This document shows, piece after piece, positions 1 through 64,000 of a stretch of 64,000 nt of DNA. Numbering within the stretch: position 1 is the first letter of the stretch; the number at the start of each line of letters is the position of its first letter. The stretch is from Ruditapes philippinarum (Eukaryota). The stretch is taken from assembly GCF_026571515.1 (NCBI RefSeq), contig NW_026865674.1:1-64000 (forward strand), written 5' to 3'. A model generated the notes under the pieces. It did not search any database. It was not told the DNA's origin and saw only the letters and a program-made list of their open reading frames with translations. The position numbers were made by a program, and so were the translations under genes.

Positions 1-1172
1 CTACATCTCTGTAAACAGTCGTCTTTGTAACCCGATTTGGAATAAAACTGTGAACGTGACTGTTTCTTACCATGCGTGAAGTCATTCCCCTTCAGCACAA
101 CAGTTGCTGGACAATGGGCACCTTTCAGTCGATTTGTGCATCTCCAAAGAACTGACGTCTTGTTGGTCCGCTATTAAAAAGACACGTTAACAGAGTTTAT
201 ACATATATGTACGTGCTGCATCTTTGTTTTCGAATTAAAAACAATATTTTTTTATAATCCACTCTCCGTATCTTTTTCTATAACGCAGTTAGGTTTTTTT
301 CAAACCAAACTATTAGTTCATACATCATTGTGTTATACATATATATATATTTCATACAAATGTATATGCATCGTTCAAAATGATATATAAATAGATATGT
401 AAATATTCTTTTTGTAAAGCTAGGCACGATACACTTCTGTTCTGTTGAAACAGATCAAGCAATATAACCGTTATGCTTATTTATCAAATGTATTTTGTCA
501 TAATATATTTATATTTTACCTTGATACTATAAGCGTATCCTGTGCTGGAAACAAGAAAAGGTTTCTTCCGTTGTTAAGCTCCTTCAACCAAGGTGAATGA
601 TTCTGGAGATTCTTCTTAGACAGTTTCATCAGGATTGGTAGGACGAGGTCCCTCTAATATAGGCTGTTGAACATCAGTTTCTCGATGTGGCATGTTAAAT
701 GAGTCTATCAGGAGCGCTGAATCATTGTAGACATCAGTGTCATCTTGTTGTTAATGGAACTCATCTTGTCTGTAAGAGAAATCAGCGTCATCTTGTTGAT
801 CATGTACCTCATTTTGTCTATCAGATAGTTCTATCTCATCTGTGGGGTCAGATTGTGGTAGCGTGGTAGTACAGCCTTTACAGACAAACGTAAAGTTGGC
901 CTCATTCTCAACTAATGCCTTATACATCACCTCATTTATACCTGTAAAAAATGAATGGTACAAGTCTATCTTCATAATATTTTCGCGGAGGTTAAAATAA
1001 AGTTTTACGGAGAAAAAAATTGCATCTGTATAGTAATAAAATAGATAACAATGTAAAGTCTGTATAATGTTGAAAATTTTACGAAAATAATTGCAGATAG
1101 TTGAAAAGAGTTTGCTTATTTGGATTTTTACGGCACGTCAACACATTACTGGCCATATCGTGCCGAATGCTA

Positions 1173-2223
1173 TAATCCCAGCACGATAAACAGAACTTTC
1201 GTGATGTTTATTAATAGTATGGAACAGTCTATTTTGAAGCTAAAAAGGTAAATGAAAGGTTACACTCCTGATTGATTAACCAATATATTGATAATAGTTA
1301 TAGATAGTAGTAGTTGCCATAATAGCTCAATCGGTAGAGCACTACAAGCACAAAATGTTTCACACTAGACTGACAAGCTCTTATATCGAGGTTTGTGTTT
1401 TTTTCTCACCATTTATGAATAGTAATATGAATGTGATTATTTAAATTTGTTTTATATATTTTTTTGTTTTCGCTTTTTATGATTATTTTACTTTCAAGCA
1501 AAGTAACTTAAATTTTCTAATCTTTTTTTCATAGAAATGTATTTCAAGATATGCAATAGATAGAATAAATACAACATTTCAAATTTCATCTGCCGTATCT
1601 GTTGTTTTTCCGGTTTCTGAGGCTGTGTCGGTTTCATCGTCACTATTATCACTGCTGCTGCTATCGTCGGAAAATGAAATGACAACAGGGTTTAATTCGT
1701 CTTGAATGTTTTCACTTCTCAAATACTCTGCTTCTATCTTTTCCACATGGCTACAGCAATCGGCCTAATGCTCTTTAAATTTGTCGGAGCTAATAATTTT
1801 TCAACATGTTGTCTGAATAGTATTGAAGCAGAGGCAATAAAGAAACTTTTGTTCAGTTATATACATGTATACGTGAAATATTTTATGCACGGGATATTCG
1901 CGTTATTGGCTTGTGTTATTACAGTTATTTATTCATATGTGTACATTGTTAAACTGATATTTATGTGCTTAACAGTGAATCTGGAATAAAAAAGTAAAAA
2001 AGTTCCACGAGGTTTCGAACCCACAAGCAATTTCATTTGCAGACGTGGCTCAACTTACTACGCTATAGAGTGAGTCGAAGTTATATTGTCTTCAAATACT
2101 ATCTCTATACCTTTAATGGAAAAGGTTTGGTAAATCACCAGTAGTTTACCTATGTTTATCTTTTCATGGACTGTGCTTCTATTTTTAGACATGACGAAAG
2201 TTCTGTTTATCGTGCTCGGACTA
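1173..2223 (-). mobile_element. Tc1/mariner (ITm)-superfamily deletion derivative with TA TSD
   Basis: TIRs TAATCCCAGCACGATAAACAGAACTTTCGT / TAGTCCGAGCACGATAAACAGAACTTTCGT; TA duplicated at 1171-1172 and 2224-2225 (empty site visible at ~11820-11835). Minus-strand 1812-1579 reads EH*ADCCSHVEKIEAEYLRSENIQDELNPVVISFSDDSSSSD, resembling the C-terminus of Sailor/DD82E-like transposases. Confidence 0.85.
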
Positions 2224-2737
2224 TATAATAGGCTTAAAATATTATGTAAATCATTGTAATTGACAATAGAAATGAGCAAATTAGATCCTAGCATACAAGT
2301 TTATCTCTTTTAAATAATCAATTATGTTTTTTGATGGAATTATATTAAAAAGTTCTTTGAGTGAATTTACAGAATAAAATCTAATACGGGCCTGTGTAAA
2401 TCATGACATTCAAGAACAAAATGTTTGACAGTAAAATTTTCATTACAGCCTACACAGAAAGGGGCATTGTCATTTGTGAGGAGATAAGAGTGGGTAATTT
2501 TAGTGTGTCCAATTCGGCATCGAAAAAAAAATTTTTGATCACGGCGGTTTGACAGAGATAGAGATGGTGACCTGTCAAGAGATGGGTTTATATCGTGAAG
2601 TTTATTAAAAACGGCATTGTCCCAATTTGCCTTTCATTAAGCTGATACGAGTTCATTTATAGCCGGTCTAAAATCACAAGCAGGTGACAATAAGTCAGTT
2701 TTTTTGAAAATTTAATGATTGTTTAGCTTAAGCATCT

Positions 2738-2896
2738 TGTTTTGTTTGTTTGGATTTTACGGCACGTCAACACATAAATGGCCATATCGTGCCGAATGCT
2801 AAAATAGGCTTTTAATATTATGTAAAACGTTGTAAATAAAACTAAAAAAAGGAGCCAATCAGATCTTTGAATACAAGTTTATCTCTTTCAAATAAT
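2738..2896 (-). mobile_element. Short 3'-end LINE copy inserted into a LINE of the same family
   Basis: (TTTG)n tail plus 3' UTR, flanked by the 13-bp TSD AGCTTAAGCATCT (2725-2737 and 2897-2909). Confidence 0.9.
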
Positions 2897-3647
2897 AGCT
2901 TAAGCATCTACTTTTTCATTTCCTCGTATTTCTACATGGCTTGGAATCCAATATAATTTAACATATTTTGTTTTTAGTACACATGTATATCATGAAATAG
3001 TAAAAGAAGTTTCTTTACCATGATATTGTTTTTTTATTTTTAATGGATATTAAAACAGAAAGCGAGTCAGAAAATATCACAAATTTATCGTGGGTATGCT
3101 GTGCTATGTATGACAATGCTAAATCGATAGCTTTTGCTTCAGCAGTAAAAATTGATGCATTATCTGGTAACCTAATACTAGATGTAAAATTCTTTTCAAA
3201 CACAGCCGCACCTACTTTGCAACCTTCTTTTGAAAAGAGGGTCGTTCAAATAGAATTTACTTTGATGAAAATAAGTCTATATGAAAAAACGTATGACACG
3301 TGCCGTGAATTTCACCAGCAATCAATGCGCTTATACGGTGATTGAATTTTCGCACTTGTCATTATTGATACACACATATTAAAGCCAATCATTAAAGGTG
3401 TTTATTGGCGTGATCGCGGTCATCAAATCATAACTTATTGATCTTTTAAGTGATTGTTCTATTAATTGAATATTCAACTCTTTCTCACTTTTTTGACAAT
3501 AAATGCATTATTTTTTATTCTTGTACCGATTTCGATACAATTGCGAAAAATGAATGTACAGAATTTGGGATTTTAGGCATATTAAATCAAGATCATATTC
3601 ACTTCTATAATATAAAAAAATTATATTAGTTTAAAATAAATAAATAC

Positions 3648-3896
3648 CAGGGTACCGTTTCACTAACATACTTACGCAAATTCTTAAACTTAACGCAAAC
3701 ATTTCCATTGATCTTTTTATGTCCATAGCAAGTATTTGTTTTTATATTTTATGTTAATTAAGTTTTGAGCAAATAAAAGATTGAATATATAAGATTTAAA
3801 AACATGTGAGTATGTTTGAATTTATTTTCTAGCACAGTGAAAAAAATTTGCGTAAGTCAAGAATTTGCGTAAGTATGTTAGTGAAACGGTACCCTG
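3648..3896. mobile_element. MITE (probably PIF/Harbinger-like, CWG target)
   Basis: 38-bp perfect inverted repeat CAGGGTACCGTTTCACTAACATACTTACGCAAATTCTT at both ends. Confidence 0.85.
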
Positions 3897-4701
3897 AATC
3901 ACAATGAATGTGCTGCCATTGTAAGCACCATTCACATTCTACTGCAGCATCGTCATCTCCGACCACAAGTCGGCACTGAATACACAAATATTCCATAACA
4001 ATTTTGTTCACAGTCTATAAGTTACCCGTTATTAAAAGTAATCCGTGTTAAAAAATCCAATTATTTCACAAAATAAAAACATTTTTTTTCCAGAAACAAG
4101 CAGAATAAACGTATTTGAAATGTGATCAAAATATACAATAAAACACTAAATACAAGATGCTTATATATATCATAAGAAGCTAACAGTTTGCTATGTTTCT
4201 TACGATCTGTATGTGATCAAAGGGTTGTTTCTTTTTTATGATAATCTTAATTTTCAGCTTTTGACAATTACAAACAAATTAAATGAAATTGGTTCAAGAC
4301 ATTAAAGGGACTCTTACTGTCACAGGCTATTATTATCAATCAGTGTGTTCGTAAGGATACCGATTTATTAGGTGATAATTATGATTGACGCATTCATTTA
4401 AAATTTATAAGTGACCACCTGTAATTAATTAGAAGCTTAATTATGATATAAAGTAAACACGTTTTTGTTTCATACTTTTTTAATATTACTTTACAAATAA
4501 AATGCATCTAAGTAAACACATTTTTATTAGATCTATATTACTTCTATCGGATATCTATCGGATATGAAAGACAAATAAATAACTTTTTTTAAAACATACT
4601 TTATTTTGGCAGAAGTACAATGTATAAGATATTTCTTATCATTCATTTACATTAACAACATGCAAAGCAAAGTTAATACGTTATAAATATCTTTTTAAAG
4701 T

Positions 4702-4762
4702 GGGCCGAGTTGACCCGTGCCGAGTTGACCCGTGCCGAGTTGGTATATGGCCGAGTTGACTC
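4702..4762. repeat. 15-20 bp subterminal tandem repeat (GCCGAGTTGAC..), probable end of the MULE-like element
   Basis: Four GCCGAGTTG units about 700 bp upstream of the PHD exon, typical of MULE/foldback termini. The opposite end lies outside the window. Confidence 0.6.
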
Positions 4763-5499
4763 TTTTCCATCGACTTTTATAGATAAACAGATAGAGAAAT
4801 TATCTCGTTTTTACAGATATAAATGAACAAATAAATTTAGAATATAACGGATTAAGTAGAAAAAAAATAGTTGAACAAAATAAAGGATTATTTGGACATT
4901 TTTCTTCATTTTCCGGCAAAAATTTTCACACCTTTTAAATGGTGGTCCTTAAATAATTCTTTTATAACAATATTAAAATAGAAAAAAACTCAAATACTAT
5001 CGAATAACTTCGGAGCAATAAAATATATTTGTAGCAAAGATAATCATTAATAATCAATTTTAAAAAAATAAGAATTTAGTAAGGAAACTAAATATTTTTC
5101 GGCAAAAACACAAATTGGCCTCCATCTTTTAGAAACTTTCGAAATCGGAAATAAATTAAAAAGAATCAGAATTTATTTATAAGTGCCCAAAAGCTATATT
5201 TTTGAAGAGAATTTCATAGAATCAGTACGAATTAGAGAAAATATTATTTAATAGAAAAAGGGATTAATTAGTCAAAAGGATATAAAATTTTAGCAAAAAA
5301 CAAGATGGCCGACATTGACAAACTACCTTCGTGGCAAAAATTAACCGATACACCGCGAAAAAGTGTGAAAAGATAGCTACATTCCGCCAACTTAATGTGG
5401 CTGTAGTGATCTCTGCAGTCAGAGGGGTTATAGGTAATCAAAAGGTAGAGGCAATCACAAAAGGATTCATTAAACAAGTAGGCCAAACAAAATAAAAAT

Positions 5500-6770
5500 A
5501 GATATGAAACTGGCAAAATTAACAGAGGCATTAAAATTCCAATTTGGGCATGAGGACCTAATAATCTACAGTGAAAACCAAAAACAAAAACAAAAACGAC
5601 TATAGGCTTAATCAAATGTAAGGAAAACGAACCATCAAAATGTCACAAGCGAATGTGTATGTTAAAAATAAAACAAAGTAATGAGACAATCACATCATAA
5701 AAAACATGCAATTGTTTATTGCAACACGGAAAAGGCACTTTTAGTAATTAATTCAACAGACGGCCACGGCCGGTTATAAGGTGTGAAAAAGAAATTAAAG
5801 GAATACTCAATATAACAGATAAAAACTTATTTCCTTTCTCTAAAAGAAAATTTAATGAAAGATAACAAAGATAGTTCTGATATTTATATAACAAAAAATG
5901 AACAAAATGCAGTAATCATATTTAATTCAGAAAAAATGCCTATCAAGGTGGCGGTGCAGGGGGCACCATACCTGTTTTTCCATGCTACACCACCTTATCT
6001 AAATGTACTTATTGTCAAGGGTTCCGACATATTTCTCGCACTTGCATAAATAAAAGCAGCTGTGTTAAATGTGCCGAACATCACATATTCTCAGAAAATT
6101 GCACAAATAAACCGAAATGCACGAACTGTAAGGGTCTGCACTGGGCATCCAGAAAACAATGCCCAGAATACTTGATAACAATAAGCAGAATAAACAAAAT
6201 AAATAATGACCAAGAAAAAGATATACTTAAAGAAATGTTCAAATGAAAATAAATTAACACCAGTTAAAGTAAAAGTCGAAAATATAGATTCATTCATAAA
6301 CAAATTAGTAAATGAATTAAAAAAAAAAATAAAAATGAAGAAATCAAAATATAATTGGAAACAAACTTATTACAAGAAAATTCAACAACTAAGCACAATG
6401 AAAACACAATCAACATTAAACAAAAAAGCACCGAAAGCAACACAGTGACGAATGAAAAGAAAACTTACAATACACAAAGCAACATAGAAATCATTGTGAT
6501 ACAAACAAAAAAGAAACTGAATCTAATACACCAATTTCACAAACCGAAACTTATAACATGAACATTCAGCAAAATAACAATAAATACACTCAAAAGAATA
6601 ACTCATCAATAAATAAAAATACAAGCAAAAATATACCCCAAAAACAGATAGCGGAAAGAGAGCACCTTATTAATATGCTCAATCATTACGAACGCCGCAT
6701 GTTTGTAATGAATGAACATATTAGGTTCCTCTCCCTAGGGGGGAGACGGGGTCCCCATCTCCCAGTATGA
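5500..6770 (+). pseudogene. LINE ORF1 (gag-like) remnant with three zinc knuckles
   Basis: 6004-6171 translates as CTYCQGFRHISRTC..CVKCAEHHIFSENC..CTNCKGLHWASRKQCPEY; frameshifted; boundaries approximate. Confidence 0.85.
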
Positions 6771-6849
6771 TTAGGCCTGGACGGTTCTAGGAGCGCGCGG
6801 TAATTACATAAAAATAAATTATATAGAATAAATTAATATGTTTGATAAA

Positions 6850-8180
6850 ATGGCGGGGAACAATATAAATGACAAACAAAACGCAAATAAATCGGGCCTC
6901 GGCATTTGATCATGGAATATGAATGGAATGATAACAGATGTAAAATTCAATGAATTACAAAACTATGTAGATAATACCAAATCTCCAATACATATAATTT
7001 GCATACAGGAAACTAAACTAATTTAACAATAAACACCTTCAAACTAAAAGGCTACCAAAAAGCAGTATGCAGAAATCGTCCGAATGCAACTCATGCTGGA
7101 GGCGGGGTATGTATATATGTCAAAAATGACATAACTTTCATTGAAAAGAAAATTTAATATGACGGTGACATAGAATTATAGCAGTAGAAGTAATTGGTAA
7201 AAAAGAAACATTTATTATAATTAACTATTATGCTTATAACAATAGTATAAATTCATATGACAACTTCAAGAAAACTATGGGCAATAATTTCAAAAATACA
7301 ATAATAGTAGGTGATTTTAATTTAAAGCACCCCTGCTGGAATCCAGAAGATGCCGAGGCCAATGCCTTGCTCGACTTTTTAAATGACTACAATTATAGTT
7401 ATTTAAATGACGGGCAAGTCACACGATGTAGCACCTGTGATTCTCAGCAAGATTCCGCGATAGATTTATCCAAAGTATCTTCACATCTAGCCGTATTCTC
7501 TGAATTTCTACTGATTGATGACACATTGGGCAGTGATCATCTTCCAATTCTTACAAAAAAAAAACAACACAGAAATAAATAGGGAAAATATTGTACTATT
7601 AGAAAAATGGCAAATAGAAAAAGCCTCAGAAACTCAATAAACCAATTTTAGACATCTTTGTAGGCAAAAATTAAATTACGAAATAATTGAAGGTAACATT
7701 AATGAGATATTTCAATCATTCTTAGATAAACTAAATACTTTTTTAGGACAAACGATCCCGAAATCAAAAACAAAAACGCTAAAATATAAAACACCTAAAA
7801 TATGGTGGAACGAAGAATGCACCAATGTTATAAAATTGAGAGAACAAAAAAGACGAAATTACAAAGAAGAAAAAAACTTCACTGAAGTATGAACTATGGA
7901 AAGAGGCCCGCTTAACAGCAAAAAATACTATAAAATTAGCAAAAAGAGAATCATGGGAAAATTTCTGCAGTAAAATTACACATGAAACAAACGGAAAAGA
8001 ATTATGGGATTTCGTACGTAAAATTTAGGGGAAACAACCAGCATCGCTACCTGCATTTGAAATTAACAACAAAATCATATCCGATCCTACAGAAAAAGCA
8101 AACGCGCTAGTTAATCAATATGAAATGGCGAGTAGCAATCAAGGATATCCGCCACAATTTATCGCGAGAAAAGTAGAAGG
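6850..8180 (+). pseudogene. LINE ORF2 N-terminal half (APE endonuclease + linker), decayed
   Basis: SWNMNG, ICIQETKL, GGGVCIYVK, IVGDFN, SAIDLS, GSDHLPI, PKIWWNEEC, AKRESWENFC, EKANAL; stops and frameshifts present. Confidence 0.92.
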
Positions 8181-8197
8181 GACCCGTAGAGCCCAAA

Positions 8198-9352
8198 AAA
8201 CAAGCAATTATCATAGTATTGCAAGCAATCCATAAGTCCCCTACCGGTAAGAGCCCAAGCAATATTCTGAAGGGCCATTCACTTAAGTTCCTTTTTTAAG
8301 TAAATTTGTTGAAAAAGTTCTTTAAAAGTGACCACAGGAAACAGTTTTTATGTACAGACAGACCGACTGAAGGACACTCTAAAGTTATTTTTTAAACATC
8401 CCTGTTATCAAAATATAACATTTTTAAAATCCTATCATGATTGAAGAAGTTGGAGTAAAAATTACCAATTTCTCAAAAAAAGTCCAAAAAGGGCATAATT
8501 CTGGAAATAGTCTTGCTAGAGTATTGAACACTCACAAACGTTGAGTGACAATAAGAAACATTTATATGAAGTTTGAAGTAGAGAAAAAAGAAGTTATTAA
8601 AAAAAAAAAAATGTTTTTTCATGAAAATTTTAAGTTCCAGGGAGGTAATTCTGATAAATTTTGTGCTAGAGTTGTAAACTTTGTCACACATGATGTGGTT
8701 GATGACTAGCAACTTATATTTAAAGTTTGAAGAAAATACATTAAGAAATAAAGAACTTATAGTGAAAAAACTGAAAAACTAGAAACAGAAATCTTGAAAT
8801 TTTGTCTATTTGTTGCCATAGCAACCAGAATTTTCAATACAGGGAGATAAGAAAAGAATGTGCATAATTTCCATACTGCCATCTACCAATACGTCAAGTT
8901 TCATAAAAATATTTTCTGTAATTTTTGCATTATCACTGGGTCCAGGTTATGTGTAAAATTTGCCATATTTTCAGTTTATTTGTTGCCATAGCAACCAGAA
9001 TTTTCATAAAAAAGAAAAAGACGTGCATAATCTCCATATCGCCATCTATCCATTTATCAAGTTTCATAAAAATATTTTCAGTACTTTTGCGGTATCGCGG
9101 GATCCAGGTTATGTGTAAAATTAGCCATATTTTCAGTCTATTTGTTGCCATAGCAACCAGAATTTTCAACATAGGAAGAAATGAAAAAGACGTGCATAAT
9201 CTCCATACTGCCATCTATCCATATATCAAGTTTCATTAAAATATTTTCAGTACTTTTTGCGCTATTGCGGGATCCAGTTTTGTGGACGGACGGACTGACG
9301 GACGGACAGACGGACGGACAGACGGACGGACGGACGGACAGACAGACAGAGA
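8198..9352 (+). mobile_element. Non-autonomous Helentron-associated element (HINE; pearl/CvA-like), 3' hairpin missing
   Basis: Starts AACAAGCAAT..AGTCCCCTACCGG; three ~160-170-bp core repeats (TTTGTTGCCATAGCAACCAGAATTTT at ~8810, 8979, 9141); (GACG/GACA)n microsatellite at ~9284-9349. Confidence 0.75.
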
Positions 9353-9474
9353 AAGCTCAAGTTAATTAAATTCTGATTTCACTGTCTGATAGGGGTCACC
9401 TTTGCATTGAAGAAACAACACTAAATTCTACAATATATATAATGGGGGCCTGGTAATATAACATATAAAAAACA

Positions 9475-11900
9475 TGGTATCTAAAAAATAATGGAATAAT
9501 TACTAATTTTCAGTCAGGTTTTCGTAAACAGCGAAGTACAAACGATCATCTTGTACGACTTGAAACTTTTATAAGAGAAGCCTTTGTAAATAAACAACAC
9601 CGGGTATCAATTTTCTTTGATCTTGAGAAGGCTTACGATACTGCTTGGAAATATGGTGTCCTAAAAGATCTAAAGGATGCTAAACTTAAAGGCAGACTTC
9701 CTCTTTTCATTTCTAGATTTTTAAATGATAGGCACTTTAAAGTAAGACTTGGTTCAACTTTTTCTGAGGATCACCAACAAGAACAAGGTGTTCCTCAAGG
9801 AAGCATACTTTCTGTTACACTTTTTGGCCTTAAAATAAACAATATTGCTAGCGCTCTTGCACCAGGCATAGATTGTTATCTATATGTAGATGATTTTCTT
9901 ATCTGCTATCGATCGAAAAGAGAACAATTGAAAGGCAACTTCAACAAAATTTAGATAAAATCCAAAAGTGGGCAATAGAAAATGGTTTTAAATTTTCAAA
10001 GTCAAAAACTCAATGTGTTCATTTTTGTCGATTGCGGAAACACCATAATGACCCTGAACTTTACATATCTGGTTCTAAAATTCCAGTTGTTGATGAAGCT
10101 AAGTTTTTAGGAATTATATTTGACAAAAAACTTTCTTTTAAACCACATATTAAACATTTGAAAACTATATGCCTTAAAGCTTTAAATTTACTTAAGGTTT
10201 TATCAATCACATATGGGGGATCAAATTCTTCCACATTACTGAAATTATACAGAAGTATTATCCGATCGAAATTAGATTATGTATCTGTAGTATATGGGTC
10301 TGCAAGAAAATAATATCTTCACATGCTAGATACCATACATCACCAGGGTTTACGGTCAGCTTTAGGTGCATTTCGCACCTCACCTGTAGAAAGTCTTTAT
10401 GCGGAAGCTGGTGAACCATTGCTTCAATTTCGTCGAAAAAATGCAACTAGAATTCCATCAAATAGCAGAAATCCAGCCAAAAATATTATTTTCAAACCAA
10501 GTTATATTGAAAAATTTGTTAACAAACCAAAGGAAATTAAACCATTAGGCCTTCGTTTAAAAGATGATTTAGATAAACTTAAAATTAATCCTGTCAGTAT
10601 CCTTCAAAATGACGATTAGATTGTTCCAACTTGGACTTATTATTCCCCTGAAATAAATATTAACCTTTCAAATATAAAAAAGTCATCAAATTCTCATGAA
10701 CATTTCAAAGAGAAGTTTCTAGCAATTAAGGAAAAACATGAAAATTTTATACATATTTATACGGACGGTTCAAAAAAGGTTGCAAAGTAGGTGCGGCTGT
10801 GTTTGAAAATAATTTTACATCTAGTATGAGGTTACCAGATAATGCATCAATTTTTACTGCTGAAGCAAAAGCTATCGATTTAGCATTGTCATACATAGCA
10901 CAGCATACCCACGATAAATTTGTGATATTTTCTGACTCCCTTTCTGTTTTAATATCCATTAAAAATAAAAAATCTGACAATATCATGGTAAAGAAACTTC
11001 TTTTACGATTTCATGATATACTATAAACAAAACATGTTAAATTATATTGGATTCCAAGTCAGGTAGGTATACGAAGAAATGAAAAAGTAGATGCTTTAGC
11101 TAAACAATCATTAAATTTTCAAAAAACTGACTTATTGTTACCTGCTTGTGATTTTAGACCGGCTATAAATAAACTCGTATCATCTGAATGGAAAACAAAT
11201 TGGGACAATGCCGTTTTTAATAAACTTCACGATATAAACCCATCTCTTGTTGTGTCACCATCTCTATCTCTAACCGCCTCCGTAGTCGAGGGAGTCCATG
11301 ACTTCTAATCCAGTTACCTCTCTGTCGTGGGTTCGATCCCCGGGAGATGCTTTGGTAGTTTAGCGCGGAGGAAGGTAGTCTAGTACTGGTGTAACTCTCC
11401 AGGACCGATGGTTAGGAAACTACCCGCCTATATGACTGAAATACCGTTGAGAAAAGGCGTAAACTGAAGCAAACAAACAAACAAAATCTCTATCTCTGTC
11501 AAACCGCCGTGATCAAACAGTTCTTCTTCGATGCCAAATTGGACACACTAAAATTACCCATTCTTATGTCCTTACAAATGACAATGCCCCTTTTCTGTGT
11601 TGGTTGTAATGAAAATTTCACTGTCAAGCATTTTCTTCTTGAATGTCATGATTTTTCACAGGCCCGTAATAGATTTTATTCTGTAAATTCACTCAAAGAA
11701 ATTTTTAATACAATTCCATCAAAAACATAATTGATTATTTAAAAGAGATAAACTTGTATTCTAGGATTTAATTGTTTCATTTCTTTTGTCATTCACAAAG
11801 TTTAACATAACATTTTAAGCCTATTATAGCATTCGGCACGATATGGCCAGTTATGTGTTGACGTACCGTAAAAATCCAAACAAACAAACAAACAAACAAA
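9475..11900 (+). mobile_element. 5'-truncated I-group (Nimb/I-like) LINE: RT + RNase H + C-terminal CCHC, decayed
   Basis: FQSGFRKQRST, FFDLEKAYD, GVPQGSILS, LYVDD, KFLGIIFD, IYTDGSK, FTAEAKAI, IFSDSLS, WIPSQVG, CVGC..HFLLEC; ends in (CAAA)n. Confidence 0.96.
11272..11485 (+). mobile_element. tRNA-derived SINE (family 1, Meta-SINE-like) inserted in the LINE
   Basis: B box GGTTCGATCCC, (AAAC)n tail, 12-bp TSD ATCTCTATCTCT; empty site in the paralogous LINE at ~2551-2571. Confidence 0.93.
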
Positions 11901-12235
11901 TGTACTTTTCGGGAAAAAACAGTAAATCAATTAGTTAGATGTTTATCACTTAGACAAGCGGGGCAAATAAAAGATAGTGTTAGATGTGTTTTCTTTAATG
12001 CAATATAAAAATTTTAACATATAATAACAAATGAATACGAAAAGATGGTATAGAATAAAAATGGCGCTTTGATATTGCATTACGGTCATCGTAAACAGGA
12101 TATCGTAAAATGTCGTCCGATAGTGGTATACACTAACGAAAAAAGTCTGTTTAAATTATGGAACTAAGAAGTTGCTTTATGAACTTTGGAGGACTTCCAA
12201 ATCCATAATCTGATCGCGCCGAAATACGAACAAAA

Positions 12236-13060
12236 CCAGTCTGCTAGCGACGAATATAACAAGGATACCCATAGGACATTGACTAATGAAGTAACACAAT
12301 CTGAAAATTACTATATAATATATAAATCCGAAAGCTAGTCGGAAGTTTCCCAACAATAGATACAGCGCTTGTCGCGCGCTGATATATTTTCTAAATACCT
12401 ATCACATCAGAACAAAAATAATACATATCATGAGCACCAGTCAGCATAAGTTTCCAGCAATGGGAAACAGCGCTAGTCGCGCACTGACTACTTCACTAAA
12501 TGCTTAACACATCATAACAAAAGTAATACATATCATGATCCCTGGTCGGCATGTTCCCAGCAATGGGCTACTAGCGCTCTCGCGCTCAGACTATATCACT
12601 CAATACTTAACACATCAGAATAAAAGTAATATACCAGTATCGGGCTTGAGCGCCTTGTTGCGCTCTGACTATTTCACTAAATACTTCAGACTAAAAGTAA
12701 TACATAAACCTAGTAATCGTGTGCACACGTCGTTCTCCCAGATGTTTGATACGGCTCCGGAGGGCTGGCACTATAATTGATGAGAAAAAGAACCAACAAA
12801 AGATTCATTTTCCATATTACAAAAATTATAACGTTAATAAATTATATTAAATATCCAGTCTGCAGTTTCCCGAAATGGCCTACAGCGCTGGTCGCGCACC
12901 GACTACTTTCCTAACAAAATACTATAGAACACAGACGCAAAATTTCATGCCTGTCGATTTTAGTATAAAAATGATATCAATACCAATAAAGTGTGCACAC
13001 GTCGTTCATCTGGGAGTGCCGACACAGCCCCGTAGGGCTGGCACCATTATAGGTGAATAA
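12236..13060. repeat. Array of degenerate ~100-bp repeats with GC-rich stem-loop cores
   Basis: Five units of AGTC..TTCC(C)..AATG..AGCGC N4-6 GCGC..GACT followed by A-rich spacers; a second motif GTGCACACGTCGTTC..AGGGCTGGCAC occurs at 12721 and 12993. Confidence 0.8.
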
Positions 13061-13427
13061 TAGTAATTATCATAAATTTACAAACAAAAATAAAAATAAT
13101 ACTAAATTGACTCATAAATTTAATTTAACATACATTAAGGCTGATTTGTGTTGCTTCATTCATAAAAATGCTAGATGAACTTTGTAGGACTTACTACATG
13201 TACTATTCACAATCAGACTTATGTGTTGTTGTATATTGTTATATAATGAATGTATATACATGTATATATGTTATTTGCCTTTAACCATTTTTATTTTTTG
13301 ACAGAATAGTTATTTAGTTGTTCTTGGTTACGGTGTTAATAGTGATTATTTTTGAAAATAATATATACTTATCAGGTTTATGAATTAAAAACTTACACGG
13401 CACTGTATTTATTAAATAAATAGCCAT

Positions 13428-14089
13428 GTATTGTCCAACAATAATGACCTGGCACTTCATTAATTTCCGTAAAGGTCAGGTTATAAACAGTGGTATCTAA
13501 CGAATATATCGATATCTTTATTACCTTCACACGTCAATGAGTTGTGGTGTATTGGTATAGATGCCTGACTACTGATCTGAAGTTCCCTGGTTCGATACCT
13601 TACCAACAACATGTTATGAGGACATACATTTTTTTTTATTTCATTTTGAAATTAACTTGCAAGAATTAATTTGAAATCGTTTTACTACATCTTGTTTTGA
13701 GGATACATTTTAAGTAGTGTTTTTATACAATTTTATTTTTTATTTACATTATCTTTAATTAATAAAAAGGACAGCACGTCCATATTTAAAATTCATACAA
13801 AACCAAAAAAACTCAAAACGATTTGCACGAGTTAAGAGAGAAATAGCAATTTTAAAATAAGAAAAAAAAATATAGAAGTGGCCGAACCAGGATTCGAACC
13901 TACGAGTGTGCGTCTATATTCTTGAAGTGAAAGCACTTTACGACTGTGCTAAGAGGGATTTGTAATTTAAATCATTTAACAACTGGTTATATACATTCAT
14001 ATCGATTTACAATAGATTGTAACGTTTACGGAATTAGCCGACTATGGGGTCAAATGCAAGAGTGCCAGGTCAATGTTGTTGGACAATAC
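13428..14089. mobile_element. Non-autonomous DNA transposon with 29-bp TIRs and two internal tRNA-like segments
   Basis: TIR GTATTGTCCAACAA(T/C)A(A/T)TGACCTGGCACT; CAT flanks both ends (13425-13427, 14090-14092). Confidence 0.85.
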
Positions 14090-14342
14090 CATCTTACGTT
14101 TTTATAGGTACAACAAGTATTTGTATTTACATTTTGTTTACGATGCTGCTAGTGATAATGAATATAACAAATACCATTAATGGATGTTTAACCAAACCTA
14201 CACAGTAAAGGATATACGATGACGGAAACAAATTTCTTAAATTACTTTCGCTTTCGGCTTTTGTTAAGGAATATATAAAGTACATTGTAAATACAATAAT
14301 TTCATGTAAAGATTACTATATACTAGAAAAATCGAATATATA

Positions 14343-14458
14343 ACCACCGAACTGGCTGACAGACTGGTCTAACTCACATATAAACAAGTCTTACACACAG
14401 TCCAGTCCATGATAGTCAGTAATTTTGGTCCATATGAGCTGTCAGTCATTTCGGAGGT
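14343..14458. repeat. Small inverted-repeat element (mini-MITE?)
   Basis: ACCACCGAACTGGCTGACAG vs reverse complement ACCTCCGAAATGACTGACAG (17/20). Confidence 0.4.
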
Positions 14459-15244
14459 TTTACCGACGAGGAGTTCAACAACTCATATTACATATCATTC
14501 AAATGCAAGGAAACAATAAATTTCCTGTTGTTGCTTTCTACGCACAGCTTTTAGTTTGTTCCAGACATTGTGATTAACAAAGGTGATACCATCTGATCAG
14601 AATATAATGATGTTGCAAAATAAGTGAATTTATTATAAGCTTTGTATTAAAGATATATTCGGCTTTAATTCCATGTTTGCTAACAAAGACAGACACTTGT
14701 ATGTTAAAACACTTTAAAATAATATAACATTTGACATTAAAATAACCAGGAAATTCATAATATTGGAAGAGAAAAAGATATATGAAAATAACTAAAATCT
14801 TAAAAAACCGCCGACTTTTTAAGCGACGAGTGAACGCGCAAATTACCGATCATATACGGAAACGATCGAAATAGTATCGGAAACATTCGAAGTTATGAAT
14901 ATTAAATGAGGCTAGAATTCAAAAACAATGGCGGACGCGAAGGATGCGACGGAAGTAAAACAGAAATTAAAAAGGAAAAGAGTCTCTAAAGTGACAGATT
15001 CGGCAAAAAAGCGTAGGAAAATCGAATGGTCCAAGGCAAGAGTGCATGTTGGGAGCCAAATACATCGGTGGCGACAGTTGAAAAATGCATGTGGGATTAA
15101 AACAGATGCCCAAATTTGCCAAACATTTTGCTCGACAGGTTCGTTTGTTTAAACTTTTACCAACGGTGTCTCAGATTCATGTTACTCGTGTGTAGATCAG
15201 TGTAATTATTATAACATTAAGTATTTATTGATAAAAAATTAAAA

Positions 15245-15382
15245 TGTTCAAAATGGTGATTCGTCCCCCCCCCCCATGATTCGGGAGAAAATTAAACGTT
15301 CAAATGGTGATTCGTCCCCCCCCCCATGATTTCGGGAGAAAATTAAACGTTCAAATGGTGATTCGTCCCCCCTATGATTCGG
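15245..15382. repeat. ~52-bp tandem repeat, ~2.7 copies
   Basis: GTTCAAATGGTGATTCGTC(n)ATGATTCGGGAGAAAATTAAAC repeated in intron 1. Confidence 0.9.
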
Positions 15383-15713
15383 CCTAAGACACATTTGTTT
15401 GTAACACATTTTTATGTTCTATATGGCTATATACTTTAATATCTTAATATACATTATGTCATATATAGGTCGATTATGTAAAAATAATTTATTATGTGGC
15501 GCCTGTGCACTAAGCAGTTTTCGTAAGCGTTGACATTGGTTTGTGAAGACTTCTGTCTCATTCCGAAAAATTATTGATTATTCAGTTGATTATCTAAAGG
15601 GTTAAAAAAAAAAAAAATATAGCAGCGTATAATCAAAGGAACTTTTGGCATTTTTGTCAATTAGGCCTGTGGTCAACTTGTCTGCTATTTTTGTTTTTAC
15701 TTCAAAAAGTAAA

Positions 15714-15934
15714 ACCGCCTCCGTGGTCGAGGGGTTAGAGTCGATGACTTCTAATCCAGTTACCTCTCTGTCGTGGGTTCGATCCCCGGGCGATGCTTTG
15801 TTAGTTTAGCGCGGAACAAGGTAGTCTAGTACTGGTGTAACTCTCCAGGAATGATGGTTAGGAAACTACCCGCCTATATGACTGAAATACTGTTGAAAAG
15901 GGGTTAAATGAAACAAACAAACAAACAAACAAAA
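15714..15934 (+). mobile_element. Full-length SINE family 1
   Basis: A box TGGTCGAGGGG, B box GGTTCGATCCC, (AAAC)n tail; TSD TCAAA(A/T)AGTAAA. Confidence 0.93.
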
Positions 15935-16930
15935 TCAAATAGTAAATTTATATATGACCTATCTATTATTCTAAGATCATAACTTGGAGTTTACGTACCA
16001 TGGAGGGAACGTACCACTGCATAAATATACCACAAATATCGAAAAAGTTAAAAATTGAGGAAGATACATATGTTTAGATATTTAGCAAGTTGATAAAGTT
16101 CTATAACATTTTCACAAATTTTAATATTTTAGGGTAACTTGCCACCCAATAATTATCATGAAATAAATTGTAACAAAATTTACAACCTTTTGCAGAATAA
16201 GAATAAATATATATATAGCATGAGAGTCATGTGTTTCTCATTGGCAATTATTATATTATATGTTTCAGTAAATAAATGTACATGCATCAAATATATTCAG
16301 CCAATTTTTTATGAGTAGATCTACCCATGTATATTTTGATAAAAGAAAATATGCATAAATGAAAATGTTTTGTAAAACAATTTTAGATATACAACAGCAC
16401 AAGTACCTCCAGCAACAACCACTGGTAGCAGTCCACATGTAGTGATGCCCTTTCCAGGAACATCAGGACAAATGACATCCACACCAGCTAGTACCACCCA
16501 GCATTTTCCAGGTCCAACAGTTTCAGAAATATCATCTGAATCTGGGTTGACTGATGTGAAAGTCATTAAATTGCTACAACTTCAATAAAACACACATTTG
16601 CTCTGTCTTAGTACAATATTTTCAAATTTTATCATCATTTTTGTAACATTTGAAGCCACTAACATTTACACTTAATCTGAAGTAGGAACTGAATTAGAAT
16701 TGTATGAACAATTTAATTGTTTTTGTAGGGATAAACCAGAGTTATCAGGATTGGAAGAACTTCAAGAAGAGAAAAACAGTAATGGGTAAGATACATTTTT
16801 ACTTTTTTATTTTTGTATCAGTTTCATTTCCTATGCTTGTAAAGTTATCTCTATTTTCCTAGATTTTCCATTCTTAATTTTAGAAATCTTTCAAAAAGAT
16901 ATGTCGAAAGTCATGTCTCAGTCAGTCAGT

Positions 16931-16963
<33 letters not shown>

Positions 16964-19022
16964 CCACAATATTTCATGTAAATAATTTTGATTGCATTCT
17001 CTTTATATGATCATAGTGTTAAACATGCTTTTACATTTTTACTTATTTTAGTGAAGGAGAAAGTGAACTTCATAAGAAGCCAGCTATGTTAACAAAAACT
17101 GGGAGACCTGTTGTTCAAAACAGTTCAGCCACAGTTCCTTTATTGATCCCTTCAAGGTATCTTTTAATTATTAAGTTAATAAATTTTCATATATGAGTTA
17201 ATTTGTGTTTAAGTCACCCAGACACAGTAAATCTTTACCTTGTGTAGAAATATACGTGCATGATTTCAGGCATGAATTGAGCAAACTAATATGTATAACT
17301 TTTCACATTTATGAATGAATCTTAAGTCTCAGATGGGATTTTTAAAACCAGAAGTGACAAAAGGTGCTTATAAAACAATTAGCTTACATAACTGCTGTGT
17401 TTTAATCCATTTTATTTACTGTACTATGTATTAATCTGTATAATTTTTGAAATATTTGAATACAAAAAATGAATTATGAGCATAATTTATGACCAGATTT
17501 TTGCTATTTCAGTGTCACACTTGATGTTGACATTAGATGAATCATGGCTGGATGACTCTGAAGACCCGGATTATGAGCCAAGTTTTGAGATATCAGCAGT
17601 TGTGTGAGTATTTCATTCAATTCAGCTTGTCTGGTAGACTTGTTAACTCAATCAAATAATAATTTATGTAAACACACACACTCACACATATGTATATGTT
17701 TATGTAGCAAATAAAATAAGACTGTACTATGAAACATTGTACAAAAGTTTCAGCTTATGAAACATATAACAAAAGTTCCAGCTATAAATGGTTAGACTAT
17801 ATTTATATTTGAACACTTAAATAATGAATACTTAATTATAAGCCTTTACCTTTACACAATATAAAGATAACATAACTGATTATTTTATCTTTTATTCTTT
17901 ATTTTAATTTAAAAAATGTTTTGATTTTGAATACATTTAAATGTTTTATCCACAAGGATATTTTTATTTGCAGTCCAGTGAACGCAGCATAATGAAAATG
18001 AAATTACAACATTCTTTCTATTTAATTATATGGTTTCTATTTTAAAAATGTGAATTATTTTTCAACACTCAAAAGTCAATATAATGGTTTTGTATTAAAT
18101 ATTAATAAAAACAGTGTAAAGATAATTGGAACAGAATCCCTAAAGAAAGCCCAACACGGCAAAATTGTAAAATTTGCTTGAGCTCTTAATGTGAGATATT
18201 GAAAAATTACTAATACACTTAGTCCATCCTTATTCAAATAACTGTCCGTAAGATCAATTTAAGATTATGCTTATCTTAACCAATAAAGAAATTAATGAAT
18301 TGTCAACTTAATAAGTGAAATACCTTCAAGGCTAGTATGAGACTATACTTTGTTAATTACTTTCAGTCACTATATGTATATCCTCCCTCAACTTATTGAT
18401 TTTCGAATCAAATTAATTGCGACCTTTTTGATCATGTAATATACGACACTTACAAGACGAAGTTTCAATAAACAGTTTCTTATTTTCTCCACACAGTCTG
18501 GAGAGGGCAAAATGCGTTTAATTGATACCGTTGGGCAATTGCAAGGTTCTTGAACCCCCTTTTGTAAATATACTTAAGATTCTTTCACGTGATGTACCAT
18601 CAAACTTGTTTTTTGTTTATCTTCATTTTTACAGTCATGTTCAGAACTTTGAAATGATGCATATTTATAGGAAAAGATTGGAATGAAATAATTTTAGAAA
18701 ACACAATTAGATTTCGAACATCGGAACTCAATTTCTCTGTTCAATTTGTAATTTCTGTAATATACTGTACAATTGTATTAATAGAAATTGATATGTTGTC
18801 AGATGGCAATTTCGAAAACTTAAATGCAATTGTCCGTTACACGAACTTCATGTTATGTTGTATGTTAGCCGACAATGCCTTGATTGAATGAAAAACTTGA
18901 ATCAGACGTAAACTATGGGAACGTATATTTTTCACACCTATCAAAAATATAAGCGGATATAGATATGCTGTTAAGATGTCTTTTGATTACATTTATAGTG
19001 TACATTCGAGTAAATCATATTA

Positions 19023-19081
19023 CCGCCTATATGACTGAAATACTGTTGGAAAAAGGCGTAAACTGAAACAAACAAACAAAC
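19023..19081 (+). mobile_element. 5'-truncated SINE family 1
   Basis: Tail only; TSD AAATCATATTA; empty site at ~44958. Confidence 0.9.
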
Positions 19082-19584
19082 AAATCATATTAAATACCGT
19101 CTTGTTTGCAAATGTTATTTTTGCTATTGTTCCAAACTAATTTGTTTAAGTTTCTATAAAGACAGCATTTAGATTAAGTTGTTTAAACGCTTGCACGAAT
19201 CCATGCGTTTATTATGATCTTGACTATACCTCAATGTTTAACATGGAAATGATGATGCTTTATCTTATTTAGGTCTTGTATCTTTTTCTTAAAATGAGAA
19301 CTGAAAATCATGTTTGCCGTAATGTATAAAAAAGTGTTCGTGTTTTACAGTTTCCAACGACCTTTTTTTCCTATCATGTTTGTTACAAATCTAATCTAAT
19401 TTTTAACGGATAACTCAGTTCATGAGCAAAATAGAAGTGTCGTTAATATTATGAAAACGCAAAAGAAACCAAATTCGTAAGAGGCGCTAAATAGCTCTAA
19501 ATTACTCAAGTCTATGCATATTTTAGCTTTAGCAGGTGAGGTGTAGTTACTTTCAGTTTGCAGCTACCGGACTAAGCAGAAATC

Positions 19585-19660
19585 GTCTTCCCTGTTTTGG
19601 CGCCGTATGACCAAAAGTGTGTTAGTGCGCCGTAAAATGAAACCAATAAACAAACAAACA
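19585..19660 (+). mobile_element. Old LINE/SINE 3' tail predating the duplications
   Basis: GGCGCCGTATGACC..GTGTTAGTGCGCCGTAAAA..(AAAC)n resembles the LINE tail; paralogs at ~25470-25530 (-) and ~45470-45525 (+). Confidence 0.6.
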
Positions 19661-21610
19661 TCAGATGAAGAAACGAATTAAAAAATCTTAATGTTACCTT
19701 GTTTAGTGCTTAATTCTTACACAATCTTCGATATTTGACTAAGATAACATTATATATACATCATCCGTTCTACAGACATATTTTACAAGCACTGGGAAAA
19801 AAAGGGAAAAGATAACAGACATTTATTTAACACAGCGTGCAATATTGTTAAAACTGTTTCACATTATGTTAGTACGTACATACAAAATAGACTGCAATAT
19901 CGTTTGATCACTTCTCAATTTCACACAGCTTGAAATAGAAAGAGAGTCGTAAATAATAGATGTATACTTAACTAAAATGTAATTGTTAATCTTCATTGGC
20001 GATTTATCGGAGGTGTAATTTTGCAAGCTAATTGGAAACAACAGTAGTTTAACGAACAGATTAAATAGAATGTCGGCGCATTTAGCTGCATTACAGATTA
20101 ACATAAATTTCATAATTTTATATTATTTCACTGAAAAATTTACCACCGACATAGATTGAAGGTCTTGTAAAAATTGTTTATGTATCAAAGGTCAAGCACA
20201 CGGATAAACTCATACATTAAAATACAGAAAAGGAGCAGCAATTCACCATTCACATTCAGCATATTCACATTCTCATTCACAGGTGTTAACGTCCGAGCGG
20301 TTCACATCGTAATCTGATTATTTAGGTGTTAAAGTTAAGTTTCTTTTAATTAATTAATTACTTTTTCTTAAGATTTTTAAGGCAGATTTAAGGCAGATTT
20401 AAATTATTATTGGGAATCTTGTATTTCTATCAAGCTTCTCAATAGTGAACTAAATCATTTTTGTTATTTCTTATAATTACACATATTCTAATTGGAAGTG
20501 TTGTGGAGAGTAATTAAGCTTTTATTTGGGAAAATCGCTCATTAATTGTTTTATTGTCATATCTCTCACTATTCAGTTGAGAATAGAAGGACACTAGACT
20601 TGGCAAACCTTTGACGGCACGTCATTATAAATTAAGATAGGAAATAATTGAAACCTACAAAGTGATATAAGAAGAAAAATGATTAAAAGACATACAAAAA
20701 CTTTTTCGCTACCTACATAATATTTTATATGTCTTATCCTTATTCCGATTAAATGGCTACGTAATCATATCCATGTGAACTTATATAAAATAAACCAAAC
20801 TCTTTAGACCATATTATACCTTTTTATTTCAATATTTCTATCATTAACAATACTAAAGTAACTAAACCGAACAAATTAAAGATAATTTTGATTTTAATAT
20901 CGTTTACTTTCCACATTCTCACAAGAGTTGTTTACCTTATTATATTCTTTATTTTCAAATTAAAAGACTATAACAGCCAATTTTATTTTGTCAATTGAAT
21001 GCCATCTTATTTTTCTGCTGTCTGATTAGTATTGCTATCAAAAGATGTTAAGATAAAGTCTGATTTGATAGTAAACAATCTCGTTACATGGTGTCAATGA
21101 TCGTGATGAAAAATTGTCTTCAAATATTGTTCATTCAATGTAATATAATTTTGCTTCTGTCTGATTCGATGTTAAACATATCAGTCTTGTACATATCAAT
21201 TACATCAGTCAAAATAAAAGAAAATACATAAGTCAAAATAAAAGACATAGTTTTGACTGATGTAATTGATATGTTAACAGCATCTCCTTACTGAGCATTA
21301 AAATTGTACTATAGGATTTAATATTGCTACACAAATAGAAGTGTTAATCGTTTTATTAATACAGATATTTTTTAATACATTAAGACTATTTCTAATTTAA
21401 ATCATTTTTGATCACATTTCTTAAATATCTGTTGCAAATTATTCTGTTTTAGCGGCCCAAATGCTCTATGTCATAAATTCAAATTTTCATTTCATGTTTT
21501 AAGACCTATATGGAGTAAACGTTTCTTTAAATGAAGTTCCTTCAAAACATTGTATTTTATGTTAGGTATTTGTAAACGCGTGCCTTTCATTTTGATCAGC
21601 AAATATAATA

Positions 21611-22504
21611 TACGAGGTATGATAAAAAAAATATCGGCCTAATATATTTCTAGCCATATATTTCTAGCCACTACACTGACATTTACACACCATACATCGG
21701 TACCAATATCTTAATGAAGATTACTGACCGAGTTACACGTGGTTTTACACAGATTAAGTAACATAAAACAAACTTTGATCAGTAGAGGTGTGTGTCATTA
21801 AGACCAAATGGAGAAAGTTGAAATCAGAGCCCCGTGAAAAAATGGGCTGCTGAATTTAAGAGAGGCAGGGAGAGCATTGGAGATGATGAGCAGCCAAACG
21901 AGGCCACCAACGATGAAATTGCCGAAGCTTGACACGTTCTGGTCATGTGCGACAGAAGGCGAGATCTGCGAAGCATTGCTAGGGAAGTGGGTATAAGCTT
22001 TGGTTCAATTCTGACTGATGTCTATGGCATGTCAAAGGCTTCCGCTAGATTGGTCCCAAGACAGTTGACTGACGATCAGAAACGGGTCTGACTTGATATT
22101 TCAAGATATTTTTGTCTCGCTATGAGGATGAACCTGATTTTATCTACCGGATCGTAGCTCAGGATGAAACTGGGTCCATCACTTTGATCAAGAATCCAAA
22201 AAATAGAGTATGCCGTTGCTCACCCCCTCCGAAGAAATTCAAGAGGGTGCCATCAGGGAAGATGATGGTTTAAATATTTTGGGATAGTCAGGGGATAATC
22301 ATAATTGACTATCTTGACCAAGGTCGTACCATAAACGTTACGTACTATGCAGACGAATGGAAACGTTTGCGTCAAGAAATCGCGTGTAAAAGGAGGGACA
22401 AACTGACTCAAGGCGTTCTGCTCCTGCACGATAATGCGCCAGCTCACACATCCCAAGTTGCGATGGCTGTTGCAACTGACTTCGGTTTTGAAATTCTTCC
22501 CCAT
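21611..22504 (+). mobile_element. Decayed mariner transposon, 3'-truncated
   Basis: TA-TACGAGG left end; MEKVEIRA, KKWAAEFKRGRESI, WVPRQLT, IVAQDET, IFWDSQG, LLLHDNAPAHTS, FEILPH; stops before the YSPDL motif. Confidence 0.93.
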
Positions 22505-22973
22505 CAGTGGGATCGCAGTAAGGACGCCGTAGCAACTCAGTGTCTAGCATCTCCTATAACGCAACAGGAGCTCCTATAATGCAACAGGAGCGCCGCAAAA
22601 TCGCAAAAAGGAACGCCGAATGAAACCGATAGTTATCCACGGCGTTTGTACAGAGATTGTGTGGCGTCTCTACAGCGCTTATACTGCGTGTGCACGGCGC
22701 TTTTACGGGGCTTCACGATTTTATCGCAGAGTGAGCGCCGCGAAAGCGCACTTGAAGCGCAAAGAACACGGTAGAAGCGCAGTCCGAACGCAGATAATCG
22801 CCGATTTAAAACGCCGTAGAAGCTCTGCAGCATCGCCATGATCGCCGTGAAGACTTCATGAAGTTCTCATGTAATCAAAAATATCACATTTTCATTGCGA
22901 TCTCGCGGCGCTTTGTTAAATTTAACAATGCCGTGCAAACGCAGGGAAAGCGCGGTTTCATGTGTCAGGGCCT
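22505..22973 (-). mobile_element. Partial GC-rich Harbinger/Tourist-like MITE
   Basis: Reverse complement of ~47519-47950; one end TGTGTCAGGGCC-TTAA retained. Confidence 0.8.
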
Positions 22974-25747
22974 TAAGAATGAGATACAGTCGATTCTGAG
23001 TTGACTTTTGTAGAGATTATATTTTATAAAAAATGAAGGTTTCATCCCCCATACACACACAAAACAAAAGTATGGGGCCACTTTGTCGCTATAAACACTG
23101 AAAATCTCCCAAAGAAATTTGGAAAAAAAGTAACGGGACTTCATTTCATGAACAATTTGATAAAGTGGACTTTTGCGTGCGTAATGAAAAAATGCAATAA
23201 AAACATAAAGTTTTGTCTGTAAAGGGAAACGCAATCACATATAAGATTAATTTAAATATATAGTGTACCGGAGTTAAAACTTGAGTTAGTTTTTTATCAG
23301 AACCATATTTGCTTACATTGATTTATACGAGTAAGGTCTTTGATACTCAATCTTTGCCAAAAAAGTTTTATTTTAGGAACAAACAAAAAATGAGAGATTT
23401 CTTTATCAAATTACTAAAAAGTAGGCTCAAAGTTGTTACTTTGACAGTACTTATCTATCCATAAAACCTTTAGAACTGTACAATTTAGCTTAATATAGTT
23501 GAGGACTGCCCATATATTCATTGTATACACTATTTCATCTATTTCACACAGTTTTGATTATTCTTAATTAACAACAACAATGTTTAACGTATCCAAAAAA
23601 ATATAATAAATAATAATGTATTCATTTATTCTGTTTGTTTGTTTTTGTTTTGTTGTTGTTGTTTTTTATTTATTTTGGAAGTATACCATAACCCGGAATG
23701 AAACCACGTTGAACCCTATGGGAATAAGTACTCAAAACAAAATAATAAATTATGATATCATCTAAAAGATAAGGAATGTTTTTCTCGGAAGAAACGAATA
23801 TTTTTCTTAGGACTAATGAGTATTGTCAGTATAACAAGTATAACTAATGTTCTACTATTAATCACTGTACAAAATCCATCATTTTGCTGAAAGCACCGTT
23901 GATGTTGTTTTTTCTTCATCCAAGAATCTTTGACACTTACAAAATAACCGTAGGAGATTTTGCTATTAATTTTAGTACTAACAAAAATCAATGTATACAT
24001 ATGTTTAAAGAAAGTTATTTTTTACATTCTTTTCTTAATGTAAATAACAATAGAATTAAATTTGCACTTTATTTATAACATTTGTTACAAGACAATTAAA
24101 AAAAACAACATTTCTCACATCTATCGTACTGTACCCTTTGTACTGAATTAGCCGTTTTTTGTCATGAATGTGTCCACTTTATGATTCATTTCAAGCTTTA
24201 ACGTGAAAATACAATTATATTCAATGACATCGGACGATTCAATCAATCAGAGTAGCATACTTATGTATATATTTTAAAGTTTAGATGACTTGTCACGTAT
24301 GTAACATCATTAGGTAGCACGCCGATTCAATGCCAATTTATTTTGCTACTGTCTGATTCAATGTTAAACATATCCGTCTAGGACATGCTACAATGTATAA
24401 GCATGTCAATTACTTCAGTCAAAAATTATTTAATTTTTATTTTGACTAATGATTTTTTTATAATAATTTGACATTGAATGAACAATATTTGAAGATAATT
24501 TGTCATCACGATCTTTGACACTATGTAACGAGAATGTCGAAATAATAAGGAAAACAACTCTTCTGAGAATGTGGAAAGTAAACGATATTAAAATCAAAAT
24601 TATCTTTTATTTGTTTGTTTAAGTTACATTAGTATTGTAAATGATAGAAATATTTACATAAAAAAAGGTAAAATAAGGTCTAAAAAGTTTGTTTCATTTT
24701 ATAAAAGTTCACATGGATATGTTTTAGTAACCATTTAAATGGAATAAGTCATAGGATAAGTCATATAAAAATATCATGTAGGTAGCGAAACGTGTTTGTA
24801 GGTCTTTAAATCATTGTTCTTCTTTAATGACTTTGTAGGATTCAATGATTTCCTATCTTAATCAATTTATAATGACGTGCCGTCCAGGGTTTGCCAGTGT
24901 GCCTTGTCCTGTCTAGTGTCCTACTGAGCTGCTTGCTGCTCCTTTTCTGTATTAAAAGCATGATTTTATCCGTGTGTTTGACCTTTAATATTTCTTTGAT
25001 ATATAAACATTTTTTTACAAGACCTTCAATCTGTGTCAGTGATAATTTTGTCTGTGAAATAGTATAAAATTATGAAATTAATGTTAATCTGTAATGCAGC
25101 TTAAATGCGCCGACATTCTATTTAACATGTTCGTTCAACTGCTGTTGTTTCATATTAGCTTGGACAATTACGCCTCCGATAAATTGCCAATGAAGATGAA
25201 CAATTACATTTTAGTTTACATCTATTATTTACGACTTTCTTTCTATATCAAGCTTTTTGAAATTGAGTTTAAAAAATGCCGTCTATTCTTTATGTAAGTT
25301 CTAACAATATTGCATGATGTGTTTAATAAATGTCAGTTATTTCCCTTTTTCTCCAGTGACTGTAAAGTATGTCTGTAGAACGGATGTGAACATAATGTAC
25401 TCTTAGTCCAATATCGAATATTGTGTAAGAATTAAGCACTTAGCAGGGTAACATTTGTTCATTCATCTGATGTTTGTTTCATTTTAAGGCGAACGAACAC
25501 AATTTTGATCATATTGCGCCGAAACAGGAAAGATGATTTCTGCTAAGCCCGATGTCTCAAAACTGAAAGTAACTACACATAACCTGCTGGAGCTAAAATA
25601 TACATAGACTTCAGAAATTTGGACTAATTTAGTCGCCTCTTACGACTTTGGTTTTCTTCGCCTTTTTATAATATGAACGGCACTTCTATTTTGCTCATGA
25701 AATGAATTATCCGTTAAAAATTAGATCAGATTTGTAACAAACATGAT

Positions 25748-25871
25748 GTTTAGCGCGGAGAAAGGTAGACTAGTACTGGTGTAACTCTCCAGGAACGATG
25801 GTTAGGAAACTACCTGCCTATATGACTGAAATACTGTTGGAAAAAGGCGTAAAATGAAACAAACAAACAAA
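25748..25871 (+). mobile_element. 5'-truncated SINE family 1
   Basis: 14-bp TSD GTAACAAACATGAT; empty sites at ~19375 and ~45250. Confidence 0.92.
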
Positions 25872-27582
25872 GTAACAAACATGATAGAAAAAGGTCGTTA
25901 GAAACTGTAAAACACGAACACGTTTTTGTACATTACGGCTAACATGATTTTCAGTTCTCATTTTAAGAAATAAATACAAGAACTAAATAAGATAAAGCAT
26001 CATCATTTCAATGCTAAACATTGAGGTATAGTCAAAAACATAATAAACGCACGGATTCGTGAAAGCGTTTAAACAAATTTGTCTAAATGCTGTCTTTATA
26101 GAAACTTAAAAAATTAGTTTGGAACAATAGTAAAAATAACATTTGCAAACAAGACGGTATCTAACTTTAAATATAATTTTGTCGAATGTACACCATAAAT
26201 GTAATCAAAAGACATTTTTACAACATGTCTATATCCGCTTATATTTTCGATAAGAGGACTGTTGTTTGAGTAAGGGTGGACTAAGTGTATTAGTTTGTTT
26301 GTTTCTTTTTAATTTCCTATATAAAGAGTTCAAATTATCTTTTTAACTAATTTTTATTTATATTTAAAACATTACCAAATGATATATTTTTACTTTTAAG
26401 TGATGAAAAATAATTCACACATTGAAACTAGAAACCATTCAATTAATAAAACGATGTAATTTCATATTTTATTATGCTGCGTTTACTGGGCCATAAGCTG
26501 TGCATAGACAATAGGCAACAGGAAATGTATTGTTTGCCAGCATTTGAATGAATAACAATATCCTATTTGGATAGGTAACATCTGAATGAACAAACGATTC
26601 ATTTTAGTCATGCTTCTTTATATCAATAGAGAATTTCATTTGTCCATAGCAATATTAAACTGCTACGATTCAGAATAATGCAACCTTATCGTTGTAAAAA
26701 AAAACAAATTTGAAAGCAAAAGAAAACACAGGTAGTTGGCAAACACTGCAGATTGTAAGACAACAATCACGTTGAATTCGGACACACTAGAGGGAAAACG
26801 GTAATAATATTATAACAAAGCACTACAGATTTTATTATACAATATGACTTGAGCATACCTATTATTTATCATTACACATAATTATTTACAGCATACATAA
26901 CATAGAGCGAGAGTGAAAATACAGACATACAAATAAAATTTGGTATTATCAGTCTTATACATGTACATTATTCATATTTTCCTTCTGATACTAAATGATT
27001 TATTACAAAATATTGCTAATTTATTGAAAGAATTTGTATATGACATACATGTAAATGTATTATTGGTATCAAACTTTGATCGATACCACTTATAGGCTTA
27101 TAAACCGTAAAGTCTTTATCAAGACAGAATCACGTTGTTTCAAAATTCTTTCTGATGTTTCTGGAAAAGTAGTGTAATTATAATTTATTTATAGTTAGTT
27201 CTTATCAATGTCATTTTTATAATATCATGTTTTGGATTGAATTGTTCTTTTAAATCCTTGGCCTTGACGGCATAACAGTTGTGAAAGAGCTTAAATTAAA
27301 ATGTTCTCTATATTGTGTAATAGGTATAAGTATTATAGACAAAAATTATCAATATTTGACACAAATAGCTTTACCTTTTGGACATTTGTTTTTAAATATT
27401 TAATATATAAATGTTTCTCTAAATTATTATTTGCATAATTATACCTTTCTTCCAGATGAAATTTATAATCTTCTTTCATATGATGACTGCTTATATTCAA
27501 TGTTTATTAACAATTACCTTGTTGTGTTTTCATTGCAATTTTTATGTTTGTTGTTTTGTGTTGTATTTTGGGCTGGAGGCCT

Positions 27583-27710
27583 ATGTTACAAGAATAAACT
27601 TTATATTCATTGCTTAGTACTTGTTGGCTCCAGGAACGGATTCGAGAGTTCGTCAATAAGCTTACAGCTTCCAACATAATCGAACTAAATAAATTTGTAT
27701 AAACTAATAA
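27583..27710 (+). mobile_element. Truncated SINE, different family (CORE-SINE-like, tentative)
   Basis: CATTGCTTAGTACTTGTTGGCTCCAGGAACGGATTCGAG..AATCGAACTAAATAAA resembles bivalve SINE bodies/tails (recalled, not searched). Confidence 0.55.
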
Positions 27711-30273
27711 ACCAATGTATTAAAAATGTATAATATCAACCAGCTCACCATTTTTTTCATTACCAGCGTCGTAAGTATGTAAACCCTAATATATTTATTG
27801 AAGAAACTGAACCTCGTCCAGTCATAGATTTTTTTTTGCTTATTTGATATAACTTACAACGTCACAGATAATTGTCTAGCACTTAAGACTCGAAAAGTGC
27901 TGAGTTGTCCGCTTATAGAGATAGGGTTGTTGAAAATAATTTTATATTTTAAAAATATAAATTTGAAAATATTTTAATAGTCTCGTTTACATTTATTGTT
28001 TTTAAAAGAAGAGATTTTTGTTTTTCAAAACAACAAGTTGATAAATATAGACTTCTACATCTGTTTGTTAGAATATTTTCCAGCCAGATTTCTGTTGTAA
28101 TTCTTCAATACCATCTATACTAGACTGATATGTCTAACATCGGATCAGACAGAAGCAAAATATTTTGACACTGAATGGACAATATTTGAAGATAATTTTT
28201 CATCACGATCCTTGACACTATGTAACAAGATTGCCCTCTATCAGATCAGAGTTTATCTTAACATCTTATGATAACAATTCTAATCAGACAGTAAAAAAAT
28301 AAGATGACGATTATTATTTTTTATTTTTATTATTTGAACTTGGAGAATATCATAAGAAAAAAAACGTATGTGGAAAATATATTTACCGTTTCTTGTACCT
28401 ATTCAGTTATTATTATCAAACGTATAACATAAACAGTACAATTACATGGCACATGCATGTTGTCGCTGTTGGGGTTCTTCTTAAGCCAGAATGAGATTGT
28501 TTACATTTGCGATGTTGCTGTTTCGGACATTCTTTAGAGATTTCTTTTGTTTCCATTTATTCCTATTTGTAATTCAAAGCATATTTACAAATATTGTGTT
28601 ACCCTTAACATTACAGGAATAGATTTTGAATCTGCATTTACATATTCTATGTCGTCTAATCAATGTCGATGTAAGACTAACCTTTTTATGGTTTTGCTGT
28701 ATTTTAATGCATTGTGAATGTTTGATTTTGATTTGTGACCCTTACCTTCAATATGCCTTTGACATATAGACACACATTAATTATATTTTTACAAGACAAT
28801 CAACCAATGTCGGTCACTTATTTTTCCATTGAAATCATATAAATTAACCTACATATGTAATAAACTTAAAATGCACCGGCCTATTATTTAACCTGTTTGA
28901 TAAACTACTGTTGTTTCCAGTTAGCGTGTAAAATTACGACTTCGATAACTTGTCAATCAAGATACCAAAAAAATTTAAGTTTAGAATACATTTATTATTT
29001 ACGACTTTGTTTCTTTTACAAGCTGTGTTAAATTGAGAAGTTATAAAACGATATTGCAGTCTATTCTTGTACATAAGTACTAACATTGTGTGAAGCAGTT
29101 TTATATTGCACGCTGTGTTTTATAAATGTCGATTATTTCCCCCTTTTGTCTTCCGTACTTGTTTAATATGTCTGTAGAACAGCGGTTTAAATAATGTACT
29201 TTTAGTGAAGTGATGAAGGTTTTTGTGAGTTTAATGTTCTTGTTTTTTCTTCTTCTTTAATTTGTTCAATCATGTGATGTTTTCAAGGGAAAATAAACTC
29301 TAACAATTTTAATCAAGATTAACATTTACATTTAATATATACGTAAAATGTATTATCTGTTTATTTACCTGATTTTTCTATATCAGACGTTCATACTTCA
29401 TCCATTTTGAAAACAGTTTTTTCCTACAGCTGTAAGAATATAAGATTATGAAATAGATTTTCTTTTGTAAGACTTTAAACTGTTAGAAAATAATATAAAT
29501 GAAACAGTGAACGTAGGAAAGCTTCATAGTCATTATGTAACAATGGAAATAATTGTTAATTTGATAACACAAATAATGTTTCAGCTTAAATATTACCAAG
29601 AACTTAGTTATTTTGTATTTGCCTTAACTGAAATGCATATTAAATTATTATTAACAGTGAATTCATATACTGAATAAGTGTTTGATATTACTATTACATT
29701 ATCAATTATCAGCTTACAGTACAGTTTGAATACAGTATAAATAAACTGCAAATCAAATTTATTTCCGCTTATTTTCCAATTAAATAATATTTTTGTAGTC
29801 ATGTTAAAAGTAGCGATCAGATAAATATATACCTATATATGTTTGCCTGATTTACTTCAATTATCACCTTTATAAACAAAATTGAAGAAACACACCCTAG
29901 TAACATAAAGCGTGATCCTGTACTACCAAAACCATGAACTGGCAACCTGTTGGTAAACAAGTGCACAAAAAGTTTAAACGTTGATTAAATGATTTAAAAG
30001 GGATTCAGTTCTAGTTTAATACTGTTTTTCCTTAAGAAATAAAATGTAATATCATCTCGTTCTGAAAAATCTTGGCGATTTTTTGCATGTTCATAATGCG
30101 GTGTTTTAAAAGTTTCTCAAATCGGAATTTTACCAATGGCACTTTCATTTTTCTCATGAAGTGATTTACTCGTTAAAATAAAATTAGATTTGTAACAAGC
30201 ATGATATAAAAAGCTCTGTTGAAACTTAAAACACGAACATTGATTTTTACACAGTCATTTAAAACTGGTTAAG

Positions 30274-31045
30274 GTTTCAAAATTCAAAAATTGTACAAGC
30301 TCATCTTAAATTTTGAATTCTGCTTACGCAGGTGCTAGGGGGCGTGGACAGTGTAGTTTGCACGTGACAGTACCGTCCATGAAGAGGCTCAATCAAACCG
30401 AGTCTGCAACATTTTCAATTTTGCCGTGTTGGGCTTTTTTGGGGGATTCTTTTTTTCTCTATTTTATCGCCACATCAACATTGTTCGTGCCGTGTGGAGG
30501 CTGTATAAAGTCGCCCGTACCTTACAGATCGTTCAGCACGACATTATTGTCGTGCTTGTGGTAATTTAGTTCTTTCTATTCGGCTGTTTTCTTGTTAGGT
30601 GGTTTCAGTATTCCTCACATGAATGCTGTGGAATAACCCTTAGGATATGCGGGCTGCTTTTTAAATTTGTCTCTTGACGTCTTATCTGTGATATGCAGAT
30701 CCCCTTTCAAACTTCTATTTTATTTAGTTCCGCCAATTGTTTTCTCGTTTAGGGCACATGCATTCTTTAACTTACGGACCATATGCTGCTTTTCATAGCA
30801 CGGCACTTATGTGTTATATTTAAGGTTCCATGATAACCCTATATGGACACATCTGCGGATGTTTCAAAATTCAAAATTGTACCAGCTCATGTTAAATGTT
30901 GAATTCTGCTTAAGGCGGTGCTAGGGGGCGTGGACAGTAGTTTGCTCTTAACAGTACCGTCCATGAACAGGCTCAATAAAACCGAGCCTTCAACATTTCA
31001 ATTTTGCTGTGTTGGGCTTTCTTTTAGGATTCTCTTTTTCTCTGT
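30274..31045. mobile_element. Unclassified insertion bounded by ~185-bp direct repeats
   Basis: 30274-30460 and 30861-31045 are direct repeats; a reverse fragment of the same repeat sits at ~18132-18180; absent from paralogs. Confidence 0.7.
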
Positions 31046-31188
31046 TGTAACATGATTTTAAGCTCTCATTCTGAAAAATGAATTTCAATAACTAAATTAG
31101 ATAAAGAATTAACATATTCATGATAAATGTTCAAATATCATATGGAATATAAAACAAACGAGCAACACCAACTTTCATGTCTTTTGAC

Positions 31189-32185
31189 GAGTCTATGACA
31201 TCTAGACCCATTGACACCTCGACCCCTTAGACTTCTCGACCCCTGACACTTAGACCCCTAAGACACTTAGACCCCTTAAATATACCAGACATTTCGACCC
31301 CTTAATTAATGTATTGTTATATTAGGAAAGACTGTGCTTTTTTAAAAATAAAAAAACAAAGTAATGACTAGGTTAGAACATTTTCAGCCGTTTATTAATT
31401 ATTTATGTATATTATTTACAAAAACAGTAACACAAAAAATATACATGTACACACATTACATTGAAATAACAATACATAGAATACGCAGACACTATCACTC
31501 TCTTTATATACATGTTTGTATTACAATATATACAATTTTTGAAACTGTATTTATGTATGTCTTATTGATAATATTTTTCCAATTACACATTTCCTTGTCT
31601 GAATGATTGATCAGGTGTTGCTTGATCTGAAGGAGCGTCACTCCAAATACTACAAGTGAACTGTACGACACTTCATCTTATTACAAAATTTCAAAAATAA
31701 AGTTATGTTTTATTGATAATACATGTATATACCATTCTAATGACCGATAATAGGATAAGTATCGGCACGCGCCGGTGTTTATCCAATTACGTGTCACTGA
31801 ATAAACACATACATGTATGACAATAAACCAGCACACAGGAGATGTATGATGATAATTTATTAAAGTCATTTTCATTTTTTTGTGGTCAAAATATGTATGA
31901 AAGTAATTAAATGTGTTTAATGTTATTTTTTGTAAATATCTGACAGACCAAGTTAATAAATATATCTTCAACTATATCATTTACCTAAAATTACTGATAT
32001 ATTATTTATAAGTCTTACAATATTTTCAAAATATATTTACGGTTCTTTAAAAGTCTAACTCGAAATGTCTTAGTCAGTAGGGGTCGAAAAGTCATCTTAC
32101 AAGGGGTCTAAGAGTCAAGGAGTCTAGATGTCATCTTAATATCCTAAGGGGTCGAGAAGTCAAGGGGTCTAGATGTCTTACTTGA
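31189..32185. mobile_element. Non-autonomous MULE/foldback-like element
   Basis: Inverted arrays of GAC..(A/C)GACCCCT at both ends; 9-bp TSD TCTTTTGAC (31180-31188, 32186-32194). Confidence 0.85.
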
Positions 32186-35100
32186 TCTTTTGACATCCTT
32201 TGTAACATAAAATATTATCTAGTCGGGAATGACTTTGAAAATTAATTTATTACAACCACAATAATGTATGACATAAACAAACGTTTTAATTATTTAAAAT
32301 ATTTTTCATCAATCTTTGAGAATTGTGTTGAACATTTTATACTTTGAATGCAGTCAATATAACCTCTTCTGGAACTTAAGGTAAACGTTTAATTAAAAAC
32401 TTCAACTTGTTCATATACAAAGTATTTTTACATATACATAATAAGCTAACCGTTAATAAAAGAAACAAACACTTGACATATATTGTTTGTTATTTAAAAC
32501 GTAAGTTAGTTAAAATGTTGGATTTGTTCAGTGGTTAACAGAAAAAAGGAGTTCATGTAGAAAGGTCAAATCGGCAAAGTAGAACATGTTGCGGGCCCTG
32601 TTTGATCGAGCCAGCCCGGCTATTATATAACATTTCCAAATATCCGGTTTCAAAATTGCCATTTTACAGCACGTCTTTTTCTTTTCACACATTTATTCAG
32701 ATTTTTACAGAAGTTACAAATTAAACAGGGAAATTGAGTTTCGATGTTCGAAATCTAATTCTGTTTTCTCAAATTATTTCCATTCCAATATTTTCCTACA
32801 AAATATGCATCATTTTAAATTTCTAGACATAAACATGACTCTTTAAAAACAAGATAAACTAAAAGCAAGTTTGATGGTACATAACGTCAAAGAATCTTAA
32901 GTATATTTACAAAAGGGGTCAATAACCTTGCAATTGCCTCACGGTAACAATTTAAGAGATAACGCCCTTTCAGACTGTGTGGAGAAAATAAGAAATAGTT
33001 TATTGAAACTGCGTCTTGTATGTGTCGTATATTTCGTGTTTAAAGAGGTTGCAATTAATTTGATTCGGAAAATCAATAAGTTGAGGGAGGATATACATAT
33101 AGTGACTGAAACTAATTAACATAGTATAGTCTCATACTAGCCTTGAAGGCATTTCAGTGATTAAGTTGACGCAACGTCTTTTCCTTCATTGGTGAGGATA
33201 AACAAAATCTTATTTTTATCTAACGGACGGTTGTTTGAGTAAGGATGGACTTAGTGTATAAGTATTTTTTTTTCAATTTCTCATATAAAGAATTCCAATT
33301 ATCTTAAATAGTTAAACATAGTTTTTATCTATATTTCATACAATACCAATTTATTTACCTTTGAGATATAAAAAATAATTCACACATTGAAACTAGAAAC
33401 AATTCAGTTATAAACGTTGTAATTTCATGTTTTATAATGCTGCATTCACTGGGCCATAATTTACAAAGGAAAATATCTATGTGGGTTAAACATTAAAATG
33501 TATTCAATTCATAATTAAAAAGTGTTTACATTAACATAAAAATAAAGAAAAAATGATCAGTTACCGTCACATTTAGTAAAGGGAAATGACACATAATTGA
33601 AGTAAAAAAGGGTCGTATCCATTATTAAAGAGTTCGTAGTACAACACAAATATCATTACTTCTTTGGCTACAACATTATATTCTGATCACATACTATTAC
33701 GCTTGTTAATAACAATGTCTGGAAGTAAATAAAAGTTGTGCGTAGACAAACGACAATAGGAAATTTATTGTTTCCCAGCATTTGAATGAATTTCAATATC
33801 CTATTTGTATACGTAACATCAGCCTTAACAAACGATTCATTTTAGTCATGCTTCTTTTATATCAATATACAGTGTCATTTGTCCATACCAATTGTGAAAT
33901 GCTACGACTCAGAATAATGCAAATATACGTTGTAAAACTACAAATTTGAAAGCAAAGGAAAACACAGACAGATGCACAAATGCTGCAGATTGTAAGACAA
34001 CAATCACGTTGAATTAAGACGCAACTAGACAGAAAACGGTAATGATATTAGGACAGAACAGAACAGATTTTATCATATAATATGATTTGAGCGCATAACT
34101 ATTATTCATCATTACACATCACTATGTACAGCATACATTGAATACAGCAAAAGTGAAAATACAGACATACAAATAACATTTGGTATTATCAGTCATATAC
34201 ATTATTCATATTTTCCTTTCTTATACTAAATGATTTATTACAAAATATAATTTCTATGTATATTGGTATCACACTTCAATCGGTGCCATTTATAGGCTTA
34301 TAACACGTAGTCTTAATCAAGAGATAGTATCATCTTGTTACTGCATTCTTTCAGATGTTTCTCGATAAGTGGAGTAAATTTTATTTATTTATAGTCTGTT
34401 AATGTAAATGTCATTTTCACAATATCCTGATTGGGATTGAAGTGTTCCTTTTAATTATTTGCCTTGACGTTAAAACAAATCTGAAAGAGCTTAGGTTGAA
34501 ATTTGTTTTATATAGTGCAATTGATCTTAGTTTTATAGACACAAATAATTAATTTTAGGCACAAAGAGCTTTCCCTTTAAGACATTCATTTCCTTTAAAT
34601 ATTTTATAACTTGTTATCTTCTTTAAAACGAAAAGATCTATTTGCATAGTCATATTTGTGTTCAATATGTAACTAATCATCTTCCTCTTTATTTGATACT
34701 ATGTGAAAACAATTTAAAGTAGATAAAATGTCTGCTTTTATCATGACGCAATTATTATACACGAGGATCGCTTACTTTTCCGCTATCCTTCAATTGGGAC
34801 CGTTTTCAACATTAAAAGTTTTAAGATTCGAGTTTAAATGTTAAAATAAAAATCCCTGACTAAATATTAAAGGTAAAAAGGTATAATGAATTCCATACTT
34901 ACAAAATACACATCTGATTTGAGTCTAAGATTCCAATGTTTGGATAAATAATTAACGCATTTTTAAGGACGGAAAAAGCGTATCATATTTAGCGCTCTCA
35001 GAACAATCAAACAGGTCATTCAACAGGCTGTCACTGCCTTATGATAGAAATAACAAGGTCATCACAATAACATCTAAATAAGAATGTTAATAAAACCACT

Positions 35101-35899
35101 AGATTACAAAAAACAACACCATTTCTATCTTAATAAAAAGTATAGAATTTTTTCTGTACTTTTATGATCTTGCACTTGTACATTCGGTGAATCTTAATAA
35201 CTAAGTCCATGGCAAGACATTGTCAACATTCATATATGTAAGGTCGAAGTATATCCAGATAGCAATCAACTTTGACGAATATAAGGTACAAATATAAGAT
35301 GTAAAACTATCCATTGAAACTACTTGATATTCACTCGCATCAGTAACATATACAAACGGACTTTTAAACGACACTTAATATGTTCAATTGTAAGTTGTAC
35401 TGTTTAACATTTTCTGATAATTACTAAATCACACAGTAATAATAACATAAACGACGTATTTTTGATCATTTTGGCCATCACGATATGTGGCACCATGCAA
35501 GTAGACAGTCCTCATCAGATTGACATCTTACAATAGTAACTTTGATGAGAAAAAGAAAACTTAGATAATGTTCCATTTACAACATTATAATTGTCCTTAT
35601 GTCATATAATGTAGTTATTATAGATTTTATTCGAAAATATAAAATGCAAAGTTTACAAAAGTGATTTTTGAAGATAAAAATAAGTCCAGCCTAAATCTAG
35701 TTACTTTCAACGATTTAAGTTTTTCACAATGAAAATTATACTTGCATATTACATACACTGTAATGGTATTTTATGAGGTGAAGTACAAAACTGAATTCTT
35801 TTTAACAAAATATGATAGACTGGATCAACAAGGAAAGGCGGCGTTCAAAGAACGCAACCCCCATAACAAGAACAAATTTTGATTAATGTACAACTGTCA

Positions 35900-38800
35900 A
35901 CCTAAACTGTATTTTTTCAATTATGGAAATACAGATCGTTACTGTTCAGAAGCCAAATAACAAACATCATTGATAGATTCATATTTACATGTGCCAAGCA
36001 ACTGGCAAATGGATATGATATAATTATAAATACCTTTATAGAAATATTACATGATGGATGATTAAATTGATGTTGGTTAACTGGTCCTAGATGTTTAATT
36101 GGTCATAGATGCGTTTCAATTCAATTTCTTGTCTAACGTCTTATTCAACAAATTGCACTTCGAAAATTCTCACTTCGATTATCAATCAAAATAGGACGGT
36201 TTACATAAAGTTGGAATCTTAAAACAATTTAATGCAGAAGTAGTAAAATTTCGACACACACTCTCGTCGATTGTGTTTAAACTATGCATTAAATGTATGG
36301 TCACCCAAACATTTTAAGTGAACAAAAGACTTAAGGCTGCTGATCTCATTTTTTCCCCGTTATTTTCCCTTAAATTTTAGCTGTTTATTTCATTTATCAT
36401 TTGAATAGTTTACATTGTTTCGAATGGGATATTCAATTTGATCTCAATACTTAACTTTGTAACACTCTTGACATACATTAAGAACAATTACATTTCACAT
36501 ATGTTTGAATTTTATTTAAATGTCTGATGATGTACTTTCTCACTTGTTTCTCTGTAAAGTATACCTGAATGTATGCTGTGTACAAAAAGAACCATTGCCT
36601 GACGTTTTAGCCACACTTAACCACAATTCTAATAAACTTCGTCTTTTTAGCATAGTTTATTCATAGGTTTCGTTCCCTGAACAAAAAGAAAGACGAGAAT
36701 GTATTAATTTTGCGTGCATGTATTTACAAACTTTTTTTATCGTACTTATTATGAACATAATATGCGTTACACCTCAGGGTATATGAATGTAATTTTGAAA
36801 TTTAAAGTAAAATTAATTTCCTTTTTTACGCTCCGAGATGTTGAAAATAAAATGAAATTAAATTACAAAATGAGACGCTGAACGCCATAGGCTACCAGAC
36901 TTTCATATAACCGGAAAATGATATCGTAAATGATGATTATACATCTTGTTTGCTGCCATGTTAATACACGCCCGGCAAAACTCCACAAAACTTTTTAGCA
37001 TTGAAAAAAGGAGAGAACGGCATTTCCAATCTAAGTATAATTTTTTCCTTATAATTCATTTAAGTTTTATTGATATTGTTTTTCAAAAAATGAAAAATGT
37101 GCATCGAGCTTTTTGCTCCACCCATTGCCTTTTCGCTCGATTTCTTTCGAAAATTAGCAATAAACAAGTTTTAGGAAACCACAGGTTTAGTTTACTTTGC
37201 ACGAAAGACAAGTTCTTGTTATAGGGTAGATATTTGGCTAATATACTTTTTTCAATAAATCTAAAGTAAATATTATTTTTATGGTTTGGACGTACAGCTT
37301 TCAAAATACCATTCACTTTGTCAGTGGAAAAATGTGTTCTCGGATTTAATTTGATTCATTTTTGACAACAGCTTAGGTCTTTGAAAAATTTCCAACTGAT
37401 TGAATAAGAAGCAATATTTACAATTAGCCGTTTAAAGCGACCTTCCGCTTTATCTTAGAAATGCCATTGATTTGGCTTATCGCTCATGAATACACCACCA
37501 TTTCGAAGCAAAAGTTGTTTGGGCGTGTTATAAGAAATATAAAATATGTTTAAGATAATAAGAGGTTATCAACTAACTTTTAAGATAAGATTTATTATAA
37601 AGTGTTAATTAAGTGGGTTAAGAGGTAGACACCTTAACAATTGGCAACCGTTTCACTTATACGCGCCTTTGTATAATAAAAGAACAATTGTTTATTCATA
37701 CGGCTTCAAGATATGTCTCGCTAAAATATAAAACAAAACAAAGTACCTTAAATTTGCTATCATAATCATTTTTTAAAGAATTATTACCAAGTGAGGCTAT
37801 CATCTTGAATATTCAAATGTGGGTTCTATGCTCATTTTCCTTACTAAGTGTATTTGTACCACGTTTTGGCCTTTTCATATTTTGTGAGTATTTGAGTATT
37901 TTGTCACAAATCGATGTGACAACGTTAATATAATACATAATTACATAAAATAATTGCTCCGTTTACAAATTTCTAATTAGGAGCTGGTTTTATACACTTA
38001 AGCTAATGTGATTTGTAGCTCCAATTTTTAAAGAACCACTAGATTTATTCAGCAGATTTTGCGGAAATATGCATGTTCCGTTACCCCAAATATAACGTAA
38101 TTTATATTGCTGTTAGATATTCTGGCTCTGGCTAGCATCACGCAGCATAGAACAGTTAAGATAATAAGTTTAGAGTGACCACCAAATTTGTTTTTACGAA
38201 CAATTATAGGTATTATAGGCACCATTTCATATGTAATGCCTCTTGGTTATCATACGGATGTTAAGATCAGTGATAGTCAATACTATATGACTTGAACATC
38301 AATGCTCATCATTAATGATATTGTTATATCATTAACTATATTTGTTTACATTTATGTTATTGTTATATATCATAATTATATTTGTAGCCATTCCATTTAT
38401 CGTTTAGAACAAAACTATAATTGACTACGTAATGTTCAACATATCCATTTACACTTTAACTTTCCTTACACACTCTGAACAGCATGACAAAAAACTTTCA
38501 GTGGGATTATATTCTATACAAGATGTGTCAGAGGTAAAGAACGAAACATCAACAGGCCTTTCAGCAAAATGATGGATTTTGTACAGTGATGAATAGTAAT
38601 ACATTAGTTATACTTGTTTACTGACAATACTTATTTATCGGGAGAAACACGTTAACTATCTTTGAGATGATATCAAACATTTCATTACTTTGTAATATTC
38701 TGTAATATTCTCTCGGGGTATAAAAATGATTTTATCTGATGCTAGTAAAATGTTATTAGAAACTATCTAAATATTCTTTTAGGGTTGGATTTACGTCGAA

Positions 38801-40600
38801 TCAACACAATACAGATCATAAAACGTATTTCTAGCTACATTAATAAAGGATGCCCCTAGCTTAATATACAAATCCAGTTTTTACTATAATAAAATGACGT
38901 TAGGAAATGTTTACCAAAGCAAACTCGAAATTGAAATATCGGCGTAAACAGTTCTATCAAAAATAGGAAAATTTGTTTTGAGTATTAGAAATTATAAATT
39001 ATTCATAACAGATCTGTTATACTAGAAAAATCTCAATTCAAGCTGTCATACAGATGGGGAATTTGATACTGGCAAGTATAATTGGAATTCTGTTCGTTTT
39101 GTGACAGATTATCGTGTCAATGATTTTATAAATTAGAACTAAAATGACGAAGACTTTTTACTTCACAAAAATATATTTGGTGTTTTAAGGTCTCTCACAC
39201 TGTTAATAGAATGGGACAGACGTCAAATAGATCTATTTCAATAATGTACTCAATTCCGCTTGAGAAGCGACTTGAAAATATGGTTAAAATTGCCACTGAA
39301 CAGTTAAATTGGGCGATTTAATGCAGAGTGATTTTTTTATGTAATTAAGCATAACAGTTTACCATGCTATTTGTATAAACACTTGAGTTTGTATATTTCT
39401 CTGATTTAATTTTCTTAACAATCACGATGTACTTATGCATCCTGGAAAAAATAATATTATAAACCATCTCAAATCTTCTTATCTTTAATATCAAATTGTA
39501 CAGGAAATTTAACATGAAATAAAGTGTCTTCAATGAAAGACTAGATAGTAAAACATTTAGATTCATTTTTCAGAGATGACTCACAACTAACTATATCTAA
39601 ATTGTTGTCTTTTACTTCAATTCAGTAAAATAACCTTGGGCAATTTATGACAAACAACGATCTTATGAAGAGAAAAAAGTGATGAGGTTAATGAAACATA
39701 CCTCAAGTCAGGTCACTGTGGTATCAGGAAATGTTATCTTAATGAAATGAATATAATATCACTGAAAATTGCATGTTTTGAATGTACTGAGTTTATAAAT
39801 AATTGTTTACTTGACTTTATAATCAGAATACATGTACCTTTAGATTCATGCTAATTTTATGAATAGCTAATAAATGTTCAAAATAAAATAAAAAACATAC
39901 AAGATCATTTGAATTAAATCTTTCCGACATAATTTTAATGTCATTCCTTCGAATGACTTTGCTCTTTGAAATACACTATAGAGTAGTCATTACACAATAA
40001 TAAGTGGAATATAATGCAGTCTTCGTTGATTTTTTACTCGTTTCAATTTTGTTATTATTATAATAATAAAGTAATAGAGTGCTACATGTAAAGCAAAAAA
40101 AAAAAGTTAGGTTTTACGAAATGGGTTAAAGTATTTAAATTCTTAGTAAATTATCAGAATTTATTTTAATTATTTTAATGAAAAGATCTATGTAACAAAA
40201 ATATGCGTATGTCTTCCTGACACCTGAGAATGTTCTTGTCCTAAAATAATTAGTAAAAACGTAAGGGCGCTGTTACAGCATACAACCCCTGAAATGGATC
40301 CATCCACACAGACACTATTTCTTATCACAAAAAATAAATATTGTTTAACTCTTGGCACAACATTGATGGTCTGTGTTATAAGACATCTTTATTTCCAAAG
40401 GATATCAAGTTAATAGGCAATAAGGAAAATATAAACACGTATTTATCAAAACAATTTGTCTACCGTATTGTACAGACATATCAATAATGTTTTGAGTAAG
40501 CAGGGAATATTCATTTGGCAGATTAAATACTCATTTAACACTTTAAGTGAAATTAAATTAAATTTTCCATTGCGTAAACAGACACATATGGATTTCAGAT
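35900..40600 (+). repeat. Segmental duplication block C
   Basis: Reverse complement of ~57800-62380; closest over 38450-40490, more diverged toward 35900. Confidence 0.9.
36967..37527. mobile_element. Probable old TA-type MITE
   Basis: Degenerate TIRs CACGCCCGGCAAAACT / CACGCCCAAACAACT; no counterpart seen in the inverted paralog. Confidence 0.4.
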
Positions 40601-42814
40601 GAAGAAAAAACACATTATGCTTTCCAACACCAAACATGTATACGAAATGAACCCTACACTACGACTAAATGAATTTAGAGATCGTTTTGAAATTTGACTT
40701 CTAGTACAGGAATGAGTACTGTTTTGAGGCAAGCTCCGAGAATTGTTTGGAAATATTTTGATGATCGCAATTGCTTAGTTAACATGTTGTATTGGTGTAA
40801 TTCTGATGGTTAAAATTATACAAAAATGAAGTAATACATCGCGATTTTGTTTTGCGGTATTGATAAGCATCATTTCAAAGCAATTTTTGAACTTGCCCTC
40901 ATGTGCGAGTCATTTTCTAATTTAAAAGACAGATAATCATTTGAACAGAATTTATATTAGAAACGGCTTGCCGGCTGTGTAATTTATTATTATCAGAATT
41001 GCAAATATTTTCATGTACTTGTCTTTCAAAATATAAAACAGTATAAACAGTATGAAGTTATCAAACATAAACTTACTTGCATCACCTTTAAAAACAATTT
41101 GATAACAATATTAATGATAAAGAAACAAGAAACACTAGAGGCAAACACTTAACATTTTCCTGTCAATGGAGACAAGTATGTCCTTTATCACGTGCAAAAT
41201 ACCACATCAATGCCATTCTTAATGTTATAGTATTTTTTTCCAAAGTGATAAAGTAACAGATTTTTATATGCTTTGTAGAAACTCAAAGCGGCACTCTTTA
41301 AGTATGTGTATGTCACAGAAAAAATACTAACAATTTATTTCAAATATGTTTGTATCTGATTCTTCCAATATAATTAACCATAATTGCATATATAGGGTAC
41401 ATAAAAAGGAAGACAAACATGTTCATGCCTGGTATGTTGAAGTGATCACATATGGTACAATTGCTTCCAATTCGCAAGTCATCAACATTATTTTATTGTT
41501 TCCATTGTCTTTGATTGCTGTTAAGGCTTTGGGCAGCCAGGAAACTAATAGAGCATTCAAAGAGGATTTTTATTCAATGGCAATTAATTGGCACAATCAA
41601 AACAGAATTGTCACCTCTCTTTGTAAATAAAAGTCATGACCATTGAATACGCTATGACTTATAAAATCTAATTTTGAAAGTAACATAATATAACATATTA
41701 AAGGTGTAGGGAAAACATAAAAGATGGCAATAAGTAATTTTTTTTAACACAATCTTGAACATATTGCAGATTCTGGTCTTGAGTCTTTCAAAAAGAGGAA
41801 GAATACACATAATGTCTCTTGCCCATAGCACTAGTTCAAGCGGTATTCAATCATCAACACTTAATAAAATGATTGGAATCAAATATGCATCAACACGCTG
41901 ATACAATATTGTCAATCAAACTATTTTTAGATTTTGGTTAACAGATGTGCATGTCCTGTTGGCAAACGAATTGCCGGTTTTATGTCTTATATGCATTTTT
42001 CTTAAGTTGAGAGTTAAAGTTAGACGCTCAATGTCTGTGTCAATTTATTTTCAGTAAAAGCTTATCCTACCAAAGAAGTACTGATACTTATTACTTCAAA
42101 CCTAATTTCATTTGGTTACTTAAACGATAGATGATACTTTATCTACTGGCTAACTACAATAAAACAGACTAGTGGCTTTTAGAAAAAAGTAGAATTTAAA
42201 TGATTTTCTTTTCATAGGAAATAACTCAATTAATTACATACTGATACTTTTAAGATTTGTATATTTGTCTAAAAAATAAAAGAAGTTATGACTGTTTGGT
42301 TCAATATTTCGATGGCTGAATTGAAAAAGTTCCGAAATTTTTTTTTCTAAACACTTCGTTGAAGTAATAACATTTCACATTTGCTAATTGAGAAAATAAA
42401 CCCGGAATGTGTATGTATCACAAAACGGTAAACGTTTAAGTTTTAATAATAATAATCCTTTAAGCGATAAAACACAATATTTCGAAATTGATAAACTTAT
42501 TTATTAATAGAGACTGCTCACTTAATTTCCTTAAATTGGCCACACTTAAAATATACGGGAATGTCTCTCACAAACAAATTATGTAAGGAATACAGTTCTA
42601 TTTACTTATCCCTATGAGATTTGAAAAAAAAGATGTTTTCCAAAAAAGAAAAGAAAGGAATGACCTAAATTAACTGTTATAAGAGACAGTGTAAAATAGT
42701 TGTCTGGCATTTCGGGAAAATATTATGTGTAAGTCTAACATTTTCTTTCGTAAAACGTGAATGAGTGTAATCCAAATTATATTAAAATCATTTAATTTAA
42801 TATTATACACCCGA

Positions 42815-45800
42815 ATCCCAGCATGTAATAGCAGCATTATAACAGAACTGTTGAACTTTACTCCCATATCATTATTTCAATCTTTTGCCACAATTTGTAA
42901 ATTGAGACAAAACTAATGATGTTGCTGTAATGACAAATGATTTAATTATTACTTATGGAACAAAGATATGATTATGTAAATATATTTAATCGTTTTTGAG
43001 ATCCAATTCTAAAAATATTTAAAAGAAATGAATGTTTAAAAGGTAAAGCTATTACTGTCTCATATAGATCATTTTTGTCTATAAGACTTATACCAATTAC
43101 ACACGATATAGAAAACATTTTTATTCAAGCTCTTTCACATTTGTTAAGCTGTCAAGGGCCAGAATTTAAATGAACACTTCAATCCCAAACGGGATATAGT
43201 GAAAATGACATTTACATGAACTGACTATAAACGAATCAATAGGAATATTGTAACAAGGTGATCTATGTCTTGATTGACTTAGACTCTACAATTAAGAAAC
43301 TGATAGGTAACATCTGTTAAAATGCAAGTTAGATGCCAGTATGCATAAACATTATTTACCTAATAATATAATGTAACAATTGGAAATTACTTTTTTCTTT
43401 AACTCCGAATCAATTTAGCGTGAATATGTTGTGATGTCTTTCAATCTGCAGCATTTGCACAACTGTCTGTGTTTTCCTATACCTTCATATTTGTATGTCC
43501 TCAACGTTTGTGTCGTATTATTCTGAACCTTACCACTTTACAATTGGTATGGACAAATAACATTGTTTAATGGCATCAAAGAAGCATGACTAAAATGAAT
43601 CGTTTGTTTATGCAGATGTTACGTATCCAAATAGGATATTGATATTCATTCAAATGCATGGAAACAATAAATTTCCTGTTGTTGCTTTCTACGCACAGCT
43701 TTTATTTACTTCCAGACATTGTGATTAACAAAGGTGATACCATGTGATCAGAATATAATCTTGTTGCAAAATAATTGAATTAATGATATCAGCGTTGTAT
43801 TAAGAACACTTTAATAATGGATAGTTTTAGTTTTGTTTAGTTATGAGCCTTTTCCTTTACTAAATATAAGAATACATTTTAATGTTTTATCTAAAAGAAT
43901 ATTTTTATTTGTATTTTGTGGCCAAGTAAATGCAGCATAACAAAAATGAAATTGCAACGTTCTTTTCGTTTAATTGAATGGTTTCTATTTTCAATATGTG
44001 AATTATTTTTATCACTAAAAAGTCAATTTAAGGGTATTGTATAAAATATTTATATAAACTGTGTTAAGATAATTTGAACTCTTTATATGAGAAATTGAAA
44101 AATTACTAATACACTTAGTAAATCCTTATTCAAACAACTGTCCGTTAGATCAAGATAAGATTATGCTTATCTTCACCAATAATGAAATAAATTTAATTGT
44201 CAACTTAATAAGTGAAATACCTTCAAGGCTAATATGAGACTATGCTTTGTTAATTACTATCCGTCACAATATGTATGTCCTCCCTCTACTGCTTATTGAT
44301 TTTCAGAATCTTGCGACAAATTTATTGCGTCCTTTTTGATCACGTAATATACGACACTTACAAGACGAAGTTTCAATAAACTGTATATTATTTTATTTTC
44401 TCCACACAGTCTGAGGAGGCGAAATACGTTTAATTGTTACCGTTGAGCAATTGCAAGGTTTTTGAACCCCTTTTGTAAATAGACTTAAGATTCTTTGACA
44501 TGATGTACAATCAAACTTGACTTGTTTTTTGTTTATCTTGCTTTTACAGTCATGTTCATGTTAAGAACTTTGTTTATCTTGCTTTTTACAGTCATGTTCA
44601 TGTTAAGAACTTTGAAATGATTCATATTTATAGGAAAAGATCGGAATGAAATTTCGAACATCGTAACTCAATTTCCCTGTTCAATTTGTAATTGCTGTAA
44701 AATACTGTACAATTGTATTAATAGAAATGGATGTGTTGTCAGATGGCAATTTCGAAAACTTAAATGAAATTGTCCGTTATACGAACTTTATGTTGTATCT
44801 TAGCCGACAATGCCTCGATATTATTCTTGTTGAATGAAAAACTTGAAGAAGACGTAAACTATGGGTACGTATATTTTTATCACCTATCAAAAATATAAGC
44901 GGGTATAGACATGTTGTAAAGATGTCTTTTGATTACGTTTATAGTGTACATTCGAGTAAATCATATTAAATACCGTCTTGTTTGCAAAAGTTATTTTTGC
45001 TATTGTTCCAAACTATTTTTTTAAGTTTCTATAAAGACAGCATTTAGACACATTTGTTTAAACGCTTTCACGAATCCATGCGTTTATTATGATCTTGACT
45101 ATACCTCAATGTTTAGCATTGAAATGATAATGCTTTATCTTATTTAGTTCTTGTATTTATTTCTTAAAATGAGAACTGAAAATCATGTTAGCTGTAATGT
45201 ACAAAAAAGTGTTCGTGTTTTACAGTTTCTAACGACCTTTTTTCTATCATGTTTGTTACAAATCTGATCTAATTTTCAACGGATAATTCACTTCATTAGC
45301 AAAATAGAAGTGTCGTTCATATTATAAAAAGGCGAAGAAAACCAATGTCGTAAGAGGCGACTAAATAAGTCCAAATTTCTCAAGTCTATGCATATTTTAG
45401 CTCCAGCAGGTGAGGTGTGTGTGTTACTATCAGTTTTGAACCACCGGGCTTAGCAGAAATCATCTGTCCTGTTTCGGCGCCATATGATCAAAATTGTGTT
45501 GGTGCGCCTTTAAATGAAACAAACATCAGATGAATGAACAAATGTTACCCTGCTAAGTGCTTAATTCTTACACAATCTTCGATATTGGACTAAGAGTACA
45601 TTATGTACACGTCCGTTCTACAGACATACTTTACAGTCACTGTAGAAAAAAAGGAAATAACTGACATTTATTAAACACATCGTGCAAAATTGTTAGAACT
45701 TACATAAAGAATAGACCGCATTTTCTTTTATAACTTTTCAATTTTTTAACACAGCTTGAAATAGAAAGAAAGTCGTAAATAATGTATGTTTCTATCATTA

Positions 45801-47950
45801 ACAATACTAAAGTAACTAAAATAAACAAATAAAAGATAATTTTGATTTTAATATCGTTTACTTTCCACATTCTCAGAAGAGTTGTTTTCCTTATTATTTC
45901 GACATTCTCGTTACATAGTGTCAAAGGTCGTGATGACAAATTATCTTCAAATATTGTTCATTCAATGTCAAATTATTATAAAAAAAAATATTATTAAGTA
46001 AAAATAAAAATTAAATAATTTTTTACTGAAGTAATTCACATGCTTATAGCATGTACTAGACGGATATGTTTAACATTGAATCAGACAGTAGCAAAATAAA
46101 TTGGCATTGAATCGGCGTGCTACCTAATGATGTTACATACGTGACAAGTCATCTAAACTTTAAAATATATACATAAGTATGCTACTCTGATTGATTGAAT
46201 TGTCCGATGTCACTGAATATAATTGTATTTTCACGATGAAGCTTGAAATGAATAATAAAGTGGACACATTCATGACAAAAACTGCTTATTCAGTGCAAAG
46301 GGTATAATACGATAGATGCGAGAAATGTTTTTTTTAATTCCATATGTGTACTTTGCAACATTTCTTGTAACAAACGTTATAAATAAAGTGCAATATTTAT
46401 TCTATTGTTATTTACCTAAGTAAAGAATTTAAAAGAACTTTCTTTAAACATATGTATACATTGATTTTTGTTAGTACTAAAATTTATAGTTAAATCTCCT
46501 ACGGTTATTTTGTATGTGTCAAAGATTCAAGGATAAAGAAAAAACAACCTCAACGGTGCTTTCAGCAAACTGATGGATTTTGTACAGTGATTAATAGTAT
46601 TACATTAGTTATACTTGTTATACTGACAATACTCATTAGTCCTGAGAAAATTTTTCGTTTCTTCTGAGAAAAACATTCCTTATCTTTTAGATGGTATCAA
46701 AATACATTATTTTGTTTTGAGTACTTATTCCCATAGGGTTCAACGTGGTTTCATTCCGGGTTATGGTATACTTCTAAAATAAAAAAAACAACAAAAACAA
46801 AACAAAAAGAAACAAACAAAATAAATGGATACATTTTTGAATACGTTAAACATTGTTGTTGTTAGTTAAGACTAATCAAAACTGAGTGTAATATTTAAAA
46901 TAGTGTATACAATGAATATATGGGCAGTCCTCAACTATATTAAGCTAAATTGTACACTTCTAAAGGTTTTATGGATAGATAATTACTGTCAAAGTAACAA
47001 CTTTGAGCCTACTTTTAGTAATTTGATAAAGAAATCTCTCCTTTTTTGTGTGTTCCTAAAATAAAACTTTTTGGCAAAGATTGAGAATCAAAGACCATAC
47101 TCGTATAAATCGATGTAAGAAAATATGGTTCTGATAAAAAACTAACTCAAGTGTTAACTACGGTACACTATGTATTTAAATTAATCTTATTTGTGATTGC
47201 GTTTCCCTTTACTGACAAAACATTCTGTTTTTTATTGCATTTTCTCATTACGCACGCAAAAAAACCCTTAATCAAATTTTTCATGGAATGAAATCCCATT
47301 ACTTTTTTTCCAAATTTCTTTGGGAGATTTCAGTGCTTATAGTGACAAATTTGCCCCATACTTTTGTTGTATGTGTGTGTAGGGGGATATAACCTCCATT
47401 GTTTTTAAGTTTTAAAGATTGCATACTATAAAATAAATGTAAAATATGCTCTCTACAAAAGTAAACTCAGAATCGACTGTATCTCATTCTTGATGAGCTC
47501 AGAACTATTTATTTCTTAAGGCCCTGACACACTAGACTTCGCTTTCCCTTCATTTGCACGGCATTGTTGAATTTAACAAAGCGCCAGGAGATCGCAATAA
47601 AAATGTGATATTTTTGATGACATGGTGACTTCACGACGTCGTCCAACGTCCTAACGGCGATTACACGCATCTTCCACGGCGTTTAAATTGGCGATTATCT
47701 GCGTTCGGATAGCGCTTCAACTGTGTTCTCTGCGCTTTCACTGCGCTTTCGCAGCGCTCACTCTGCGATGAAATCGTAAAGCTCCGTAAAAGCGCCGTGC
47801 ACACGCAGTATAAACGCGGTAGAGACGCCCCGCAATCTCCGTACAAACGCCGTGGAGTCAATTCGGCGTTTTTTTGCGCTTTCGCGGCGCTCCTGTTTTG
47901 TTAAAGATGATGCTTCTGATTTGCTACGGCGTCCTTACTGCGATACCTTT
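42815..47950 (+). repeat. Segmental duplication copy A2
   Basis: Matches A1 directly and B1/B2 inverted; lacks the ~870 bp at A1 ~19965-20835; has a private ~42-bp tandem duplication at ~44528-44612. Confidence 0.92.
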
Positions 47951-48139
47951 GCGCTCATATCAGAACGCAGAGTGACGGCGTTTGTTTAAGCATGCTCAAA
48001 ATGCGCGCCTTCGGTCGACGTTCTATGCGATGCCACTACGATGCTGCGGCGATGTTTGCGATCTTACTGCGCTCACCTCGGCGTGAAAGTGAATTAACTT
48101 TGGGTGCCGTGAGAACGCCACCCTAGTGTGACAGGGGTT
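47519..48139 (+). mobile_element. Complete GC/CpG-rich Harbinger/Tourist-like MITE
   Basis: TIRs AGGCCCTGACACACTAG / AACCCCTGTCACACTAG; TTA on both flanks. Confidence 0.82.
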
Positions 48140-49314
48140 TTACAGGTAACAGTAGTAATGATCAATCGGATTGCAAACGAAGTTATAAAATGGGTGTTAG
48201 ACGAAGTAGTATGGCAATTAAACCGAAATTTACAAGTACTAAAAAGGACCATACGCAAAATGGTCAGATCAACGGAAGGTACGGCTTGACACGGCATTAC
48301 AACTAACAGTAGTGAAATATACTAAAGGGCGATAAAATGAAAATTCAATCATCCTTATATAAAATGCGTAATTGCATAACCATTTTATGAATACATATTC
48401 AATTGTTTATAACTAGAAAAAAGTACTGTCCTGGGCTGGGGTGATTATATTTGGACTTATCAGTACTTGGTAAAGTCCATTAATAGGATGGGCATTAACT
48501 GTAATCTATTATAGTAAAGTTACAATTTTGTGATCGCTTGGGCTCTGTTTAGAGCATTGATTCTCAGAGAAACTGTCCCCTATCACATAATATTTAGATA
48601 ATTAACATTTCACGAAATTTACTTGGTACCGTGATATAACATTCTTATTTGGACGAATTTTTTTTTAAAAATGTAACCAATGAGCATGATAAATGATGTA
48701 ATGATGTAAAAACGATATGTCAGACTTCATACAGGGTTGGTCCATACAAGTTCGATAGATTTATATCACTTTTTATCACTAGTCTAGCAAAATTATGACA
48801 GAAAGGTCAAATTATTGCCATCTAAAGGTGCGACGTTTTGTCCCTAGCCAAAAGACGATAAAAGCTAAATTCATTTAACTTCTCATTTTCCACAATTCAC
48901 TTACTATATGAAATAATATTTTTAAAGCAGCACACCTCCAGATTCATGTAAATTTTCTTGAAAATTTGAAAAAATGTTGTTAACAGTATATCTTTGCAAA
49001 GTTAACAGTATATCATTGTAAAGTTAACAAAGGAATGCAATTTACATATTATCAATGGCACTTACGAGGGCGAATCAAAAAGTTCGTGGAATTTATTTTA
49101 TAATTTCTGTATTTGACGTCCGATCTTCACGACACTTCAGATGCTTATATATAAATACATTTTGAATTGGTAAAGTACTACAAAGATATCAAAATATGCA
49201 AAAATAGCCCTTGCTGCGTTAGTAAGCAGTAGAAATAAAGTTATACATACTGAAAAATTCAGTCATTAATCGCACATAACATGAAAATTTTTACTAGAAT
49301 GTTTAATCTTTAAT

Positions 49315-49537
49315 ACCGCCTCCGTGGTCGAGGGGTAAGAGTCGATGACTTCTAATCCAGTTACCTCTCTGGCGTGGGTTTGATCCCCGGGAGATACTTT
49401 GGTAGTTTAGCGCGGAGGAAGGTAGTCTAGTACTCTGGTGTAACTCTCCAGGAACGATGATAAGGAAACTACCCGCCTATATGACTGAAATACTGTTGGG
49501 AAAAGGCGTAAAATGAAACAAACAAAAAAACAAACTA
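49315..49537 (+). mobile_element. Full-length SINE family 1
   Basis: Same body as 15714; TSD GTTTAATCTTTA (49301-49312, 49538-49549). Confidence 0.93.
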
Positions 49538-51982
49538 GTTTAATCTTTATACCTTTCCTAAAAGCTTAGTACATTTTTCTCAGGTTTGGTTTTATCGAAA
49601 TATTTTTGCTCATCTTGAGGCGTGCAGCTTTAAAGGATTGTACTATATTCCTAAACAATAGTGCGATATAATTATGAGCATGTTTGTTTACAGGTGAACG
49701 TATTTTGCCAATACATTCATGTCTGTTGTTGTAGATTATGCTTTATTTCTTTAATTTTCTTTTAACAAAAATACTGGTTTAACGTTGTAATACATGTATG
49801 TATTGTAATAAGCATTTGTCATATTGGCTGTTCTAATAAGACACGAGAATAAAGTTCAATTTCAGATTGTATTAGAAGACGTTTAATGTTCCAATTCTCT
49901 TGAGGGTTGAACATGATGTTACCTAAATTGGATACTAAACGATTGATCTTAATACACATAAACGGGATCGAGTGTAACTAAAACTTGTTTTAGTATTTGG
50001 ACAAAAACAGTGTTGATTATAATCGGTTCATAATACACAAACGTATGAATTTGTCACACAAAACACGAGGGAACTTAATATGTTTTAGGTAGCAAATACA
50101 AGAAACTTGTTTCAGAATTATTGCAAAGTTAGAGTACATTATACTTGTGCAATAGGTGCTTTGTTTTATAAACGTGTGAATACGTGTCACGTGACATATT
50201 AGTTCCCCTCTTACATTGCTAGAATAAGTTAACTAAGATAGTTATATAACATAAATTGCTTAGATTCAATCAAATACCATTTTACCTGATCAACAATTTA
50301 TTCATTATTTATAGAGGGACGTCCAATGTTACATAATAATGAACTGTCAACTTACAAATGAGGTCGTACACTTAAAATTACATGGTGACATTCTAACATA
50401 TTCTGTTCTCAGAGAAAGCAAAAGGGTAATGAATAAAACATTATTAACGCTTCGTGATATTAATGTCGTATTGTACTTGTTTTAATTTATAGTAAATGGC
50501 TTGTCTCTAGGTTCTGACAACAAAAAACTACTTGCAATTCAACAACAATTTTCCCGTTCAAGTTATCCGGAGTATTCGGAGGACAAAAGCAATAATTAAA
50601 TTCAAGTAGGATTAGTGCCTATTTTCTAATATTTTATATTGCAAGTACATACTTTATTGTGAATACGGAAGGAATGATCAAATTAATTAAATGATAATAC
50701 CCAGTGTGACTTGATTTGATTTAATGTAAACATTAATCGCAATTTTTCATATCACGTTGTGACATTACATCTTTACATTTTTTGGTTACGTTTAACGTCG
50801 CAAAAACACTATGATGGTCCTATAACCAATTTACTGCTTTGATGAAGGGTGGAAGATCTCAGGTGCCCCTGATTTTAATCCCCGACGTTCTGTAAGCTAG
50901 TCATTTAATTATACAGTTATAAAGCGTTTGTGGAAGAGATACCAATTTTAATTTGTGCATAATAGATCACTTGTTATATTATTTATCAAATAAAATTTTG
51001 GTTTTGACTTGTTCTTCTGTAATAGAAAAATGGTTATACTGTAAAAAATGGTTATGCTGAGGTTTAATCTATGTTTAAAGGTAATTTTAAGAAGTACGAA
51101 ACAGTATTTGGCTTTTGCAGCTCTGCTAATGGTTAAAGGACATACTCATATGATATGCAGAATAAACAGGGTAATTTAATATAAGATTGTATTTGACTTT
51201 CTTCATCTCCTGTTACAATGGGTATGTAATATAAAAGATTAAGGTACAAAGACGTATTCTAGAAACAATTAAGTGTAATTTATTCTAATATTTCCATTTC
51301 AGGAAATAAATTATTAACGTCATTATAATGTTTTTTTCAGTTTTATAAAATGTTCATAATGACAGAAAAGCCTCTTGTGTTCTTTTTAATTCGGACGGAC
51401 AATAGTAATTATTTTCTAATGGAAATTGGCTGGAAGCCTTATTCTCTAGATGTTTTAAGTACAAAATTTGAAAGCCTAAATGATCATCTCATCTCCTCAA
51501 TTGCACTGACTTTTCCTCACAAAAGAAGTAGAAAGCAACCGTTGACAATCAGCGGTATTTTGAAGACTTCCTTTTCCAACGGAACAATTGATTCATTTTA
51601 GTTGTTGTTGCTAGAAATAAAGAAATAACTTTTTATAATTATCACAAATGAATCAATAAAACCTAGAAACAATTCGTGATGAGATAGTCATAATAATATA
51701 AAACAAAATGTAACATATTAACAAATATTTCAAAAGGAAATTCAACAAAACCCGCAGTAATAAATGATTTCGTGTTCCCTCATTGTTTTATTATGTAATC
51801 GTGTTTATTGAAATTAAACATGAATATATTATATATATTCTGGAATCAATCAATTAATACAATAAAACGTGGCGGCTTTGTATTTCCTTCAGAGAAAACA
51901 ATGGTCATGAAAAAATACATTTAAATAGATAAACAATTACACTTACGAATGTACATTTAGTATGCTTTTTTCCAGATTATTT

Positions 51983-52148
51983 CCTCTTTGGCGAGGGTTC
52001 GATCCCCGGGAGATGCTTTGGTAGTTTAGCACGGAGAAAGGTAGTCTAGTACTCTGGTGTAACTCTCCAGGTACGATGGTTAGGAAACTACTCGCCTATA
52101 TAACTGAAATACTGTTGGGAAAGGCGTAAAATGAAACAAACAAAAACA
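51983..52148 (+). mobile_element. 5'-truncated SINE family 1
   Basis: From the B box through the (AAAC)n tail. Confidence 0.9.
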
Positions 52149-55100
52149 ATATTATATATTTTCACAAATGCAGGTGTTATTAATTTATTGTGGTCTGGCA
52201 TTTCTAGAAACTTTCCACATTCTTCATTTCTGTCATATTTTAATAGGTCCTTCGGGTTGATTGAGTTGAATATGCTTACTGTTGAAGATTGAATACTGCT
52301 CTAGTCGGTGCGTGGGGTGTTTGGGTTGCACTTTTCCTCCTACCATGTTTTATCTCTCAATAGAAGACTCAATCACTAGACTGATATTGTTCTCACTTTC
52401 ACTTTTTTTTGGTCTAGAAAAACTCCTTTTTCAAGCATTTTGCGTCTCGAAATCCACTATATACAATTCAGTTTTCACTGTGTTTATGTTTTATTAATTG
52501 TACTGTTACAAAAAACATCAAAACATTCTTAGTTTTAATCAAGCCTCTAAATGAGAATATGGAATTTATTTAGCTTTATTGACACACAAGTCAACAACAA
52601 AATTTTAATACAATTTTTGGAATTGGCTTTATTACAATTTCTTCTCTTTATGACGCACTGATTAATAGCTAATAGATGATTAAAAATTAATTATTAAATG
52701 CTTATTATATCATATTCTTTCCTTCATGACGTACTGATTAATTACAACAGTTATTGAAAGACATTTACGTTCTAGACATCTTGATTCATTGGTGAAACAA
52801 GTCAAGGTGAAAATCCTTATTCATTCGACCTGTCGATGTTGCTTGCGTGCTTGTTATATGGCTGATGTATCTGTTAACATGAACATGTTAATCAACTTAA
52901 TCAACTATTATCATGTCAATTTTAGAATGTCAAACATCGAGATAATTATGTTTTAAAATTTGTCATATTTTGTAGCAAAACATGCTCAGAATGCTATCTA
53001 AATAAAGTTATCACCATACAAGATTTTCTGAGAAGAGATTCATTCTGTTAAGAGGACGCTCTAAATAATATTGAATCTAAATTCAAATGGCCAAAATAAA
53101 GATTATTATCTGTGATTAATGACTTTCATTCAAAGTAACACTTTGTTTGCGATAAAATAAGCATTTCATCTACGTATTGTAAATTCTGATAATTATTATA
53201 TAAATTGATCAAAAGGCAACTATATCAGTTGTATTCGATTCGGATTCTTGTAGATACATGTATTTTGTACCTGCAAAAATATTTTTGTACGAAGGATAAA
53301 ATAAGTGCATTTCATACAAGACATTCTTTATTCAGTAGGCAATAGTTATATAATTGATTGCATGGCTATATCTATCAATAGACTGAGGTTTAATTAATAA
53401 AATAATTTTATGACAGAACAGAACATACGTTTTATTTAGACTTGTACATAGTACATCGTCATGCAAATAGATAAATAAAACAATTTTCAGTTATCACGTC
53501 ACGTGATCATGGTAACGCAAAGAACAATATGACACTTAGAATATATAATAGAACAGTGTACATTGTTTACAAAAATAATGTTATGAGTAATAAGTAAATA
53601 TTATATATGGAATTGAATAAAATGAACAAAAACAAATAATGCATCAAGTTATTAAAAATTGATTGTTAGCAGTATTTCTTGAGTACACTTGTTTGAAACT
53701 TTAAGTCTGTTCCAAGACTTTCACTGTTTTATCTAAAACGTTTAGAGTTTAAAAAAGATAAACAAGGAAGGGTGGCATTCAATGTACGCATGTACACAAC
53801 CAAGCAGAAATTAACCACAAAGCTAAGCAGGACATCAAATAGGACAGTGCACACGGGCTAATCACGGACGGGATGTCAAAATAAATAATTCAAAATGAGA
53901 AATTAGAGAATTTTTACATTATTTATTACGCTTTCAAGCAACGTTTCTTCAAATGAATATTGCATTGGACTAAATAGATAAGCTTTTCATTTCGATTTCA
54001 TGGGTTATTAGCAAATTAAAAAAAATAAATAAAAAGTGTTCGTGCATTGATAAATAAATTGTACAAAACATCTGAGAAACTTAAAAGTATGAAAAATGAG
54101 AATATGCGTTATACTGAGTTTTATTTGAATGAATATCATTATGTACATGTTTGTATTTTGATTCATCGGTATGCCTGTGAATGGAAGACAATAACCATCT
54201 TTCTTAATAAGATAACATCATGTTTAAACCCCACGGGGATACATTGAAGTAATGGGATTTTCCTAAGGACTGTAATAGCAAACGTTAATGGAATGACATA
54301 AAATAAACGCCAATGAGACGTGAACGAACGTAATGCCCACACCCACTTATTTAAGTAACATATGGCACGCAGAGATTTACCGACAGAAAAGATTCACGAA
54401 AGTCAACAGTATCATAGAACAAACTACAAATTAGTTCGAATCAATTAGACAGGAATCAATTAGGTTCAAATTCATCTATGAAGTAAGCATATTCTACAGT
54501 CAAGGAAATATCAATCGTACATAATAATCTCTTTTTATATTACATAATGACTTTTTCAGACAATAATGTACAATAAACGTTTTATCTTGTGAAAGTGCTT
54601 TTCGCTTACGAGAATATAAATTGAAACAAGCGCTTGCAAAAGTTGACTTACTTATTTCGATAATTATTCAATTAGTTTATTAAACAATTTATCAATCGTA
54701 TTCAAGTTTATTGCAATTTATCTTTTAAATTAATATGTTTTGATAGAACGATTGTCTTTTATGTTTTTTTGCAATTCATTTGTTCTTAAGGAACATCAAT
54801 ATTAACTAGACAAGGAATGACGCACATTTGATATCTTCAGGTTAGTCTTCACTCGGAACTGTATGTTTTATTCTTGTTGAAAAACGTTTGTTTGGCTTAT
54901 GTTGAATAATTTATACTAACGCCCCAATCCATGCCTTTTACTGTTTTGTCTTGTATTGCTGGGTTTTGTTTGGGGATGCGTTCATTGGATGTCATCCTTC
55001 CTTGTTGGGCTTTGTTTTCATATGTTTAGCAGTTGTAACTGCTGATTTTCTCAAAGGTATGACTATAGGTTCATTGCCCGACAGAATTTGAAGTCAACAC

Positions 55101-57599
55101 ACTTTACAACTCAGGCACAGACGCTAGCAATATTTTTCAATCATGAACGAGAGAAGCATTTCCTTAAACTAGACAAATATTCTTAATGAATTTTTCTAAA
55201 AACATTTTCATGAACAATTTATTATTAAAAAAGAAACTTCTTTGTCATGCCCCTTTTTGGTAAGTTTTGAATAACATAATGCAGAGAAAATGTCTAAATG
55301 TCTATGCGCCATGCAGAATGTATTTAAGAACACTTTTATAGTTAAGAATTTGTTAAAAAGTGAATAGTTTTAAATGTTTGATACCACTTATTAGGAAATA
55401 TTAACCAATACTACGCCTTTTTCGTGTCAGGTCCAAAATATTTTCATCCACCATGTGATTTTAATAATAACAAAAATGTTCACCATTATAAGGTGACGTG
55501 CAATGCGCAGCATCCAGACCCCTACCAACAATATAAAAGGTCAACAGTGTCTGGTTGAGGGTATATTTTGTGTCAGGTATTATATTTCATCAATCTAAGA
55601 ATTTTGTAATTATTTGGTAATTACCGTGAAAGAAATTTAGCATGACATTTTGCATATTTATCTTATATAAGATGTCGTTCAACTTTTCAATATCCCATAA
55701 ATGTTAACATTCTTGACATGACCTGGAAGTAATGTCTGATAAGAAGACTTACGGTAAATTCAACGTTTTTATAAGAATGTGAGCCTGATTACAGACAGCT
55801 TATCATAACCATTAAATACGATTCAGTTTATGTCATTGACCGTGTTGTTATGTGTGCTGAAATGCATTTGAATTTGATAACAACAATATTTAAATTATAT
55901 TTCAAGATGAAAACTTTGGAAAAGTGGTGATCACAAGAGAACAATGAAAATCAAAGCACATAGTTCACAAGTGTAGATTCCGTTGTGTTTTTCGACTTTA
56001 TATGTGAAATAATAAAATTAAATCCTCAACTCAAATAATTGGAATCGATGACCCCATAGGAGTAATTTCATTACTTCCGAAGAAACATCCATTTTTCAAC
56101 ATATTTTAAAAAAAGAATTCCACTAACTGAGAATTCTATATATCGGATTTACAACAAACATAAAAAATCAAAGTAACATAAAAGACATTAATTTATTATA
56201 TTTTGATTTGAACTGTTAAACAAATGGTAGTTTTATCTGTATATTTTCCGAAATTAATTATAGTCTTTAAGACTACGGATTTAACCAAAAAGCGTTATAG
56301 CAATACAAATACCATTTCGTGAAAAAAGAGATCATTAAAAGAGATAACATTTAAATTAAAATTAAAATGCTTGGTCATTAAAATGAGGTCATTGATTCCA
56401 ATTATACCCATCAGAATTTTAATTGAATATGAGAAAAAACTTTCGATAAATAAATAGAACCCTTAAAAAGGTAATGATTTAAAATTAATGCAAACACGTG
56501 TTTTTTTAATTTAAGAATAGTTTAAGATGTACAGAGGTACATCGACACGTCAGTTCTAGTATAAGAAATGTATTCACAAAAATGAAATATCTAACGAGCT
56601 GTCAAGACTAGGGACATATCATGATTACCTTTCTGTTGTTTGCTTCAAAAATCATATTTTGCTATATTATGTTTTTAACTGAATATATATATATATATCC
56701 ATAGGATATTCTTAGTGGTACTTGGCAAATGAAGTAATATCTCTGCTCATTTTAAGGGAATTCAATCTGATCAACAATTTCAAGAAATGTCCTTAAGAAA
56801 TCATTCTCGCCCTACTAATTTATAGATGAAATGAATTTAGAACAAAAACAGAAGTGTTAAAATGCCTACGGGGTTTAAGCCTAGCATACTTAATATTGAC
56901 AGTAAAATATTCAATTAATATTTATTCCGTTAGAAAATGTTACAGGAAATGCAAGATTGAAAATTCACTATTACCTCGTTGTAAATATGACGTTAAATTT
57001 AAGCACAGTGTCATTCACTTAATTTTAATCAGAAAGGTGCATTTATTTAAATTAAAATAAGAAAATCTTATTATTTTTTTCCTGACATTGATAAATAGTT
57101 ATCACTTTTTATCGAACAATATTAAATGCAATCTTGAATAGCAACCGTTTAATGATTTACATGGAAATGTCTGGTGTTCGTATATTGAAGTTATGTTTTT
57201 TCTTTTCAAATGCAATATCCTGGATGAGTAACTGCGTATTTGTATTGTAACAAATATATATAATAATTTGTTAAAAAACAACATCATTTTAAATGGGTCA
57301 TAACATTAAAGAATAACTGCAATACTCATTTTAAAAATAGCTATATAGATATCATACTATAAATTATTTTGAACTTGTGGTAATTTGTTATAAATTTTAT
57401 CATCGGTAACAATACGTTACGTGTATTAATGAAATATTTTATTCTTAAATCACTTATGTTTTATAAAAAATTTTTTCCCCCACTTTAAAAAAGGGCAAAA
57501 ATTAAAAAAGACATTTGGTCATTAGTCATTTTAAATCCTTTTAAAGGTTTCCCAAGCTTAATAGTAAATTTTTTTTAAAAAATATATGGGGAAATAAAA

Positions 57600-60500
57600 A
57601 AACATTTTATTTCCATAAGTAAAAAATTTTCAATTATTTGTCAATACAAGCACATAATTTTTTTTTTGTCAAAATTTTCAAAAATTTGGGGCCCAAAAAG
57701 ATTAAAATAAGGAAAGGGGAGTATGGGTTCAACAGTTCTTTTAAATAAATTTTTGTTATTTAAACATGCTGGAATTAAAAAGTTTTAATAAATAATAAAT
57801 GTGCCCTGAAACCATATTGTTTTTTTTACGCAATGAAAAATTTTGATTAAATTTAAACTAAAATTTTAAAAATGAGTTTTTAAAAAATCTGCCAAATGAG
57901 TATTCCCTGGTTACTGATATCATTATTAATATGTCTGTACAAAACGGTAGACAAATTGTTGTGATAAATACGTGTTTAAATTTCCCTTATTGCCTATTAA
58001 CTTGATATCCTTTGCAAATAAAGATGTCTTATAACACAGACCATCAATGTTATGCCAAGAGCTAAACAATATTTATTTTTTCTGATGATAAATAGTGTCT
58101 GTGTGGATGGATCCTTTTCACGGGCTGTATGCTGTAACAGCGCCCTTACATTTTTACTAATTATTTTAGGATAAAAACATTCTCAGGAGTCAGGAGACAA
58201 ATGCATAATTTTGTTACATAGATCTTGTTATTAAAATAATTAAAAGTAAATTCTGATAATTTACTAAGAATTTCAACACTTTGAACCATTTCGTTAAACC
58301 TATTTTTTTTCTTTACATGTAGCACTTTGGCAGCTCTGTCGTAAATAAGTTTCTATTATAATAAAAAAATTGAAACGAGTACATAATCAACGAAAACTGC
58401 ATTATATTCCACAATGACTACTCTATAGTGTATACTAAAGAGCAAAGTAATTCGAAGGAATGACATTAAAATAATGTCGGAAAGTTTTATTTCAAATGAT
58501 CTTGTATGTTCTTTATTTTATTTTGAACATTTATTAGCTATTCATAAAATTATCATGAATCTAAAGGTACATGTATTCTGATTATGCAGTCAAATAAACG
58601 ATTATGTATATACTAAGTACATTCATAACTAAACATTTACAGTGATATTATATTCATTTCATTAAAATAACATTTCCTGATACCACAGTGAACTGACTTG
58701 AGGTATGTTTCTTTAACCTCATCACCTTTTTCTCTTCATAAGATCGTTGTTTGTCATGATTTGCCCAAAGAAATTTTACCGAATTGAAGACATGGACACA
58801 CCAGAAAATATTGAGGTTAAAATAGCATCTTTTCATTTTACAATTTAGATATAGTTAGTTGTTAGTCATCTCTGAAAAATGAATTTAATTTTTTTAATAT
58901 CTAGTCTTTCATTTTAGACACTTTATTTAATGTTAAATTTTCTGTACAAATTTATATTAAAGATAAGAAGATTTGAGATGGTTTATAATATTATTTATTC
59001 CAGGATGCAAAAGTACATCGTGACTTTTAAGAAAATTAAATCAGAGAGATATACAAGCTCAAGTGTTAATACAAATTGCATGGTAAACTGTTATGCTTCA
59101 TTACATAAGAAATTCTCTCTAGATTTAAATCGCCCAATTTAACAGTTCAGTGGCAATTTTAACCATATTTTCAAGAAGCTTCTCAAGCGGAAGTGAGTAC
59201 TTTATGGATATAGATCTTTATGACGTCTGTTCTATTCTATTAACAGTGTGAGAGACTTTAACACACCAAATATATTTTTGTGAAATAAAAAGTTTTCGTC
59301 ATTTTAGTTCTAATTCATAAAATCATTGATACGATTATCTGTCACAAAACGAACAGAATTCCCAATTATACTTGCCAGTATCAAATTCCCCATCTGTATG
59401 ACAGCTTGAATTGAGATTTTTCTAGAACAACAGATATGTAATGAATAGTCGTCTATGGTCAAGACAGCTGTCCTAATAACCTTTCTTATGTAATCAGCCT
59501 TATAAATTGGGCTCTATCGAGAAAATTGTGGTATGGTTTTATACTAGAGCAGATTGCAATCATACTTGTACTTTTATTCTTGCGACAACCAAACTAATAA
59601 TTCTAATAATCAAAACAAATTTTCCTCTTTTGATGGAACTGTTTACTCCAATATTTTAATTTCAAGTATGTTCTGGTAAACATATTCTAACGTATTTTTA
59701 GTATAGTAAAAACTGGGTTTGTATATTAAGCTAAGGGAATAAGTGGCTGGTTTTATGTCGTGGACTTCAAACTACTTACCCCTCACCGCTGTAGGTTCAA
59801 ATCCTGCCAGAGACGTTGGACGTTGGATTCTGTTATCTGTTGAGGCTTACAAGCTAGCTTACGGAACGTTGGTTGTTGACTGTTGCCCGCTCGTGAATTT
59901 AAGCACGGAGGGGCACATAAGGCCTTCCTTCATTAATACAACTGGAAGTGCGTCATATGATCTGTATTGTGTTAATGCGACGTAAGTATATTTAGCTAGT
60001 TTCTAATAACAGCATTTTACTAGCATCAGATATAATCATGTTTATACCCCAAGAGAATACATTCAAAGTAATGAAATGTTTGATTCATCTCAAAGATAGT
60101 GAACGTGTTTCTCTCGATAAATAAGTATTGTCAGTAAACAAGTATAACTAATGTATTACTATTCATCACTGTACAAAATCCATCATTTTGCTGAAAGGCC
60201 TGTTGATGTTTCGTTCTTAACCTCTGACACTTTTTTATGGAATATAATCTCACTTTTTGTCAGGCTGTTTAGAGTGTGCAAGGAAAGTTAAAGTAAAAAT
60301 GAATATGTTGAAAATTGCTTAGTCATTGTTAGTATTAGTCTTAATGATAAATGACATGTGTACAAATTAATTAAGATTTAACAATTACATAAATACAAAC
60401 AAATATAGTTATAATATAACAATAACATCAATGAAATTAGAATACTATGGGCATTGTTGTTCCTGTCATATATGTTTGACTATCACGGATCTAATGATAA

Positions 60501-62380
60501 CCAAAATGTATTAAATATGTAGTATTGCTACACCTATAAAGGTTCATAAATCAAATGAGTTTTCGTGATGGTCACTCTTAACTTATTATCTTAACTGTTG
60601 TATTATATATGGACGCTATTCAGAAGTTCTAACAGTGATAAATATTACGTTGTATTAGATTAACTGAACATGAACATAACGACGTAATATTAAATTATTT
60701 AAAATAAATCTAGATATCCTTTTAAAACTTGAGCTACAAATCGCGTTAGCCTAAGTGTATAAAATCATCTCCTCTTCGAAAGTTGTAAAAGGACTAATCT
60801 ATTATGCTTGGAGTTACAAATCTAATTTTAAAGATTCATTCACTACGTGTGAAAAATGAAAATAGTTCAATTTGATTTAAGACTGTTAATACACTTATTA
60901 TGAGCATGCACAATTTGTCAAGATTTTCTGACAAAAGCTTTAATGTAATACAATAATTGCATAATCATTAACGACATGTGTCCCGAGAACATTGACTGAA
61001 TATACCAGGATATCAATCCATTTACTTATATAATATCAGTTGATTAATTACGTGCATTTGAAAATGAGTTGTCATTTGCTGTAATGAAGGTATAGGATTA
61101 TTTGAAGTGTTTCTTTATCTGGAGCTTTTTTTTTATTCATTTTTGAACTTCAAATTTCAGAATAAACTTTGGATTCTCTTTGTGTCCAGTTGTATTTGTA
61201 TATATGATTCATGCAAGAAGTACGTTTTTGACAGTTTAAATCTTAAAAAAATCCTTTATTTCACTCGTAGACCAAAAGCATAAATTCATGTCGGCGATAA
61301 ACAATCTTATAAAAAATCAAAGATGATAGTCGTACTTGTTTATATTTTTAAAAAGATTATATAGCAAATTTAAGTATTTTACATTACTTATCTTGTAGGG
61401 AGACATTCAAAAATTGCACAAATCAAAATAATTATATTTACAATGAATGGTTAAGAAGGGATTTTTTGTACACAGCAGGTCTTTAGACATACTTTACAGA
61501 GATTTAAGTGAGAAAGTAGATCATTACATTATCATCATGCATTTACAAAAAACTTCAAACACAGCCTACACAAATTTTAAAACTGTTTTAGTTACATGTA
61601 ATGGAAGTACATAATTATATAACGTATAAAAAGTGAGATGCCGTTTTTTCACTGCTCAAGGTATAGTTATATTTTTTTCAGCATAGAGCATGTTACATAT
61701 GCAAAATATAAATGTTGTTAATATAAATTAAGAGTGCTACTTAAGTAGTTATTAACTAAATGATCAAATTAAAAATCCCATTCGAAAAATTGTGGACTAT
61801 TCTAATTATCAACGTGTTTCTAATCATTTAAGGCATAGTTAAAAAACAACTGACGAAAGCAGAGTCTGAAGTTAACCACTTCGACATTAACTTGTTTTGA
61901 GATTCCAGCTTTAACTAACCCGTTCTATTGTAATGATTAACCGCAGTATACGTATGAATTTACGAAGTGCACTCTCTTAAATAGAACGTTAGACATGGAA
62001 ACTAACGTACCATAAAAAGCAGCCGAGACATTTAATGTATGTGTTGTTTTAAAAAATCATGAACCTATCACTATGTTCCGCATATCGTGAAATCAGTTAA
62101 TTCTGGTCAATGAGTTATACATCGTTTGAAATCAACATTCCTCAAAATCGTCCTAAATAATGGGTTTAACGTTCCAAATTGTGATCAGTTATTAAACATC
62201 TATTTAACCATTCATCGTATAGTATTTCTATTAAATAAAAGGTATAATACTGGATGATAAGATCACATTACATTTGCGCAATTGCAAAACAAATATAAAT
62301 GTAAATTATTCATTGTTAGTGTGTTATTTAGCTTCTGGACAGTAACAATCTTTGTTTCCCATGATTAAACAAGACAAACT
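57600..62380 (-). repeat. Segmental duplication block C' (inverted)
   Basis: 57600-57780 = reverse complement of ~42815-42965; 57800-62380 = reverse complement of ~35900-40600. Confidence 0.9.
59742..59985 (+). mobile_element. Old tRNA-derived SINE (family 3; Deu/Nin-core-like, tentative)
   Basis: B box GGTTCAAATCC, core GCTTACGGAACGTTGG..TGCCCGCTCGTG..GCACGGAGGGGCAC, tail ATATGATC..GTGTT..GCGACGTAA; the paralog at ~38785-38857 retains only the 3' part. Confidence 0.75.
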
Positions 62381-64000
62381 ACATATTTCTGTTTTATTTG
62401 ATCTATTTTGAATGCTGTTCAAAGTGTTCAAAGTGAGAATTTAAGTTATTTATATATTGCTTACAACACAAAATGGTATTGCGTAGATATCATTATATCT
62501 CAGACGTCAGACAACATTTATGGCTATCGTTTTTAAATGTGTGCTGTAAAAGATAATCCATGCTATTTAAGAGATCGAAAGAAAAGAGCAGAGCAAAATT
62601 TCTATTATGTCTTATTTCTGTTGTGTTTTCAGAAAGATGTTTCAAAGCAATTTTATCAATTTTAGTCCAAAGTACGAATGCATATCATTCATCATAAAAA
62701 CAACATACTAGATCCTGAGAAAAAATGTGAAATAAAGAGGTCACTATACATAGTTGAAAGCAATACTTATTCTATTGATGGATCCCTATTCTGACATTTT
62801 CTATTCCGATTTTCTGCAATTACTGTTGTCACATGGCCATCTAACTTTTTACGAATACTTTACCATTATTTTGCATGGCTTAATAAAACTAAGCCTACAA
62901 ACATTTCATAATTTTGCTGTTTTATTGTGTTCTTTCGGGTTTCAGGTGTTCTCTATTTTAAGGCGAAGTAACTAATGTTTACTAAATTATTTTTTGATAG
63001 ATTTTTTTACTTGCTTTATATACCTTAGACTTAGATTTTTTTTTCTTGCTTTATATATCTTAGACTGGATCTTTCTAGATTGTTCAGTTAGTACATATAT
63101 ATATACCTACAGTTATTCTGCTACAGGAATCTTCTCATCACTATGTGAAACTAAATTATTATATTCTATGTGTTTGTATATAAATTGTTAATAAATAACC
63201 TTTGGTAAAAATGAAAGGTAGAAAATTAAAGCTATGCATATAGGTGCTCATGTCCATATTATAACAGAGAAAAAATAACATCCTGAAGTTATCAATTTTT
63301 AAACACTTGATAAACAGTTGTATAAGCAGTTAGTTATATAGTTAAGTCTAATGGAAGGTTAAAAGTATGACAGTATTTGTTAACTGTATTTTAAAAGAGA
63401 TCTATGCATTTAATGTTTAGACATTCTCACAACTCAATCTTTCTAATATGATACAGACTATTTGAGATTTTTTTTACTTTAATACTATACATTATAGTTT
63501 CCTTTCTACAAGATTATGAATTCCATCCAAGTACCAATGTTAAAGGATGTTATATCTACTTTTAATGGAAACTGAGACTCAAAATATTCAAGAAAAGTGG
63601 AGGATGGCCGGCTATCGGGCATTTTTCTTGGAGAGGTGAACGAAATCGTGATCGCTTTCTTTCTCTCTTAAATCTCCACAAATGAGACCTGATCATGGTC
63701 ACATGATTGCAGAAACCTAGAGCACTAGGGAGAATACTTTCAGGATGAATGACACTTGTTAAATTTTGTATTTAGCTAACGATGTGATGAAAGTCATTTA
63801 TTGTATTGTCACCGTGCGCCGGGGGTTCGTACCCCTTGTCATTTGAAAATGTCACATAATTGTTATTTGTAAACATATTTTATTTATTTTTTTGGACTGT
63901 ATATAGAGAACATGTTCCGATTTTTGTTTCTTGTAAAAATATGAACGTAAATTAAAAAACTGTGAACAGTAGAGCTGCAGTCGTATTACTTTTTTGAAAC

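Follow-up and report, generated by a model that had tools for sequence, protein, structure and literature searches.

Four copies of a short core were found in a 64,000-nucleotide stretch of Ruditapes philippinarum DNA, referred to here as the window. The four cores are copies of a non-coding element, about 90 bases long, whose sequence is constrained. We tentatively read them as the hairpins of a lineage-specific, locally duplicated microRNA (miRNA) gene, carried in its primary transcript (pri-miRNA), and we hold this reading with somewhat less than even confidence. The earlier note had proposed a pre-miRNA. This proposal stayed the best single guess, and the predicted fold behind it was good in copy A3, modest in copy A1 and at the level of shuffled sequences in copies C2 and C4.

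Conservation of the core

The two C-type copies, C2 (38558-38631, + strand) and C4 (60124-60197, - strand), were 74 nt long, and the two A-type copies, A3 (46559-46633, + strand) and A1 (23819-23893, - strand), were 75 nt long. All four were verified directly at the positions reported in the earlier note. C2 and C4 were identical, and C2 lay within a 104-nt run (38537-38640) which, as had been claimed, was the exact reverse complement of 60115-60218 around C4. The A1 and A3 cores were three substitutions apart. Between the types, 4 of 75 sites differed (three substitutions and one indel per pair), in agreement with the earlier count. However, the flanks, which had been described as aligning poorly, were partly homologous. 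A/C homology was above background for about 30 nt upstream and for 30-130 nt downstream of the core (downstream p 0.007, four of four pairs), and further upstream one of the four A/C pairs was borderline homologous (p 0.010).

The longest run identical across all four cores was a 21-mer with variable sites on both sides. It was located at 38570-38590 (+) in C2, 46571-46591 (+) in A3, 23861-23881 (-) in A1 and 60165-60185 (-) in C4, and it is the candidate 5p arm.

The downstream flanks had diverged by 35-36% between A and C units, and the probability of a core as conserved as the observed one was 3e-10 to 2e-9 at that divergence. The core was therefore more conserved than its block background, and the contrast between its few A/C differences and the divergence just downstream (P ~1e-9) meant that it was under constraint. 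It was also the sole high-identity A/C stretch, which supported the idea that it is the selected element of the repeated unit. The 104-nt run of C2 and C4 had P ~0.002 at block divergence and did not arise in 20000 simulations at local divergence. However, two further stretches away from the core, 104 and 145 nt long, were identical between A1 and A3 (P 0.017 and 0.0007 if divergence is uniform). The identity of C2 and C4 was thus the weaker evidence, and the A/C comparison was the real evidence for constraint.

A fifth copy was sought in the 64-kb window. Only the four strong copies were returned by nhmmer, the next match having an E value of at least 0.2, and the same four were returned by a covariance-model search, the next match having an E value of at least 1.1. 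The core was thus present in four copies within the window. No match was obtained in metagenome and viral contigs, collections that are not expected to contain animal DNA. Many prokaryote genome records held contigs with a eukaryotic rRNA primer site, and the five that were checked had eukaryotic rRNA genes, which was likely contamination. In four DNA runs from one sample, 52-82% of sampled words of 37500-41000 were present. This was not independent support, because the sample may be the source of the window.

Duplicated units

The cores were at homologous places within four units: C2 (36035-42960, +), A3 (42948-47947, +), C4 (57604-62234, -) and A1 (22509-27479, -). The C2 unit was non-coding, and its part at ~40600-42800 was absent from C4. 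Two truncated A-type units had no core. These were U4 (28118-34677, -) and U1 (17873-21194, +), whose end was homologous to the end of U4. In the self-alignment, plus-strand C2 ran straight into the directly adjoining A3. The minus-strand C/A junction was in two parts, one at the end of C4 (57604) and one at the start of U4 (34672), which continued the end of C4 across the junction, and A1 followed. These junctions suggest an ancestral C-then-A pair that may have arisen by tandem copying and may later have been duplicated in inversion. Such a history would place C before A on each strand.

Identity between paralogues was patchy, at about 76-82% upstream and 87-93% downstream for C2/C4 and at 75-97% for A1/A3, and this pattern suggests that conversion occurs between like units. 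The window had a G+C content of 30.7% and repeat types like those of bivalves. Out of 201 open reading frames of 55 aa or more, 146 were scanned (six picked below position 12000 and, past that position, the 140 longest), and Pfam cut-offs were reached by LINE and mariner-type domains only. A coding signal was sought in 10 paralogous blocks, and no ungapped segment of at least 45 nt had a synonymous excess. A promoter-like segment common to the A and C units was not found. A bacterial promoter scan gave chance-level results and is irrelevant to animal DNA.

Besides the unit junction, the sole other A/C link found was a 58-nt similarity (~70%, E 6e-4) of 45601-45658 to 61464-61521 and 36527-36588, in an orientation opposite to that of the cores. 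Upstream of the A cores, 45823-45985 and 46056-46200 (+) had long A1/A3 identity with homologues in A1, U1 and U4, and pieces of the former kept 88-94% identity in U1 or U4. Since both folded poorly, they may be tracts of conversion, or else DNA with a regulatory role. Compared to U1/U4, A1/A3 had an inverted segment of about 60-150 nt (~45975-46112 against 21100-21270 and 28118-28200), and U1 contained a perfect 23-bp inverted repeat at ~21195-21270. A segment shared by U1 and U4 and missing from A1/A3 contained a predicted hairpin (21020-21090, +, z -2.0; 28220-28290, -, z -1.1). Its pairing differed between the copies, and eight letters on its 3' side equalled the start of novel_250 (PMC8044141, file 2), likely by chance.

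Several repeats were also located. The A-unit ends (22274-22576 and ~47520-48140) had a fragment of a mariner-type transposase as well as a GC-rich element in which short terminal inverted repeats were seen by eye. The A units contained a SINE-like repeat at ~45350-45530, which predates the A-unit duplications and was covered by reads from all four RNA runs described below. A first exon with a TATA box and a splice donor was considered at ~45325-45410 and was dropped, because reads covering it continued past either edge into dissimilar sequence, the pattern of a dispersed repeat. Positions 35807-35865 contained 60 nt of a transcribed repeat that was very abundant, with a depth above 13000 per direction at 35849 in run X17. 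A broken LINE at ~5926-11730 had endonuclease and reverse transcriptase domains (Pfam) and an RNase H-like sequence (by eye), and it was interrupted at 8804-9347 by a 162-bp tandem repeat and a GGAC microsatellite.

Predicted folding of the core

The hairpin TTGT-CAGTG..TACTG-ACAA, which the earlier note had drawn by eye, was the minimum-energy fold of every isolated core, but it was weak in the C copies. In A3, the predicted long hairpin (46560-46647, +) had an energy of -25.8 kcal/mol and a z of -3.6 to -4.2 with the lower stem. The same hairpin was predicted in A1 with a z of -1.1 to -1.8 (~-1.5 with the lower stem). In the case of C2 and C4, folding was on a par with shuffled sequences (z -0.65 to -1.2), though the C copies were the best conserved. 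The cores were also ranked against 3000 GC-matched 78-nt windows of the same DNA, with boundaries that were picked after looking. The energy rank was 0.2% for A3, 1.5% for A1 and 5.4% for the C copies, and equally good single hairpins made up 0.03%, 0.17% and 1.3% of these windows, respectively. The sense strand folded better than the antisense strand in all four cores. The invariant CTTTC and AGAAA end runs can pair as a basal stem.

The RNAalifold consensus over 78 columns had 20 pairs. None of them was broken by the six variable columns, and none was compensatory. Random placement of six changes spared all consensus pairs in 2.4% of trials (P 0.024). The A/C-diagnostic T/G change and the indel fell on both partners of one A-type pair (P ~0.011, post hoc). 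When the alignment covered 97 columns, the consensus switched to a two-hairpin fold with one double-sided and one single-sided change, and the covariation of this fold was not above that of shuffles (94/500). In the C copies, the long hairpin took up ~0.55-0.63 of the ensemble and the two-hairpin fold ~0.35-0.44, at equal energies. In the A copies, the two-hairpin fold was 3-5 kcal/mol worse, with pair probabilities of 0.00. Each fold fitted the four sequences, with 97.6% and 98.9% of cells paired. With flanks included, at most five arm pairs were formed in nine of ten registers in C2 and in ten of ten in C4. Since the two-hairpin fold was isoenergetic in the C copies and no compensatory pair was present for the long hairpin, these predictions are suggestive of the long hairpin but do not single it out.

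A second predicted hairpin in the C units

A second hairpin was predicted about 410 nt downstream of the core in both C units. In C2 it was at 39043-39107 (+), on the strand of the core, with 26 pairs, -20.4 kcal/mol and z -2.9. In C4 it was at 59339-59404 (-), with -18.9 kcal/mol, z -2.6 and an extra G near the apex compared to C2. It folded better than the C core and was the best sense-strand single hairpin of 237 C-unit windows. With an identity of 0.988, its window also ranked first in C2/C4 conservation once the core was set aside. We put this coincidence of folding and conservation at a few percent, because 4 of ~150 windows of that block reached an identity of at least 0.975. No A-type homologue and no Rfam match were found for the second hairpin.

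Across windows, identity and folding energy had no positive correlation (r -0.18, -0.17), and other highly conserved stretches upstream of the A cores folded poorly (z +0.8 to -1.7). These results meant that conservation in the units was not generally structural. If the core is a miRNA hairpin, the second hairpin probably makes a small cluster with it.

Geometry of the candidate miRNA

If the core is a miRNA hairpin, a low-abundance primary transcript from each strand would carry it. Cleavage by Drosha, at about 11-12 bases above the basal stem, would leave a precursor of 69-70 nt, from which Dicer would release the invariant 21-mer (38570-38590) as the 5p mature RNA. This RNA would repress mRNAs via its seed. 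As a second possibility, a register nearer to the loop would give a precursor of 52-56 nt with the mature arm on either side. The C units, with the second predicted hairpin downstream, would be small miRNA clusters.

Processing motifs (basal UG, CmR, apical UGUG and CNNC), which are supportive and not required, were defined as in section 9 of PMC11701709. The register starting on the 21-mer was picked from 15 scanned. All four copies had U at 1 and 9, 16 pairs, C at -5, a purine at +5 and the -6/+4 mismatch, and two of the four, the A copies, had basal UG at -14/-13. CNNC at +16 to +18 was present in none of the four copies in any register scanned, and UGUG was not in the loop. The arm-pairing minimum of a miRNA is 16. 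The 16 pairs counted here refer to a fixed register and include one isolated pair and several of the G-U type, and they are below the 19 ± 1.6 arm pairs given for the curated miRNAs of MirGeneDB 3.0 in PMC11701709. The A copies had 16-18 arm pairs, and the C copies refolded in context and were two-state. Mollusc precursors are shorter than 80 nt and have loops of at least 8 nt according to the same source (PMC11701709), and both the precursor of 69-70 nt with a loop of 25-26 nt and that of 52-56 nt with a loop of 8-12 nt lay within these limits. The precursor energies were weak at both registers (-10 to -16 kcal/mol; -11 to -16 kcal/mol at the register of the 21-mer).

A strong contrast in conservation between hairpin and flank is typical of conserved pre-miRNAs. 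The 4 differences in 75 core sites against a flank divergence of 35% were such a contrast, which argued for a miRNA. Invariant runs were also found in the putative loop (18 nt) and the 3' arm (13 nt), over three independent lineages only. The invariant loop run is not explained by the model of a mature and a star strand, and it counts against a miRNA.

Like canonical animal miRNA genes as described in PMC11701709, the core had a predicted hairpin of about 70 nt, U at 1 and 9 and a partial set of motifs. Like duplicated canonical miRNA genes, it was present as near-identical paralogues in diverged flanks, with a second hairpin nearby on the same strand. In contrast to canonical genes, it had 16 pairs, a weak, two-state C fold, no CNNC and a loop as conserved as the arms. 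Canonical miRNA genes are defined by mature and star reads of 20-27 nt from both arms, with homogeneous 5' ends and overhangs of 2 nt. The likeness of the core lies in anatomy, and the core is a candidate member of this class.

Expression data

Four RNA-seq runs from four studies (paired 150-nt mRNA-type libraries) were used over 35800-48300, which includes the C2 and A3 cores, with 4-19% of each run. The depth of the core bins was below 1 in run X17 and 0 in the three other runs. None of the 15 splice joints listed for the four runs, five weaker ones aside, led into the C2 or A3 core. Repeats in the same region had depths of ~60 to 1300 per direction in X17. The low depth of the core spoke against a high-copy repeat and, for those samples, against an exon or UTR of high abundance. 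It is compatible with a pri-miRNA and does not support one, and it is silent on small RNAs. In X17, thin cover (depth ~2-5) was observed over 38719-40803, and about 11 reads at 39026-39050 had four fixed differences, as from an allele or another paralogue. The strand bias of the few RNA-seq reads was too small to use.

Alternative explanations

The main rival, which we consider unlikely but serious, is a conserved cis-regulatory, enhancer-like DNA that was carried by the segmental duplications and kept by transcription-factor binding. Such an element would be independent of orientation, and the cores were on both strands. Near-uniform conservation including the supposed loop, the weak folding of the C copies and the further conserved, non-folding segments of the A unit also fit it. 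The word TGACA, a Meis-type half site, was invariant across the cores. The 8-mer TGATGGAT occurred six times in the 64 kb, four of them inside the cores, and PBX-HOX oligos of PMC7706710 contain it; the four occurrences in the cores, however, represent one ancestral event. No target gene was found in the window, the A copies were strong hairpin formers compared to local DNA, and the second conserved peak of the C unit was a good hairpin. In the motif words TGATGGAT (PMC7706710) and TGACA, in AT-richness and in free orientation, the core resembles PBX-HOX/Meis enhancers and conserved non-coding elements. It differs from such enhancers in its four kept paralogues, the absence of a nearby gene and a potential for hairpins that exceeds the local background.

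It is fairly improbable that the core is a structured non-coding RNA of another kind than a miRNA, which might toggle between the long hairpin and the two-hairpin fold. It would account for the conservation of the whole 75 nt. Both folds were compatible with the four sequences and isoenergetic in the C copies, and the two-hairpin fold had its double-sided and single-sided changes. However, the A copies populated the long hairpin only, the covariation was at shuffle level, AU/GU-rich sequence pairs promiscuously and no Rfam family was matched. A further idea, which is speculative and highly improbable, combines this toggling with a miRNA. Both the miRNA-like hairpin and the two-hairpin fold would be selected, the C copies would be at the tipping point, the A copies would be locked in the processed form, and duplication would have tuned maturation by way of this structural switch.

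It is improbable that the core has no function and that its similarity comes from gene conversion or recent short-tract copying between duplicates. The patchy identity of the paralogues, the long identical A1/A3 runs elsewhere and the loss of the core from two A-type units (U1 and U4) agree with such copying. However, the core tract was both the peak of C2/C4 identity and the sole high-identity A/C tract. Its differences sorted as ((A1,A3),(C2,C4)) with no mosaic copy, identity faded gradually at the edges, and gene conversion is unlikely between sequences that are 35% diverged. Conversion, which the earlier note had listed as an alternative, could explain the identity of C2 and C4, but it does not easily explain the A/C similarity.

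Very little credence is given to a small box C/D snoRNA guiding 2'-O-methylation. The C copies had a C-box word at 38586-38592 and a D-box word at 38621-38624 that are canonical by the C/D consensus, and the variants at 38569 and 38591 were box-compatible. However, the canonical C word was in the C copies only, 28 nt separated the box words, and no conserved upstream C box or terminal stem was present. The best guide duplexes with rRNAs from other eukaryotes were 8-11 nt long, where shuffles gave 7-12. Exact antisense matches of the cores to these rRNAs reached 10 nt at most, against 8-16 nt (mostly 9-10) in 300 random windows, and one 13-nt match was upstream of the C2 core only. The A/C indel shifted the fifth-base register, and no host-gene exons were seen. 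The core shares C-like and D-like words with box C/D snoRNAs and departs from them in its short spacing, in lacking a terminal stem and host exons, and in antisense matches at chance level. The C/D-box alternative of the earlier note was not supported: spacing and terminal stem were wrong for it, and antisense matches to other eukaryotes' rRNA were no better than chance.

It is likewise very improbable that the core contains a micro-exon of 21 nt (38565-38585) or is a short terminal exon whose 3' UTR is conserved. AG preceded and GT followed these 21 nt in all copies, and stop codons in two frames were conserved. However, none of the 15 listed joints from the four runs entered the C2 or A3 core, where the depth was below 1 or 0. 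Judged by the splice-site consensus, the donor had no G at -1 and +5 and the acceptor had a purine-rich run upstream. Among ungapped segments of at least 45 nt, the 10 blocks contained no partner exon with a coding pattern, and the longer frame was broken by the A/C indel. The micro-exon raised earlier thus found no backing in the listed joints, the splice sites or partner exons.

A hydrophobic reading frame spanned the A cores and was discarded, since the C copies were frameshifted. Among SECIS, U7, H/ACA and Y-RNA layouts, compared by eye with their consensus forms, none suited all four copies, and none was listed by Rfam. A fragment of a high-copy transposable element is barely credible: the window was repeat-rich and the copy count covers the 64 kb, but the four copies were all at homologous unit positions and the core had a depth below 1 against ~60-1300 for repeats in the same stretch (X17).

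Comparison with known miRNAs and implications

The miRNA reading was compared with described families. Rfam gave nothing at gathering score in the window and chance-level matches only at the core. Exact arm words were absent from the full-text literature searched. They were also absent, as 9-10-mers, from the supplements of PMC8044141, in which a positive control detected sequences, and, as exact words, from those of PMC7488030, PMC11701709, PMC11067994 and PMC7773633, which were searched with no positive control.

The Manila clam mantle list (PMC8044141, supplementary file 2) contains several sets of near-identical 'novel' mature miRNAs. These sets are a bivalve precedent for local expansions, with no sequence match to the core arms: no entry of file 2 matched either arm, by eye or by exact 9-10-mer. 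The first nine nt only of novel_277 equalled the C-type 3' side, and novel_88, whose seed is different, had a loose likeness to the 5' side; chance may account for both cases (PMC8044141).

No described family was matched in this comparison, which covered Rfam, papers and supplements, and the core may already be annotated in the sequence sets of MirGeneDB or miRBase.

Animals commonly have lineage-specific miRNAs and conserved non-coding elements, so the find is useful rather than surprising. The core is real but is probably an ordinary kind of regulator. The miRNA reading makes a precise prediction for small-RNA-seq, with 5' ends at 38570, 46571, 23881 and 60185. If confirmed, the core would be a miRNA family new to annotation, probably organised as a cluster of two hairpins, that was found via paralogue conservation alone. 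The four copies and the two core-less units would then be a small natural series on the retention and loss of a young miRNA after segmental duplication.
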